A stretch of DNA of 63,706 nt, counting the filler, from Hausera hauseri (lineage: Eukaryota): NCBI GenBank assembly GCA_046269625.1. It is 8 parts of 8 records of this genome, joined end to end, with 100 filler letters (N's around TTAATTAATTAA, not from the genome) between each part and the next. Parts side by side here need not be neighbours in the genome. Positions count along the whole stretch, not along the records: positions 1 to 5,438 come from JBJURY010255069.1; 7 more parts are not named here. One strand, 5' to 3'. Positions 1 through 63,706 of the stretch are shown in pieces; position 1 is the stretch's first letter, and each line of letters begins with the position of its first letter. A program made the position numbers and the translations under genes. The notes beneath the pieces are model-generated. The model did not search any database. It saw nothing but the letters and a program-made list of their open reading frames with translations, and had not been told where the DNA came from.

Positions 1-585
1 CGATTTTAAAACCAAAGGCGAATATACCACTGAGCATATTACAAAGCATTTCACGAACCTCATCACCGTGGCTATGATATGTAAACTTACCGAAGTTATG
101 AAAGGCACTGAACGATATTTTGTTCACTCTCGTTCCCGTTGGCGTTGTTTTTAAAATGGCGGTGTCTGCTCGGTTTTCTCACAAGGCGCAGAGCTCTCTA
201 ACGATCCCGTGCTCTACAGATGTTCTGGACCAAGGATTTAAAAAAAGGTCGGTGAATTTGATATATTTCCATTCCATACATTTATTCATGGGTCTTAGAT
301 TTCGTAATTTTTTTCATACATCTCAGCTCAACTGAACATATTTACTGTCGACGCTTTTTTAAATTTGCGGACAGTGAGTCGTTGGTTAACGAAATGCCAG
401 TTGATTCAATACTGGACAAATTGTTAGAAAGACATTCATCAAGATTACGGAAAACCAATGCCATACATATACCGAGCTGTAGTCACAGGACATCTTAGTG
501 CTTACCACCTTAATTAGGAAAATCGACTGTTGTATCAAAGGGATTTTTGATGCGACCGTACCGTACGCACCACACCGCACACCCG

Positions 586-822
586 ACTTATGCGACAATT
601 TCGTTTCACTTGTTTTATTATTTGAAAATAAACATACAAACTTACTACATTCATAATTTAGCAACAATTGGAAAATTGTCAGGCATACTACAACTACAAA
701 CAGCTTTCATTAATTTCCTTCTTAGCTTTAACGGACTTTTTCTTCAACAATGAGACATAATAAGTTACACCCACTTATCCTCGACACCCATACTCACCGT
801 ACGTTACCGTTTGCTAGGTGGA
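586..822 (+). pseudogene. Ubiquitin-like domain in frame with Gag (copy A), one internal stop at 751-753
   Basis: The frame of ORF 547..753 continues into ORF 811: ...ATIGKLSGILQLQTAFINFLLSFNGLFLQQ*DIISYTHLSSTPILTVRYRLLGG|SDPK. This resembles ubiquitin ...TIENVKAKIQ...RLIFAGKQL...STLHLVLRLRGG. Confidence 0.65.
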
Positions 823-1830
823 TCTGATCCAAAAACATTTTCTAAGGACCAACAAGATTTTACCGACATTCCCACTATAAATGTACCGTTAAATTCACCT
901 CTAACCCCGCCGTCTACTGTAAATCTACCTTGCGTAGAATATTTCGCCGACACGCAACATTCCAGCCGGACGTGGTTAGACTTTCATGCGGCTTGGTTGA
1001 AATCAAATAATATTGTCGACTCGTTCCTTAAAGCAAACAGTTTGCTAATACTTCTGCCTTCCAACATTAAGTCACAACTTTCCAACTTGTTGGAAATTTT
1101 CCAAAGCAGGGACCCATATAAAACACTTTTTAGCTCGGTACTAAAAATCACGAAATCAACTCTGTATAATATTATCCATAAATATTTTAAGGACAACACA
1201 ACTGGAAATCAGAAACCCTCAGAATTTTTACAAACATCTTTAACCCAATTAAACAAGTTAAGGGTAAATCAAACAAACAATGCCGATTTATTGCGTAGAT
1301 ATTTCCTTCAATCGGTACCGAAAGAAATACGCGCTTTACTAACCGTCGTTGAAGACATCGCTACGTTAGAAAAGTTAGCACAATTGGCTGAGAAAAGCTA
1401 TGAATTATTGAATACACACCATACTCCTATTGTCGCAGCCATATTACAACCGTCTATGACACCACCCAGTGCAGAAATCGTAGCGTTGAATAACCAAATA
1501 AACTCTCTCGGGGCTGCAAACACGGCAATACACCAAGCCATTTCTGCTTTAACGTCTAAACTGCACAATTTATCCATGCCGCGACGAGAACGATTCACAA
1601 CTAATTACAGCCGTGCTCCATCGAACAATTCGAGATCCGCTAGGTCCCCTACTCGACGTATGGTGTGCTATTATCACACTATATTCAAGGACCAATCCAA
1701 CAAATGTTGCTTAGGGTGTAAATTCTTTACACCCGCTTTTCAAAAATCTGACATTGTTTGTATTTACCATAATATGTTCAGCAATAAAGTTTGAAACTGC
1801 ATCAACTGTTGCACGTTTTCCAGTTGGCTT
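823..1830 (+). pseudogene. gag: Ty3/gypsy Gag with duplicated C-x2-H-x4-F...C...C knuckle
   Basis: ORF 811..1794 contains DPY, GNQKPSEFL, LLRRYFL..P..IRALL, CYYH...KCCLGC and a second CIYH motif. Homologous to copies B and C. Confidence 0.85.
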
Positions 1831-1959
1831 AACCAATTCCATCGTATTTCTTCCGACTCCCCAAATCCTTCTATCCAAAAAAACTGACGAAGCCGCCAGA
1901 TGTTTCGGCACATACTGGCAGAGTCAAACGTCTTCATTCTAATAGCCATACCTACGCTA

Positions 1960-4775
1960 CTTTCACATTAAAAGCCTCCTTAACATCCAAACCCAATCAA
2001 TCAATCAACTTCCTCATTGACTCAGGGGTTGCTGTTTCTTTGTTACCACCATCCATCTCACCATCTAACACCAAATTTTACACAGCTAACGGCCAAGCTT
2101 TACGTGTATTCGGTACAGCCAAGGTTTCATTCACATTGACACCACTCTCCGACGTTTTCAATTGGACCTTCATTGTCACCGACACACAATCTCCAATATT
2201 TGGGTCTGATATCATATTTTTCTACAACCTCCTTGTAGATTGGCGACAATGTCGGATCATTAAAAGCAGTTCAACAAATCCAACCTCCACCAATAACCAA
2301 CCGACCACGCAGTCTATTTCACCTATAAAATCCATATTAAAGAATCCATCAACCAATGTGAATAAAAGCCTTATTAAAACCAATATAAAATAGTCCTATG
2401 TTTCTGTTGAAGTCCGGTTTAGGCGGCCCGATTTCTACCGTTTCTCACACTAAGTCCAATAAAGCCACTGCCGTGACAATAACAGCCTTTACTACGCTTA
2501 GCCAAGAAATGCAACAATATTTAACCAAATTTTGTTTTTATACAATAAAAAAGACCCAGCATTTCGACCGGCTAACACGACGTTTCAGCATATCATCACA
2601 AAAAGTCCTATGTCCGTTAGGCAAAACTCCGTCCACTTTCACCACGCCGTCGACAGGCCGTCCAAGCGGTATTCTCTGCTCTCGAGCAAGCTTGCATTAT
2701 AAAACGCTCGAAATCACTGTGGTCATCACCACTCCACGTCATTCCAAAGAAAAATGGCGCATTCCGTTTATGCGGTAACTATCGACAGCTTAATAACGTC
2801 TCTACCATGGATGCTTATCTTCTACCTTTCATTAAGGATATATTACATTCTTTGCACAAAACCAGTATTTATTCAACCATAGGTCTTGAAAACGCCTATC
2901 ACCAAATACCGGTAGCTGCCGAAGACATTCAAAAAACGGCCATTATAACACCTTTTGGTCTTTTTGAATACCCATTCATGCCGTTCGGTTTAAAGAACGC
3001 AGCACAAACTTTTCAACGGCACATTGATTCAGTTCTTTCAGGTTTGTCATTCATATATACGTACATTGATGACATACTAGTCGCATCGGCATCGCCGAAA
3101 CAACACGAAGAACATCTCAGACTAGTTTTCCAACGTTTACACTACTACAATTTGCAAGTGAACTTTTCTGTGTTCCTTCTTCCAGAAAAAGGTCAATTTC
3201 CTTGGCCACGTCATCACAACTGACGGTCACAGTCCACAGCCTGATAGAATTCATCAGTTACGAAACATCGATTTACCAAAAATTATTACTGGCAGGAGTA
3301 GATTTCTTGGGACTTTACATTTTGTCCATAAATACGTTCCACACTGTAGCCAGTTAACTGCTCCTTTCGCTCAACTAGGAGCAGGGCCGAAGAAAAGCTC
3401 ATATATTGGACACTAGAACTAGTTAACCAGTTCAATGAACTCCGTGACAAGCTTAAATTGTCGAGATTCTAGCTTACCCAAAATCTGATGCTGGCCTTAT
3501 TTTAATAATCGACGCATCAACTAGAGCAGTGGGAGCGATTCTTCATCAAATATCCCAAGGTATAAATGAGCCGTTAGAATTCTTTTCACGTAAGCTCCAA
3601 CCACAAGAATGCCGTTATTCCACCTTCGTTAGAGAACTCCTGGCCATTGTTTTAGCTCTGAAACATTTTTCGCATTTACTGATCGCTCGTTCCTTTACCA
3701 TTCAAACGGACCACAAACCTCTCGTTTACGTAATGAACATGAAACAACTATCACTTCGACAAGAACGAATATCTTATACCTGTCAACATTCAACTTTACA
3801 ATTTGCCATATTTCTGTCACAGACAATTTAATAGCCGATTTCTTATCACGGTCAGTTGATGCAATTAACGTCACACCAATATTCTCAAAGGAACAGTTAA
3901 TCTAAAATTCACCTTCTCCTGAAATTCTGAGACAATACAAATCCATGCAAATCATCGATGGAATAGCCATGGACACTTCGACACCTGGGAAACGTTTACC
4001 AATTTTGGCACTTTCTATCCAACAAACTGCATTTCAACATGTTTATTCTTTGCATAATACAGGTTCCAAGGCTACATTCCGCCTCCTCAACCGTCATGTA
4101 ACATGGCCATCGATGAGATCTGACGTACAGGACTGGGTTAGACAATGTGTGGCTTGCCAAAAATTCAAAGTAGCTAAGCATCTCAAGCCACCATTATTTC
4201 ATTTTGCCTGCACGGCCCGTTTTGAATCTGTACATCTAGATATTGTTGGACGATTACCTTCCGAAAACGGCCACCAATTCATCCTAACAATGATGGACCG
4301 CGCGTCCCTTTGCACTCCATCAATATAGACTCCATAGCCGATGCATTCATAAGGATTTGGATTATCCGCTTCGGTTCTCCTCGCTATATAATTACAAATC
4401 AAGGTCCACAATTTGAATCGAACCTATTCAAGTCTTTAGTTAATAAACTGAGCACAAATCTATACACACAACTCCATATCACCCCAAGTCAAGAGGCTTA
4501 TTGGAACGCTTTCACCGCACACTTAAAATCTCCCTAAAAATTCTGACCGAAACTCATATGAACTGGACTACTATTCTTCCTTTCGTTCTACTCGGGTGGC
4601 GCAACACTCCCTCTACCACCACTGGTTGCGCACCCGCTGAAGCACTTTTTGGTACCACAATTCGTGCACTCTTTGAACTTACCGACTTAGATAACACGCC
4701 GACTGACAAAACTATCCGTTCCACACAAAATCATTTTGTTCAGTTAAGTCAGGACTCCTTCTGTAGAATAATACA
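1960..4775 (+). pseudogene. pol: pol remnant (PR-RT-RNase H-IN), frameshifted, integrase C-terminus deleted
   Basis: ORFs 2040..2393, 2807..3223, 3529..3831, 3945..4328, 4310..4537 and the 5' part of 4501..5178 carry consecutive Pol motifs. Confidence 0.93.
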
Positions 4776-4781
4776 TGTGAC

Positions 4782-4850
4782 TGTGGTGCCCACCGCGGCA
4801 AGTGCCCTTTGGCCAATTTGGCCGGGCACAGCCGGGCGTCCGTTGACGTC
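4782..4850 (+). repeat. 5' portion of family LTR (truncated 3' LTR of copy A)
   Basis: TGTGGTGCCCACCGCGGC...GGGCACAGCCGGGCGTCCG matches the copies at ~9955, 18583 and 48778 (minus strand). Confidence 0.8.
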
Positions 4851-5438
4851 AACAATCATGACCAATTTGGCCGAGTATTATCGAAAATATGACGAAAACC
4901 GTCTTTTCTATCATTTTTGTGGTGCGTCCAACAATAGTCACAGTGTGGAGAATATTATCAATCGATTAGGTAGACACATGGAGCGAAAATTGAACATGAA
5001 GTTACCGAAACAAGATGAAGGTAACAACAAAATGGAGCTAAAAGCACTATTGGTGGAAGGTGACTGTGCAGATATGATACTTATCATTGAAGGCATAGAC
5101 GAAATATCTGATGCCAATTTGGTCGCATACTTACCACACAAACTGCTCAAACTCGACTTCTCATTATGTCATGTGTAGCCAGTGATGAAGTACAAACTGC
5201 ATACAACAAACTAATGTCATCTGAAGTGAATATTACTGATCCTCCTGTTGAACCCATATCAGATGATGAGCTTACCCAAATAATCAATATGTATATGAAT
5301 AATTTTGGTAAACGGCTAGACAATCGACAAATAGGGATTCTTCATTCATTCGAGAACTTCTGCAATCCTCTGTGGACGATAACAGCATGTGAGGAACTGC
5401 GAGTACATGGCGATTATTCAACATTGACAACTGTTATT
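4851..5438 (+). pseudogene. NACHT/P-loop ATPase fragment (TEP1/NPHP3/TTC41-like), intron-less, frameshifted
   Basis: LFYHFCGAS, Walker-B-like ILIIEGIDEI, and NPLWTITACEELRVHGDY across ORFs 4501..5178 and 5166..5486. Confidence 0.7.
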
Positions 5439-5538
5439 NNNNNNNNNNNNNNNNNNNNNNNNNNNNNNNNNNNNNNNNNNNNTTAATTAATTAANNNNNN
5501 NNNNNNNNNNNNNNNNNNNNNNNNNNNNNNNNNNNNNN
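5439..5538. other. Artificial contig linker (same linker at 9595-9694, 19836-19935, 24183-24282, 47892-47991, 54948-55047, 59006-59105)
   Basis: Each is an identical 100-nt block of Ns around TTAATTAATTAA, which has stops in all six frames. Confidence 0.98.
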
Positions 5539-5764
5539 AAATTTGCTTTCCCGGATACAGTGACTGTTTATCCATTAGCCGATCAAAATTTGTTCTAATA
5601 TCTTCTAAAGTACCATTTTCACCAAATGCTCCCCACTCAGTATTGCTTATTACAAATTTTGCCTCTGGGGGAAGCTGATTTTTATCAAGTGTCAACACTT
5701 TTGAAGTTTCTTCTAAGTAACACGCATTGGATCCAGTACCAACAATGGGACCATTTGCACAATC
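5539..5764 (-). pseudogene. Hexokinase fragment at the 3' end of the chimeric ORF
   Basis: IVGTGSNACYLEE...NTEWGAFGENGTLEDIRTNFDRLMDKQSLYPGKQ is the animal hexokinase signature. Confidence 0.92.
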
Positions 5765-5804
5765 GGTAATCTTTGCATTGTGGTCCACAATTGCATCCAT
5801 ACTG

Positions 5805-6145
5805 GCCTGTGCACTCATATTCTGACGAAGATATTCTATCGTTTTGTCGTGTCTCTTAAGTTCGTGATCAATGAGCTTATTTTGCTCCGATTCTTCCTTT
5901 ATACTCAATAATTTTTGAGTCAAATCATCGTTCATTAAATCCGACTTGAATTGGTCATATAAGGTTTTCCGTTGTATCTTCATTTCGTCAATTTTGTCTA
6001 AAAGTCTCTTGCTTTCGTCCAGAGATGATTTAACGTCTCCATCATTGGACAGATGTTTTAGTGTCGGTAGACTTTCAACAAAACTATCAATGGGTTGATC
6101 CAATAATTTCAAGGATTGGAAAGTGGATGAAAATGCTTCTCGTAA
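5805..6145 (-). pseudogene. PTPN23/HD-PTP (ALIX-family) V-domain fragment inside the chimeric ORF
   Basis: LKLLDQPIDSFVESLP...KRLLDKIDEMKIQRKTLYDQF...DDLTQKL...LRQNMSAQ resembles the HD-PTP coiled-coil V domain. Confidence 0.75.
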
Positions 6146-6335
6146 CTGGACGTATTTTTTTACGCATTTATGATCATGTAGCACTTGGTAAACAAATACT
6201 TTGACGTTTTGGCACTTCTTGTTGCATTTGATGAGTCGAACTGGTTTTAAATCAGAGTCACATTTGCATTTGCGTTTTCGTACAACTTTATGAGCGTAGC
6301 ATTCACAATTTTGATGCTTCCACCTCAAAATCGAA
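6146..6335 (-). pseudogene. Cys/Lys-rich fragment of an unidentified protein inside the chimeric ORF
   Basis: Abrupt compositional switch to WKHQNCECYAHKVVRKRKCKCD...KCNKKCQ...HKCVKK. Confidence 0.5.
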
Positions 6336-6339
6336 ATGG

Positions 6340-8220
6340 ATTCAAGTCTCTTTTTACGTTTTTCTTCTCGTTTTGCAAGAATTTCAGCCTTTTTCCTTTG
6401 AGCTTCATCAGTTTGTAATTTTTCATTTTCCGATATCATAAAGGCAATCGGAGGTACAGGTGGACTGATATTAGCGCCGTCTTCATCTGTACTTGAGATA
6501 ACTAAGGAATTTGCAAGAACGTCACAATCATCTTCATTCTCCGACAATTCCTTGTTATTCACATCTATGAAATCTACTGATGGTATGACATGAACTTTAT
6601 TTTCAGCGATATTCAATTTATCATTAGCTGTTTCCATGGAGTTAGATATGACCATTATATCACTTTTGTTGTTAGCAAAATTTATATAATTAGTAACATT
6701 TTCATTTATTACATGATTCTCCAGAAATTCAACTTTCCGTTCAGTTTTGTTCACAGTATTCAAAACGTTAGATTGGTGTTGCTGTTCGTTGGTTGATTCA
6801 GAAAAAAAGGAATCTATAAGGTTCTTTGAGAAATCAGTTATTTCGGTCAATGATACCACATTATTTGTTGGATTTTCAGCAACAGATGCATTCTCTAAAG
6901 GCGTATGACTTTCGATTTTAGTAAAGTCTTTTAGATTTGTACTTAAGGTCAAATCTTTACTTGGGGAATTTTTCATAATATGACGAGATAAAGATGACTG
7001 CTGTTGACTCAGAAGTCGAATTTCCTCTTGAAGTGAAGTTAAACTTTTGTTCAAAAAATCCATTGATTTCTTATAATCCTCTTGGTTGACTTGGTTTTTA
7101 TCAGAACTGGTAATGCTGGCACTTGAAAGACTAGATATGGAAGGTGAACTATTCTTTCTTGATTCAAATGATTCTCCAGGTAGCACTGGTTCTATATTTA
7201 TATTTGAGAAAACATTGTCTGAATTACTATTGTTAACCATGACATTGTTGGACAAACCATTCTCTGTATGACTATTTATATCAAACATATTTTGAGCATC
7301 ATTGAAGCATTCATTTTTAATTTGTACAGGTGTCAGTGCTACCTCATTTTCTCTTATGGACTCTGGAAGCTCCATTCCATTTCTATCAGAACAAAACTGA
7401 ATGTCTGGTAGCTCCGCATTTTTATGAATTATTTCTTGTGACATCTCGTTAGTTTCAATTATTCGTTTAAACGGATGAAAACCATCGTCTACTGATGGTG
7501 ACGTTTTCAATTTTGGTTCATCGCTTTTTTCACTTTTAGTTACTACCATCGATAGCCGTTTGCTCGAATGGTTAACGTCGTTCTCATTCCCATTGAATTC
7601 CAAAGACCTTCGACGAAGTGTATCAATTTTCTTATTAACAACTTGGAAAAATGCTTTTTGTTTATTATTTTCTAAAGTCTTTTCTGACTCTTCCACTGTT
7701 TTCCTTTTGTTGTTTTGAATCTTCTGTCGGCTTAAACCAAACTGTATTTTCAAATCATTCATTTGGCCTTTGGTAAGACTTTGAACATCCACTTGATTAG
7801 AACTGTTAAACCTAGCCGCTTTTGTAGGTGTCAAGGGAATCGACACAACATCATTTTTATTCTTTTGAGACAGCCATGTAGTTTCATTACTATTAACAAT
7901 GGTTACTTTTGGTCTTTGTTTAGTAGCATTCTGTTGTTTCTGCTGTTGTTTTTTCTGGAACTCTGACTTGAGGCTAATTGTCATAACCCCTGGACTGATT
8001 TCATGATTAACATGAGGAAGTCTGTAAGTCATATTTAAATGTCTAGGCAAAAGATTTGAGGTAGGTGTGGATACCAAAAAAGACTCGGCGGTTCTTCATC
8101 TGTAGGTGTAAGAAATATTTCAGGAGATGTGTCGCCATCACCGCTTGGCTTCAGATCTAATGTTGGCTTAAACGACGTTCCATCGTTGTTTAAATGCTCG
8201 TTAAAACTCCTGTCAAACAA
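6340..8220 (-). pseudogene. CAMSAP/patronin central fragment (coiled coils), frameshift near 8077
   Basis: CC1-like LKIQFGLSRQKIQNNKRK...KQKAFFQVVNKK, CC2-like DYKKSMDFLNKSLTSLQEEIRLLSQQQ, and FMISENEK...KKAEILAKR. Confidence 0.75.
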
Positions 8221-8419
8221 GTAAAAACGCTTTGGAATCGTTGGAGTTATTTGAGATATCGGAAACTCTGCGATTCTGATGATATTCTTTGTTGGTTTCG
8301 TTATGATTTTTTAACAGACTGGATTTCACTCTTCAAAAGATTCTCCAACGACGAGAATTTCTCGCTCAATCGCAACAAATTGTCGACGAATTTGTCGATA
8401 TTGGAGGAATCCTTCAGAT

Positions 8420-9170
8420 TTGGTGCCACGGAAAACAATGTAAATTCCCGTCGGAGCGCTTCATCTTCTCGTCCGTTTTCTCGTAACAGTTCGACAAGTG
8501 TCGACAGGATTTCTTTGTCGCTTGTGCGATTGTACGCCAACTTGGCCACTTCAATGGACATTGGCAAACCGTTGACTTGTTTAGCAAACTCGATACAATG
8601 AAATCATTAGTCGCGTCCTTTCGAGTCACAATGTACAGCAGTTACAAACGTCGTTAATGCATCTTTGAATTTACCTTGATGTTCACAGACTTGACCAAGA
8701 ATTTGATAAGCACTGGAATGTTGTGGATTTTCACGCAAAATCATATCGGCTAATTCTTGAGCCTTATCGAAATTGTTCGTCCACAAATAATTCTGCGCCG
8801 ATCCATAAAAACATATTTCATCCTTGTTTTTCGCTATTTGCAAGTCTTTCTTTGATCGTCATCAATGTCTAACAGTTTTGTTGGAAAAACGATTTCGTCA
8901 CTGAAATCAGAGATTTTTCAATTCTTCGAATTTCGTCATTTCAGCTAGAAACGATTCACCATGAACTGATCCGTTACATGAGTGATCTTCGGCAAAAGAC
9001 TTGTTCGAAGTTTTATGGTGCAATATATATGACTTATCTGAGGTTTTAAAATCCATTTCAGACTGATCAGATTCTTCGGATTCTGATTCAGTTTCTCCAG
9101 TAAAATTCAGGTCCTCATCAGAGTCGTCATTGTCTTCGTCATAATAGGAGTCTTTCTAAAAACTGCCATG
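8420..9170 (-). pseudogene. Acidic N-terminus plus TPR fragment (TFIIIC subunit 3-like), disrupted
   Basis: ORF 8607..8843 has TPR helices (ILRENPQHSSAYQILGQVCEHQGKFKDAL) and there is a D/E/S-rich upstream segment. Stops and frameshifts are present. Confidence 0.5.
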
Positions 9171-9710
9171 TTTTATGTAATAATCTTTTACAAAGTTCTT
9201 TTGATAATCTGGATTTAATTTCTGATTTATCGTTAACCACATCCGTATCTGGATTGTCCATTTTTATGAAAATTTACTCGAAATATAATCAAATCACAGA
9301 AACAATGTCAGTAATGTTTCTGTCTGACACCAATTTATTAAGTGAACTGTTTGATAAATATCCACTTATACAGTAGAAATTTCAAAATGAGCAATCAATT
9401 CAATTTTAAAAATAAAAAGATGATCGGATTAATTCCAATTGTAGAGAATAAAAGAAATTTCAATAGATTTCCAAATAAATAGAGCACATATTCTAAAAAA
9501 TAAGATCCGACAATCTAAAAGGAAAAGAACTGATAAAATTGTATTCAAATTAAATTACAAGTTGTCCCTCAAAACATTTAAATTATTTAAACAANNNNNN
9601 NNNNNNNNNNNNNNNNNNNNNNNNNNNNNNNNNNNNNNTTAATTAATTAANNNNNNNNNNNNNNNNNNNNNNNNNNNNNNNNNNNNNNNNNNNNAGTGAA
9701 CTATAATTAT

Positions 9711-9955
9711 TGTAGTTACCAAGATTATTGAAAGTATTTGATGGAAAGCTACATGAGTTTGTTATTTCGTTATTTTTTTTTGAAATTGTTAAGTGAATTA
9801 TGCTTCTGATTTGAGGATAATTTTCTCTTCTAATTCGACGGATTAAATTCTTAAGGGCGAAGAGTCGGACCTGGTTATTGATCTGACGCGGCGATAGCGG
9901 ACGCCCGGCTGTGCCCAATTAAATGGACCAAAAGGCACCGGCCGCGATGGGCAAC
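9711..9955 (-). repeat. 3' LTR of copy B (distal end uncertain)
   Basis: TGCCCATCGCGGCCGGTGCC...GGGCACAGCCGGGCGTCCG...GATCAATA matches the other LTR copies. Confidence 0.7.
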
Positions 9956-12900
9956 GAAAAATGTCTGTCAGTTGGTCTTAATGTGAAGAAGACATTTGGT
10001 GCTTTTTACTGATTCTTCCCTGCTATACATGCTAAATGTGACTCTGCGTTGTTTATCTGTATGTGGTGTGTTTGTTTACGGAGTTTAAAATTTGGGAAAA
10101 ATTGTCCGATTTTTGTGTAAGTGTTGTGTCGTGCAAAGATGAGTCAGAATGAAGAGAAGAAGGTGAAGGAGAAAGAGAGATTGTTGGAGACGGACGGTTG
10201 GAGGTATTCAAGAGAGTGTTAGAAGACAAAGGACTGACAAAAGTGTAGAGGCGGACGAAGGAGGAGAGACGAAAAATGGGGTAGAAATTGGAATTGTGTT
10301 AGGCGAAAGAGTAGAAGTAGAAAATGAAATAGAGGTAGTGGTAGAAATAGGAAGGGAGATAGGACTAGAAATAGAAGGTGTGGAAAATGATGAAGCAAAA
10401 CTAAGAGCAGAAAGAGGGGCCGGAACAGGTGTAGGAATAGATATAGGAATAGCAGGAAATGTAGGAGTGAGAAGAGGTTGACATGTCGATTGGAGAAGTG
10501 CCGCCGAAAAAGAAGCCGGGATTTAAGTTGGTAACATGTACTGTGAGTTCTTTGCCGTCTTTAGAAATAATAGCGTTGTGCTAATGTAGTTGTACCAGTT
10601 TATAGGGCCCCATATACCGCAGTTGGAAACAGCACGGCGTTTGATTTTTTAGCCATACGAATTTTGCCGAATGCAAGTCTTTGGATAAATATGTTTTGTC
10701 TTTGTGAAGTAACCTGCAAAACGAATCTTTGCTGACCGTAACGAAGTGATTTTGCACCGCCGGTATGGTTTCATCTGTAGGAGTATCGTCTAGGGTAGTT
10801 AGTTTGAACAATGATCATACAGGAATTCCGGATAAGGCTTTAGTAGGTGAGCATCCCGTAGAAGTTGACGGAGTGTTCCGCAAGCCAAGCAGAACAAACG
10901 GAAGAAGGTTCGTCCAACTAGTGTTGGACTGCAAGGATTCTTAATGGCGTTTTCAATGTTTGGTGGAAGCGTTCTAGGAGGCCATTCGATTGGGGATGGT
11001 AAAGCGTAGTATGTATGTGATTGATCCCAATCGGTTAGAAAGGGATTTGAACAGGTTGGATTCAGACTGTTTACCTTGATAAGTGATGATGAAATGAGGT
11101 TATCCAAATCTGCTAATCCATGTACGAATGAAAACGTCAGCTATAGTATCAGTGTTTGTGCTCCGCAGAGGGATGGCTTCTGGCCATCGCCAGGAGCGGC
11201 CATCATAGTGAGAATGAATTGATGACCGTTGTCTGGAGGAAGAAGGCCAACGATGTCGATATGCACTGATTCGAAACGCGATGTGCAGGGGAAGTGGAAT
11301 ACTGGTGGCTTTAAATGCTTAGTTGTTTTGTATTTTTGGCAAGCCACACAATCCTTAACCCATGCCTGCACATCGGAACGCATTGACGGCCAAATTACTT
11401 GTCGGTGGAGTAAACGAAAAGTGGCTTTAGCACCAGGGTGGTGTAGCGAATGTACACTATTAAATGCTTGCCTTCGCAAAGATTGTGCAAGAATTATTAC
11501 GGAATGACTTGGTTTGGAAGTGCCTAAAGCCACGCCGTCAACAATTGTAATGATGAGTTGAAAGAATTAAGCATGTCCTGTGGTGGCTGGTTGTGTTGAA
11601 ATTGTGCTTGGGTAAAGATAGGTGAAAAACTAATCGAACTAACCGACTTTGATAAAAAATCGGCAACTAAATTATTAACCCCATTGATGTTTTATGTCGA
11701 AGTTAAATGTTGACAAATGATATTTGTCGTTCTTGGCGTATGTAAGGATGTTTCATGGCCATGATGTTATGTAAAGGCTTGTGATTGGTCTGTATGGTAA
11801 AATGGCGAGCGACAAGTATGTGGGAGAAATGCTTTCAAGCGAGAACGATGGCCAATAATTCCCGATCGAACGTTGAGTATCTAGTTTCAGGGGATGTTAG
11901 CTTATGAGAGAAAAATTCTAGCGGTTGATTTTCTCCTTTGTGGGTTTGGTGAAGCACAGCACCTACCGCAGTGGTTGAAGCGTCTGTGGTAAGGATAAGT
12001 TCCGCGTCACGCCTGGGGAAACCGAGAATGTCGACGGTCTTAATTTCTTCGCGTAACTTATCAAACTTATCAACCAATTCATGTCCACTGCGTTGGCTTA
12101 TGTTTTTTGCCGCCACATAAGTGTTCAAATGGTGCTGTCAGTTCATAACAATATGGTACATATTTATGTACAAAGTGTAGTGTACCAAGGAAACTGCGCA
12201 TTTCAGTGGTCGTACATGGTAGTTGGATATTCTTAAGATCATCAACTCGGTCTAGTTGGGGACAGTGGCCGTCTGGTGAAATAACGAGGCCCAAAAAGTT
12301 GATGTGCTTTTTGAAGAAATGGTATTTGTCGAAATAGACTTGGAGATTATGGTGGTTAAGGCGTTGGAATATTTCGCGGAGTTGTTCTTCGTGTTGTTTG
12401 GCTGAAGACGAAACGACCATAATATCACCAATGTAAGAGTGCGCAAACAGGATATCTGAAAGAATTGAATCAATGTGTCGCTGAAAGGTCTGCGGCATTT
12501 CGCAAACCGAAAGGCATAAACAGGTACTCATAGAGACCAAAAGGAGTAGTGACAGCAGTCTTTTCTGTCTTCGGGTTCAACTGATATTTGGTGATATGCT
12601 TTGGCCAAATCGATGGTCGAATAAATTGCGGTTGAATTAAGGCGATGCAAGATATTCTTGATTAGTGGCAGGGGTACGCATCCATAGTCAAGTTGTTCAA
12701 CTGTCGGTAGTCACCACATTGTCTAGAAGTTCCGTCCTTTTTTGGACAACTTGTAAAGGTGACGACAAAGGGGATTTGGGACGGCGTACAATGCCGGAGC
12801 GTTCTAGTTCAAGAAATTCGGCTTCTACGCCTGCCTACGACGAGGTGACAGTGGTCGCACCTTTTAGCGTATTGGTCGTTCATTCTGTGTAACTGTGGTG

Positions 12901-14813
12901 TAAAGTATTGTGTGCAGGAGTAAACGTACGATCTTTTTTAAGTACGCGTGGACATGATGTGTTGACGAATTGCTGCAAAGTTGTAGGCAACAGAGATTCG
13001 GTGATGATGGTGAAACAGCTTGAGTAGTAGCGGATGCAATTTGTGAATTGTTTGCTGATGTAAAGTCAGTTGGTATTAGTTCAAATGGTAGAATTGAAAA
13101 TGGTGTTGGATGAAGTGATTTCGTCGAGTGATTTAACGTTGGTGACAGTACGACAATTAAGGACATCAAACCTCAACTGAATATCAATATGATGATTTAA
13201 AAATTTACGAAATGACATATTGTTACGGAAATTCGAATTAGTTTTTGATTTCCCCAAAATTGATCTCCGCGTCTCGATCTACTGCGCGATAGTCTAAATG
13301 CTATTTATGCGCTTGCTAACGCTGCTAGAGGTGCCACTTCTCAGACATTGTTGACTGCAGTCAACCAATAAATTATAATTCGATAGAAAATCAGAACATG
13401 GAATTGCCGTCAGGACATTAGCAGCTGTGAACGTCAAGTGGAAAGATGAAGGAAATTTTGGTAAGATAAAAGATAATTTATCCATGCCAGAAATGTGCAG
13501 TGGTTGACCCGAAGCAGTGTATAAGGACTTGATTTTGAATGGAGAATTTTGGACAGGAAAAGTTTGGAAATAAAGAAATCGCTGCACCTGTATCAACGAG
13601 GAAATCAACGGATTGCGGTGTAGGAGCGGTGATTGCAGGCTTTAGAGTAAAGACAGCAAAAGAGGCGTGCTGGGATTCAGAAGGTGAAGCAGTGCCTTTG
13701 CGAGAGTTTGCCGTGACCTCTGATGGCAAACTTAGTTTTTTTGGAAAGGTGAACTAGGACGACTATTAGAAGAAAATGTAGCATGTCCGTCGTTCATGTC
13801 TATTTTGAAAGTGCAACCTGAAATGCATTTACGTGTTCGATTTTTAAACTTTGTGGTAAATGCAAACAACGATGTCTGAATAAAAACTTCTGTTGTAAAA
13901 TTTGCACCCTAGGCAGCATTTTTTGGCAGTTATGTTGAATCTGCTGTGATAATAGCAGATAGACGACTGCGCAGATGATGATGACCCGTTTCTAGGTACA
14001 GAATGGGCACGATCAGCGACAAAGTCATTTCGACGGGAGAGCGAAAGTTCATTTAATTTGTTATTAATGTTGTTAATTGTTGTGTGTAGTGCTGTATTTT
14101 CGGCACGTTGTTGATTTAACTGTTGTTCTACCGATGCATCGTTGCTTTGAATACCGTTTGCAGCAACTGCTGCCGAAACGATTGGTGGGGAGTTTAGGTG
14201 TAAAACGTTATAAGTCTTGTCGGATAATTCGGCCAATTTTTCAAGAGCCGTGGAGTCCTTCACGACGGTAAGTGGAGCTCGAATTTGGATGGGCAATGCG
14301 TTGAGGAAGTAGTGGCGAAGCAATTCTGGATTATGTTCTTTCGTGATGCCGAGGGTTTGTAGGTGTGCCAAAGAAGTACGTAAAAGTCTGATGGTCGTTG
14401 TGTACCTATGGCGTTATCATGAAAGAAGCGTTGTATGATGGTGTCCATTGAGGGTTCTGTGATCTTAAGAATGGCGTTGAAGAGTTTTGAATACGGGTCA
14501 GGAAGTTCGAAGATTTCAATGATGTTATAAATTCGTGTCTTGATATTGTTGGGGAGTAATAAAAGGAGGTTGTGTGCTTCAGTTAAGGAATCGGTAATAT
14601 TGTTTGTTTGTAGCCACCGTTGGTGGAATTGCAACAAAGTTTTGCTGGTGCCTTGCTTGTCTATAAGGAATTCAGTGTAATGAGGGAAAGGAGCGGAAGA
14701 AGTAGTGGTTGGGAGTTATTAGCAGAAGTAGTAGTGGATTTTTGGAGTAGTATAACGGGTTTTGGTTTTGTGGTGGCTTTATCCGTGGTGTCTATAGTTG
14801 GCGATGAATTCAT

Positions 14814-15050
14814 ACCGCCACAAATGCGAAAGTGTATATGGAGGTCGATATGAGGCGAAGAATGATTTAGGGTCCCAGATATAGGTACGTTAGAGCCGTT
14901 GTGCATGATGTAGAAATTAGATGAGTAGGTAAAAGTGCAGATAGTGTTGTAAATGTCTGTAGTGTTTATATGCGATGTTGTAATTGTGTAGACATGTTCA
15001 TTATTTAAAAAAAGAAAAGGAAAATGGTGTGGATATATAGCCAGGGACGT
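14814..15050 (-). pseudogene. Ubiquitin-like domain in frame with the Gag N-terminus (copy B)
   Basis: ...FLNNEHVYTITTSHINTTDIYNTICTFTYSSNFYIMHNGSNVPISGTLNHSSPHIDLHIHFRICGG|MNSSPTIDTTD. Confidence 0.65.
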
Positions 15051-15133
15051 GCCGTGGGGCCCCTACGAACGATGACGCTCGACCGACCGGTCTAAGGCTG
15101 GCGACCGGGTAACGCTTCCACCGCGACGAACCA

Positions 15134-15150
15134 CACATTTTGGGGTGACA
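15134..15150 (-). promoter_or_regulatory. Degenerate primer-binding site (tRNA-Trp-like) of copy B
   Basis: TGTCACCCCAAAATGTG lies at the same position as the copy C PBS and resembles TGGTGACCCCGACGTG. Confidence 0.4.
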
Positions 15151-17789
15151 GCAGCCGCTTCAGTGAGTTTGACGAGAGAAACAACGGCAATCGCGTGTTT
15201 TCTGTTTCAAGTTTGGTGTCATTTGTTTTAATGTCCATGTTTGACTATCTGTTATAAAGGTCAATATACTGTTTCCAGTTGATCAAATTGGATCGAAATG
15301 GGGTCGCACTCAAAAATGTTGATCAACTGTTTTTACTTTTATGTGATTAGCCTCGGTCTTTTTCTCTTGATTAGTGCGTGTTCTTTTCAAAGTGGTAATT
15401 GATTTAGTAAGTAGGCAAACTATATCATTCAGTGCTCGGTTGATAAGTTTAAAGGTTGTTCCGAGTTGTTGTCAACTTCATTGAATATATGAATTGTCAT
15501 TCAGGTATCCTTGTGTCCAAAAGGTCAAAAAATGATTAAAATGAAAAATCGGATTATGAATTTGTCATAAAAGTCAGGGAATGCACCAGTTGTTTTAACA
15601 TCGTAATAGAATCGTATAGGGCGATTTGTAATAGGTCCTAAAGGCACGGCATAATGATTTATGCATGTTTGAAAAACGTCATCCAAACTTTGATCGTTAT
15701 TAACACTGGGTAAAAGGAAAGGTATGACTTTGACAAACTTTGAGACAAAATTTAGAGATTTTATCAAATGAGCATGAGTTGCAATAAATACGATAAAGCT
15801 TAAAAGGTCGCAGGATATGCCGGTTTCGTTTTCGATTATGAACGAAAGGGAATCAGCGGTGTGATCTAAGAGAAACGGAGGCAAGCAACTAAAACTAATG
15901 TGAACGTTAATCAAAGTCGACGAAACTTTTACTAGATCGCTATTGTACGATTTGTACATAAAAGTTGAAGTTGGGTCGGAGACGTGTCTCTTGGAAACAA
16001 TAACTTCGGAACGAAAGGTAGTTCGTTTCTGATGACTCACCATAAGTCGGTAATGTTCCATTTGTGTTATATTAATTTTAAGTTGAGCGGGTGTTGAATG
16101 ATCTAAGATTTGCGGTTCCGTTTCGTAAATTACAAATTTTTCTTTCGGTTCGTTTAGGGAAGTAAAGGCCGGTGGGGTTTGTATTTTGTTAGGAGGCAGA
16201 ATTAAAAGTTGGACACAGACAAATCTTTTATGACAGCTTAATGAAGTACCCTCTTCTTGAGACGAGGAAGATATTACATAGAAATAATTGTGAATTTTTA
16301 TTGTAGCCTCTAAAGATGAGAAACGCCTGTTCAGGAATCTTTTTAAAAGATGCTTTGATTACCAAAGTCACTTTTACAAAGGACTAAAATTAGTAATATT
16401 CTGCTTTTAACTTTCGCTAAAATACGCCCTGATTCAGTTATCCGATTGGGACCAATGTTGCACTCTTTTATGTTGTAACAGCTGGAATGAGAGCGTTACA
16501 AAACTCGATTACGATATTCTCTTCGTAAGTGCTAACAATAATTAGAAATTTAGAAACAAAATGTTTGCTCCTCACGACGCCACCGGTTAATCGGCTCTTC
16601 GCTTCCACGTCTCAAAATCCAAATGGTGCGGAGCGGTCCCAAAATAAATCTTCATCAAAGCAATCGCACCCATAAACTGTCAAAAGTAGTGCACACAAAT
16701 CTGGCAATATGGCGAAAACTTGCGTGGTATAATTTCCTTAACGTCGGATAAAAATGTTTGTACGCGTAAGATGAATCAGAGGCAAAATGAAACATAAAAT
16801 GTTAAAATCGTTCATCGAAAACTTTATCGCTTCATATATTGTAAAATGGTATAAAATACGATCGTCGATTAATCCATGAAAATACATCAAAATTACCCGA
16901 CCCTGCGTTTCTAAACCGTTCCACAAATATTAAAGAATAATCCATTTTATCAAAGCTGGCCGTCGTAAATACTGGAACCAAATTTGTAAATTCGTCTGAC
17001 ACAATTTGTGGGTTATGTGGTTGATAAGTGATATCTCGAACATAGATGATTCCTGCAAAAAATTCTGATTGAAATTCGCCATTTTCTTATAGCCCATTTT
17101 CTTTGCTCGTCTCTTCATAACTTTAAAAAAATCTTTATAATTCTCTCGATTAAACTTTCTTTCGCAATAATCAAAAGATAGTTGTGCACTACCAAAAATT
17201 TCCAATTTAAAATTAATTTAATGTAGTAAAACTATTAAAAACCAGTAATAAACGCTCACGGATTCGTCTCACCAGCACATTTCAATTCGTTGACTCATTT
17301 CACATAACTCCTGTGGGTCCAAACATCGTTAAGACAACTGATCAAATTGGAAACGGATTTTGCTGATTTTATAGACAATTCGTCGTTTAATTGAGACGAT
17401 TTCTGGATTTTTGAACATTTCTTAATGACTTTGGTGTTTTCCGTTTCGTCAGTTTTACAAATGGACCCGTTTTTAATTTCTGATGTACCAGCAAAATTAA
17501 TCCGAATCGATTTCATATCATTACCAAACGACGATCCTCGTAATTTATTCACAACAGTTATGACGATATCGACCGAATCATATAGAACAAGAATAATTTT
17601 TGTTTTGAGGCTACTGAATTTGTTTAATGTACGATGAAAATTCGGTTTGGTCGATGAATGACACAGATAAACCGATTTTGGTGTAGTTGTGAAATTCGTT
17701 TTCTTGTTCTGTGCTTGGATAATACGTTACACATTTTACCATATTTTTTACGTTGTTCTCTTTAACATTATGATATACGTTGACTTTTC

Positions 17790-17965
17790 CGCCCAAATTA
17801 TTTGCCGGAAATGTTTAATTGTTGTCGGCTAAGGTCCCTGTGCCAAATGTAACATCTGCTTTATTTGTTATTATCCAGTGACACGTAATTAGCATTTATG
17901 TAATCCAATTTCTTTGCATTAGGTAAAATTACACGAGTGTCATAGTAAGCTAAAACATCTGTCGG
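17790..17965 (-). pseudogene. Classical protein tyrosine phosphatase fragment, disrupted
   Basis: DVLAYYDTRVIL...DYINANYV...YI/AQGP*PTTIKHFRQIIW, with stops and a frameshift. Confidence 0.85.
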
Positions 17966-18370
17966 CATTGTATAATCTCGCGGGTCAGAATTAACTTTAT
18001 CGTTTTTAATCGGATCAACAAAAAAAGAAAGAAGCATCCAAAAATACTGCGATTCCATATAGGGTAATTTCGATATGCAATATACCAAATATTGTGCATC
18101 TTGGTTTTCTGAACCCCATGAATGGAATGATTGTTTCGAACTATTTCATAAAAACACCGGTAATGAAGAATGTTGGTCTTGAGCCGAATCTGGACATTTG
18201 TTAGCGATAATGGAACTCGATACTGTCAGCATTTTGTAGGTGTATCGACTGATAAAACTGAGACGTTCGACCAGCTGAATGTACAGAATCTTGGAGAGCA
18301 TAAGCGAATCAAGCAAACGGGTATCATCTGCTACGATCGTTGTTGCTACGTATGTTGCGAACGAACTGTT

Positions 18371-18583
18371 TCTAACCGCTAGCGATTTCTAAACATATCC
18401 TAAATAGAAAATACTGATTAGTTTTGCTGACAGTTCCTCTCGTAATCCGTCGATCAATGCAGCGGGTGAAATTCTCGAGGTGGAAAGTCGGGCCCGACTA
18501 TAGATCCAACGAGGCGATAACGGAACGCCCGGCCGTGCCCTATTAAAATGGGCCATAGGGCACCGGCCGCAATGGGCACCACA
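18371..18583 (-). repeat. Isolated, apparently full-length family LTR (~213 bp)
   Basis: Starts TGTGGTGCCC and ends CTAGCGGTTAGA, compared with CTAGCGGTTGCA in copy C. No TSD is visible. Confidence 0.75.
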
Positions 18584-18954
18584 CAAGACTTTGTCAGAGA
18601 AGGCGATGTTGATCCTGGCAGAAAATTGAGCAACCAACACGTCACGCTCATGGTTGTAGCCAAATGGATAGCTGTGAGAAGCACCGTGTATATTTAGAGG
18701 CTCAGAATGCGTTATTTTGACTTTCTTGGCAAAATTCTTTTCATACTATTAATCAGCATTATATTTTGCACATCTCTCAGACTTTTTGTTCCAAAAACCC
18801 AGATTTAAGTATGCAAATTTTCTTTAAAATCTGCGTAATGCAGTATAATTAAGCTGCTTGTTATAATAGTCAAGTATGGATGGACGAAAAGGAAACTTAC
18901 ACTTCTGGTAACTCCCTTGTTAATTGAAACAGGATAGAAACGATATTTTTGTCA

Positions 18955-19639
18955 ATATAAATTCAACGAAGATTTTCTATTCTATCAAACGTTGAACTTA
19001 TACTTTCCATTTAGTTAATTCTCGCATAATCAGTAAACCAGTGCCTCAGACAATGTTTGTTTGTGACATTCTGACGACAGACGAAATTCTGTTTCTTAAT
19101 CGTGTTTTACATACCAGCACGTTAAAAGATTTAATGACAAAATTACAACTGTATTTGGAAAGTATACCTTCCAACTTTGGTAGCTCCAAAGATATGACTG
19201 AGTTGAATTATCAAGCAAATTTCGAATACAAATTACTGAATTGGCTTTTGAAAAATATCGCAGCTCGTTATTTGTTTCACAAAAAGCATAGAGGTTATGC
19301 TTTTGATCCTGTTTGTTAGTATTTGTATTGCATTCGGTTAAAATTAGATGCCATTTTCTCCTCAAAGGTAACTTTCATTTGAAAAATGGTGCTATGTTAT
19401 GGCGTATTAATTGGCTTGCTGGTTCATCTGCGCGTGGTTTTCAAACTGCGTTTGGTTTAATGGTTAATTACAGGTGGTTGTTGGTCGGTTGACAGAAGAT
19501 TTTGAATTCTGTTTCTAGATACTTTCTGGAAGAGACAGAGACTTACAGTCGTGATTATATTGACAACAAGGTCATTCACGTTTCCGATGATGTCAATAAT
19601 CTTCTTAAAGGGGTTCCACCTCCTGACTTAGAATCATAA
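18955..19639 (+). pseudogene. MLYCD: Malonyl-CoA decarboxylase 3' part with two short introns (19315-19367, 19474-19518); upstream part appears deleted or decayed
   Basis: Spliced translation [36 protein letters not shown]...GLMVNYRYFLEE...*, GT-AG introns of 53 and 45 nt, and IFYSI near 18975. Confidence 0.85.
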
Positions 19640-19935
19640 TACATATTAGTTTTGACTATTTTATATTTAAATGTTTTTTGTTGATGAGATTAGGTATAAT
19701 AACACTAGTTTCATTCTTCCCTTTTCAGCAACATTCTGTGGAGATGCGTAAATATATCAAAGTTGACATTTGGTGAATTTTAATATTTTTGTATATATGT
19801 TTTTCATAATTTAATTTAAAATATTTCCCAAAAGTNNNNNNNNNNNNNNNNNNNNNNNNNNNNNNNNNNNNNNNNNNNNTTAATTAATTAANNNNNNNNN
19901 NNNNNNNNNNNNNNNNNNNNNNNNNNNNNNNNNNN

Positions 19936-22900
19936 GGCCACGATCAAAGCACTGTAGACCTGCTGATGAGAAATCTCTATGACACAACACAGGTGTATCA
20001 GTGGATTCCAGCTATGGTAAGTGCACATCTTCTTATGTTTGATATCAATATTGTTTTGCATTTAGCTGCTCAGCTGTACACTGAGTTGTGGAAAGGCCAC
20101 ACATTACACTGGGGGATTGACCAAACATTTTTCTCAACCTTTTTCAGAGTTACCCAGCAATAATAATAGAAAGGCCTGTGAAAACCACTGTGACCACAAT
20201 AGGTTAGTATTTGTTTTGTTAGAATAGGAGATGTTCTTTATTCACAGATAATGTCAGTTGAAATCCAGATCCTTTCTGGCTAAACATTGTGTTTTTTTAG
20301 CTCTTAGCATTCTAAGATCTTGTCCGAAAATCCCTTCCAGTGAAAAATAAAATCTTTTACTTCTCTAGATGATGCCACTAAACAAATATTGTACCTGAGA
20401 CATATTGACTGGAATAACAACAATGCTTATGGAACGCTGGAGGTAAATTAGATACAGATGTTTACAACATGTAGACTAGACTTTATTGGGATGACACGTT
20501 TTTTTCTTCCCCTCCAAATGCATTAAACTGACACGTTTTGTTTTTTTCCTTGTAGGTCTTCAACAGCATTTTCCAGAATATACCAGAGTTTATTAGAGCC
20601 TACTTGGTCAAGTAAGTGGAGGGCAACGTATTTTTTTTCTGCATGTTTTTTTTTTTAGTGTTACCTTTGTTTTTGGTTGACTGCAATGAAGAGACATCTT
20701 TTTCTTTTCTTGAATCAACAGCCAATACTCCTACAACCAGTATTGGAACTACAACCAGTACTACTATCAATACATGGCCGAATATGAAATCTGGCTAAGA
20801 AAGGATGTTGATGAAACTTTGCTGAGAAAAGTTGCAGAGACAATGGTATCATCTCATGAAAAAGTTGGAGGTAATTTAACGGGACCGTTGCTGTTGTACA
20901 GAAACCAGACTGACAAAGCAAATGAAATTCAAGGTAACACAATGCAGCTGCAAATTTTGATTTTCTTTTTTAATTTAAATTTTTCTGTGGCTACTTAGAG
21001 GATCATTAATCTGTCTTTCTTAACCCATTTTCACCTGTTTTACTTTGTTTTTTTTTTTGCTTTTTAAGCTGTAACTTGGACTGAGGTGATCAACAGACTT
21101 TCCCTTGGCCAACAGTTTTGTAATGCAGGAAATTTCATCATTTCTGACAGAGGAGATTTCAATTTTGATTGCGTTGAAGGTCAGGCACTCTAAATATTGT
21201 CTGATGCTTTTTAAATTGCAATTACAGTCTGCATAAAACACATAAAATAGGGCGAGAGTTAATTTTTTTTCTCTGAAATATTGTTTGACCAATTTTTCTA
21301 TTATCAAACAGCATGTGCCAACTGGACATGGGGTGAAAACTGCACCGAAACATGCAATTGTTCAAAAGGTAGTACTATAGTGTGTGAAAAATCTCAAGGC
21401 ACTTGCATCTGCACATCCAATTTTGAAGGCACAACTTGTGAAACAATCTTAGATCGATGCTCTAGGTACAATCCTTGTGGGCCCAATTCAGACTGCATCA
21501 ACAAAGTTGGACATTATGAGTGTAAATGTCATAAAGGCTACTCCAACAACCTTTACAATCCAAACCTCTGTGAAGGTACATGTTTTTATTTTCATAATCT
21601 TAGAAATTCCTTTATGTTCTAGCTAGCTGCTATTTAACCAACAAACTGTGTCTTTTTTGTAGCATGTAGTGGCTGGACTTTTGGATCTGACTGTAATTCA
21701 ACTTGCAAGTGCCACCCTGACAATTCTCAAAGCTGTGACAGCATTAGTGGAAACTGCACTTGCAAGCCTGGATTTGAATCCACATTCTGTGAGCTGGACA
21801 TCAATGAATGTAATCAGACCAGCAGCCCTTGTGCTGAAAACTTGATCTGTTATAACACCAATGGAAACTATCTGTGTGAGTATTTACTCATCTTGTACTC
21901 TCAGAAAATTGTTGTAGTTGTTACTTCTGTACAATATAAAAAACATTGTTTTTATATTGGAAAGAAATATTTTTTTTCTTATGACAAATTTTTTAAGATG
22001 TCTTTTTGTTTCTGTCCTTTTATGCAGGTGTTGAAAAGTTTGGTAAGTTGCATTTTACTATTGGTGCTTTGCAGACATTCTCTTCAACTAACAGACATTT
22101 GTAGTGATAGTACACAGATTTATTTTTTGAATCATTTTTTTTCTTCCTTTTCATTCAAATGCTTGTTAACATCTGTGATAACTTCTACAGTCTATGCAAG
22201 AGTAACCATAGCTCAAGTGAACATAGGAATGTACTCTGAGCAGATAGTTAGTAGCATCCAGCAAATCATTCAGTCTTGGTTTGATCAGTACTACTGGGCA
22301 TACTTCAAAGTTATTGTGACCTCCTTCGGCATTGAGCAAGGGTAAGCTTAAAGATTTCATTTGGAATATAAACAAGTTTAATTGTTTTTTTATTTGCTTT
22401 TTTTAAATTGCAGTTTTGGAGAGCGAACCAGATATTGCTCATGACATGTTTTTTTTTCTTTAACAGTACCTCAAGCACAGATATTTTCTACAATATCATC
22501 ATTGTCTATGGCAGCCAGTCCATTGATTACTACATGACACAGTTCATCTACAGCCAGTTCATAAGTACTTCAAGAATAGTGTCAGTGAATGGAACTGACT
22601 ATGACATTCTTTCCTTTAATGTTTATGAAACTACAGAACAAGCCAGACTTGGGAAAGATCCGAAAAGTATGTTATCTTATTTACACATATTTTGAACTGA
22701 GTTAAGCTTTATTACATGGCTGAATAGAAAAGAAAACCTACATGTTTCATTCTAATTTAAAATTACAAAACCAGAATTCTTTTTTTCAGTCTACAAGCTG
22801 TGCCAGTCCTTTGGATTATGTGGATACAACAGCACATGCTTAAACTCAGAGTTTCTTCCTGTCTGCCGAGGTAACTATCTCAAATTCGTTTGTCGTAGTT

Positions 22901-24182
22901 AATTTGTTGGTATTTCCTCCACTTGTCTGTTTTCCAACAAAGGAGGAGAAAAGTTAAGTCCATCATTAGCCTGTTATCGGCGTTGAAGAATTGAACACTT
23001 TTTTAGGATAAGAAGAGATGGCGATAAAGATTTTTAAAAGAAAAATAAAACTTTTGAACTTGTTTTTCAGACATTTGTGAGTACGGAGCATATTCTGACA
23101 AAGAGAACTGTGTGGCTTGTGAACCAGGAAAAACCACTTTAATCAGGGGAGCAAATTCACCTCAGTATTGCATAGGTTGACCTCTTTATTTCAAATCTTC
23201 GTGGCTTAGAATAGTCCACTTTTTTTTTTTTTTTAAGTTCAAAAATATATGCTGACTGTAAATGAATGACATTTGTTTCACAGATACCTGCAGTCCTGGC
23301 TGGTACTACTCTCTGATACATATGGCATGTGAGAACTGTCCAGATGGCTTGTACTGGAGTGAAGCAGATCAGATGTGTCATGTCTGTCCCTATACTTCGT
23401 TCAATGAAACCTGGTGCTTGCCGGGAGAAGGTATGGAAACTTTTTTAAGAACTGTGAAGAATAACAACGGTAACCAGTCTGATCAGTAATGATTTCTTGA
23501 CCTAATGAATTTTTCTTCTCACAGTGAGAGCTGTCAGTAATCCACTTGTAAATATTGAGATGGATATTAACATTGTAACACCCAGATGTCTGAGAGATGA
23601 TCCCGCATACTTTAATAACATAGATGAAAGAGAACTAGTTCGTCTCTTGGTATCCCAAAGCAACTCCTATTCAGGGTAAGTTAAAGCTTCCCAGTCCTTA
23701 TATGCCTGTAAGAAAAGATGTGCTTTATTTTATGTGCAACAAATACTGTTTCTCACTGTCTTGGCTAAAAAGATTTCATGGACTCACTGTAATTTCAGCC
23801 GGTTTTGCTCACCCTATGTTGGCTGTGAAAATGTGATCTCCAACTACACCGACAATAAAGTTTGTGTGCCAGACCCATCCTGCACTAGTACAGATACCTG
23901 CAAAATGTTCCATACCAGCATTCACATTGGTGTCTACCACATCTGGTAAAATTATTAACATATTGGGCCTAATAGCTAGTTAAAGAAAAAAAAGTTTGTT
24001 TAAATAGAAAAATGTCTTCAGTCCAATTAAATCCACTTGCGTCTTAAAAATGAGTCCAACTTATCGTAATCTAGGTCGTACATAGCATCTGTCAGTCAAA
24101 GCAATGGCCACGATCAAAGCACTGTAGACCTGCTGATGAGAAATCTCTATGACACAACACAGGTGTATCAGTGGATTCCAGC
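19936..24182 (+). CDS. 15-exon internal repeat unit (~660 aa) of a large extracellular protein: EGF and laminin-EGF-like, Ca-binding EGF, SEA-like and ephrin-receptor-like (GCC2/3) Cys modules
   Basis: The GT-AG exon chain was traced by hand with compatible phases. Examples are CANWTWGENCTETCNC, DINECNQTSSPC and CVACEPGKTTLIRGANSPQYC. No start or stop codon lies within the unit. Confidence 0.85.
24106..24182 (+). repeat. 77-nt exact terminal repeat of 19936-20012 (circular or collapsed-tandem contig)
   Basis: GGCCACGATC...GGATTCCAGC is identical at both contig ends. Confidence 0.97.
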
Positions 24183-24455
24183 NNNNNNNNNNNNNNNNNN
24201 NNNNNNNNNNNNNNNNNNNNNNNNNNTTAATTAATTAANNNNNNNNNNNNNNNNNNNNNNNNNNNNNNNNNNNNNNNNNNNNCAAAATTTTCTCTCAAGC
24301 TGATTTTATGCGGTTTCAAAGGCTGTGCCGACCTTTTTGTGGTGAAATATCCGGGCTAAAGCCAAACAGCTCCAAACAAGCAACATCACCCCGAGAGCAG
24401 CTTGTAAACCAGGCCAAATCGAGGTCTGTTCCCTGAATGTTCACTTGGTTGCAAG

Positions 24456-24545
24456 TGGTGCCCGGAACCGGAATCGAACCGGTACGACCGTTTAAGGGCC
24501 GACGGATTTTAAGTCCGTTGTGTCTACCAATTTCACCACCCGGGC
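24456..24545 (-). tRNA. tRNA-Leu(TAA), bacterial, CCA encoded
   Basis: GCCCGGGTGGTGAAATTGGTAGACAC...GGACTTAAAATCC...long variable arm...GGTTCGATTCC...GGGCACCA. Confidence 0.97.
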
Positions 24546-24591
24546 TGATGAGCAGGGCTGCCTGAAACAGGCTCGCCCCGCGTGCTGGCGA

Positions 24592-24607
24592 GGCGCGCAT
24601 CATAGCA
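24592..24607 (-). promoter_or_regulatory. Extended -10 promoter with GC-rich discriminator for the tRNA
   Basis: TGcTATGAT followed by GCGCGCC, about 50 nt upstream of the tRNA. Confidence 0.55.
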
Positions 24608-24818
24608 TGAGGAACTGTCAACATGCGGCATAACATGCACGACCACGCATCCCATGGCCGCAGCCTGTTGAGTCCCTGATCGGCCTGTCATTCCAGGGCA
24701 TATCCGCCCAACCAGTGCGGCCAGCCACACTGCTGTCAGATCACGTGCAGGAAACACCGCGCACGGTGTAGTACAAACGCAACTCAAACAGGTCACACAT
24801 AATGGCCTTATGGCCTGT

Positions 24819-25052
24819 CTAACGCCCCCTGGCTGAACTTGTCAGGCGCTCTGCCAACCAAATCTTGATAATGGATTGTCGGGTAACGCCCAATTTTTGC
24901 GCTTCCCGGTCGAGGGAATCCACCATCCAAACAGGGAAGTCCACATTGACCCGTTTGGGTTCCTGCAACATACGCCGCGCTCTGGACAAGTCCAGTGCCG
25001 CCGTCATGTCCAGGTTGTCATCAAACTGTTGTTCCAAAGTTTCAGCTTTCAT
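24819..25052 (-). CDS. brnA: Type II antitoxin, BrnA/CopG-like ribbon-helix-helix
   Basis: KRVNVDFPVWMVDSLDREAQKLGVTRQSIIKIWLAERL. Overlaps the upstream toxin stop by 11 nt. Confidence 0.88.
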   Translation of the reverse strand: MKAETLEQQFDDNLDMTAALDLSRARRMLQEPKRVNVDFPVWMVDSLDREAQKLGVTRQSIIKIWLAERLTSSARGR

Positions 25053-25314
25053 ACCAGTTCACCTCCTCCAATCGTGCACGACGAACAGAAATCAGCCGAA
25101 TCTTCTCGCCCCGATACGTGATAATGGCCGACCAAAAATTGCCATCAATCTGCCCTATCACCAAATACCTTGGCTCATCTGTCGTTCTGGCCGGAATTTC
25201 CAGCACATCAGGGTCATACCATAGTGCTTGGGCGCTTTTAAAATCCAGACCATGCTTCAGCAAATTGGCCTGACTCTTTTCTTCGTCATATTCAAACTGC
25301 ACCATCGTATACAA
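25042..25314 (-). CDS. brnT: BrnT-family ribonuclease toxin
   Basis: FEYDEEKSQANLLKHGLDF...EPRYLVIG...TYRGEKIRLISVRRA. Confidence 0.93.
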   Translation of the reverse strand: MYTMVQFEYDEEKSQANLLKHGLDFKSAQALWYDPDVLEIPARTTDEPRYLVIGQIDGNFWSAIITYRGEKIRLISVRRARLEEVNWYES

Positions 25315-25345
25315 ATTATACCCTTATTGCACCATTTCCAAGCAC

Positions 25346-25372
25346 CACCGCCACCCCGGTCAGGGATGGCGG
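25346..25372. terminator. Hairpin downstream of the giant gene (possible terminator)
   Basis: ACCGCCA-CCC...GGGA-TGGCGGT stem 25 nt after the stop. There is no clear U-tract on the minus strand. Confidence 0.35.
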
Positions 25373-25397
25373 TTTCAAAACGCTGTGAGCTGGCCTC

Positions 25398-28300
25398 CTA
25401 CCCCAGTATCATCTTGTGCTGTTGATCGTGCGGCAACATCACGCTTTGCGCCCAGTTTTGCAACACGGCAAGGTCGCTGTGTGGCACCTCATCCGGCATA
25501 GCGGCAGGTGTATGCAGGCGCGTGCAACCCAGATGCTGGTCACTACCAGCAGATGTCTCCAGCCCACGCACCAGGTCATTCGCCCACTGCGTGACATCCT
25601 GCGCCTTGTTGCTGCCTGTGGCTTCCTGCTGTTTCAGGAAGTGACGGGCAGCACCCAGATTGGCATCTATAATGGTGGCATGGGTAATGTTCTTGATATT
25701 CACCTCCCCGGCCTTCAACCCCATATCGTTCACCGCCATTTCAGTGAGATGGTTGATGTCTGCGATAAACTTGTGCCCTGGCTGCACCAGTCCGGCGGCG
25801 CGCCACAACACCACATCAGGATTATGGGCATCCTGTAACGCCAGCAGTATCTTGCCACGATAGCTGCCGGTATGGATTTCATAGTGCCCCATATTGTCCA
25901 CGAACGCCTGGTCCATCACATTACCCTTCTTGTCATACACCACCACTTTCAGGTGTTCGGCTTTATGTCCCATCAGGCACTTACCCTGATGCACACCATG
26001 AATCTGCGTGGTTTCAGGTTGGGTGTCGCCAAAACCCAGCGGTGCAGTGGCAACCGATACCGCTTCTTTTACAGGCGCTTTTGCGGTCACGGTTGTGGCC
26101 ATATTCAGCCCAAACTCGGTATCTGCCACTTTCATGGTGCTGCCATCTGCCAAAACAGCCGCAGTCTGCCCATGTTCACGCACGATGTCGCTCACCCGCA
26201 CATGCTGGTTATTGCTGGTGAGGTTAATCGCCTTGATGCCCCAATGCGCCAGGCTTCGCACTTCCCCGACTTCGCTCATGCCATTCTGGTTCAGGTCCTG
26301 CCACACCGCAAACTGGCTAAATTTTGCATCGCGTACGTCAAATACGCCGTCATGATTGCTGTCAAAGTTACGCAAACCTTCCAGGTCGGTCTTGCCGCCA
26401 TATGTGGTCAGCACATACTGGCTGGCATCATGCACCTTACGATCGCCATACTTGTCCCAGATCAGCATGCCGTCTTTGGCACCGACCCAGCCCATGGTGC
26501 CCTTTGCGGTACGCAACTGGCTGTAGTCCATCTGGCCGTCACGGCTCAAATCCAGCACCACGGGCGGCGTGCTGGTCACCGTATAGCTCTGACTGAAAGT
26601 GGTCTGGCCATCATTGCCATAGGCATCCTGCACCTTGAGTTTCAGCGTGTTGCTCGAAGCCGTCGGCAACGAATTTTGCAAGGTTACCGCCGTATAGAGT
26701 ACACTCAGCTTCAGCGTATCCACCCCGTAACCGCTACCGCTAGAAGTCGTCGTAGTCGTTTCGACGGTACCCGAAGTGTAGAAGTCATAATCACCGTTCA
26801 CATGGTTACCCGAGGTGGACTTGGCCTCGATCACCTGCGCCACAATATTGCCGCCGCTGTCGGTCAACCGCACATGCACCGCCTTGGTGTTGGTGCCGTC
26901 ATACCAGGCCAGCCAAAAGTCGCGTTGCCCGCTCGAAGACTGGAACAGAATCGGCGTGGCAGTCTTGCTGGCTCCGGAGGCGACACTGCTTCCGTTCAGC
27001 GAGCCACTGATGCCGGCCAGCGAGTTGATCGAAGAGATAGAACCCGCCGCCAGGGTGGTGGTAGAGGATGTGGTCACGAACGAGCTGGTGATGCTGCCCG
27101 ATACCACGTTGCTGGTCACATCGGTCCAGGTCGTACCGTTATTGACCGAGATCATCACTTTGTTGCCGGGCAGCACGGTGTCAGAAATACCCGCCGTGAC
27201 ATTCTGTGCGGCAGTGCTGGTGATAAAGTCCGTGCTGCTCGCGCCGTTGTCGTTGGAAAACGACACCTGGCTGAAGGTCTGGGTTGGTATCAACGAATAG
27301 GTCTGGCTGAGGGTGGATGACTCGTTACCTGCAACATCCTCTACCTTCACCTTGATGCTGTTGTTTGCCCCCGGTGCCAGGGTTTGATTCGTCGACACAC
27401 CGAGCACGCTACCGGGGAGCGTAACCGAGGTACCAGGCCCGTGCAGGGTGGTGTTCACCGTGGTTACATCGGCCTTGCTCACGCCGGTTTGTGTGGCCAG
27501 CGTGCTGTAAGTGGTAGTACCCATGGCATTCACCGAGCCATACACACGCAGGTTATTACTCTCAGCGGTTGTGTCATTACGCCCCCAGAGCTGGATATCA
27601 TCCACAAAATAGTTGGCACCCAGGTCATATTCTATGTACTTCTTGGTGCCAGATGCGACATAGAGCAGATTGGAGGTGCTGGACGTGCTTTGGCTATTCC
27701 AGTCACCGCCATAGGTGTTGGCATCGGTGCCCGCCGCAGGGTTGTGATAGATAGAGGACGAAAAGCTGGAATCTGCCCCGGCGGTAGCCAGCTTGCCGGC
27801 CAGTATATCCACTCCGTTCACGATTACCTTCACCCCGGTTAACGCCAGAGCCGAGCTGTCTCCGGCATCAGTGTGGTAAATGCGGATATAGCGCATGGCG
27901 CGCAAGTCGCTAATATGCGAAGCAACCACCTTCTTCCAGCTGTTTCCACTGTCGGTCGACAGCATCAGATTTTCATTGCTGCCCAGCGCGGAACTCAGAA
28001 GAGCCTTGATATTCTGACCCTGTACATTGGTCACAAAGTCGGTGCTGCTTGCGCCGCTGTCATTTGAAATCGAAAGACTGCTCAACACCTGCGTGGGAGC
28101 CGTGGTGTCCAGCGTCATCGTCAGGCTGCCCGTGCCCGATACATTCCCCGCCACATCGGTTTGGCGTACTTTCAGGGTTTTGGCACCATCACCGGTCACG
28201 GTAAAGCTCGATCCGGTGCCATTCACCCAGGTGGTGCCACCATCCACACTGTATTGCCAGGCTGCCCCGGCCTCCAGAGCACCCACATTCACGACTCCCA

Positions 28301-31300
28301 CATTGGTGATATTGTCGGTTGCACTCTGGCCGCTATCCACCGCCAGCGTCAGCGTAGGCGTGGACGGGGCAGTGGTGTCAATAACAAATGTCTTGTTGGC
28401 CAGATTACTGCCCGCAGGCAACGTGGTGGACAGTTGCAGCCCGGTGGCATCCTGCGGTGCCGCCGCACCGCTACCCAGCGCCACAGAGGTCACAGCCAGC
28501 GCCGCACTGTTTCTGCCGGCCAATACTGTATAGCTGCCGTTAAACACCGTAGGGTCAGTGGCCGATCGCGTGAGCACGACGGTATCGCCCGTATCCAGCG
28601 TGGCGGTCAGGGTGCTGTTGGCATTTAAGCTCTTGCTCACCGTAGCAGTAATGTCGATCACACTGTCCGCCTTGTAGCTGCCGTTGGCCGTCACGCTGCT
28701 GATACTGGTAATCGTGGGCACCACCGTATCAATATTCACCGTCACGCTGCTGGCCACCACGCGGGCACTGCTCAGGCTGGTTACCGACTGGTCCTGCACT
28801 GCCACTGTCAGATTATGTATGCCATCCGACAATGCGGCGGTCGGCGTAAATGTCCAGTTGGTACCGCTCAAGGTTGCCGTGCCAATCTTGACTCCGTTGT
28901 CATACACTGCCAGCTCTTCATTACCCGCCAGCGCAGCCGCTATCGTGCCGGCAAGTTTGGGCGTGTTATCGTGCGTGTTGAGTGTGCGCGTGCCCTCCAC
29001 CGTGGCACCAAAGGTAAACGCCCCGGCCGATATGGTTTTAACCTGGCTTTGCCGGGTCACATCGGTAACCGAATATTTGGCAATATCGGTGCGGGTGGCA
29101 AAGCTGCCCGGCAAATCGGTGTTTTCTGTGCCCATCACGTTCTGCGAAAGATAGATGCCCACATTGTTGCTCAACTGCGGGCCTGTATTATTGCGCCCCA
29201 CATAAGTCACACTGCTCACGTCATACACCGCACCCAGATCCACCTGCACCCAGGCATTGGTGCCGGACGAGATAGTGGTGCTCTGCGTGTAGTCGGAACT
29301 TGTCGTATTGCCATCTACCGCCATGCTGCGATTTTCGCTGGCACCGAATTCCCCCTGTGTGCCCACCTGCACCGCCTTGTTCAGCGCCACATTCTGCCCA
29401 CCCGACATCACCATGATCTCCGCGAATGACAGCTTTTTTTCCCAATCTCCGCCATTTGACAGCAACAGATCTTTCTTCACCAGCACATAGCGCGCCTTCA
29501 CCGTGCCGGTCACATTGGTGCTGGCCGACTGCACCTGGCTACCCTGGGTAAAGGTGCCCGCATTCCAGACAATCGGTGTGATCGAAGTACTACCGCCAGA
29601 ATCGGTAGAACCATATTGCACCTGGGCAACATCGGCACGGGTGCCGGTAATGCTTGGCAAGGCCGTCCCGGTACCCGTCCCCATGATCGAGTTACTCATC
29701 AGGATCGAGATATTGTTGGACTGGGCCTGACTGGCATCCTGGCGTGGCGCATACAGCACCTGCTTCAACTGGTACACCGCGCCCAGATCCACCTGCCACC
29801 AGCCCAGGGCCGTATTGTCAGTGGAAAACCCCTGCTGACTGGAGGCGATAATACCATCCACCGCCAGACTTCCCGCCGTAGTAGTACTGTTATTAGTGGA
29901 GTATGCACTGGTGGTTTTATTCAGTGCCACATTGACCCCATTCACATCAAAAGCCTGCAACTCGCCAAAACTCAGGTAATTGTCATTCGCCTGGTTGGCC
30001 TTATCCTTGCGTACCAGAATATAGCGCGCATTCACCGTGGTCACGGGCTGCACCACGCTCACATCACTGCCGCCCGAATTGTCAAACACATTGCTGATCA
30101 CCGCGTTTTGCACAATATGCGTCTGTTCTGCGGAGTACACGCTCAAGGCTCCGCCACCAGCAGTTTCCACGCGTATGCTTAGAGCATGTGCCCCCGTGCT
30201 CAGCGCCGTGCCCACCTGATAGCTCCAGTTGTATTTGCCATCGGTGGGCGCAGTATCAACCGTGGCATTGCCCAGCTTGGTGGTGCCGTCATATACCGCC
30301 AGCACATTGGTGCCGGAGAGCGGCATATCCAGCGTGCCCTTGAGCAGCGGGGTGGTGTCGTCACTGCTGCCAAACACGGTGAGGCTGCCGGTTACCGAGC
30401 CATTCAAGGCCATATCGTCGGTGTAGCCGGTGATAACCGGGGCATAGGGGTCAACCTTGACTGTCACCGCCGCACTGGTGCCCTCGTTATTACTGCCATC
30501 AAGATAACTCACCGTCACCACGCGGTCGCCAGTGGTGGCGCTGCTGCTCTTGAACAACAGCGCCTGTGCCAGCGCGCTCACCTGGGTTGTGGTGAATGTC
30601 CCACCCCCGTTTTTGGTAATCAGCAGCGTTTTGCTCGAAGCCGTATAGGCATAATCCACCGCCACACCCCCAACCGTCACATTGGTTTGTGTGGCGTCGG
30701 CTGACAGCGCCAGGTCGTTACCCAGTTTGATCTTGTCGTTGGTCACATCCAGCGCCACGCCGCTCAACACCAGTTTGAGCTTGGCAATGGCCGTGTAGGT
30801 TGGCGTTTGCACATTGGGCATGATCGCCTTGCCAGAAATCATTTCGGTGCTGTTCACCGTCACTGTGTTCACCGCCTGCACGCCAGTAACAGCAGTCAAA
30901 TCCACTGCATCCGGCAAGGGTGGTGGCACGGTGAGCGTCAGCGTGACCACACCGGTGGCGCTGGCGTTACCCGCCAGATCGGCATAGCTGATGGTGGCTG
31001 TCCGGTTGCCTGAATTGGGGCTGGTGCTCTTGAACAGCAAGGCCGACACCACCGCCGTAACATCGGCCGGGGTGAACGTGCCGCCACCCGCTTTACTCAG
31101 CGTAAAGGTCTTGCTGGCCGCCACATAGCTGTAATTCATCCCGCTCACCCCGCCTATCGTCTTGCTGGTGGCAGTCACGTTGGCACCCAGGGCAATATCC
31201 GTATCCAGCGTGAGTTTGTCCCCGGAGACATCCAGCGCCGCTCCACCCAGAGTCACGGTAATGCTGGTAATGCCGTCACCAGTACCCGGAGCCTGTATGC

Positions 31301-34300
31301 CGGAGGCTATGGCCACCCCGGACAGCGCGCTGGCGCTGCTCACCGCTATCGTACTCGTGTCCTGTGTGCCAAAGCTCGCCGACAAGTCCACCGCTGCCGG
31401 CGACGTGGTGTCAATGATGATGGTCTTGTTATTCGCCAGGTTGCTGGCTGGCAAGGCAGAAGACAGCACCTTGCCGGACAGGTCTTTGGGTTGTGCGGCA
31501 CCCGAACCCAGCGCAATGGAAGATACCGTCAATCCCGAGCTGGTCTTGCCCGAAGGCACGGTGTAAGTGCCCGTGAAAATCAGCGGGTTGGTGGCATCGC
31601 GTGTGACCACCACCGTATCGCCCGTATCCAGCGTCAGGGTTAGCGTGCTGCTCGCCGTGATGTTTTCGCTCGCCGTCACGGTAATGTTGATGCTGCTCCC
31701 CGCCTTGTAGCTACCGTTGGCCGTGCTCGAACTGATGCTGACTATGGTAGGCAGGGTTTCGCTGATGCCCAGGGTCAGGGTGTTGGAAAGCGCACGCGCA
31801 TTGGCCTTGCTGGTTTCACCCACTGCCTGCACCACCACGGAAATCGTATGTGATGCAACACTCAGGGGCGAAGCCGGGGTAAAGCTCCAGTTGTTGCCCG
31901 ATACCGTAGCCGCGCCGATTCTGGTGGTGTCATCATACACGGCCAATTCTTCCCCCGCACTCAGGGCAACCGCCAGTGTACCGCTGAGTTTTGGTGTGGT
32001 GTCCGCCGTGTTCACCGTGCTGACCGGCGTAAAGCTGTTGACCGTAATCGTCTTGCTGGTCGTGCCCGAGGCCAGATTGTTCACCGAATACTTGACCATA
32101 TCGGTGCGCGTGGCAAAGTTGCTGGCCAGCGCCTGACCCGAAGTACCCATGCTGTTCTGCGAGAGGTAAATGGCCGTGTTGTTGGACTGGGTGTAATCAC
32201 TCCCGGAACGCGGCGTGTAGGTAATGCTGCTGATCGCATACACTGCGCCCAAATCTATCTGCACCCAGGCATCTGTGGATATGCCGGAGCCCGCATAACC
32301 CGTCGAGGTAGAACCATCCACGATGTTGGCGGGCTTCCAGCTTGAAAAATCATACTGCCCCTGAGTGCCGATGGTCACGGTCTTGTTCAGCGCCACATTC
32401 GCCCCGCCCGCCATGACCGAGAGTTCCATGAAGCCCAAATAGTTATCCACTTCAGTCCCGGTCAGGGTTTCTTTTTTGACCAGCACATAGCGCGCATTGA
32501 ACGTATCGTCAGAGCCGCCGGTCTCCACGGCAGAACCCGTTGCAAACTGGCTGGCCAGCAGGGTAGAGACCTGACCTGCCTGGGTGACATTGGTGACCGA
32601 GTATTTGGCGGTGTCGGTACGGCTGGCAAAATCGCTGGCCAGCGCCTCACCCGAAGTCCCCATGCTGCTCTGCGAGAGGTAAATGGCATTGTTGTTGGAT
32701 TGAGCTTGATAACCCGAATCTTGCCGCGCCGTATAGACGACACGGCTCACGTCATACACCGCCCCCAGATCCACCTGCAGCCATTGACCCGTGCCATAAG
32801 CGGAGTCGCCTGTATGATAGCCAACATTTGCTGCGGTGCTGCCATCTACCGCTCTTCCGGGGTTCCAGTTGGTCGTGTCGTAAGAACCCTGCTGACCAAC
32901 GGTTACGGTTTTGTTCAGTGCCACATTGGTACCGTCCTTGTCATACACCGCTATCTCGCTAAAGCTCAAGATGTCGGCAACTTCCTTCTTCACCATCACA
33001 TAGCGCGCCTTGATGATCACCGGAGATGTCTGACTGACCGACACATCACTGCCGCTCGTGTTGTCGTACACCCGATTGAGCTTGACCTGCTGCACGCTAT
33101 ACGTCTTGACAGGTGAAACCAGCCCCAGCGATGCCCCGGTAGAGCTTTCCACCTGCACCTTGATCGGGTGTGCCCCCAGCGCAAGCGGGCTGGGCACGGC
33201 ATAAGTCCAGTTATATTTACCCGATGTCGCGGTGCCGTCTACCGTGGCATAACCAAGACGCACCAAGCCATCGTACACCGCCAGCACGTTGCCGCCGGTC
33301 AGTGCCGAATCCAGCGTGCCGTTTAACACGGGCCTGGTTTCGTCGCTGCTGGCAAAAGTGGTCATGGTGCCCGTTACCGAGCCGTTGGTGGCAGAAGCAT
33401 CCACATAGTTGACGATGGTGGGGTGATAATTATCCAGTTGCAAGGTCACCACGCCACTGGGGCTCACGTTGCCCGCCAGGTCCTGCCAGGTAATGGTGGC
33501 CGTGCGGTCACCCATCACCGTACTGGCTGTTTTGAACAAAATGGCCGCCAGCACGTTTTTGGCTTCGGTGGGCGTGAAACTGCCGCCGCCGTTTTTGCTG
33601 ACACTCAAGGTTTTAAGGCTGCTGTCGTATTGATAATTCAACCCGGCCACCCCGCCTATTGTCTTGTTGGTGAACAGTGCTGAAGTCGCGCTCAAGCTCA
33701 AATCTGCATCCAGAACCAGCTTGTCATTGGCGGCATCAAACCCGGCACCACCCAGTGCCAGCTTGAGCTGGGTAATGTCGGTGGCAGCCGGTGCCTGAAT
33801 GTTGGGCGCAATGGCCTTGCCGGCAGCGGCTTCGGTTAACGACCCCTGCACCGTGGCCGTGGCCTGCACCCCGTCGGTTGCCGCCAGATCCACCGCATTG
33901 GGAGCAAAGCTGTCAATGACAATGCTCTTGGTGTCACCCAGATTCTGGTTGTTGCTAGGCACAGCCGCCGTCAGCACCGTACCCAGGGAATCGATCGGCT
34001 TCACAGCGCCGTAGTTCACTGCCGTCACGTTCAAAAGACTGCTGCTCCTGTCCGCCGGCACTGTCCAGGTGCCAGTGAATAACTTCGCATTGTTCGTGTC
34101 ACGCGTGACCACTACCGTATCGCCCGTATTCAGCGTCAGCACCAGGCTGCTGCCCGGTATGACGCTCTTGCTCACCGTCACGTTGAGCACAACGGCCGTG
34201 CCCGTGGTGTAACTGCCATTGGCCAGGCTGGAGGTGATATTGCTGATCACCGGTGCTGCCGCATCCACCACCACCTGGATATTGTTGGACAGCACCAAGG

Positions 34301-37300
34301 CATTGGCAGGGCTGCTCGACCCGACGGGTTGCACCACGGCGGTCAGCGTGTGTGCGCCATCCGACAGGCTGCTGGGGGGCGTAAAACTCCACGACAGGCC
34401 ATTCGTGGTTGCTACACCCCGCTTGGTGTCGCCTTCATAAATCGCCACCTCTTCCCCCGCACTCAGCGCCGCCCTCAGGGTGCCCGAAATGCCCGGGGTA
34501 TTGTCGCGCGTGTTGATGGACTGCGAATAGTCCACTGTTGCCCCGAGCGTGAACGCCCCGGCGGCAAAGGTATCCACCTGCCCGGTATTGACTATATCCA
34601 CCACGGAAACCTTGGCCATATCGGAGCGGGTCGCGAAAGTAGAGGCCAGCGCCTCACCCGAAGTCCCCATGCTGCTCTGCGAGAGGTAAATGGCGTTTTT
34701 GTTGGATTGCTGTTGCCGGCCCGACTCTTGCCGCGCCGTATAGACGACACGGCTCACGTCATACACCGCCCCCAGATCCACCTGCAGCCATTGACCCGTG
34801 CCATAGGTCGCTGCTGATGATTGATAGCCAGTATCTCCTCCAGTAGTCGTTGTGGTTTTGCCATCTACCGCCCCTGCGGGGGCCCAGTCGGCACTGTAAG
34901 AACCCTGCTGACCAATGGTTACGGTCTTGTTCAGTGCCACATTGGTACCGTTCTTGTCATACACTGCCAGTTCGCTAAAAGCCAGCCAGTTATCGATGTC
35001 GCCGGCGTTCGCGGTAAGGGTGTCCTTCTTCACCATCACATAGCGCGCCTTGATGGTCTCGACAATGGCCGTGGCATCTATCAAAAACTGGCCGACCAGT
35101 GATGCGACGACTTGCCCCGTCTTCGTCACATTTGTGACTGAATATTTGGCAACATCGCTGCGCGCAGCAAAATTGCTGGCCAGCGCCTGACCCGAAACAC
35201 CCATGCTGGTTTGCGACATATAAATGGCGTTGTTGTTGGATCTCTCTGGCCCATTAGGTGGCCGCGCCGTATAGACGACACTGCTCACGTCATATACGGC
35301 CCCCAGATCCACCTGCAGCCATTGACCAGTTCCAGAAGTGCCAGCTAATGCGGTATCTGGGTAATAGAAACTACTTGCATCGCCATCTACCACCTTCCCG
35401 GGTGCATAGCTGGTACTACTGTCAGAACCCTGCTGACCAACGGTTACGGTCTTGTTCAGTGCCACATTGGTACCGTCCTTGTCATACACCGCTATCTCGC
35501 TGAAACTCAGCTCATCATTACTGCCAGTGACGACTTCCTTCTTCACCATTACATAACGCGCCTTGAAAGTGGTCATTTTGGTGGAATCCACCGTGACATT
35601 GGTGCCGCTCACGTTATCGGTCACGTTCTGCGTGGTGACGACGTTTTGCACCGTATAGGGCTGCACCGGTGACGACGTGCTCACCGCGATGCCAGCAGAT
35701 GTTTCCACCCGCACCGTCAGATTGTGCAGGCCGATAGCCAGCGCCGTTGAGACGGTATAACTCCAGTTGTACTTGCCGTTGACCGCTGTGGCCTGTACCG
35801 CTGCATTGCCCAGACGGGTGGTGCCGTCATACACTGCCAGCACGTTGGTGCCGGAGAGTGGCGCATCCAGCGTGCCGTTCAACACCGGCATGGTGTCGTC
35901 GGTGCTGCCAAAAGTGGTGAAAGTGCCTGTGGTGGAACCCCGGATGCTCACATCATCCACATAGTTCAGGATTTTGGCACCATAGATATCCACCGTGACC
36001 GTGACCGTGCCGGTATTGCCCTGGTTACCCGCCTGATCAAAGTAACTGATGGCCACCGTGCGATCGCCCTGGGTGGCAGTGGCTGTCGTTTTGAACAGAA
36101 TGCCGGTAACCACACTCGCCACATCGGCAGCAGCAAACGCGCCGCTTGCCTTCGTCAGTTGCAACTGCCGGCTGGCAGCCGTGTAGGTATAGTTCACCGA
36201 TACCCCCCCAACCGTTGCCGTACCGCTGGCATCAGTGCCCAGTGACAGGTCGCTGCCGATCACCAGCTTGTCGTTGGCAGTATCCAGCATGGCACCACCC
36301 ATCACCAGTCGTATGGTAGCAATAGTATCAGCCGCGCCAGGCTCTTGTGCGCCACTGGCCACTGCTTTGCCCGCCGAGGCCTCGGTGGCATTCACGGTGA
36401 TCGCTGCTGTTGTCTGCACCCCGGTGCTGCCGCTCAAGTCCACCCCGTCAGGTAACGTGGTATCGATGACCAGAGTGCGGTTATTGCTCAGGTTTGCCCC
36501 CGTCGGGAGAGCAACATTCAGCGCATTGCCCGCCGGGTCTTTGGGTGCCGCAGCACCCGAGCCGGCAGTGAATGATGAGACGGTGAGGCTCGGGTTATTG
36601 CGCCCTGCCCCCACCACATAAGTGCCAACCAGGGTGGTGCTGTTGTTCCCGTCCGCGGTCAATAGCACGGTATCACCGGTATTCAGCAGGGCAGTCAGGG
36701 TGCCGCCAGCGGCAATGGGTGCACTGGTAGTCACGGTGATGTTGATGCTGCTCCCCGCCTTGTACGCACCGTTGACCGTGGTGGAGTTGATCTTGGTGAT
36801 GGTAGGCGGCACCGAATATACCGACACATCCAGCGTATTGCTGCTCACCGCACGGGCGTTGCCCAGAGCGGTTTCACCCTGGGCTTGCACCACGGCACGC
36901 AAGGCATGCGTGCCATCGGTCAAGGCCGTACCCGGCGTGAAAGTCCAACTGGTGCCGCTCACCGTGGCCGTACCCAGACGGGTGGCACCGTCATATATGG
37001 CCAGCTCTTCGTTTAGCGCCATTGCCGTGCCGATTGCGCCGGAAATGGTCGGGGTTGTATCTTTGGTCGCTATGGCGTACGCACGGGTGGCCGTGTTGCC
37101 GATGGTCAGATCGCTGGCATTCCAGACCCGCATGGTCGCGTCTCCGTCATTAACAGCCCCCAGCGCCACCGTGGACACATCCGTGCGGGATGACAGGTCG
37201 GCCGGTAATGCCTGACCCGATGTACCCATGACGTTCCGGCTCATCAGCATGATGACATTGCCAGACTGGTGCTGTGACCCGTCGCCGCGCGGGTAGTAAT

Positions 37301-40300
37301 TGACCTTCTTGATGTCATATACTGCACCCAGATCCACCTGTATCCACCCCAGCGCGTTATCGCTGACGTAACCGGACTGCGATCCGGTAGTACCATCCAC
37401 CGCCTTGGCCGGTTCAAAACCGGTACCCAGACTGCCCTTGGCCACAACCGTCGCATTCAGGGCGCGATTCACACCCTCCCGGTCAATCACTTCCAGTTCC
37501 CGCACTGCCAGATAACTGTCACCCCCGGCCATGGTGTCTTTTCGTATCAACACATAACGCGCACTCATGTAAAGATCTCCGGACACAACCGTGGTTGACG
37601 GGGAAGCGGTGTCATCGACCAGGCTGGCGGTAGACGATACGGTTTGCACCACATAATTCCTGGCTTCTGAATACGTGCTGACCGCAGCCCCGGCAGACGT
37701 TTCCACCCGGATTTTTGTTACATGGGTGCCTACCGTCCAGTTGGAGGTGGCGGTGTAGGTCCAGTTGTATTTGCCGCCCACCGCTGTAGTCGCCACGGTT
37801 GCCGTACCCAGCCTGGTGGCACCGTCATATACCGCCAGCACGTTTCCACCGGTCAGGGGAGCATCGAGCGTGCCATTCAAGGTAGGTGCCAACTGGTCGG
37901 TACTGCCAAAGGTGGTGAATGTGCCAGTCGCCGACCCCCCGGTATTGGTGTTGTCCGTATAGCTGGTAATGGTAGGAACATAACTGTCTACCTTGGCGGT
38001 GACCACCCCGGCATTGCTGCTGTTGCCGGCGGCATCCAGATAGTTGATGGTGATGACACGATCGCCAATGGTCGTGGAGGCGGTTTTGAGCTGTATGCTG
38101 TTCAGTATGCTTTTGACATCGGCAACAGCCAGGGCGGCGCTGTCGCTACGGCTGATGGTCAGCACCTTGCCGGTGGCATCATATTGATATTGCAAGCCGC
38201 TGACCCCGCCTATCGCCAGGCTGGTATTGCTGGAGCTGGTACCCAGGGTGGGCGTGTCGCTCCCCACCACCAGCTTGTCATTTGTGCTGTCTATGGTGCC
38301 CGTAATCGCCAGCGTCAACCGCGTGATGTCGCTGGAGGTTGATGCTGGTGCCTGCAACGAGGCAGCAATGGCCTTGCCTGCTGATGCTTCCGTACTGTTC
38401 AGCGTAACGGTGCTGGTAGCCTGGACGCCGTCGGCCGAATCCAGATCAACGGCGCTGGGTGCTATGGTATCCACCTTCAGCGTTACCGTGCCGGCAGCAC
38501 CCGATGTATTGGCCGCATTGCTATAGGTAATGTCCACGGTGCGATCGCCCTGCGTGGTACTGGTGGTCTTGAACTGGATGGCCGAAACGATGCCGTTGAT
38601 CGTGCTGTTGGTGAACGCCCCGCCACCGTTTTTGGTGATGACCAACTTTTTGGCCGCGCTGTCGTAACTGTAATCAACCGTGACACCCCCCAGCGACTTG
38701 CCGGTAGCAGTTGCATTGGCATTCAGGGATACGCTCACATCCAGCACCAGCTTGTCGTTGACCGCATCGAACCAGGTACCCCCCAGTGCCAGCGTGATTT
38801 TGGTGATATTGGGTGCAAACGGCGCTTGCAAACCGGGGGCAATGCCCTTGCCAGCAGAGGCTTCTGTGGCGTTCACCGTGAGTTGGGCGCTTGCCTGCGT
38901 ACCCGATGTTGAAGCCAGATCAACATCATCTGGGGTGGCAAAGCTTAAAGTCAGGGTGCTCACGCCCTGCGTGCCCGCATTAGCGTTAATATCCGTGTAA
39001 TTGATAGTGAAAGTGCGGTCGCCCGCCGTGGTGCTGGTGGTTTTGAAAATCAACCCTTGCACCAGGCTGCCCACCTGGGCACCGGTAAACACACCACCGC
39101 CATTTTTGGTCAACACCAGCTTACCGCTACTGGCGGTGTAGGTGTAGTCAACACCGGCAATACTTGCCACGGTCTTGTTGGTGCCCGTGGCGTTGGCGTT
39201 GAGCGCCAAGGCCACATCCAGCACCAGCTTGTCATTGGCCGCATCAAAATTGGTACCGGCAACCACGACGCTGATGGTACTGATGTCGCTATCCGACGGC
39301 GCGGCAAGCTTGGACGCAATGGACTGGTTACCCGAAGCAGCCTGGGATGCCGTCATCGTCACGGATGCCGTAGCCTGGGCACCAGTGGTGTTATTGTCCA
39401 GATCCACCGCATCGGGTGCTTTGGTATCTACCGTCACAGTAACCGTGCCGGCGTCACCCTGATTACCCGCAGCATCCTGATAGTTCACGGCAACCGTGCG
39501 GTCGCCCGGCGTGGCATTGGCCGCCGTTTTGAACTTGATTGCCGAAACGATGGTACTCACATCGGCAGCAGAGAATGTCCCACCGCCATTTTTGGTGATC
39601 AGCAAAGTTTTGCTGGCCGTCGTGTAGCTGTAATCCACCGCCACCCCACCCACCGTTTTGTTGGTGGCGGTCGTGCCGGCACTGAACGCCACATCGGCAT
39701 CGAGTACCAGCTTGTCGTTACTGCTGTCAAAGTTTGTTCCACCCATGACCAGGGTGATCCTGGTCACGTCAGCGCTGGTATTGGTGAGGAGCAGTGGCGT
39801 GAGTGTCTTGCCATTGGTTGCATCTGTCGCGTTGACAACGACGGTGCTGGTTGCCTGCACCCCTGTGGTGTTCTTGTCCAGGTCTATGGCATTGGGCGCG
39901 GTGGTGTCAAGCGTCATGGTCACCGTGCCAGAGGCACCGGAATTGCCTGCGGAGTCGAAATACTGGAGAGTGGCGGTACGGTCACCCTGTGTGGTGCTGG
40001 CAGACTTGAACTTGATGGCAGAAACCAGGGCCTTAACGTCTGCCGCAGCAAACGAACCGCCACCGTTCTTGGTCACGGTCAACAGTTTGGTGCTGCTGTT
40101 GTAAGTGTAATCCACGGTGATACCACCCAGAGTCTTGCTGGTTGCCGTGGCATTGGCATTGAGTGCCAAATCGGCATCCATGACCAGCTTGTCGTTGGCC
40201 GAATCAAAACCTGTCCCCCCCAGCGTCAGCTTGACGGTAGAAATGATCGAGACTGTAGGCAATGCCAATGCCGGTGTGATGACTTTGCCGGCACTTGCCT

Positions 40301-43300
40301 CGGTGGCATTGACCATCATGGTGGCCGAGGCCTGGGTGCCAGTGGTGTCCTTGTCCAGATCAATCGCATCGGGCACTACCGTGGACAGGGACACCGTCGC
40401 AGTACCGCCTGTGCCCGCGTTGCCCGCAAGATCAATGTACTTGATTGCAATGGTGCGGTCGCCCGAATTACTGCTGGTGGACTTGAACTTGAGCGCCGCC
40501 ACAATGGCACTGACATTGGCAGCACTGAACGCCCCGCCGCCGTTTTTGGTCAGCGCCAGGGTTTTACTGGTCGTCGTGTAACTGTAATCCACTGCCACCC
40601 CACCCACCGTTTTGTTGGTGGCGGTAGCGTTGGCATTGAGTGCCATATCGGCATCGAGTACCAGCTTGTCGTTGCTGGTATCGATCGAGCTGCCGGAGAT
40701 CACCAGCTGAATCGTGCCAATGTCGGTAGCCGAGGGCGTTGCAATCAGGGGGGCAACCGCCTTGCCGGTAGATGCCTCGCTGGCATTCACGGTCACGCTG
40801 GAGGCAGCCTGGGTGCCAGTGGTGTCCTTGTCCAGATCAACCGCATCGGGCACCTTGGTATCCACATTCACCGTAATCACACCAGAATCGCTGGCGTTTC
40901 CGCTGGCATCGAGATAACTCACCGTCACCGTGCGCGCCCCTTGCGTAGCGCTGGTAGCCGTGTTGAACTTGATCGCGGCCAGCACTTTGCTGACATCAGC
41001 AGCAGTGGAAAACGCTGCACCCGCCGCCTTGGTGATGAGCAAGATCTTGTCGGCAGAGCTGTAATTGTAATTGACCGTCACTCCACCGACTGCCTTGCCG
41101 CTGCCGCTAACATTGCTGTTCAACGACAGATCAGCATCCAGCGTCAACTTGTCGTTGGTGGTATCCAGCCCGGCACCCGCCAGTGACAAACGTATGCTGG
41201 TAATATCGGTTGAAGTGGGCGCGGCAATGAGAGGCGCAATGGCCTTGCCGCTCGTAGCGTCCGCAATATTGAAACTGACCGAAGATGTATTTTGCGTGCC
41301 TGTCGTCGTGTTATCCAGATCAACTGCGGTCGGGACGCCGGTATCCACCTTGAGCGTGACCACACCCGCATCCCCGGCATTGCCCACCGGGTCAAGATAG
41401 GTCAAGGTTACGCTGCGGTCACCCTGCGTGGCATTGGACGCCGTTTTGAACTTGATTGCCTTCACAATGTTGGCAACCTGTGCAGCCGTAAACACACTCC
41501 CGCCCGACTTGGATATGGTGATCGTATTGCTACTGGTGCTGAACACATAATCTATCGTCGTGCCACCAAAGGAACGGTTAGTGGTGGTCAGGTTGGCGTT
41601 GAGCGCAACATCAACATCGAGCAGCAGCTTGTCGTTGGCAGAATCAAACCCGGTGCCCGAAAAAGCCAGCGTGACTTTGGCAATTTCGGCACTTGTAGGT
41701 GTCTGCAAAGCAGACGCAATAACCTTGCCGGTTCCGGCTTCCGTGGCATTCACGGTCACCGTAGCGGCATTCTGCGTGCCGGTAGTGGCGTTATCCAGGT
41801 CTACATTGTCGGGCTTTACCGTATCCACCGTGATGGTGGCAACACCCGAAGTCCCCGCGTTACTGGCAGCATCGAGATAGCTGATGGTGGCCGTACGGTC
41901 ACCCTGGGTGGCACCCGATGCCGCTGTTTTAAACTTGACCGCAGCGCCAACGGCACTCACCTGTGCCCCAGTGAATACCCCCCCGCCATTTTTGGTAATC
42001 AGCAAGGTTTTAGTGGTACTGTCATAGCTGTAATCCACCGCCGTACCACCCACCGTTTTGTTGGAGGCGGTCGCGTTGGTGCTGAGTGCCACATCGGCAT
42101 CGAGCACCAGCTTGTCATTGGCAGTATCCAGACCGGTTCCCGCAAACACCATGCGTAGCGTGGTAATGTCCGTAGAGCTGGGTTGCTGCAACTGTGGGGC
42201 TATCGCCTTGCCGGCAGTGGCTTCTGTGGCATTGATTGTGACAGTAGAGGTCGCTTGTGTGCCACCCAGCGAGTCAAGGTCAACGGCGGAGGGTGCTGTG
42301 GTATCCAGTGTCAGGGTCACCGTGGCAGAGGCTTCCCCTACATTGCCTGCCAGATCGAGATAATTGATGCTGAGCTTGCGATCACCCTGTGTGGTGCTGG
42401 TGGTCTTGAACAAAATACCCGAGACGATTTTCACCACATCGGCCGAACTAATGGCCGTGTTTGGCGTAGTCTGGCCGATCTCCAGCGTCTTGCTGGATGC
42501 CGTATAGGTGTAATTCAATGCAGAAACCCCGCCTACCGTCACATTGGTGGCCGTGCTGTTCGCTGCCAGATTCAGGCTCGTATCCAGCACCAGCTTGTCG
42601 TTGGTGGTATCCCAGCCTGTACCCAGAGTGATTCTGATCGTACCCAGATCCGTATCGGTCGAGGATGCAATCAACGGCGCGATAGACTTGCCATTCGTCG
42701 TATCGGCTGTACCCAGCATTACAGAAGCAGTCGCCTGCGCCCCTTGGGTGTTCTTGTCCAGATCAACCGCCAGAGGCAACACGGTATCCACCGCAATCGT
42801 CACCACACCAGAAGCCCCGGTGTTATCCACCGCATCAGCATACGTAATGGTCGCGGTTCGGTTGCCTTGTGTTGCACCGCTAGCTGCCGTTTTAAAGCTG
42901 ATACCCGCCACGATATTGTCGATGGTTGTGTTGGTGAACGCTCCGCCGCCGTTTTTGGTGAGTTCCAGCGTTTTGCTGGATGCCGTATAGGTGTAGTTCA
43001 CTCCAGTAACACCCCCAATGGTGACATTGCTGCCCGTTTTATTCGCATTGACCGGTGCATCGGCATCCAGCACCAGCTTGTCATTCTCGGTATCTATGGT
43101 GCCACCCAGCACCAGGGTCACCTTGGTGATGGTCGTGCTGGTGGGTTCTTGTATGTTGGGGGCTATTGCCTTGCCGGCAGGTGCCTCGGTTGCGTTTACC
43201 CGTACGGTATCGGTAGCGTCGATACCTGATGCGGCCTTCAGATCCACATCATTGGGTTTTACGGTTCTGACATTGATGGTCACTGTACCCGCGGTACCCG

Positions 43301-46300
43301 TGTTGCCGACAGCATCGGCATAATTGATGGATACCGTGCGATCGCTCTGAGTAGCACTGGAGGTCGTCTTGAACTTGATCGCAGACAACACGCTGGCAAC
43401 CTCAGCCTTCGTAAAGACGACAGGTGCCGAGGTTGTGTATTTGGTCAACGTGAGCACCTTGCTGGATGCCGTATAGGTATAGCTCACCCCGGTAATACCC
43501 CCAATCGTGACATTGCTGCCCGTTTTATCCGCATTGACCGGTGCATCGACATCCAGCACCAGCTTGTCGTTGGCGGTATCTACCCCGCTCAGGGCTACGG
43601 CAAGACTGGTAATGTCGTCGGCGGTTGGTGCCTGTATCTTCGGCGCAATCGCCTTGCCCGCAGACGCTTCTGCCGCGTTCAGCGAGATCGTGGCGGTAGC
43701 CTGGGTGCCCGTCGTCACATTATCCAGATCAACCGCATCCGGGACGCCGGTATCCACCTTGATGGTCACCGCACCAGAGGCCCCGGCGTTACCGGCGGCA
43801 TCCAGATAGCTCAGGGTTGCAACGCGATCACCCTGGGTTGCCCCACTGCCTGCCGTTTTGAATTTGAGTGCGGCGGCAATGCTGCCCACCTGCGCGGCGC
43901 TAAACACTCCGCCACCATTCTTGCTCAATACCAGTGTTTTGCTGGAGGCGGTATAGACGTAATCCACCCCGGATATTCCACCGACGGTTTTATTCAGCAC
44001 ATTGTCACTGTTACTGAGCAGGCCAACATCAGCATCCAGCACCAGTTTGTCATTCGTGGTATCCAGCGTTCCGCTCAGCACCAGCTTGATTTGCGCAATG
44101 TCGCTGGATGCCGGTGCCTGCAACTGCGGTGCAATCACCTTGCCGGTAGATGCCTCCGTCGCATTCACGGTCACCGTAGCGGTATCCTGGGTGCCTGTTG
44201 CCGTGCCCAGGTCTACGCCGCTGGGGGCATCCGTATCCACCGTGACCGTTACCGTACCCTCAGACCCCGTGTTGCCCGCTATATCGGTATAACTGAATGT
44301 GGCGGTACGATCACCCTGGGTGGCACCACTGGCTGCTGTTTTGAACTTGATACCGGCAACCAGTGTGGCAACCTGCGCCACAGACAGCGCCCCGCCACCA
44401 TTCTTGCTCAATACCAGTGTTTTGCTGGCGGCGGTATAGGTGTAATCCACCCCGGAGACCCCGGCAACCGTTACATTGGTAGCCGTCTTGTCCGTGCCCA
44501 CCGAGGCATCGGCATCGAGCACCAGCTTGTCATTGGTGGTATCCATGGTGCCACCCAACACCAGCTTGATACTGGCAATATCAGTCTCCGAAGGTGTCTG
44601 CACCTTCGATGCAATAGCCTTGCCGGTAGATGCCTCAGCCGCATTCACGATTACGGATGAACTGGCCTGTGTGCCGTTCGCCGCATCAAAATCAACACCC
44701 GCAGGTGCAACTGTATCCACCGTAATGGTCACAACCCCGGCGGTACTGTTGTTGCCCGCCTCATCGGCATACTTGATGGTGGCCGTGCGATCACCCTGGG
44801 TGGCACCCGATGCCAGCGTCTTGAACTTGATAGCACTGACCATGGCACTCACATTATTGGCCGGGGAGAAAACGCCCCCGCCATTTTTGGTCAGCGTGAG
44901 CGTCTTGCTCGTGCTGTCGTATTGATAGTCCACACCCGTCACCCCATTGATGGTTTTGTTCAGCACCTTGCCCGTGGTGCTGCTGGCCAGACTCAAGTCT
45001 GCATCGAGCACCAGTTTGTCATTCTTGGTATCCAGCGTACCACCCAGTACCAGGGTCACTGTGGTAATGTCAGTCGCCACCGGCTGCTGTATGGTGGACG
45101 CAATCGCCTTGCCATTCGGGGCCTCCGCAGCATTCACCATCACGGTCGAGGTGCCCTGTGTACCGGTTGCCGCCAGTAAATCCACGGCATCGGGGGCAGT
45201 GGTATCCACTTTGATCGTAACCGCGCCTGACGTGCCGGCATTTTTCGCCAGATCAATATACGTAATCGTTGCCACACGATCCCCCTGAGAAGCATCGGTT
45301 GTGGTTTTGAACTTGATGGCAGCCGCAATGGCACTGACATTGGCAGCACTGAACGCTCCGCCGCCGTTTTTGGTGAGTTCCAGCGTTTTGCTGGATGCCG
45401 TATAGGTGTAGTTCACCCCGGTAACACTCCCAATGGTGACATTGCTGCCCGTTTTATTCGTATTGACCGGCGCATCGGCATCGAGCACCAGCTTGTCTTT
45501 GGTGCTGTCTATGGTACCGCTCAATACCAGTTTGATGGTGCCAATGTCGTCGACAGCAGGGGTCTGGATATTGGGTGCAATCACCTTGCCCACCGGAGCT
45601 TCTGCCGCATTCATCATCACCGTGACAGCGGCCTGGGTGAGCGTTGCTGCATCCAGATCAACGGCAGAGGGTGCTATGGTATCCAGCGTCAGGGTGCTCA
45701 CCGCCGCCGTGCCGGCGTTGCCAGAGACATTGATATAACTGATCGTCACCGTGCGGTCGCCCTGCGTGGTGCTGGTGGTCTTGAACAGGATGCTGTTCAC
45801 GATATCGTCCACCTTGGTGTTATCGAGCGCGCCGCCACCGGCCTTGCTGATCACCAGCGTTTTGGTAGCGGCCGTGTAGGTATAGTCAACATTGACTCCC
45901 ACGATGGCCGTGTTCGTTGCTGTCTTGTTGGCATTGAGCGGCACGGAAGCACCCGCCAGTACCAGCAGATCATTGGCCGCATCCAGCGAGGTACCCGCCA
46001 GCACCAGCTTGATGCTGGCAATGTCAGTGGCAACAGGCTCGGCAATGGCCGGAGCTATCGATTTACCCGATGAGGCATCAGCCGCATTGAATATCACAGA
46101 ACCGCTGGCTTGTGTACCACTGGTCACGTTATCCAGATCAACCGCATCAGGCACTGCTATGGCCAGGTTGATTGTAATCAGCGCTGCACTACCGCCATTA
46201 CCGGCCAGATCGGTATAGTTCACCGTGACGGTACGTTCACCGGAGGTGGTACTGGCGCTCTTGAACTTGAGGCCAGAAACGATACCACTCACATCGGCAG

Positions 46301-47891
46301 GCGAGAACGCTCCCCCGGCATTCCTGGTGAAAACCAGGGTTTTGGTGGTACTGTCATATTGATAGTCCACGCCCGTCACGCTGTTGATGGTTTTGTCCAG
46401 TACCTTGCCCGAGGTACTGGCCGAGAGTGACAAGTCGGTATCCAGCACCAGCTTGTCGTTGACGGTATCAAAAGCGGCACCACCCAAGACCAGCTTGATC
46501 GAGGCAATATCGGCCTCGGCAGGTGTGCTGATTTTTGGTGCAAATACCTTGCCGGCACTCGCATCAGTGACGTTGACCGTTATGTTGTCTGAGGCTTGTG
46601 TGCCCGTGTTGCCATTGTCCAGATCAACGCCAGCCGGGGCAACCGTATCCACCTTGATGGTCACCGTACCCGCAGTACCAATGTTACCGGCAAGATCGAC
46701 ATAGCTGATGGCGGCCGAGCGATCGGTCTGTGCTGCGCCTGTCGCAGCGGTTTTGAACAATATCCCTGCCACGATGCTGCTCACCTGGGCCGACGTAAAC
46801 GCCCCTCCCGCGTTCTTGCTCAACAAGAGCACACCGGAACTCTTGTCAAAACTGTAATCTACCCCGGAAACCCCGCCAATGGTCTTGTCCAGCACCTTGC
46901 TACTGGTACTGGCCGCAAGCGACAGGTCTATATCCAGCTTCAGCTTGTCATTGTTGGCATCTATACCACTCAATGTAATCTGCACACTGCCAATGTCGGT
47001 GCTGCTTGATGACTGAATATTGGGTGCAATGGCCTTGCCATTCGTGGCATCGGTAGAACCCACCAGGATGGAGTCACTGGACTGGGTACCCGTAGCAGCA
47101 CCCAGATCCACATTGGTGGGTGCCACCGTATCCACCGTGATGGTCACCACCCCCGGCACATTGGTATTCCCCGCCAAATCGGTATAACTCACCGTAACGG
47201 CGCGATTACCTTGATTGGCCCCGCTGGCGGCTGTCTTGAACTTGATGCCAGAAACGATACCACTCACATCTGCCCCGGAAAAAGCACCCCCCCCGTTTTT
47301 GGTCAAGGTGAGCGTTTTGCTGATGCTGTCAAAGGTATAGTCCACCCCACTCACCGAACCTATGGTCTTGCCCGTGGCGGCTACATTGGAGTTGAACGCC
47401 ATATCGGCATCCAGCGCCAGTTTGTCACGTGTGCTGTCCAGCGCCGCACCGGACAGCACCAGTGTGATTTTGCCTATATCGGTACTGGCCGGTGTTTTAA
47501 TCAAGGGGGCGATGGATTTGCCGTTGACCGCCTCTGTTGCATTGACCAGCATACTCGTTGCCGCATTCACCCCTGTCTTGGTGTTATCCAGATCAACATC
47601 TTCTGGCGGTGTAGAGTCCAGCGTGATGGTAACGGCTGCCGAAGTGCCAGCATTACCCGCCACGTCAATATACTGTATGGTGGCCGTTCGAGAACCTTGA
47701 GTTGCGCCACTACCAGCCTTGTACTGAATGCTTGACAGGATATTGTCAATCACCGCGTTGGAGAATGCGCCTCCCCCGTTTTTGCTCAGCGTGAGGGTTT
47801 TGGTGGTGCTGTCATATTGATAGTCCACACCCGTCACCCCATTGATGGTTTTGTTCAGCACCTTGCCCGTGGTGCTGCTGGCCAGACTCAA
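25398..47891 (-). CDS. Giant repetitive surface adhesin-like protein, >7497 aa, 5'-truncated by the contig end
   Basis: Uninterrupted 22.5-kb ORF. It has ~20 tandem ~160-aa repeats plus 4 dispersed copies, bacterial Ig-like domains (DTTP, D.AGN), 8 F5/8C/fucolectin-like domains (NVALNK, WLQVDLG) and a C-terminal SPM-like Ca-binding module. Confidence 0.95.
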   Translation of the reverse strand: MSLASSTTGKVLNKTINGVTGVDYQYDSTTKTLTLSKNGGGAFSNAVIDNILSSIQYKAGSGATQGSRTATIQYIDVAGNAGTSAAVTITLDSTPPEDVDLDNTKTGVNAATSMLVNATEAVNGKSIAPLIKTPASTDIGKITLVLSGAALDSTRDKLALDADMAFNSNVAATGKTIGSVSGVDYTFDSISKTLTLTKNGGGAFSGADVSGIVSGIKFKTAASGANQGNRAVTVSYTDLAGNTNVPGVVTITVDTVAPTNVDLGAATGTQSSDSILVGSTDATNGKAIAPNIQSSSSTDIGSVQITLSGIDANNDKLKLDIDLSLAASTSSKVLDKTIGGVSGVDYSFDKSSGVLLLSKNAGGAFTSAQVSSIVAGILFKTAATGAAQTDRSAAISYVDLAGNIGTAGTVTIKVDTVAPAGVDLDNGNTGTQASDNITVNVTDASAGKVFAPKISTPAEADIASIKLVLGGAAFDTVNDKLVLDTDLSLSASTSGKVLDKTINSVTGVDYQYDSTTKTLVFTRNAGGAFSPADVSGIVSGLKFKSASTTSGERTVTVNYTDLAGNGGSAALITINLAIAVPDAVDLDNVTSGTQASGSVIFNAADASSGKSIAPAIAEPVATDIASIKLVLAGTSLDAANDLLVLAGASVPLNANKTATNTAIVGVNVDYTYTAATKTLVISKAGGGALDNTKVDDIVNSILFKTTSTTQGDRTVTISYINVSGNAGTAAVSTLTLDTIAPSAVDLDAATLTQAAVTVMMNAAEAPVGKVIAPNIQTPAVDDIGTIKLVLSGTIDSTKDKLVLDADAPVNTNKTGSNVTIGSVTGVNYTYTASSKTLELTKNGGGAFSAANVSAIAAAIKFKTTTDASQGDRVATITYIDLAKNAGTSGAVTIKVDTTAPDAVDLLAATGTQGTSTVMVNAAEAPNGKAIASTIQQPVATDITTVTLVLGGTLDTKNDKLVLDADLSLASSTTGKVLNKTINGVTGVDYQYDSTSKTLTLTKNGGGVFSPANNVSAMVSAIKFKTLASGATQGDRTATIKYADEAGNNSTAGVVTITVDTVAPAGVDFDAANGTQASSSVIVNAAEASTGKAIASKVQTPSETDIASIKLVLGGTMDTTNDKLVLDADASVGTDKTATNVTVAGVSGVDYTYTAASKTLVLSKNGGGALSVAQVATLVAGIKFKTAASGATQGDRTATFSYTDIAGNTGSEGTVTVTVDTDAPSGVDLGTATGTQDTATVTVNATEASTGKVIAPQLQAPASSDIAQIKLVLSGTLDTTNDKLVLDADVGLLSNSDNVLNKTVGGISGVDYVYTASSKTLVLSKNGGGVFSAAQVGSIAAALKFKTAGSGATQGDRVATLSYLDAAGNAGASGAVTIKVDTGVPDAVDLDNVTTGTQATATISLNAAEASAGKAIAPKIQAPTADDITSLAVALSGVDTANDKLVLDVDAPVNADKTGSNVTIGGITGVSYTYTASSKVLTLTKYTTSAPVVFTKAEVASVLSAIKFKTTSSATQSDRTVSINYADAVGNTGTAGTVTINVRTVKPNDVDLKAASGIDATDTVRVNATEAPAGKAIAPNIQEPTSTTITKVTLVLGGTIDTENDKLVLDADAPVNANKTGSNVTIGGVTGVNYTYTASSKTLELTKNGGGAFTNTTIDNIVAGISFKTAASGATQGNRTATITYADAVDNTGASGVVTIAVDTVLPLAVDLDKNTQGAQATASVMLGTADTTNGKSIAPLIASSTDTDLGTIRITLGTGWDTTNDKLVLDTSLNLAANSTATNVTVGGVSALNYTYTASSKTLEIGQTTPNTAISSADVVKIVSGILFKTTSTTQGDRKLSINYLDLAGNVGEASATVTLTLDTTAPSAVDLDSLGGTQATSTVTINATEATAGKAIAPQLQQPSSTDITTLRMVFAGTGLDTANDKLVLDADVALSTNATASNKTVGGTAVDYSYDSTTKTLLITKNGGGVFTGAQVSAVGAAVKFKTAASGATQGDRTATISYLDAASNAGTSGVATITVDTVKPDNVDLDNATTGTQNAATVTVNATEAGTGKVIASALQTPTSAEIAKVTLAFSGTGFDSANDKLLLDVDVALNANLTTTNRSFGGTTIDYVFSTSSNTITISKSGGSVFTAAQVANIVKAIKFKTASNATQGDRSVTLTYLDPVGNAGDAGVVTLKVDTGVPTAVDLDNTTTGTQNTSSVSFNIADATSGKAIAPLIAAPTSTDITSIRLSLAGAGLDTTNDKLTLDADLSLNSNVSGSGKAVGGVTVNYNYSSADKILLITKAAGAAFSTAADVSKVLAAIKFNTATSATQGARTVTVSYLDASGNASDSGVITVNVDTKVPDAVDLDKDTTGTQAASSVTVNASEASTGKAVAPLIATPSATDIGTIQLVISGSSIDTSNDKLVLDADMALNANATATNKTVGGVAVDYSYTTTSKTLALTKNGGGAFSAANVSAIVAALKFKSTSSNSGDRTIAIKYIDLAGNAGTGGTATVSLSTVVPDAIDLDKDTTGTQASATMMVNATEASAGKVITPALALPTVSIISTVKLTLGGTGFDSANDKLVMDADLALNANATATSKTLGGITVDYTYNSSTKLLTVTKNGGGSFAAADVKALVSAIKFKSASTTQGDRTATLQYFDSAGNSGASGTVTMTLDTTAPNAIDLDKNTTGVQATSTVVVNATDATNGKTLTPLLLTNTSADVTRITLVMGGTNFDSSNDKLVLDADVAFSAGTTATNKTVGGVAVDYSYTTASKTLLITKNGGGTFSAADVSTIVSAIKFKTAANATPGDRTVAVNYQDAAGNQGDAGTVTVTVDTKAPDAVDLDNNTTGAQATASVTMTASQAASGNQSIASKLAAPSDSDISTISVVVAGTNFDAANDKLVLDVALALNANATGTNKTVASIAGVDYTYTASSGKLVLTKNGGGVFTGAQVGSLVQGLIFKTTSTTAGDRTFTINYTDINANAGTQGVSTLTLSFATPDDVDLASTSGTQASAQLTVNATEASAGKGIAPGLQAPFAPNITKITLALGGTWFDAVNDKLVLDVSVSLNANATATGKSLGGVTVDYSYDSAAKKLVITKNGGGAFTNSTINGIVSAIQFKTTSTTQGDRTVDITYSNAANTSGAAGTVTLKVDTIAPSAVDLDSADGVQATSTVTLNSTEASAGKAIAASLQAPASTSSDITRLTLAITGTIDSTNDKLVVGSDTPTLGTSSSNTSLAIGGVSGLQYQYDATGKVLTISRSDSAALAVADVKSILNSIQLKTASTTIGDRVITINYLDAAGNSSNAGVVTAKVDSYVPTITSYTDNTNTGGSATGTFTTFGSTDQLAPTLNGTLDAPLTGGNVLAVYDGATRLGTATVATTAVGGKYNWTYTATSNWTVGTHVTKIRVETSAGAAVSTYSEARNYVVQTVSSTASLVDDTASPSTTVVSGDLYMSARYVLIRKDTMAGGDSYLAVRELEVIDREGVNRALNATVVAKGSLGTGFEPAKAVDGTTGSQSGYVSDNALGWIQVDLGAVYDIKKVNYYPRGDGSQHQSGNVIMLMSRNVMGTSGQALPADLSSRTDVSTVALGAVNDGDATMRVWNASDLTIGNTATRAYAIATKDTTPTISGAIGTAMALNEELAIYDGATRLGTATVSGTSWTFTPGTALTDGTHALRAVVQAQGETALGNARAVSSNTLDVSVYSVPPTITKINSTTVNGAYKAGSSINITVTTSAPIAAGGTLTALLNTGDTVLLTADGNNSTTLVGTYVVGAGRNNPSLTVSSFTAGSGAAAPKDPAGNALNVALPTGANLSNNRTLVIDTTLPDGVDLSGSTGVQTTAAITVNATEASAGKAVASGAQEPGAADTIATIRLVMGGAMLDTANDKLVIGSDLSLGTDASGTATVGGVSVNYTYTAASRQLQLTKASGAFAAADVASVVTGILFKTTATATQGDRTVAISYFDQAGNQGNTGTVTVTVDIYGAKILNYVDDVSIRGSTTGTFTTFGSTDDTMPVLNGTLDAPLSGTNVLAVYDGTTRLGNAAVQATAVNGKYNWSYTVSTALAIGLHNLTVRVETSAGIAVSTSSPVQPYTVQNVVTTQNVTDNVSGTNVTVDSTKMTTFKARYVMVKKEVVTGSNDELSFSEIAVYDKDGTNVALNKTVTVGQQGSDSSTSYAPGKVVDGDASSFYYPDTALAGTSGTGQWLQVDLGAVYDVSSVVYTARPPNGPERSNNNAIYMSQTSMGVSGQALASNFAARSDVAKYSVTNVTKTGQVVASLVGQFLIDATAIVETIKARYVMVKKDTLTANAGDIDNWLAFSELAVYDKNGTNVALNKTVTIGQQGSYSADWAPAGAVDGKTTTTTGGDTGYQSSAATYGTGQWLQVDLGAVYDVSRVVYTARQESGRQQQSNKNAIYLSQSSMGTSGEALASTFATRSDMAKVSVVDIVNTGQVDTFAAGAFTLGATVDYSQSINTRDNTPGISGTLRAALSAGEEVAIYEGDTKRGVATTNGLSWSFTPPSSLSDGAHTLTAVVQPVGSSSPANALVLSNNIQVVVDAAAPVISNITSSLANGSYTTGTAVVLNVTVSKSVIPGSSLVLTLNTGDTVVVTRDTNNAKLFTGTWTVPADRSSSLLNVTAVNYGAVKPIDSLGTVLTAAVPSNNQNLGDTKSIVIDSFAPNAVDLAATDGVQATATVQGSLTEAAAGKAIAPNIQAPAATDITQLKLALGGAGFDAANDKLVLDADLSLSATSALFTNKTIGGVAGLNYQYDSSLKTLSVSKNGGGSFTPTEAKNVLAAILFKTASTVMGDRTATITWQDLAGNVSPSGVVTLQLDNYHPTIVNYVDASATNGSVTGTMTTFASSDETRPVLNGTLDSALTGGNVLAVYDGLVRLGYATVDGTATSGKYNWTYAVPSPLALGAHPIKVQVESSTGASLGLVSPVKTYSVQQVKLNRVYDNTSGSDVSVSQTSPVIIKARYVMVKKEVADILSFSEIAVYDKDGTNVALNKTVTVGQQGSYDTTNWNPGRAVDGSTAANVGYHTGDSAYGTGQWLQVDLGAVYDVSRVVYTARQDSGYQAQSNNNAIYLSQSSMGTSGEALASDFASRTDTAKYSVTNVTQAGQVSTLLASQFATGSAVETGGSDDTFNARYVLVKKETLTGTEVDNYLGFMELSVMAGGANVALNKTVTIGTQGQYDFSSWKPANIVDGSTSTGYAGSGISTDAWVQIDLGAVYAISSITYTPRSGSDYTQSNNTAIYLSQNSMGTSGQALASNFATRTDMVKYSVNNLASGTTSKTITVNSFTPVSTVNTADTTPKLSGTLAVALSAGEELAVYDDTTRIGAATVSGNNWSFTPASPLSVASHTISVVVQAVGETSKANARALSNTLTLGISETLPTIVSISSSTANGSYKAGSSINITVTASENITASSTLTLTLDTGDTVVVTRDATNPLIFTGTYTVPSGKTSSGLTVSSIALGSGAAQPKDLSGKVLSSALPASNLANNKTIIIDTTSPAAVDLSASFGTQDTSTIAVSSASALSGVAIASGIQAPGTGDGITSITVTLGGAALDVSGDKLTLDTDIALGANVTATSKTIGGVSGMNYSYVAASKTFTLSKAGGGTFTPADVTAVVSALLFKSTSPNSGNRTATISYADLAGNASATGVVTLTLTVPPPLPDAVDLTAVTGVQAVNTVTVNSTEMISGKAIMPNVQTPTYTAIAKLKLVLSGVALDVTNDKIKLGNDLALSADATQTNVTVGGVAVDYAYTASSKTLLITKNGGGTFTTTQVSALAQALLFKSSSATTGDRVVTVSYLDGSNNEGTSAAVTVKVDPYAPVITGYTDDMALNGSVTGSLTVFGSSDDTTPLLKGTLDMPLSGTNVLAVYDGTTKLGNATVDTAPTDGKYNWSYQVGTALSTGAHALSIRVETAGGGALSVYSAEQTHIVQNAVISNVFDNSGGSDVSVVQPVTTVNARYILVRKDKANQANDNYLSFGELQAFDVNGVNVALNKTTSAYSTNNSTTTAGSLAVDGIIASSQQGFSTDNTALGWWQVDLGAVYQLKQVLYAPRQDASQAQSNNISILMSNSIMGTGTGTALPSITGTRADVAQVQYGSTDSGGSTSITPIVWNAGTFTQGSQVQSASTNVTGTVKARYVLVKKDLLLSNGGDWEKKLSFAEIMVMSGGQNVALNKAVQVGTQGEFGASENRSMAVDGNTTSSDYTQSTTISSGTNAWVQVDLGAVYDVSSVTYVGRNNTGPQLSNNVGIYLSQNVMGTENTDLPGSFATRTDIAKYSVTDVTRQSQVKTISAGAFTFGATVEGTRTLNTHDNTPKLAGTIAAALAGNEELAVYDNGVKIGTATLSGTNWTFTPTAALSDGIHNLTVAVQDQSVTSLSSARVVASSVTVNIDTVVPTITSISSVTANGSYKADSVIDITATVSKSLNANSTLTATLDTGDTVVLTRSATDPTVFNGSYTVLAGRNSAALAVTSVALGSGAAAPQDATGLQLSTTLPAGSNLANKTFVIDTTAPSTPTLTLAVDSGQSATDNITNVGVVNVGALEAGAAWQYSVDGGTTWVNGTGSSFTVTGDGAKTLKVRQTDVAGNVSGTGSLTMTLDTTAPTQVLSSLSISNDSGASSTDFVTNVQGQNIKALLSSALGSNENLMLSTDSGNSWKKVVASHISDLRAMRYIRIYHTDAGDSSALALTGVKVIVNGVDILAGKLATAGADSSFSSSIYHNPAAGTDANTYGGDWNSQSTSSTSNLLYVASGTKKYIEYDLGANYFVDDIQLWGRNDTTAESNNLRVYGSVNAMGTTTYSTLATQTGVSKADVTTVNTTLHGPGTSVTLPGSVLGVSTNQTLAPGANNSIKVKVEDVAGNESSTLSQTYSLIPTQTFSQVSFSNDNGASSTDFITSTAAQNVTAGISDTVLPGNKVMISVNNGTTWTDVTSNVVSGSITSSFVTTSSTTTLAAGSISSINSLAGISGSLNGSSVASGASKTATPILFQSSSGQRDFWLAWYDGTNTKAVHVRLTDSGGNIVAQVIEAKSTSGNHVNGDYDFYTSGTVETTTTTSSGSGYGVDTLKLSVLYTAVTLQNSLPTASSNTLKLKVQDAYGNDGQTTFSQSYTVTSTPPVVLDLSRDGQMDYSQLRTAKGTMGWVGAKDGMLIWDKYGDRKVHDASQYVLTTYGGKTDLEGLRNFDSNHDGVFDVRDAKFSQFAVWQDLNQNGMSEVGEVRSLAHWGIKAINLTSNNQHVRVSDIVREHGQTAAVLADGSTMKVADTEFGLNMATTVTAKAPVKEAVSVATAPLGFGDTQPETTQIHGVHQGKCLMGHKAEHLKVVVYDKKGNVMDQAFVDNMGHYEIHTGSYRGKILLALQDAHNPDVVLWRAAGLVQPGHKFIADINHLTEMAVNDMGLKAGEVNIKNITHATIIDANLGAARHFLKQQEATGSNKAQDVTQWANDLVRGLETSAGSDQHLGCTRLHTPAAMPDEVPHSDLAVLQNWAQSVMLPHDQQHKMILG

Positions 47892-47991
47892 NNNNNNNNN
47901 NNNNNNNNNNNNNNNNNNNNNNNNNNNNNNNNNNNTTAATTAATTAANNNNNNNNNNNNNNNNNNNNNNNNNNNNNNNNNNNNNNNNNNNN

Positions 47992-48190
47992 GGAGTACCT
48001 TGTTCGATTTGATATAGTTTAATTTTTAGAAGTCGTAGAACAATAATCACATTTAATGTTGGAATGACGAATGTTCCAATTGATTTGATATACAACGATA
48101 TAATTTCCAACCAAACAATAGTTTTTGTAAAATGTGTAGTTGTCGGGGTATTTGGTAGCAAATGTACTGTAATCAGAATTCAGACAGAAA
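47992..48190 (-). pseudogene. Possible GPCR-like transmembrane fragment, frameshifted
   Basis: LYIKSIGTFVIPTLNVIIVLRLLKIK resembles TM5 of peptide GPCRs; the match is short and weak. Confidence 0.3.
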
Positions 48191-48554
48191 TTATCAACTG
48201 ACGAAATAGGAGAATTCTTCCGTTTGTTTTGACGCATTTTCAGATGGAACCCGTAATCTGGACAGTTCTTCTTGAAGTGAATCGTTTATTCTTTTTAAAG
48301 TTTAAATTGTATAATCTTTGTGTCTGAGGTCTGTATGAGCATCTGACAACTGTGATTTAAGATTTTCCAATTTAACATTCAAAGCAGCGACTTTTTTTCG
48401 ATCGGTCGGAGAATTTCCGAATGCTGTTCTTGACAAATTAAAAAGTTTATCATATGATGATTTGACTTTGAGTCTAGACATTTGTTTAATTAATTTATCC
48501 TTTTTTCCTAACTCATCTTGATAAGCTGTTATTTGTTCTTGTATTTTGAAAAGA

Positions 48555-48778
48555 TGCAACCGCTAGTTGGCGAACGGCGATTTTGCATAGGATGCTCGGC
48601 TACCTGTGTTTAACAGGAAACAAACCAAAATTCAGTAATGCTCGCTTCTGTCAACGAATTTTGGAAAATTTTCGAGGCGGGGAATCGGGTCGGACTATTG
48701 ATCCGACGCGACGGCTACGGACGCCCGGCCGTGCCCGACCAAATGGACCAAAGGTCACCGGCCGCTGTGGGCACCACA
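48555..48778 (-). repeat. Complete 3' LTR of copy C (224 bp, TG...CA), preceded by purine tract GAGGGG(TGA) at 48779-48787
   Basis: Starts TGTGGTGCCC directly after the PPT and ends CTAGCGGTTGCA. Both ends are shared with the 18371-18583 copy. Confidence 0.8.
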
Positions 48779-51700
48779 TCACCCCTCGTGGCAAAGCGAA
48801 AACTATAAAGATCAAAATAGACGGAAAGAAACAATCGCTAAACGAAAAAGTGTCTATGTCAGCTGGTCTTAGTGTGGACAAGACTTTGGGTGCCTTGTAC
48901 TGATTTTTCCCTACTATACTTGCTAAATGTGACTCTGCGTGTTTTGTCTTTATGCGATGTGTTTGCTTGCAGAGTTTGAAGTTGGGGAAAAACATTGTCG
49001 GATTTTGTTGTGAGTGATGTGTCGTGCGAAGCTGAGTCAGAATAAAGAAAAGACGGTGAAGGAGGAAGAGAGGTTGTTGGATACAGGCGGTTGAAGGAGT
49101 TTAAGGGAGTGTTGGAAGACAAAGGACTGGAAAGAGGTGCAGTGGCGGATGAATGAGGAGAGACGAAAGGAGGCGTAGAAATTGAAATTGTATTAGGTGA
49201 AAGGGTAGAAGTAGAGGATGAAACAGAGGTAGTAGTAGGGAGAGGAAGAAAGATGGGGATAGAAGTAAAGAAAGGAGGAAGTTGCAAAGCGGAAATGAAA
49301 GGTGTAAAAAACGATGTGCGAGGAGAAAAGGAAAGAGAAAGCGCCGAAGATGAGGAAGGTGTGGAAGGAGAAAGAAAGAGAGAGAGAAGACGGCGAAGAG
49401 GGACAAAACGGAAGAGAGCAAGAAGATGGAGAAGGCGAAGGAAAGTAGTTGGAAGGTGGTATGCAAAAGGTTGAAATGATGAAAGAGGTAGATGGAGAGA
49501 TTTGTGAAGTCGAAGTGGTGTTTGATGGAGGAAGTGCTGTAAAAGGAGAAAGCAGGTTGTTGTGAAGAGAAGAAGGAGGAGGTGGAAGGCTTGAAGGTGC
49601 AAAATCGGATGGGGGAAAAAGGATGAACTGTCAGAAAAAATGGAAGTAGAAGTCTGGGGAGAAAACATAGGGGAAAGTGGGTTAAAGAATTTAGCAGAGA
49701 TGGAAGGTGAATTGTTGAATTGCTGCGCGTCGTGTAAAGATGCTGGTGGAGAAGTGGTTTCAATGGGAAACGTATCGTCAATGAAGAAAGCCGGTTTGGC
49801 GTTGTTGATGTGGATTGTTACTTTTTTGTCATCCTTGAGAATGGAGATGTTGTGAAAGTGTAAACGAATTACTTTGTAACGGCCAACATACTGAGGTCGA
49901 AAACCACACGGCGTCTGATTCTTCAGCCCTGTGAACTTGGCAGTATATAAATTGTCGGGTATGTAAGGTTTATTTCCGTGTAGTAGTCTATAAAATGAGT
50001 CTTTGCTGATCTCAACGAAGTGTCTCTGGGCCGCTTGTATGGTTTCGTTTGTAGGAATATTGTCCAGCTAAGCTAGCTCGAATAATGGTTTGATAGAAGT
50101 ACTAAATAATGCTTCTGCAGGTGAACAGCCTGTAGAAGTAGATGGTGTATTTCGCCAGCAAAGCAGAACGTATGGAAGGAGTGTGGCCCAACTGCGATTG
50201 GACTCAGCAAGGATTTTAAGAGTCGTTTTCATCGTTCGGTGAAAGCGTTCGAGAAGGCCATTCGATTGAGGATGATATGGTGACATGTGAATGTGGTTAA
50301 TTCCCAGTCGATTGACAAGAGCTTTAAACAGGTTGGATTCAAACTGTGGGCCTCGGTCCGAGATGATGTGGCGAGGTGATCCAAACCTGCTGATCCAAAT
50401 GCGGATGAAAACGTCTGCGATTGTTTCTGTGCTAATGCTCCGAAGCGTGACAACCTCTGGCCATCGCGAGGAACTGTCCATCATTATGAGGATGAACTGA
50501 TGGCCGTTGTCTAAGGGTAGTGGGCCTACAGGGTCAATATGAACAGATTCAAAACGAGACGTGCAGGGAAAGTGATATAGTGGTGGCTTTAAGTACTTAG
50601 TAACTTTGTATTTTTGGCATGTCACACACTGCCTAACCCATGCCTGCACGTCAGAGCGTATCGATGGCCATACTACTTGGCGTTATAAGAGTCGAAAAGT
50701 GGCCTTGGCACCAAGATGGTGCAGCGAATGGTGTAGTTGAATGCTCCTTTTTGAAGCGATTCAGAAAGGATAATTTTAGGATTATTAGGCTTGAAGGTGT
50801 CAAAAGCCACACCGTCGATGGTTTTGCATGATTTAAAAGATTTAAGGATATCAGGAGGTGGCTGGTTTTGTTGAAGTTTGGATCGAGGGAAAATTGGTGT
50901 AATATCAATCGAGCTGACCGATCGGGGCAAGAAGTCAGCTACTAAATTGTCTACTCGGTTTAGGTGCTTAATTTCAAAATTAAATGTAGACAAATACAAC
51001 ATTTGCCTCTCCTAACGTGGAGAAGGCGATTTCATGGTAAGAATTTGAAGCAAAGGCTTGTGGACCGTTTGCATTGTAAAGGTTCGTGCGGTTAGCAGAT
51101 GCTTAAAGTATATACGGCAAGGACCATTGCAAGCAACTCTCGGTCAAAGGTAGAATATCTTTGCTCTTGTGCCGTGAATTTTCGAGAAAAGAATTCTAGT
51201 GGCTCATGGGATCCATTTTTGGCTTGATGGTGGACAGCACCTGCAGCTGTTGTGGATGTATCGGTGGTTAAGAAGAGTTTTGCTTGGGAGTCAGGATAGG
51301 CAAGGATTTTCACGGTTTTTAGATTATCTTTGAGGTGATCAAAAGCATTGACTAGCTTGGCGGTCCATTGAGTAGGCTGTTTTTTCTTGCAAGAGCTTAT
51401 TGATGCAAATGGAGCGGTTAGAGTGGAGCAGTGTGGAACACACTTATGAATAAAGTGCAAGGTTCCGAGGAAAGAACGCATCTCTGTTGATGTATGTGGT
51501 AGCTGTATGTTTTTGAGCTGTGTGATGCGGTTTGGCTGAGGTGAATGTCCGGAGGAGCTAATAACATGTCCTAGAAAGTTGACCTTATCTTGAAAAAAAA
51601 GCATTTGGAGAAATTAATTTGCAAGTTGCTTTGGTGCAAGCGTTGGAAGATTAAACGTAAGTGCTCAGAGTGTTGTTTTGAGGAAGATGATGCAATTAGA

Positions 51701-54069
51701 ATATCATCGATATAGGGATAAGCAAAGTCTAAACCTGAGAGAACTGTATCAATATGTCTTGGGAAGGTCTGGGAAGTGCTACGGAGTCAAAAAGGCATGA
51801 AAAGGTATTCGAAAAAGCCGAAAGGTGTAATGATAGCCGTTTCCGGAATGTGTGCTGGGGCCACCCGAATTTGGTGGTATGCTTTGTGCAAATCAATGCA
51901 GGAAAAAATGGTCAAACCATGGAGCCTGTGAAGGATATCGTTGATTAATGGTAGAGTAGGCATCCATTGTTGTTATGATGTTGAGTTGGCGGTAATTACC
52001 GCATGGGCGAAAGGTACCATCTTTTCTTGGAACTGCATGAAGTGGTGAAGACCAAGGAGATTTTGATCTTCTGATAATTCCTGATTTTTCCAGTTCGAGA
52101 AACTCAGCCTCCACTGTCTGTATGCGACGAGGCGATAGCGGGTGGACCTTTTGACGGACTGGTCTTTGATGTGCTGTTACTATGTGATGGAAGGTGGACT
52201 GAGGTGGTACGAATGATTTGTCCTTTTGCAACAGACGTGTTCAGAAAGACGAAGTATATTGCTGTATATCAGAGGGCAAAAATGAAAAGTTTTTAGATGG
52301 TGTCGATGCATCGTGACTGGATGCAGTTGAGGTATGAGTTGTAGACGAGGTGTTGTGACAAGGCTGTATCAGGTGCAGGATGTTCGTGTTGAAGATAGTG
52401 TTGGCAGATGTACTATCAGTAATAGGTGCCATGCAGTTGGCAATATCGTATTTGTTTCCGTAATAAAAATTTCTATATAATGAATGATTATAAAAATAAT
52501 TCAAATCGGAGGTCGTTTTCTTTAGTATTGACTTGCTGGACGCGATCGCCCGGGTGGTCACCGAAATGCTGCTAATTTGATTAAAATTATTTCCGCTCTT
52601 TAAGGAACATCGTTTGCAGTCTACAAGTAAATTGTAGTGGGATAGAAAGTATGAACACAATATAAATGTGCGTACATTGACTACTGTAAATTTCCAAGTG
52701 AATGTGTTTGGGAAATTTGAAAGGATAAAAGGTAATTTAGTAACACCAAAAGTTTGTAAAAGTTCACCGGACGCAGTGAACAGTTGCTTTTTTAAAGTAA
52801 AATTGTTTTGGATGTGCTGTGTTGGTGGTAGTAAAGAGATTGCTGCGCCGATGTCTATGAGAAAATTAATGATTTGCTTTGTTGGAGTGACGACTGCTGC
52901 TTCCAACGTGAATACAGCAAAAGAAATGTGTCGGCTATTTTTTTGTACGTTGTTTCCTTTGCTAGAACTTGCCTTGTGTCCTAGAGGAGACATCTGTTTT
53001 TGTGGCTGTTAAGTTTGGCCTATTATTTTGTGTGAGTTTAATAGTGTTGATTTTATTCTGCTTGTTGTAGTTACGGTCAGGTAGGCATTTATGTGCTTTT
53101 TTCCCAATTTTTCGTGATAGATGCAAACGATGTTGCTTGTATTAAAATCGGGGGAGTAAAATTTACAACCGATGCAGCCTTTCTTAGCATTGTTACCAAA
53201 TTTGTTGTGATAGTAGCAAATAGACGACCGCTCGGGCGAAGGCGACCGTCTTTGTCGTTGATGAAATACATTAGGGAAAGCAGCCCTAGAAAAACCTCGT
53301 CGAGGCAGCGTTAACTCATTTAATTTCTCGTTTATGTTATTAATTGTTTTTTGAAAATTTTCGTTGTCTGCGCGTAATTGCGCAATTTGTTGCTGCAGAA
53401 TTGTATTTTGTTGTTGGTGGTTTGCTGTTAATGCCGCAGGGACAGTTGGTACTGTCTGTGAGTGCAGCACTTTATAGGCTTTTTCTGCCAGTTCGGCTAA
53501 CTTTTCCAGTGCCGTGGAGTCTTCGACCACAGTGAGCAAAGCTCTTATTTGAAGGAGCAATGCGTTTAAAAAGTAACGACGAAGAAGTTCTGGACTATGC
53601 TCAGATGTTACGCCATGGGTATTGAAGTGAAACAAAGATGTGCGCAAGAATTCAAAAGGCTTCTGAAGGCCCATGGCGTTGTCATTGAAAAACCTTTGAA
53701 TGGTAGAGTCGATTGATGGCTCATTGAGCATAAGAACGGCATTATAAAGTTGAGCATATGGATCGGTGTGGTGAAGGATGTCGATGATGTTTGTAATTTT
53801 GGTTTTGATAGAAGCAGTTAATGAAAAAACAGGCTGTTGGCTTTGGATAAGGGGTCGACGACGTTTTGTGATTGGAGCCAGAATTGATGCAGTTTTAGCC
53901 AAGTTTGGGTAGAATTTTGGCTGTCGAGGAAGTATTCTGTGCAGGGTGAATGAGTGGGGAATGTGTTCTGTGTCGAAGTGTTTCAAGCACTTTGTTTGGG
54001 TAGGTAAGTGATGGAGATCGGTGGTTTGGTGGGTTTGTCCGTGGTATCAATAGTGGGTGATGAATTCAT

Positions 54070-54306
54070 GCCACCACGGATGCGGAAGTGTATGTGAAGG
54101 TAGATATAGGATGAATAAAATTGTAGGGTTCCAGCGATGGGTTTTGTAGAGCCATTTTGTGTGGTATAAAAGGTAGATGAGTGACGAAGAGTGGACATGA
54201 TGTTGTAGATGGTTACAGTGTTTAAGTGTGTTAATGCGGTTGTATGAATATGTTTATTAATTAAAAAAGAAGAGGGAATAAGGAGGGGTCGTGTAGCCAG
54301 GGGCAT
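54070..54306 (-). pseudogene. Ubiquitin-like domain (79 codons, ATG to GG) in frame with the Gag N-terminus (copy C)
   Basis: MPLATRPLLIPSSFLINKHIHTTALTHLNTVTIYNIMSTLRHSSTFYTTQNGSTKPIAGTLQFYSSYIYLHIHFRIRGG|MNSSPTIDTTD. Confidence 0.7.
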
Positions 54307-54390
54307 GTCATGGGGCGGCAGCAAACGGTGCCATCTGATCCAATGGTATAGGATGGGAGGCCGGGACAGCCTCGCCGAGGCAGATCGCAA

Positions 54391-54405
54391 ACTTCGGGGT
54401 AGCCA
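54391..54405 (-). promoter_or_regulatory. Primer-binding site, tRNA-Trp-like (copy C)
   Basis: TGGCTACCCCGAAGT matches TGGTGACCCCGACGT (complement of the eukaryotic tRNA-Trp 3' end) at 12 of 15 positions. Confidence 0.6.
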
Positions 54406-55047
54406 AGTTCCCTGTATGTAATGTTTTTCCATCGGTCACTTTCGGATCTGATAGAACGAGGTTTGATCTTTTAATTTGTGCAGAATTTGTAGTTAAATTT
54501 TTTCGTATTTCTGGAAAATTCTCTTCTTCTCGTTTGTGTTTCATTTGTACGTCTTTCACACGTTCGCACTCTTCGCGTTGTTTTTGAGTTTCAAACTCTA
54601 ATTTGCTCACTGTTTTACCAATAGCCGGTCCAATTGGCTGACAAACTTAGTTGGATGTGTCGTGTAATCCTCGTGGAATTGCCTGGTAAAATGGAGTTTC
54701 ATCGTTATAGTTTATACCAGGTTTCTCCTTGTTGTTTATCGGTTTTCCGATTATTCTCACTTCTTAAAATTCATGTTTTTCCTGTATAGCCGCCAATCTC
54801 TTTGCTATTATCAGCTGCCTTTCTTGTCCTTTATGTTTGCCTTGGTTTCTTGTGTATTTATTAGCCTAGCACGTGACTCATTCAACATATTCTTCCCAAG
54901 TCAGTTTACGATGGTGTTAGGTCAAATAGGCATTTGTTGCTTGTGCCNNNNNNNNNNNNNNNNNNNNNNNNNNNNNNNNNNNNNNNNNNNNTTAATTAAT
55001 TAANNNNNNNNNNNNNNNNNNNNNNNNNNNNNNNNNNNNNNNNNNNN

Positions 55048-55420
55048 GTGAGGTTGGAGCTGTTACATAGATCTTCAATTGCCTGGCCCGAAGTGTTGGT
55101 ATCTTGATACCCCCAGAGTGGGGACTGAGCATTTATCTCCTGCTATCATAGTTTTTCTGAAGCTAGTTTCGTTGAAGGAGATGTCATATGTTTCTCTGGG
55201 CGGTCTATAGACATTGAAGATTTGGAGTGCGCTGTCATTTACCCAAGCCTTCACTCGCTGAATGTCGGTTTCATCATTGATATGAATGCTTTCAACCTCT
55301 GATTGGAAATCATTCCTTACCAGAGTCATGATCCCACGACAACTGGTTTGACAGCGACATTTGTACATCGTGTAGCCTGGTATAGTGACAACTTTGTCCT
55401 TAGGAACAGTTACAAGGTCA
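55048..55420 (-). mobile_element. Non-LTR retrotransposon APE-type endonuclease fragment, frameshifted
   Basis: IPGYTMY...RGIMTLVR...IFNVYRPP...MIAGD/NA.S..G. Confidence 0.8.
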
Positions 55421-55569
55421 TTAAAGAAATGCTGAAACATTTCTCTGCAGGGTTTGTGCTTCTTATCGCCATATATTGCTTGTTGATTTCTCACCTCTTC
55501 TGCGTTTTCTGTCATTATCTATTCCTGGATATTATCTTCAAGCGCAGTGTGAATTTACCTCTTTCTCTC

Positions 55570-56100
55570 CTGAAAAAAGTGAGGATGGAGAAGATGAGAA
55601 AACTATGATAATATGACAAAGGCTTGATAAGGCGAAGACGAGAAAAAGCAAACAAAAATAAAATAACATGAAATTAAGACATAAGAAATCAATTCTTTCT
55701 CATTTCTTTTTATAATTGTATATTTTCTTTTCTTTCTCACTCTTTTCATATTATGACTTTATAACTTTTGGCTAGAAGAGAGGAAAGAAATGATAGAATA
55801 AATAAAGGTGTAATACGAAGTAGAAAGAAGGAAAGAAACGATACTATTACATAACAGAGAAGGAAGAAGAAGAAGAGGAGGAGGAGGAGGAGGAGGAGAT
55901 TGCAAGAATAAGGACAGAAGAGAAGAGAAACAGGAGATCTGAAGACATGAATAATGAGACGAAGAAGAAACAATGAATTTGAGCAAGGGAAGAAACATAA
56001 CAAAGATATGAGAAGGAAAAGTAGACAACAAAACGAAGAAAAGAATGACAAGAGAAGATGTTTTACAAGGAAGAAGCTAAGAAGACCAATAATAACAATA
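55570..56100. repeat. GA-rich low-complexity and microsatellite tract ((GAA)n(GAG)n core at ~55860-55900)
   Basis: Directly visible purine-rich repeats. Confidence 0.85.
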
Positions 56101-59100
56101 AAGACGTTGATAGGCGTGTGTTCAACTCGTGAAGCAAGTTAAATTTTATTAAGATTAGCGAAAGTAATCACTTCCTGCCATAATTCTGCTACATGTTTCA
56201 AAGAACACCGCGCCTGTTTCTTAAATCTCGAAATCGTACAATACTAACATTTGTTTGGTAACGGTTTGGCTTATCAAATCAGATATCCGGGTTTGTATCA
56301 TCGGTTACTGAGGAATGTTACAAGACCCTAAGATTTTTGTTACGTGGCAGACAATCTGCTGACGGGGACTTTTTAAAAGTCTTTACATTATACCGCGAAA
56401 TGCGCTAATTTAAAGGGGTATGCTAAACAAGGTTTATTCGCGTAGGTTCCTTGACGCGGTTCTTTCTTAGGAACAGATACGGCTCTGCCGGCTCCTTTTG
56501 GTCTTGAATTTGGGAATTAATAAATGAGTGAGTTTTGAACTGATAACCACCTCTCTCGAATATGGGATAGTCTCAATTCATTGTAATTTTTACGATATCA
56601 GGTATAAGGACACTTTCAGTGGAATGACTGTTCCGGTTTATTTTTCATTGATAAAACAGATAGGCGTTCACATTCAAATAAGTGAGTATTATTTTCCCTC
56701 CAAACACTTTTTATTGTGTTTCTGTTCATTAATTTATTAAACAAATTCAGCATGTGTCTTCGTAAGACACGCTGTTGGCCAACGTTTTATATAATGAGCA
56801 AATTGTTCAGGGGATGAACAGAACTGGTCCTTTATTGCAAATAGTTATGATGCAGCCAGGTAATTAAACCACCCACCGCCCGCCACTGCAAGATTCACAT
56901 CACAGGTGTGTCCATATTTATAATGTGTAGTTTTACCACAGATGTTGTATGATTGCGCAGTTTTTATTAAATTTTATAAAGGCAGTGATGCCCTCACACA
57001 AGTGGCAGTTCATCGTGGACTCCTTAAATAAAAGAGGGTTTACGTGGACGCTCCTTCTCCATTAAAAGAGGTAAGATAAGATAAGATCGTTACTTAACCA
57101 AGGTTGAGAAATAGGCAGTATTGCCTATTTACATTTCTGTCCTGGGGGTAGATTTTTCCTAGAATTTTGCCCGGACAGTGGCCGTTAGACCTACTCTTTT
57201 TCGATTTTCAACTGTCAAGGAATTTTTAAAGTGCACGACAATGTACACGGACATCTGATCTCACTTCCCTCAGATAGGGAGATGTGAAGGGACATGATCG
57301 CCAAAGTAGTTATGCAAACTATCTGGTGATGATGTGAAAGTTTCTCACTTTGCTCTTGGCAATTGCAAATGGAAAACGCAAAAGTTGAAAGGTTGCAACA
57401 CGTATATAATTTATTCATGTAATAAAATTTACATACCTCAGTATCTCTGCCATGAAAAATGATAACAGACATACTCAGACTACGACAATCAAGGTTTGAC
57501 AATTAACACTGATGCACTAAAGGGTGGCGCAAAGTATATACCTGACATAGCTACCAGATTTGGGACGCTTCGCGATATTGTCATGGCCAGGAACACAACA
57601 GCCAAGAAATCTGAACACTTACCCACAGTGCATCCCTCAAATAGAAGAAATTCTGGCCAACGTTGGGAGAATCGACATGGTCTCCAGTTGAGAGGTGGAT
57701 CTCTTCTAGGAGGCCAAGCATTGCACTAAAGCCTGGAGGACCTCGGTTCACCCTCCTAGACACAACTGGGACAGTAGAAATGCTCAACGCAACTATTCCA
57801 GAGTCCTTCTTAGGACTACAGCCCTTATCAGGGCTCATCCAGAAGAGCTGATGCTCGGTGATGAGGAGATCAAACAACTGTAATGATAAAATAGATAATA
57901 ATTTCCCAAGTCATGAAGTTTTACAGCAAAAACAGACATAGTTATTTGGATCATTTAATGTTTATTTGGATGTAACAATGATTTTTTCCTCTTTGTTAAA
58001 TCACATACCAATTGTCGTTTCCCTCCAGAATTTTACAGCGCCGAGTTTTGACGACAGAATTCTAGAAGTGGTGGCAGTGTTTGGTGGCATGCAGATGGCC
58101 ATGTCCAGGGTTATAGACCTGCAGCATCATCGCATCGCTCAGGTTTGTTTGTATGAGAGATGTGTGCATCTTTTCTTCAATGTTAGTTCTATTCTCCTAT
58201 GATTATTATCACCAGTACACCTCTGTGGCAACATGATATTTTCTTGATTTTACTACTATGAATGGTGGAGGTTGATATCATTGTACTGTATGCTGTAAGC
58301 TCTTGGCATCTAAAGCCCTGGTGAAGAACTGTCAATTCTGTTGCAGTTTTTAAGTTGTAGTGTACAAACATTTATCAGTTGTTGGATACTTTGGAAGGAA
58401 TCTGTCTCTTAGTTTTGGACGCATCGAAAGAAAATGATGAAATGATCCTTCTGCAAGACTGCAGCATCAGCAGTTTTTGGTGATTCTCTATGTTTATTTA
58501 AGAAATTCTGTTTACCAACCTGAATATAATGCTTCATTCCTGCCTTTTCAAATTGTATGGGTTAAAGTACATGCTCATTGTTCCCTCATATCTATTTCTT
58601 TAGAAATGCCCCGTAACAGTTGCCATTTCATTGGATACCTGTGTGTTTGGCTGTGGACACTGTGCTCCTCATTTGGATAGACTATCAGCTTTTTCATTAT
58701 CTGATTCCACAGTAACAATTTTCAAGACAATAAACTGCAGCAATTAAAAATTTTTCAGTGTTAGTAACACCAAATGGCAACACAAAAGGAAATACCTGCT
58801 GGTTACAAATCAAGAAAATAATATACAAATATAATTTCTGCACGCATGTAAAAAATGTGTTTGTTTTCCCCCCGATGAACCAGTCACTCGAGGTGAAGTA
58901 GATCGGATCGAAGTTACTTTACTCATTGTAGCTGATTTCGTTTTTAATGTTGTATGATCGTCTGTTTTTGACATCCTAGTTAGAACTGTTACGGATGAGG
59001 AGTTTNNNNNNNNNNNNNNNNNNNNNNNNNNNNNNNNNNNNNNNNNNNNTTAATTAATTAANNNNNNNNNNNNNNNNNNNNNNNNNNNNNNNNNNNNNNN

Positions 59101-59105
59101 NNNNN

Positions 59106-61410
59106 TCGTGAAATTTGAAAGCGTGAACAACATCTCCATCAACATCTTCGGATTGGAGGAGGACAAATTTTATCCCTTACATATGTGCAAGGAGGAATTG
59201 GAGGATCATAGGGATCTGCTCCTACTAGATTATGGAAAAACGAGGCATTTCATCTGGATCAAGAATTTTGAGCGCCTTGTAGGATGCAAAATATCGAAGC
59301 ATAAATCAAGGCTGGAAATACGCAAAAGATGCTTTACTCATTTTAATGGAGACACAGCCGCAGAAAAGCTGGAGCAGCACAAGACTTACTGCAATACAAA
59401 CTATTGCATCCGAGCAGAATTCCTCAAGGAGGATTACGTGGAATTCAAGAAGTTCGAGAAGCTGCAGAAGGTGCCGATTGTCATATATTGTGACTTTGAG
59501 GCCATCCTCAGTCCAGTTCACAGCTTCAGCCCCAATCCACTACAGCATGCCAGTACCATGAGTTATCATCATACTGCACGTATGCCAAAGGACTGGACAA
59601 AGAATTCTACCTATACAAGGGTCTAAATGCAGCAGCACATTTTACGCAGCGTCGGGAACAATATGTCCACAAACTTGAAGATTGATGTGATTCCAAATAG
59701 TGAGGAGAAGTACATAACCTTTACGAAGCATGTGGGCCGCATCAGACTTCGCTTCATTGATAACTTCCGCTTCATGAGCTCGTCACTGGACAGCCTCGTA
59801 AAGAATCTTCCAGCTGATGAGCTCAAGGAGACGAAGAGATTCTTCCCAAATACATTTGACCTGGTGACGTGGAAAGGAGTGTTCCCCTATGACTATATAA
59901 CGTCATGGAAAGCACGGGATGAAAATGCATTACCGGCCAAGGAGGACTTCTATAGTCAGTTGTCATACAGTCATATTAGTGATGCCGGCTATGGGCACGC
60001 CCAAAGAGTATGGCAGACCTTCCAGTGCAAGACAATCGGGGTATACAGTGATATCTATCTTCTCACAGATGTGCTGTTGCTTACTGATGTCTTCGAAAGC
60101 TTCCGAGATGTGACCCTTAAGAGCCATAATTTAGATCCAGCCCATTTCTTTACAGCTCCAGAAATGAGTTGGGCAGCTATGCTGCGCTGTACCGGCATAA
60201 GGCTGCAGATATTGAAGGATTACAATATGGTCCTCATGGTTGAAAGAGGCATCAGAGGCGGAATCTGCCAGGCCATTCACAGGTTCAATGAGCCAACAAC
60301 AAATATATGGCAGATTATGATCCATCAAAGGAACCCTCATATATATCATACCTGGATGCCGACAACATGCATGGATGGGCAATTAGCGTCCCATTGCCAT
60401 ATGATAGATTCAAATGGGTCAATAATCATGAAAACATTCCTATATTGAAGCTGGATCCCACTGCAGAAACGGGATACATACTGGAGGTAAATATGGAATA
60501 TCCGGCTGCCATCCACATAAGGCATCAACAGCGGCCCTTCCTTCCTGAGAGCAGTCCTCCGCCCCATGGAAAGTATAGAAAGCTGCTCTGTCATCTGGGT
60601 AATAGGGAGAAGTATGTAGTCCACTATATCAATCTCCAGCAGGCAGTTAGACATGGACTTTGTATTACTAAGATCCATAGAGCCCTTCAGTTCAGCCAGT
60701 CCATGTGACTGCAGCCTTACATAGACCTCAATACCAGGCTGCGGAAAAATACCAAGAACGGCTTTCAGAAGGACCAGTTCAAGCTTTACAACAACTAGGT
60801 CTTTGGCAAGACGATGAACATATTCGCAACAGGATCAACATCGAGCTGGTCTCTGAGTGGAAGCTTGCAAAAAAGCTTATTGCCAAGCCTAATTTTCACA
60901 GCAGCACCATATATACTGAGAACTTGGTCAGCATCAATATGCTGAAAACAGCATTGGTATTCAACAAGCCAATATATGTGGGTATGGCAATATTGGATCT
61001 ATCAAAGACCCTGATGTATAATTTCCACTACGACATCATAATCCCCACATTCAAGTCCATGCAGCTAATGTATATTGATATTGAGAGTTTCTTTTCTCAG
61101 ATCCATACAGATAATATTTATCAGGACTTTGCCCAATTGACTCAACACATGGATACCTCGGATTATTGAGAAGGAACATCTCATCTATTCAGTTGTCAAC
61201 AAAAATATCCTAGGAAAATTCAAAGACGAAGTGAATGGAGCAATCATCTCGCGATTTGTGTCTCTCAGATCTAAAATGTATGCCCTAGACGTATGTGGTG
61301 AGATCAAAAAGAGAGCCAAGGACGTTGAAAGAGCTACATTGACCAAGAAGATCAGTTTTGAAGACTATGTGAGAGTTCTGCAGGAGCAGACTCACATTAG
61401 ATCGGAAATG
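59106..61410 (+). mobile_element. Decayed protein-primed family B DNA polymerase of Polinton/Maverick (adintovirus) type, with an internal deletion
   Basis: IYCDFEA, LRFIDNFRFMSSSLDSLV, KGVFPYDY, YLLTDVLLLTDVFE, GIRGG, YLDADNMHGWA, KL.NN..FGK, KPIYVG.AILDLSK, FKDE, LRSKMYA. Frameshifts and stops are present. Confidence 0.92.
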
Positions 61411-61419
61411 ACTAGTGAA

Positions 61420-61625
61420 GTAATATATCAGGATTATAGGGAATATATCAAGATAAATAGAACTAGTTAGGGAATATACCAAGATAATAGGGACTTTCTG
61501 GGGAATATGTCAGTAATATAGGGAATATAGAGAAGGAATATAGCAGGATTGTATGGAATAGAAAGGGAATATGCCAAGATAATAAAGAATCATGAGGGAA
61601 TATATAAGGAATATAGGGAAGCTAA
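61420..61625. repeat. Degenerate GGGAATATA-type short repeats
   Basis: About 8 imperfect copies of (G)GGAATATA. Confidence 0.7.
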
Positions 61626-62335
61626 ATGTATAACTCAGATATATGTTGTGTGTGCTCGTGTGTTTCTATATCTGTGCATGTAAGCAATCTAGGAAACGAA
61701 TGGCTAAAATATATGTCTTATGAGTGTGTACATGTGTGTGTATGAGTAAAAATGTAAGTAACTTGATAAATGAATGATTAAGATATATGGTGTGCATGTT
61801 CATGTCTGTGTTTCTAAAATCTAAGTGAACTGAGGAAAAGTATATCTCAGGTATATGTCTGTATGCTTCTCTCTGCATGTAAAGTGCAACTAACCTAGGA
61901 AAAGGTATATCTAAGGTATATGTCTGTATGCTTGTGCTTGTACTTCTCTGTGCATGTAAAATGTAAGTAACTTGAGAAATGAATGATTAAGATATATTGT
62001 GTGTGCTTGTGTGCATGTCTGTGCATGTAAAGTGCGACTAACCTGAAAAAAAGTATATTTCAGGTATATGTCAGTGTGTATGCTTGTGTGCATGTGAATG
62101 GCTGTGCGTGTAAAGTGCAACTAACATGAGAAAAGGAATATCTCAGGTGTATGTCAGTGTGTTTGCCTGTGCGAGTGTTTCTCTGTGCTTGTAAAATGTA
62201 AGTGACCTGAGAAAATATATAGCTCAGATATATGTATGTGCATGTATGTAAAATGCAACTAACTTGTGAAAATGTATAGCTCAGATACATGTCTGTATTC
62301 TTGTGCATGTGTGTAAAATACAAGTAATATTTAGC
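61626..62335. repeat. Degenerate satellite/minisatellite with ~60-80-nt units
   Basis: Recurrent GTATATCTCAGGTATATGTCTGT...GTGCATGTAAAGTGCAACTAACC. Confidence 0.8.
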
Positions 62336-62509
62336 TAATATGTGTACTACGTTGGTAATATAGATTGGGTAATATATGAACAATTTAGGTAAAATACAAG
62401 ATAGATCATTTATACAAGATATAGCGGTAATTATTTAATAAATCAATATAATGCGCAAATACACTTATAAAGAAAACCAAAACTTGTATTACTCTATCAT
62501 TATTTCAAA

Positions 62510-62790
62510 GGTGAGCAGTACATGCGCAATTAGTTTCGAGGATAGGAACCACTTGAATGCATGAATGCTAACATGTAAAGATCATATATTCTGCATTGAT
62601 TGTCTCAAAACTGGGATGCGATACAACAGTACTTGTCCAATTTGTAGGTCAGAATGTTATTATGTCGTTGTTCAAGATGACTATGAGCAGATGATATCAT
62701 CGTCTTCGTGCTGCCAGCGATAATTCATTTGGACGATGATGAAGACAGTGATGATACTGCCATTGAAGATGTTATACAAGTGTTGTGATT
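62510..62790 (+). pseudogene. RING-finger remnant with acidic tail
   Basis: STCAISFED...*MLTCKDHIFCIDCLK...STCPICRS, followed by DDDEDSDD. Confidence 0.7.
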
Positions 62791-62802
62791 GTTATATCTA
62801 TA

Positions 62803-63706
62803 CAGTTATTTCGAAAAATTATGTTATGTTCTAAGTAAGGGTTAATATTACCAATAAATAATAAACCAGTGCGTCAATAATAACATTTATTTCATAACAG
62901 CATAACAACGCTAAACACTTTCTTTAAGCACAAATTATGTCTTCGGTACCAACCTGCCACATTCATATGCACATCTTCATAATTCTGGTTCAAAGTTTCT
63001 GTAACCAAAGTACGATTAGTCTCAATGTTACCCATATAAATTTATTTCCATCGTATTAATTTGTACCATCAGTTCTTCCAGAAGTGGGAAAATGCTTGAG
63101 TAAAACATCTTTCTTCTTTTGTTTTCATTTGACATGTGCTATTTCAGTCAATACGTCATTGAACTTTTTGATTTTGTCGACATTGACACGTATATTACCA
63201 TTCATGATGTTATCCATAATTTTACGTTAATTGTCAATTACATGAAATGGCAGCATATGAATGAGTTTCCATCTTAGTCGTTTCGGTGCTTAGAGTATAG
63301 TTTTGAAATACTCAATATTCCTTATAAATTGTTCTTGCAGCATACGTTTAACTTGATTTTTCATATTTTAAACATGATGATTCAATGTTTTGCACTTTTG
63401 TTTATATATAACCCTTTCAAGTGATATACTCTGTGGTATATGTGTGGAAAGTCAAATAGAGTTAATTATGTTGGTTCATAGAGTGAACTAAATAAGTGTG
63501 TAGGATTAACTGTATTGGCATATAGACTTATCTAAATAGGTATATATGCTTAAATATATAGGTGCATATAGTTAATTAAATAGGGCCAAAGTATACATAA
63601 TGTATTGATGAGCGTATTGATTAGTGTATTGATTATCGGTAATATTAACCCTTACTTATTCCACATTATTTGAGGAAGAACACAACACGATTTTTTCAAA
63701 ATAACT
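62803..63706. mobile_element. TIR-bounded non-autonomous DNA element (Tc1/mariner-like terminus), right end cut by the window edge
   Basis: TA|CAGTTATTTCGAAAAATT...TAAGTAAGGGTTAATATTACC (62803-62852) is inverted at 63638-63706, with a perfect 21-bp core. Confidence 0.65.

Follow-up and report, generated by a model that had tools for sequence, protein, structure and literature searches.

The 63,706 nt of Hausera hauseri DNA analyzed here (the window) consist of contigs joined by N-spacers. Three of these contigs each carry a decayed copy of the same kind of LTR retrotransposon, the copies being designated A, B, and C (Table 1); in each copy, a ubiquitin-like (Ubl) domain ending in Gly-Gly (GG) leads in frame into Gag. 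The LTR starts at 4782, 9955, 18583, and 48778 have a G+C-rich head of about 70-115 nt in common, with unrelated sequence beyond it. The one at 4782 is assigned to the putative 3′ LTR of copy A because of its position and TGT start. Intronless host pieces follow the LTR heads of copies A and B, the copy A sequence including a weak NACHT-type Pfam match (NPHP3_N, E 0.0096). In copy B, the whole region from the head to the PBS-like motif appears to be one long LTR. Within it are a phosphatase piece at 17864-18145 (-) and, upstream of the PBS-like motif, a single 277-codon frame at 15528-16358 (-) with a weak TRAP-alpha match and a Ufd2 core (E 3e-12).

Elsewhere in the window are an EGF-repeat host gene in short exon-like pieces (19936-24182, +); a contig of 57% G+C with one ~7500-codon open frame of repeats, by eye resembling a giant bacterial adhesin (25398-47891, -); and a fragment of a protein-primed-type DNA polymerase B (59106-60448, +; DNA_pol_B_2, E 5e-4), which is presumably Polinton-like. 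The EGF repeats and other host pieces suggest that the host is an animal. An intronless mosaic at 5540-9594 (-), has TPR pieces followed by a ~850-codon frame in which a piece of an ALIX V-domain (E 4e-13) is joined to a piece of hexokinase (E 1e-17); like the host pieces of copies A and B, it may represent LTR cargo.

Table 1. Retrotransposon features in the window, by copy.
Feature	Position	Strand	Basis
Copy A contig	1-5438	+	
Copy A Ubl domain	595..822	+	Family profile, 23.4 bits, 0/1000 shuffles; AlphaFold beta-grasp, VIA Z 8-9.5 to Ubl domains
Probable frameshift lesion, first strands of copy A Ubl	628..652	+	Indel near 635; profile gain with break
Premature TGA in copy A (decay lesion)	751..753	+	Closest homologues, P0002 and P0004, stop-free
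Copy A R-L-L-G-G tail	808..822	+	GG joined in frame to Gag at 16/21 loci; deubiquitinase predicted to cut after 822
Copy A Gag: linker, capsid fold, coiled coil, CHCC knuckles	823..1887	+	Capsid structure matches; 44% identity to P0002
Copy A Gag premature stop, in second knuckle	1792-1794	+	
Copy A broken pol, gypsy order: protease (DSG near 2010), RT, RNase H, integrase	1863..4821	+	tblastn pieces in three frames; Pfam RVT_1, Integrase_H2C2, rve_3
Copy A putative 3′ LTR head (shared motif, about 70-115 nt), then intronless host-like sequence	4782..5438	+	
Copy B contig	9695-19835	-	
Copy B upstream region: LTR head at 18583, host-gene pieces (phosphatase, TRAP-alpha, Ufd2 core), PBS-like motif 15151-15140	15140..18583	-	
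Copy B Ubl, RICGG then Met	14814..15035	-	Profile 34.2 bits
Copy C contig	47992-54947	-	
Copy C: ATG 54432, PBS-like motif 54405-54394 read in frame, Ubl (RIRGG, then Met)	54070..54432	-	Frame open throughout

Classification of the Elements

A Gag with the capsid fold (for copy A, VIA Z 9.6-10.4 to MLV, PEG10, and copia capsids) and a pol in the order PR-RT-RH-IN mark these as Ty3/gypsy elements. Within that group they are CsRn1-like, a placement made by comparing features with the published description of CsRn1. The CsRn1 clade (CsRn1, PwRn1, AgCR) has a CHCC knuckle, CX2HX9CX3C (PMC2582038), which is present in one or two copies in 31 of 34 family proteins; the order of pol, the TGT start of the LTR, and the overlapping Gag and Pol frames are likewise common to both (PMC2582038). 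Points of difference are a doubled knuckle (29/34; copy A has one intact), the Ubl-GG before Gag, and an open leader predicted to initiate in the LTR. The main text of the CsRn1 paper does not mention ubiquitin (PMC2582038). Against the published CsRn1 PBS (tRNA-Trp), the motif of copy C agrees at 10 of 12 positions and that of copy B at 8 of 12, and no PBS-like motif was found upstream of copy A; nine loci differ, one subclade having another putative PBS, TGGTGTCAGAAG.

Reading Frame of the Copy A Leader

An earlier note on this DNA proposed that reading through a single TGA joins the ORF at 547..753 to Gag. The frame does run this way: the TGA at 751-753, its sole stop between 547 and 1792, is followed by RLLGG (GG at 817-822), Ser, and Gag. 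Also as described there, the Ser has no ATG near it, the first in-frame ATG past GG being at 1456, 211 codons downstream. The domain is far diverged from those of copies B and C (18-19% identity), with the R..GG tail kept. Copy A was offered as independent support for the arrangement; it is divergent, but the three copies are relatives, and their agreement is therefore not phylogenetically independent.

The TGA is not fixed among family members. The two closest homologues, P0002 (44% identity over 92% of the query, aligning to window positions 568-1821 in one piece) and P0004, have no stop in leader or Gag, and copies B and C are open across the domain. Since copy A is also broken elsewhere, with a further Gag stop at 1792 and pol spread over three frames, the TGA is attributed to decay. 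Its position as the only stop in so long a stretch of frame could conceivably suggest programmed read-through, or a regulatory stop metering Gag, but this is highly improbable and largely refuted by its absence from P0002, P0004, B, and C, and by the other damage to copy A.

A second break probably lies near 628-652. Many contigs from two DNA-type sequencing runs differ from copy A by an indel near 635, and the family profile (below) reaches its own start in copy A only with a break at about 628-652, a modest gain of about 5 bits (28.7 vs. 23.4). For both reasons the first strand as read in copy A is probably wrong: of the strand and helix pattern previously described, the overall beta-grasp is reproduced by structure models, but the first strand (LFYYLKINIQ) was probably taken out of frame. 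At 751-753 no difference is listed for the sequencing-run contigs, whose alignments end close to that site. No RNA run is among those listed for this sequence, which has no bearing on its expression. Copy A is a dead member of a Ubl-Gag family, and the TGA is one of several lesions.

Similarity to Ubiquitin

A Ubl profile was made from 33 homologous leaders, with no window sequence among them. The copy A leader scores 23.4 bits, which was reached by 0 of 1000 shuffles (maximum 8.6), and by 0 of 1000 when the last five residues were held fixed (maximum 12.8). For copy B (34.2 bits) the counts are again 0 of 1000 both for full and for tail-fixed shuffles; for copy C (15.5 bits) they are 0 of 1000 and 2 of 1000, respectively. 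In a six-frame search of the window the best three matches were the B and A leaders, followed by C.

Comparison with the Pfam ubiquitin clan, which the earlier note had suggested, gave a divided result. Searched singly, the A, B, and C leaders matched no ubiquitin-clan family in Pfam, and the copy A leader had no match among PDB sequences. The family profile (34-row alignment), by contrast, matches single ubiquitin chains over the whole fold (E about 5e-10), and a profile of 21 rows, from which the Pfam-positive members were removed, retains this match (E about 7e-5). The Pfam ubiquitin family matches 11 of 34 family proteins, 10 of these with E 0.01 or lower; among 14 locus leaders it matches nine with E 0.1 or lower, of which four pass the cut-off with 68-89 bits. 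Homology to ubiquitin is apparent through the family profile and through these relatives, not from copy A alone.

Two AlphaFold models of the copy A leader (X at the stop), both made with alignments that included near-ubiquitin rows, have a beta-grasp in the order strand-strand-helix-strand-strand. They match ubiquitin, ISG15, and other Ubls with VIA Z 8-9.5 and rmsd 2.2-2.6 over 70-76 residues; FUBI is among the matches, at Z 8.4. Foldseek gave a probability of 1.0 and a best E of 1.3e-3, with none reaching E 0.001. Similarity to Ubl domains, on which the reading as a Ubl depended, is thus found both by family profile and by fold. The domain in front of Gag is, as judged from these comparisons, ubiquitin-derived.

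A Ubl of the Sde2 type, to which the copy A leader had been likened, was considered and is not favored: the similarity to Ubls in general stands, but ubiquitin itself is nearest; no Sde2 family is among the Pfam matches listed for leaders, family proteins, and loci (25 of 39 families in one of these sets); and the Lys exposed after GG that is an Sde2 trait is Ser in copy A and occurs in 1 of 34 proteins.

Distribution among Gag Relatives

A search of 1.84 billion representative proteins gave 1005 matches, of which the best 150 were used; a Gag tree of 149 rows was constructed from the matches listed. In one of its clades (support 0.967) a GG-ending leader is present in 44 of 49 rows, and the remaining five are short predictions. 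One of these five, P0018, is the Gag of locus L001, called from the Met after GG. Twenty-one loci from five assemblies were fetched by Gag motif alone: in 16 of them Ubl-GG is in frame with Gag, four begin too late to have upstream DNA, and one is broken. This clade-wide Ubl-GG-Gag order, with the open frames described below, supports the core of the earlier note, that translation as a Ubl-Gag fusion is favored. Scans for loci with family alignments found no relative in viral contigs (two alignments) or metagenome contigs (one alignment).

The Ubl-Gag layout recurs in a second Gag lineage (P0050, P0168, P0169), whose members have one knuckle. An AU test rejected a single clade for both Ubl-Gag lineages when three probably truncated rows were left out (p 0.0002) but not when they were included (p 0.52); with all rows in, a separate origin of this lineage is unsupported.

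Near-true ubiquitin is found in L002, L004, L010, L019, P0088, and P0168, which are interspersed with diverged-Ubl members on the Gag tree. Their domains form one clade in the Ubl tree (99/99), yet three changes are needed on the Gag tree. This is suggestive of repeated renewal of the Ubl from a host ubiquitin gene; it goes no further than that because an AU test does not reject these members as one Gag clade (p 0.077).

Some assembly effects were noted in the same material. Contigs at L002, L005, L012, and L017 have identical ends and are probably collapsed multi-copy elements, of use in mapping LTRs, and P0003, a DUF5777 beta-barrel piece followed by the back half of a family Gag, is probably an assembly chimera.

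Open Frames through the PBS

The motif TGGTGTCAGAAG, found in nine loci, was taken as the PBS partly by position, and we take it to be of the tRNA-Leu type from tRNA ends. Between this motif and the Ubl, the Ubl frame is open in eight of the nine loci (L019 is closed), compared with 0-9 of 300 dinucleotide shuffles for each and 2 of 18 off-frames. All eight open loci have an in-frame ATG upstream of the PBS, which lies inside the LTR in five with a visible polypurine tract; several LTRs have out-of-frame ATGs before the PBS. Which of the three frames runs through the PBS differs between members, all three being represented; what is kept is therefore not the leader peptide as such.

Across the 16 loci with Ubl-GG in frame, the frame is open for 4 to 856 codons upstream of the Ubl: at least 94 codons in 11 loci, 33-64 codons, ended by the contig start, in three, and 4 and 16 codons in the other two. 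These tests concern sister subfamilies. The copy A subfamily itself is represented by two stop-free proteins, with leaders of 97 and 628 residues, and by decayed copy C, whose layout is the same as in the sister loci, with an ATG upstream of the PBS-like motif and a frame open to GG. From the sequences, then, the Ubl would usually not be N-terminal; it would sit behind a long leader starting upstream of the PBS.

These leaders can include pieces of host genes. The 856-codon open frame contains one; L009 (P0013) is a single 1303-codon frame with a piece of cohesin SCC3, the Ubl, and Gag. The predicted proteins P0004, P0010, P0032, and P0050 also have host pieces ahead of the Ubl (CNOT1 and Rrp44, histone H2A, nucleotidase, RING).

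Conservation of the Domain

The Ubl core is conserved across the family together with GG. In the 34-row alignment GG is present in 34 of 34, but this is no test of its invariance because the rows were selected by GG; the unbiased count is that from the loci. Numbered through P0088, position 72 is Arg or Lys in 26 of 33 rows, Leu73 is present in 27, and Gly47 in 20. Ile44 has become Thr or Ser in 21 of 33, the near-ubiquitin members being the exception. The alignment thus indicates that an R-L-x-G-G tail is kept and the Ile44 patch mostly lost. Loss of this patch could hinder deubiquitinases that read it.

Immediately after GG there are 10 kinds of residue: Ser is the most frequent (14/34), Met occurs in three of the 34 and Lys in one, with the first residue of Gag mostly Ser, Ala, Met, Gly, Asn, or Thr. 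No Met precedes the capsid core in 22 of 34 family proteins.

For the Ubl, dN/dS is 0.18-0.44 (8 of 10 pairs computable), which points to purifying selection. For Gag it is 0.1 or less; for the leader it is 0.5-0.8, one near-identical pair excepted, in protein-guided alignments of what is poorly alignable sequence. Taken by itself, the copy A leader, which lacks Pfam and PDB matches, might have been suspected of resembling ubiquitin by chance, or of being a ubiquitin pseudogene located before Gag by accident, but the shuffle controls, the clade-wide presence of the domain, and the purifying selection refute this.

Discussion

Each part of this arrangement is known from elsewhere: ubiquitin can act as a processing signal, a PBS can lie within the Gag frame, and LTR elements can capture host mRNA. 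The closest working analogy is with cytopathic pestiviruses, where host-derived ubiquitin in a polyprotein serves as a processing signal, the role predicted for the Ubl here. In the BVDV strains Osloss, CP1, and CP Rit, cellular hydrolases acting on such insertions make the authentic N-terminus of the next protein (PMC8310069). The pestivirus ubiquitin frees NS3 and has been inserted sporadically, in near-identical form, in single strains of an RNA virus, whereas the retrotransposon Ubl is a fixed, old, diverged module of a clade, placed before a capsid protein.

Among cellular proteins, SDE2 and UBA52/UBA80 have in common with these elements a GG-ending Ubl fused to a protein freed by a deubiquitinase (PMC13572447), the cut being a predicted one here. 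The SDE2 Ubl is cut by USP5 after GG, exposing Lys, and shows that a divergent Ubl can be cut (PMC13572447). In these fusions and in FUBI the Ubl is N-terminal, while here a long leader comes first. Ty1 of yeast also has its PBS inside the Gag reading frame (PMC4974528); there, the stretch concerned is Gag itself (PMC4974528), and here it is a variable leader, in any frame, set off by the Ubl. LTR-mediated retroposition is a further case in which fragments of host mRNA are captured and shuffled by LTR elements (PMC5131818). It differs in that the elements described here have a gag-pol themselves; the host pieces lie within or beside their LTRs and can share a frame with Ubl-Gag. Full-text searches of the openly available literature listed no precedent for a retrotransposon with a Ubl-Gag fusion; the available text of a review of accessory retrotransposon domains makes no mention of ubiquitin (PMC6338049).

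With the Ubl domain, its GG tail, its fusion to Gag, purifying selection, and a frame open from upstream of the PBS into Ubl-Gag established, the likely interpretation is that the ubiquitin-derived domain before Gag in this CsRn1-like clade is a removable spacer, cut by host deubiquitinases after Gly-Gly. Translation would begin at an AUG within R/U5 of the LTR and continue through the PBS and a leader whose peptide would matter little. A host deubiquitinase, by analogy with pestivirus ubiquitin and SDE2, would then cut after GG, releasing a Gag that has a fixed N-terminus but lacks its own start codon. Such an arrangement would leave the RNA free to alter and extend its 5′ end, and to take up pieces of host mRNA there, so long as the frame stayed open.

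The released leader-Ubl-GG could instead be the point, acting within the host ubiquitin system as a modifier or a decoy; alternatively, cleavage could set the half-life of Gag through the residue it exposes, as happens with SDE2, where cleavage exposes an N-degron (PMC13572447). Retention of Arg/Lys72 and GG, and the presence of near-true ubiquitin in the six members named above, would fit such a role, which is compatible with removal as a spacer. It is nonetheless rather unlikely, considering that the Ile44 patch is mostly lost, the leaders are barely conserved, and the residue exposed varies so widely, with Lys all but absent from it.

A third alternative is that the Ubl stays on Gag as a folding aid, a matrix-like part, or a handle for proteasome targeting, with GG as a left-over or a site for the element's own protease. 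Many Ubl domains are integral parts of their proteins (PMC13572447), and cleavage of Ubl-Gag is a prediction. Against this, the tail (R-L and GG) has been preserved although overall identity is down to 18-19%, the patch bound by proteasome receptors is mostly gone, and each capsid subunit would have to carry a leader of as many as 856 codons. An integral Ubl is accordingly judged improbable.

Beyond the removable spacer itself, a broader proposal is put forward only tentatively. The captured ubiquitin may uncouple Gag from a freely evolving LTR frame that stitches together pieces of host mRNA, so that a chimeric host-fragment protein with a conjugatable free Ubl-GG would be made as well. The Ubl may be renewed from the host at times, and the design could have arisen more than once among LTR elements, the second Gag lineage described above being a candidate.

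There are two practical consequences for annotation. Gene callers may start Gags of this kind at a Met after GG, as with P0018, or may give odd fusions of host genes to Gag that are nonetheless real open frames, as with P0013.

If the proposed removal of the spacer is correct, it would be a new way of making Gag, with neither a short 5′ UTR nor an internal start, and a natural counterpart of the ubiquitin-fusion trick, in which the element depends on a host deubiquitinase. It would explain how the 5′ end of these elements can grow and gather pieces of host genes without loss of Gag, and would point to an exon-shuffling route into translated chimeras.
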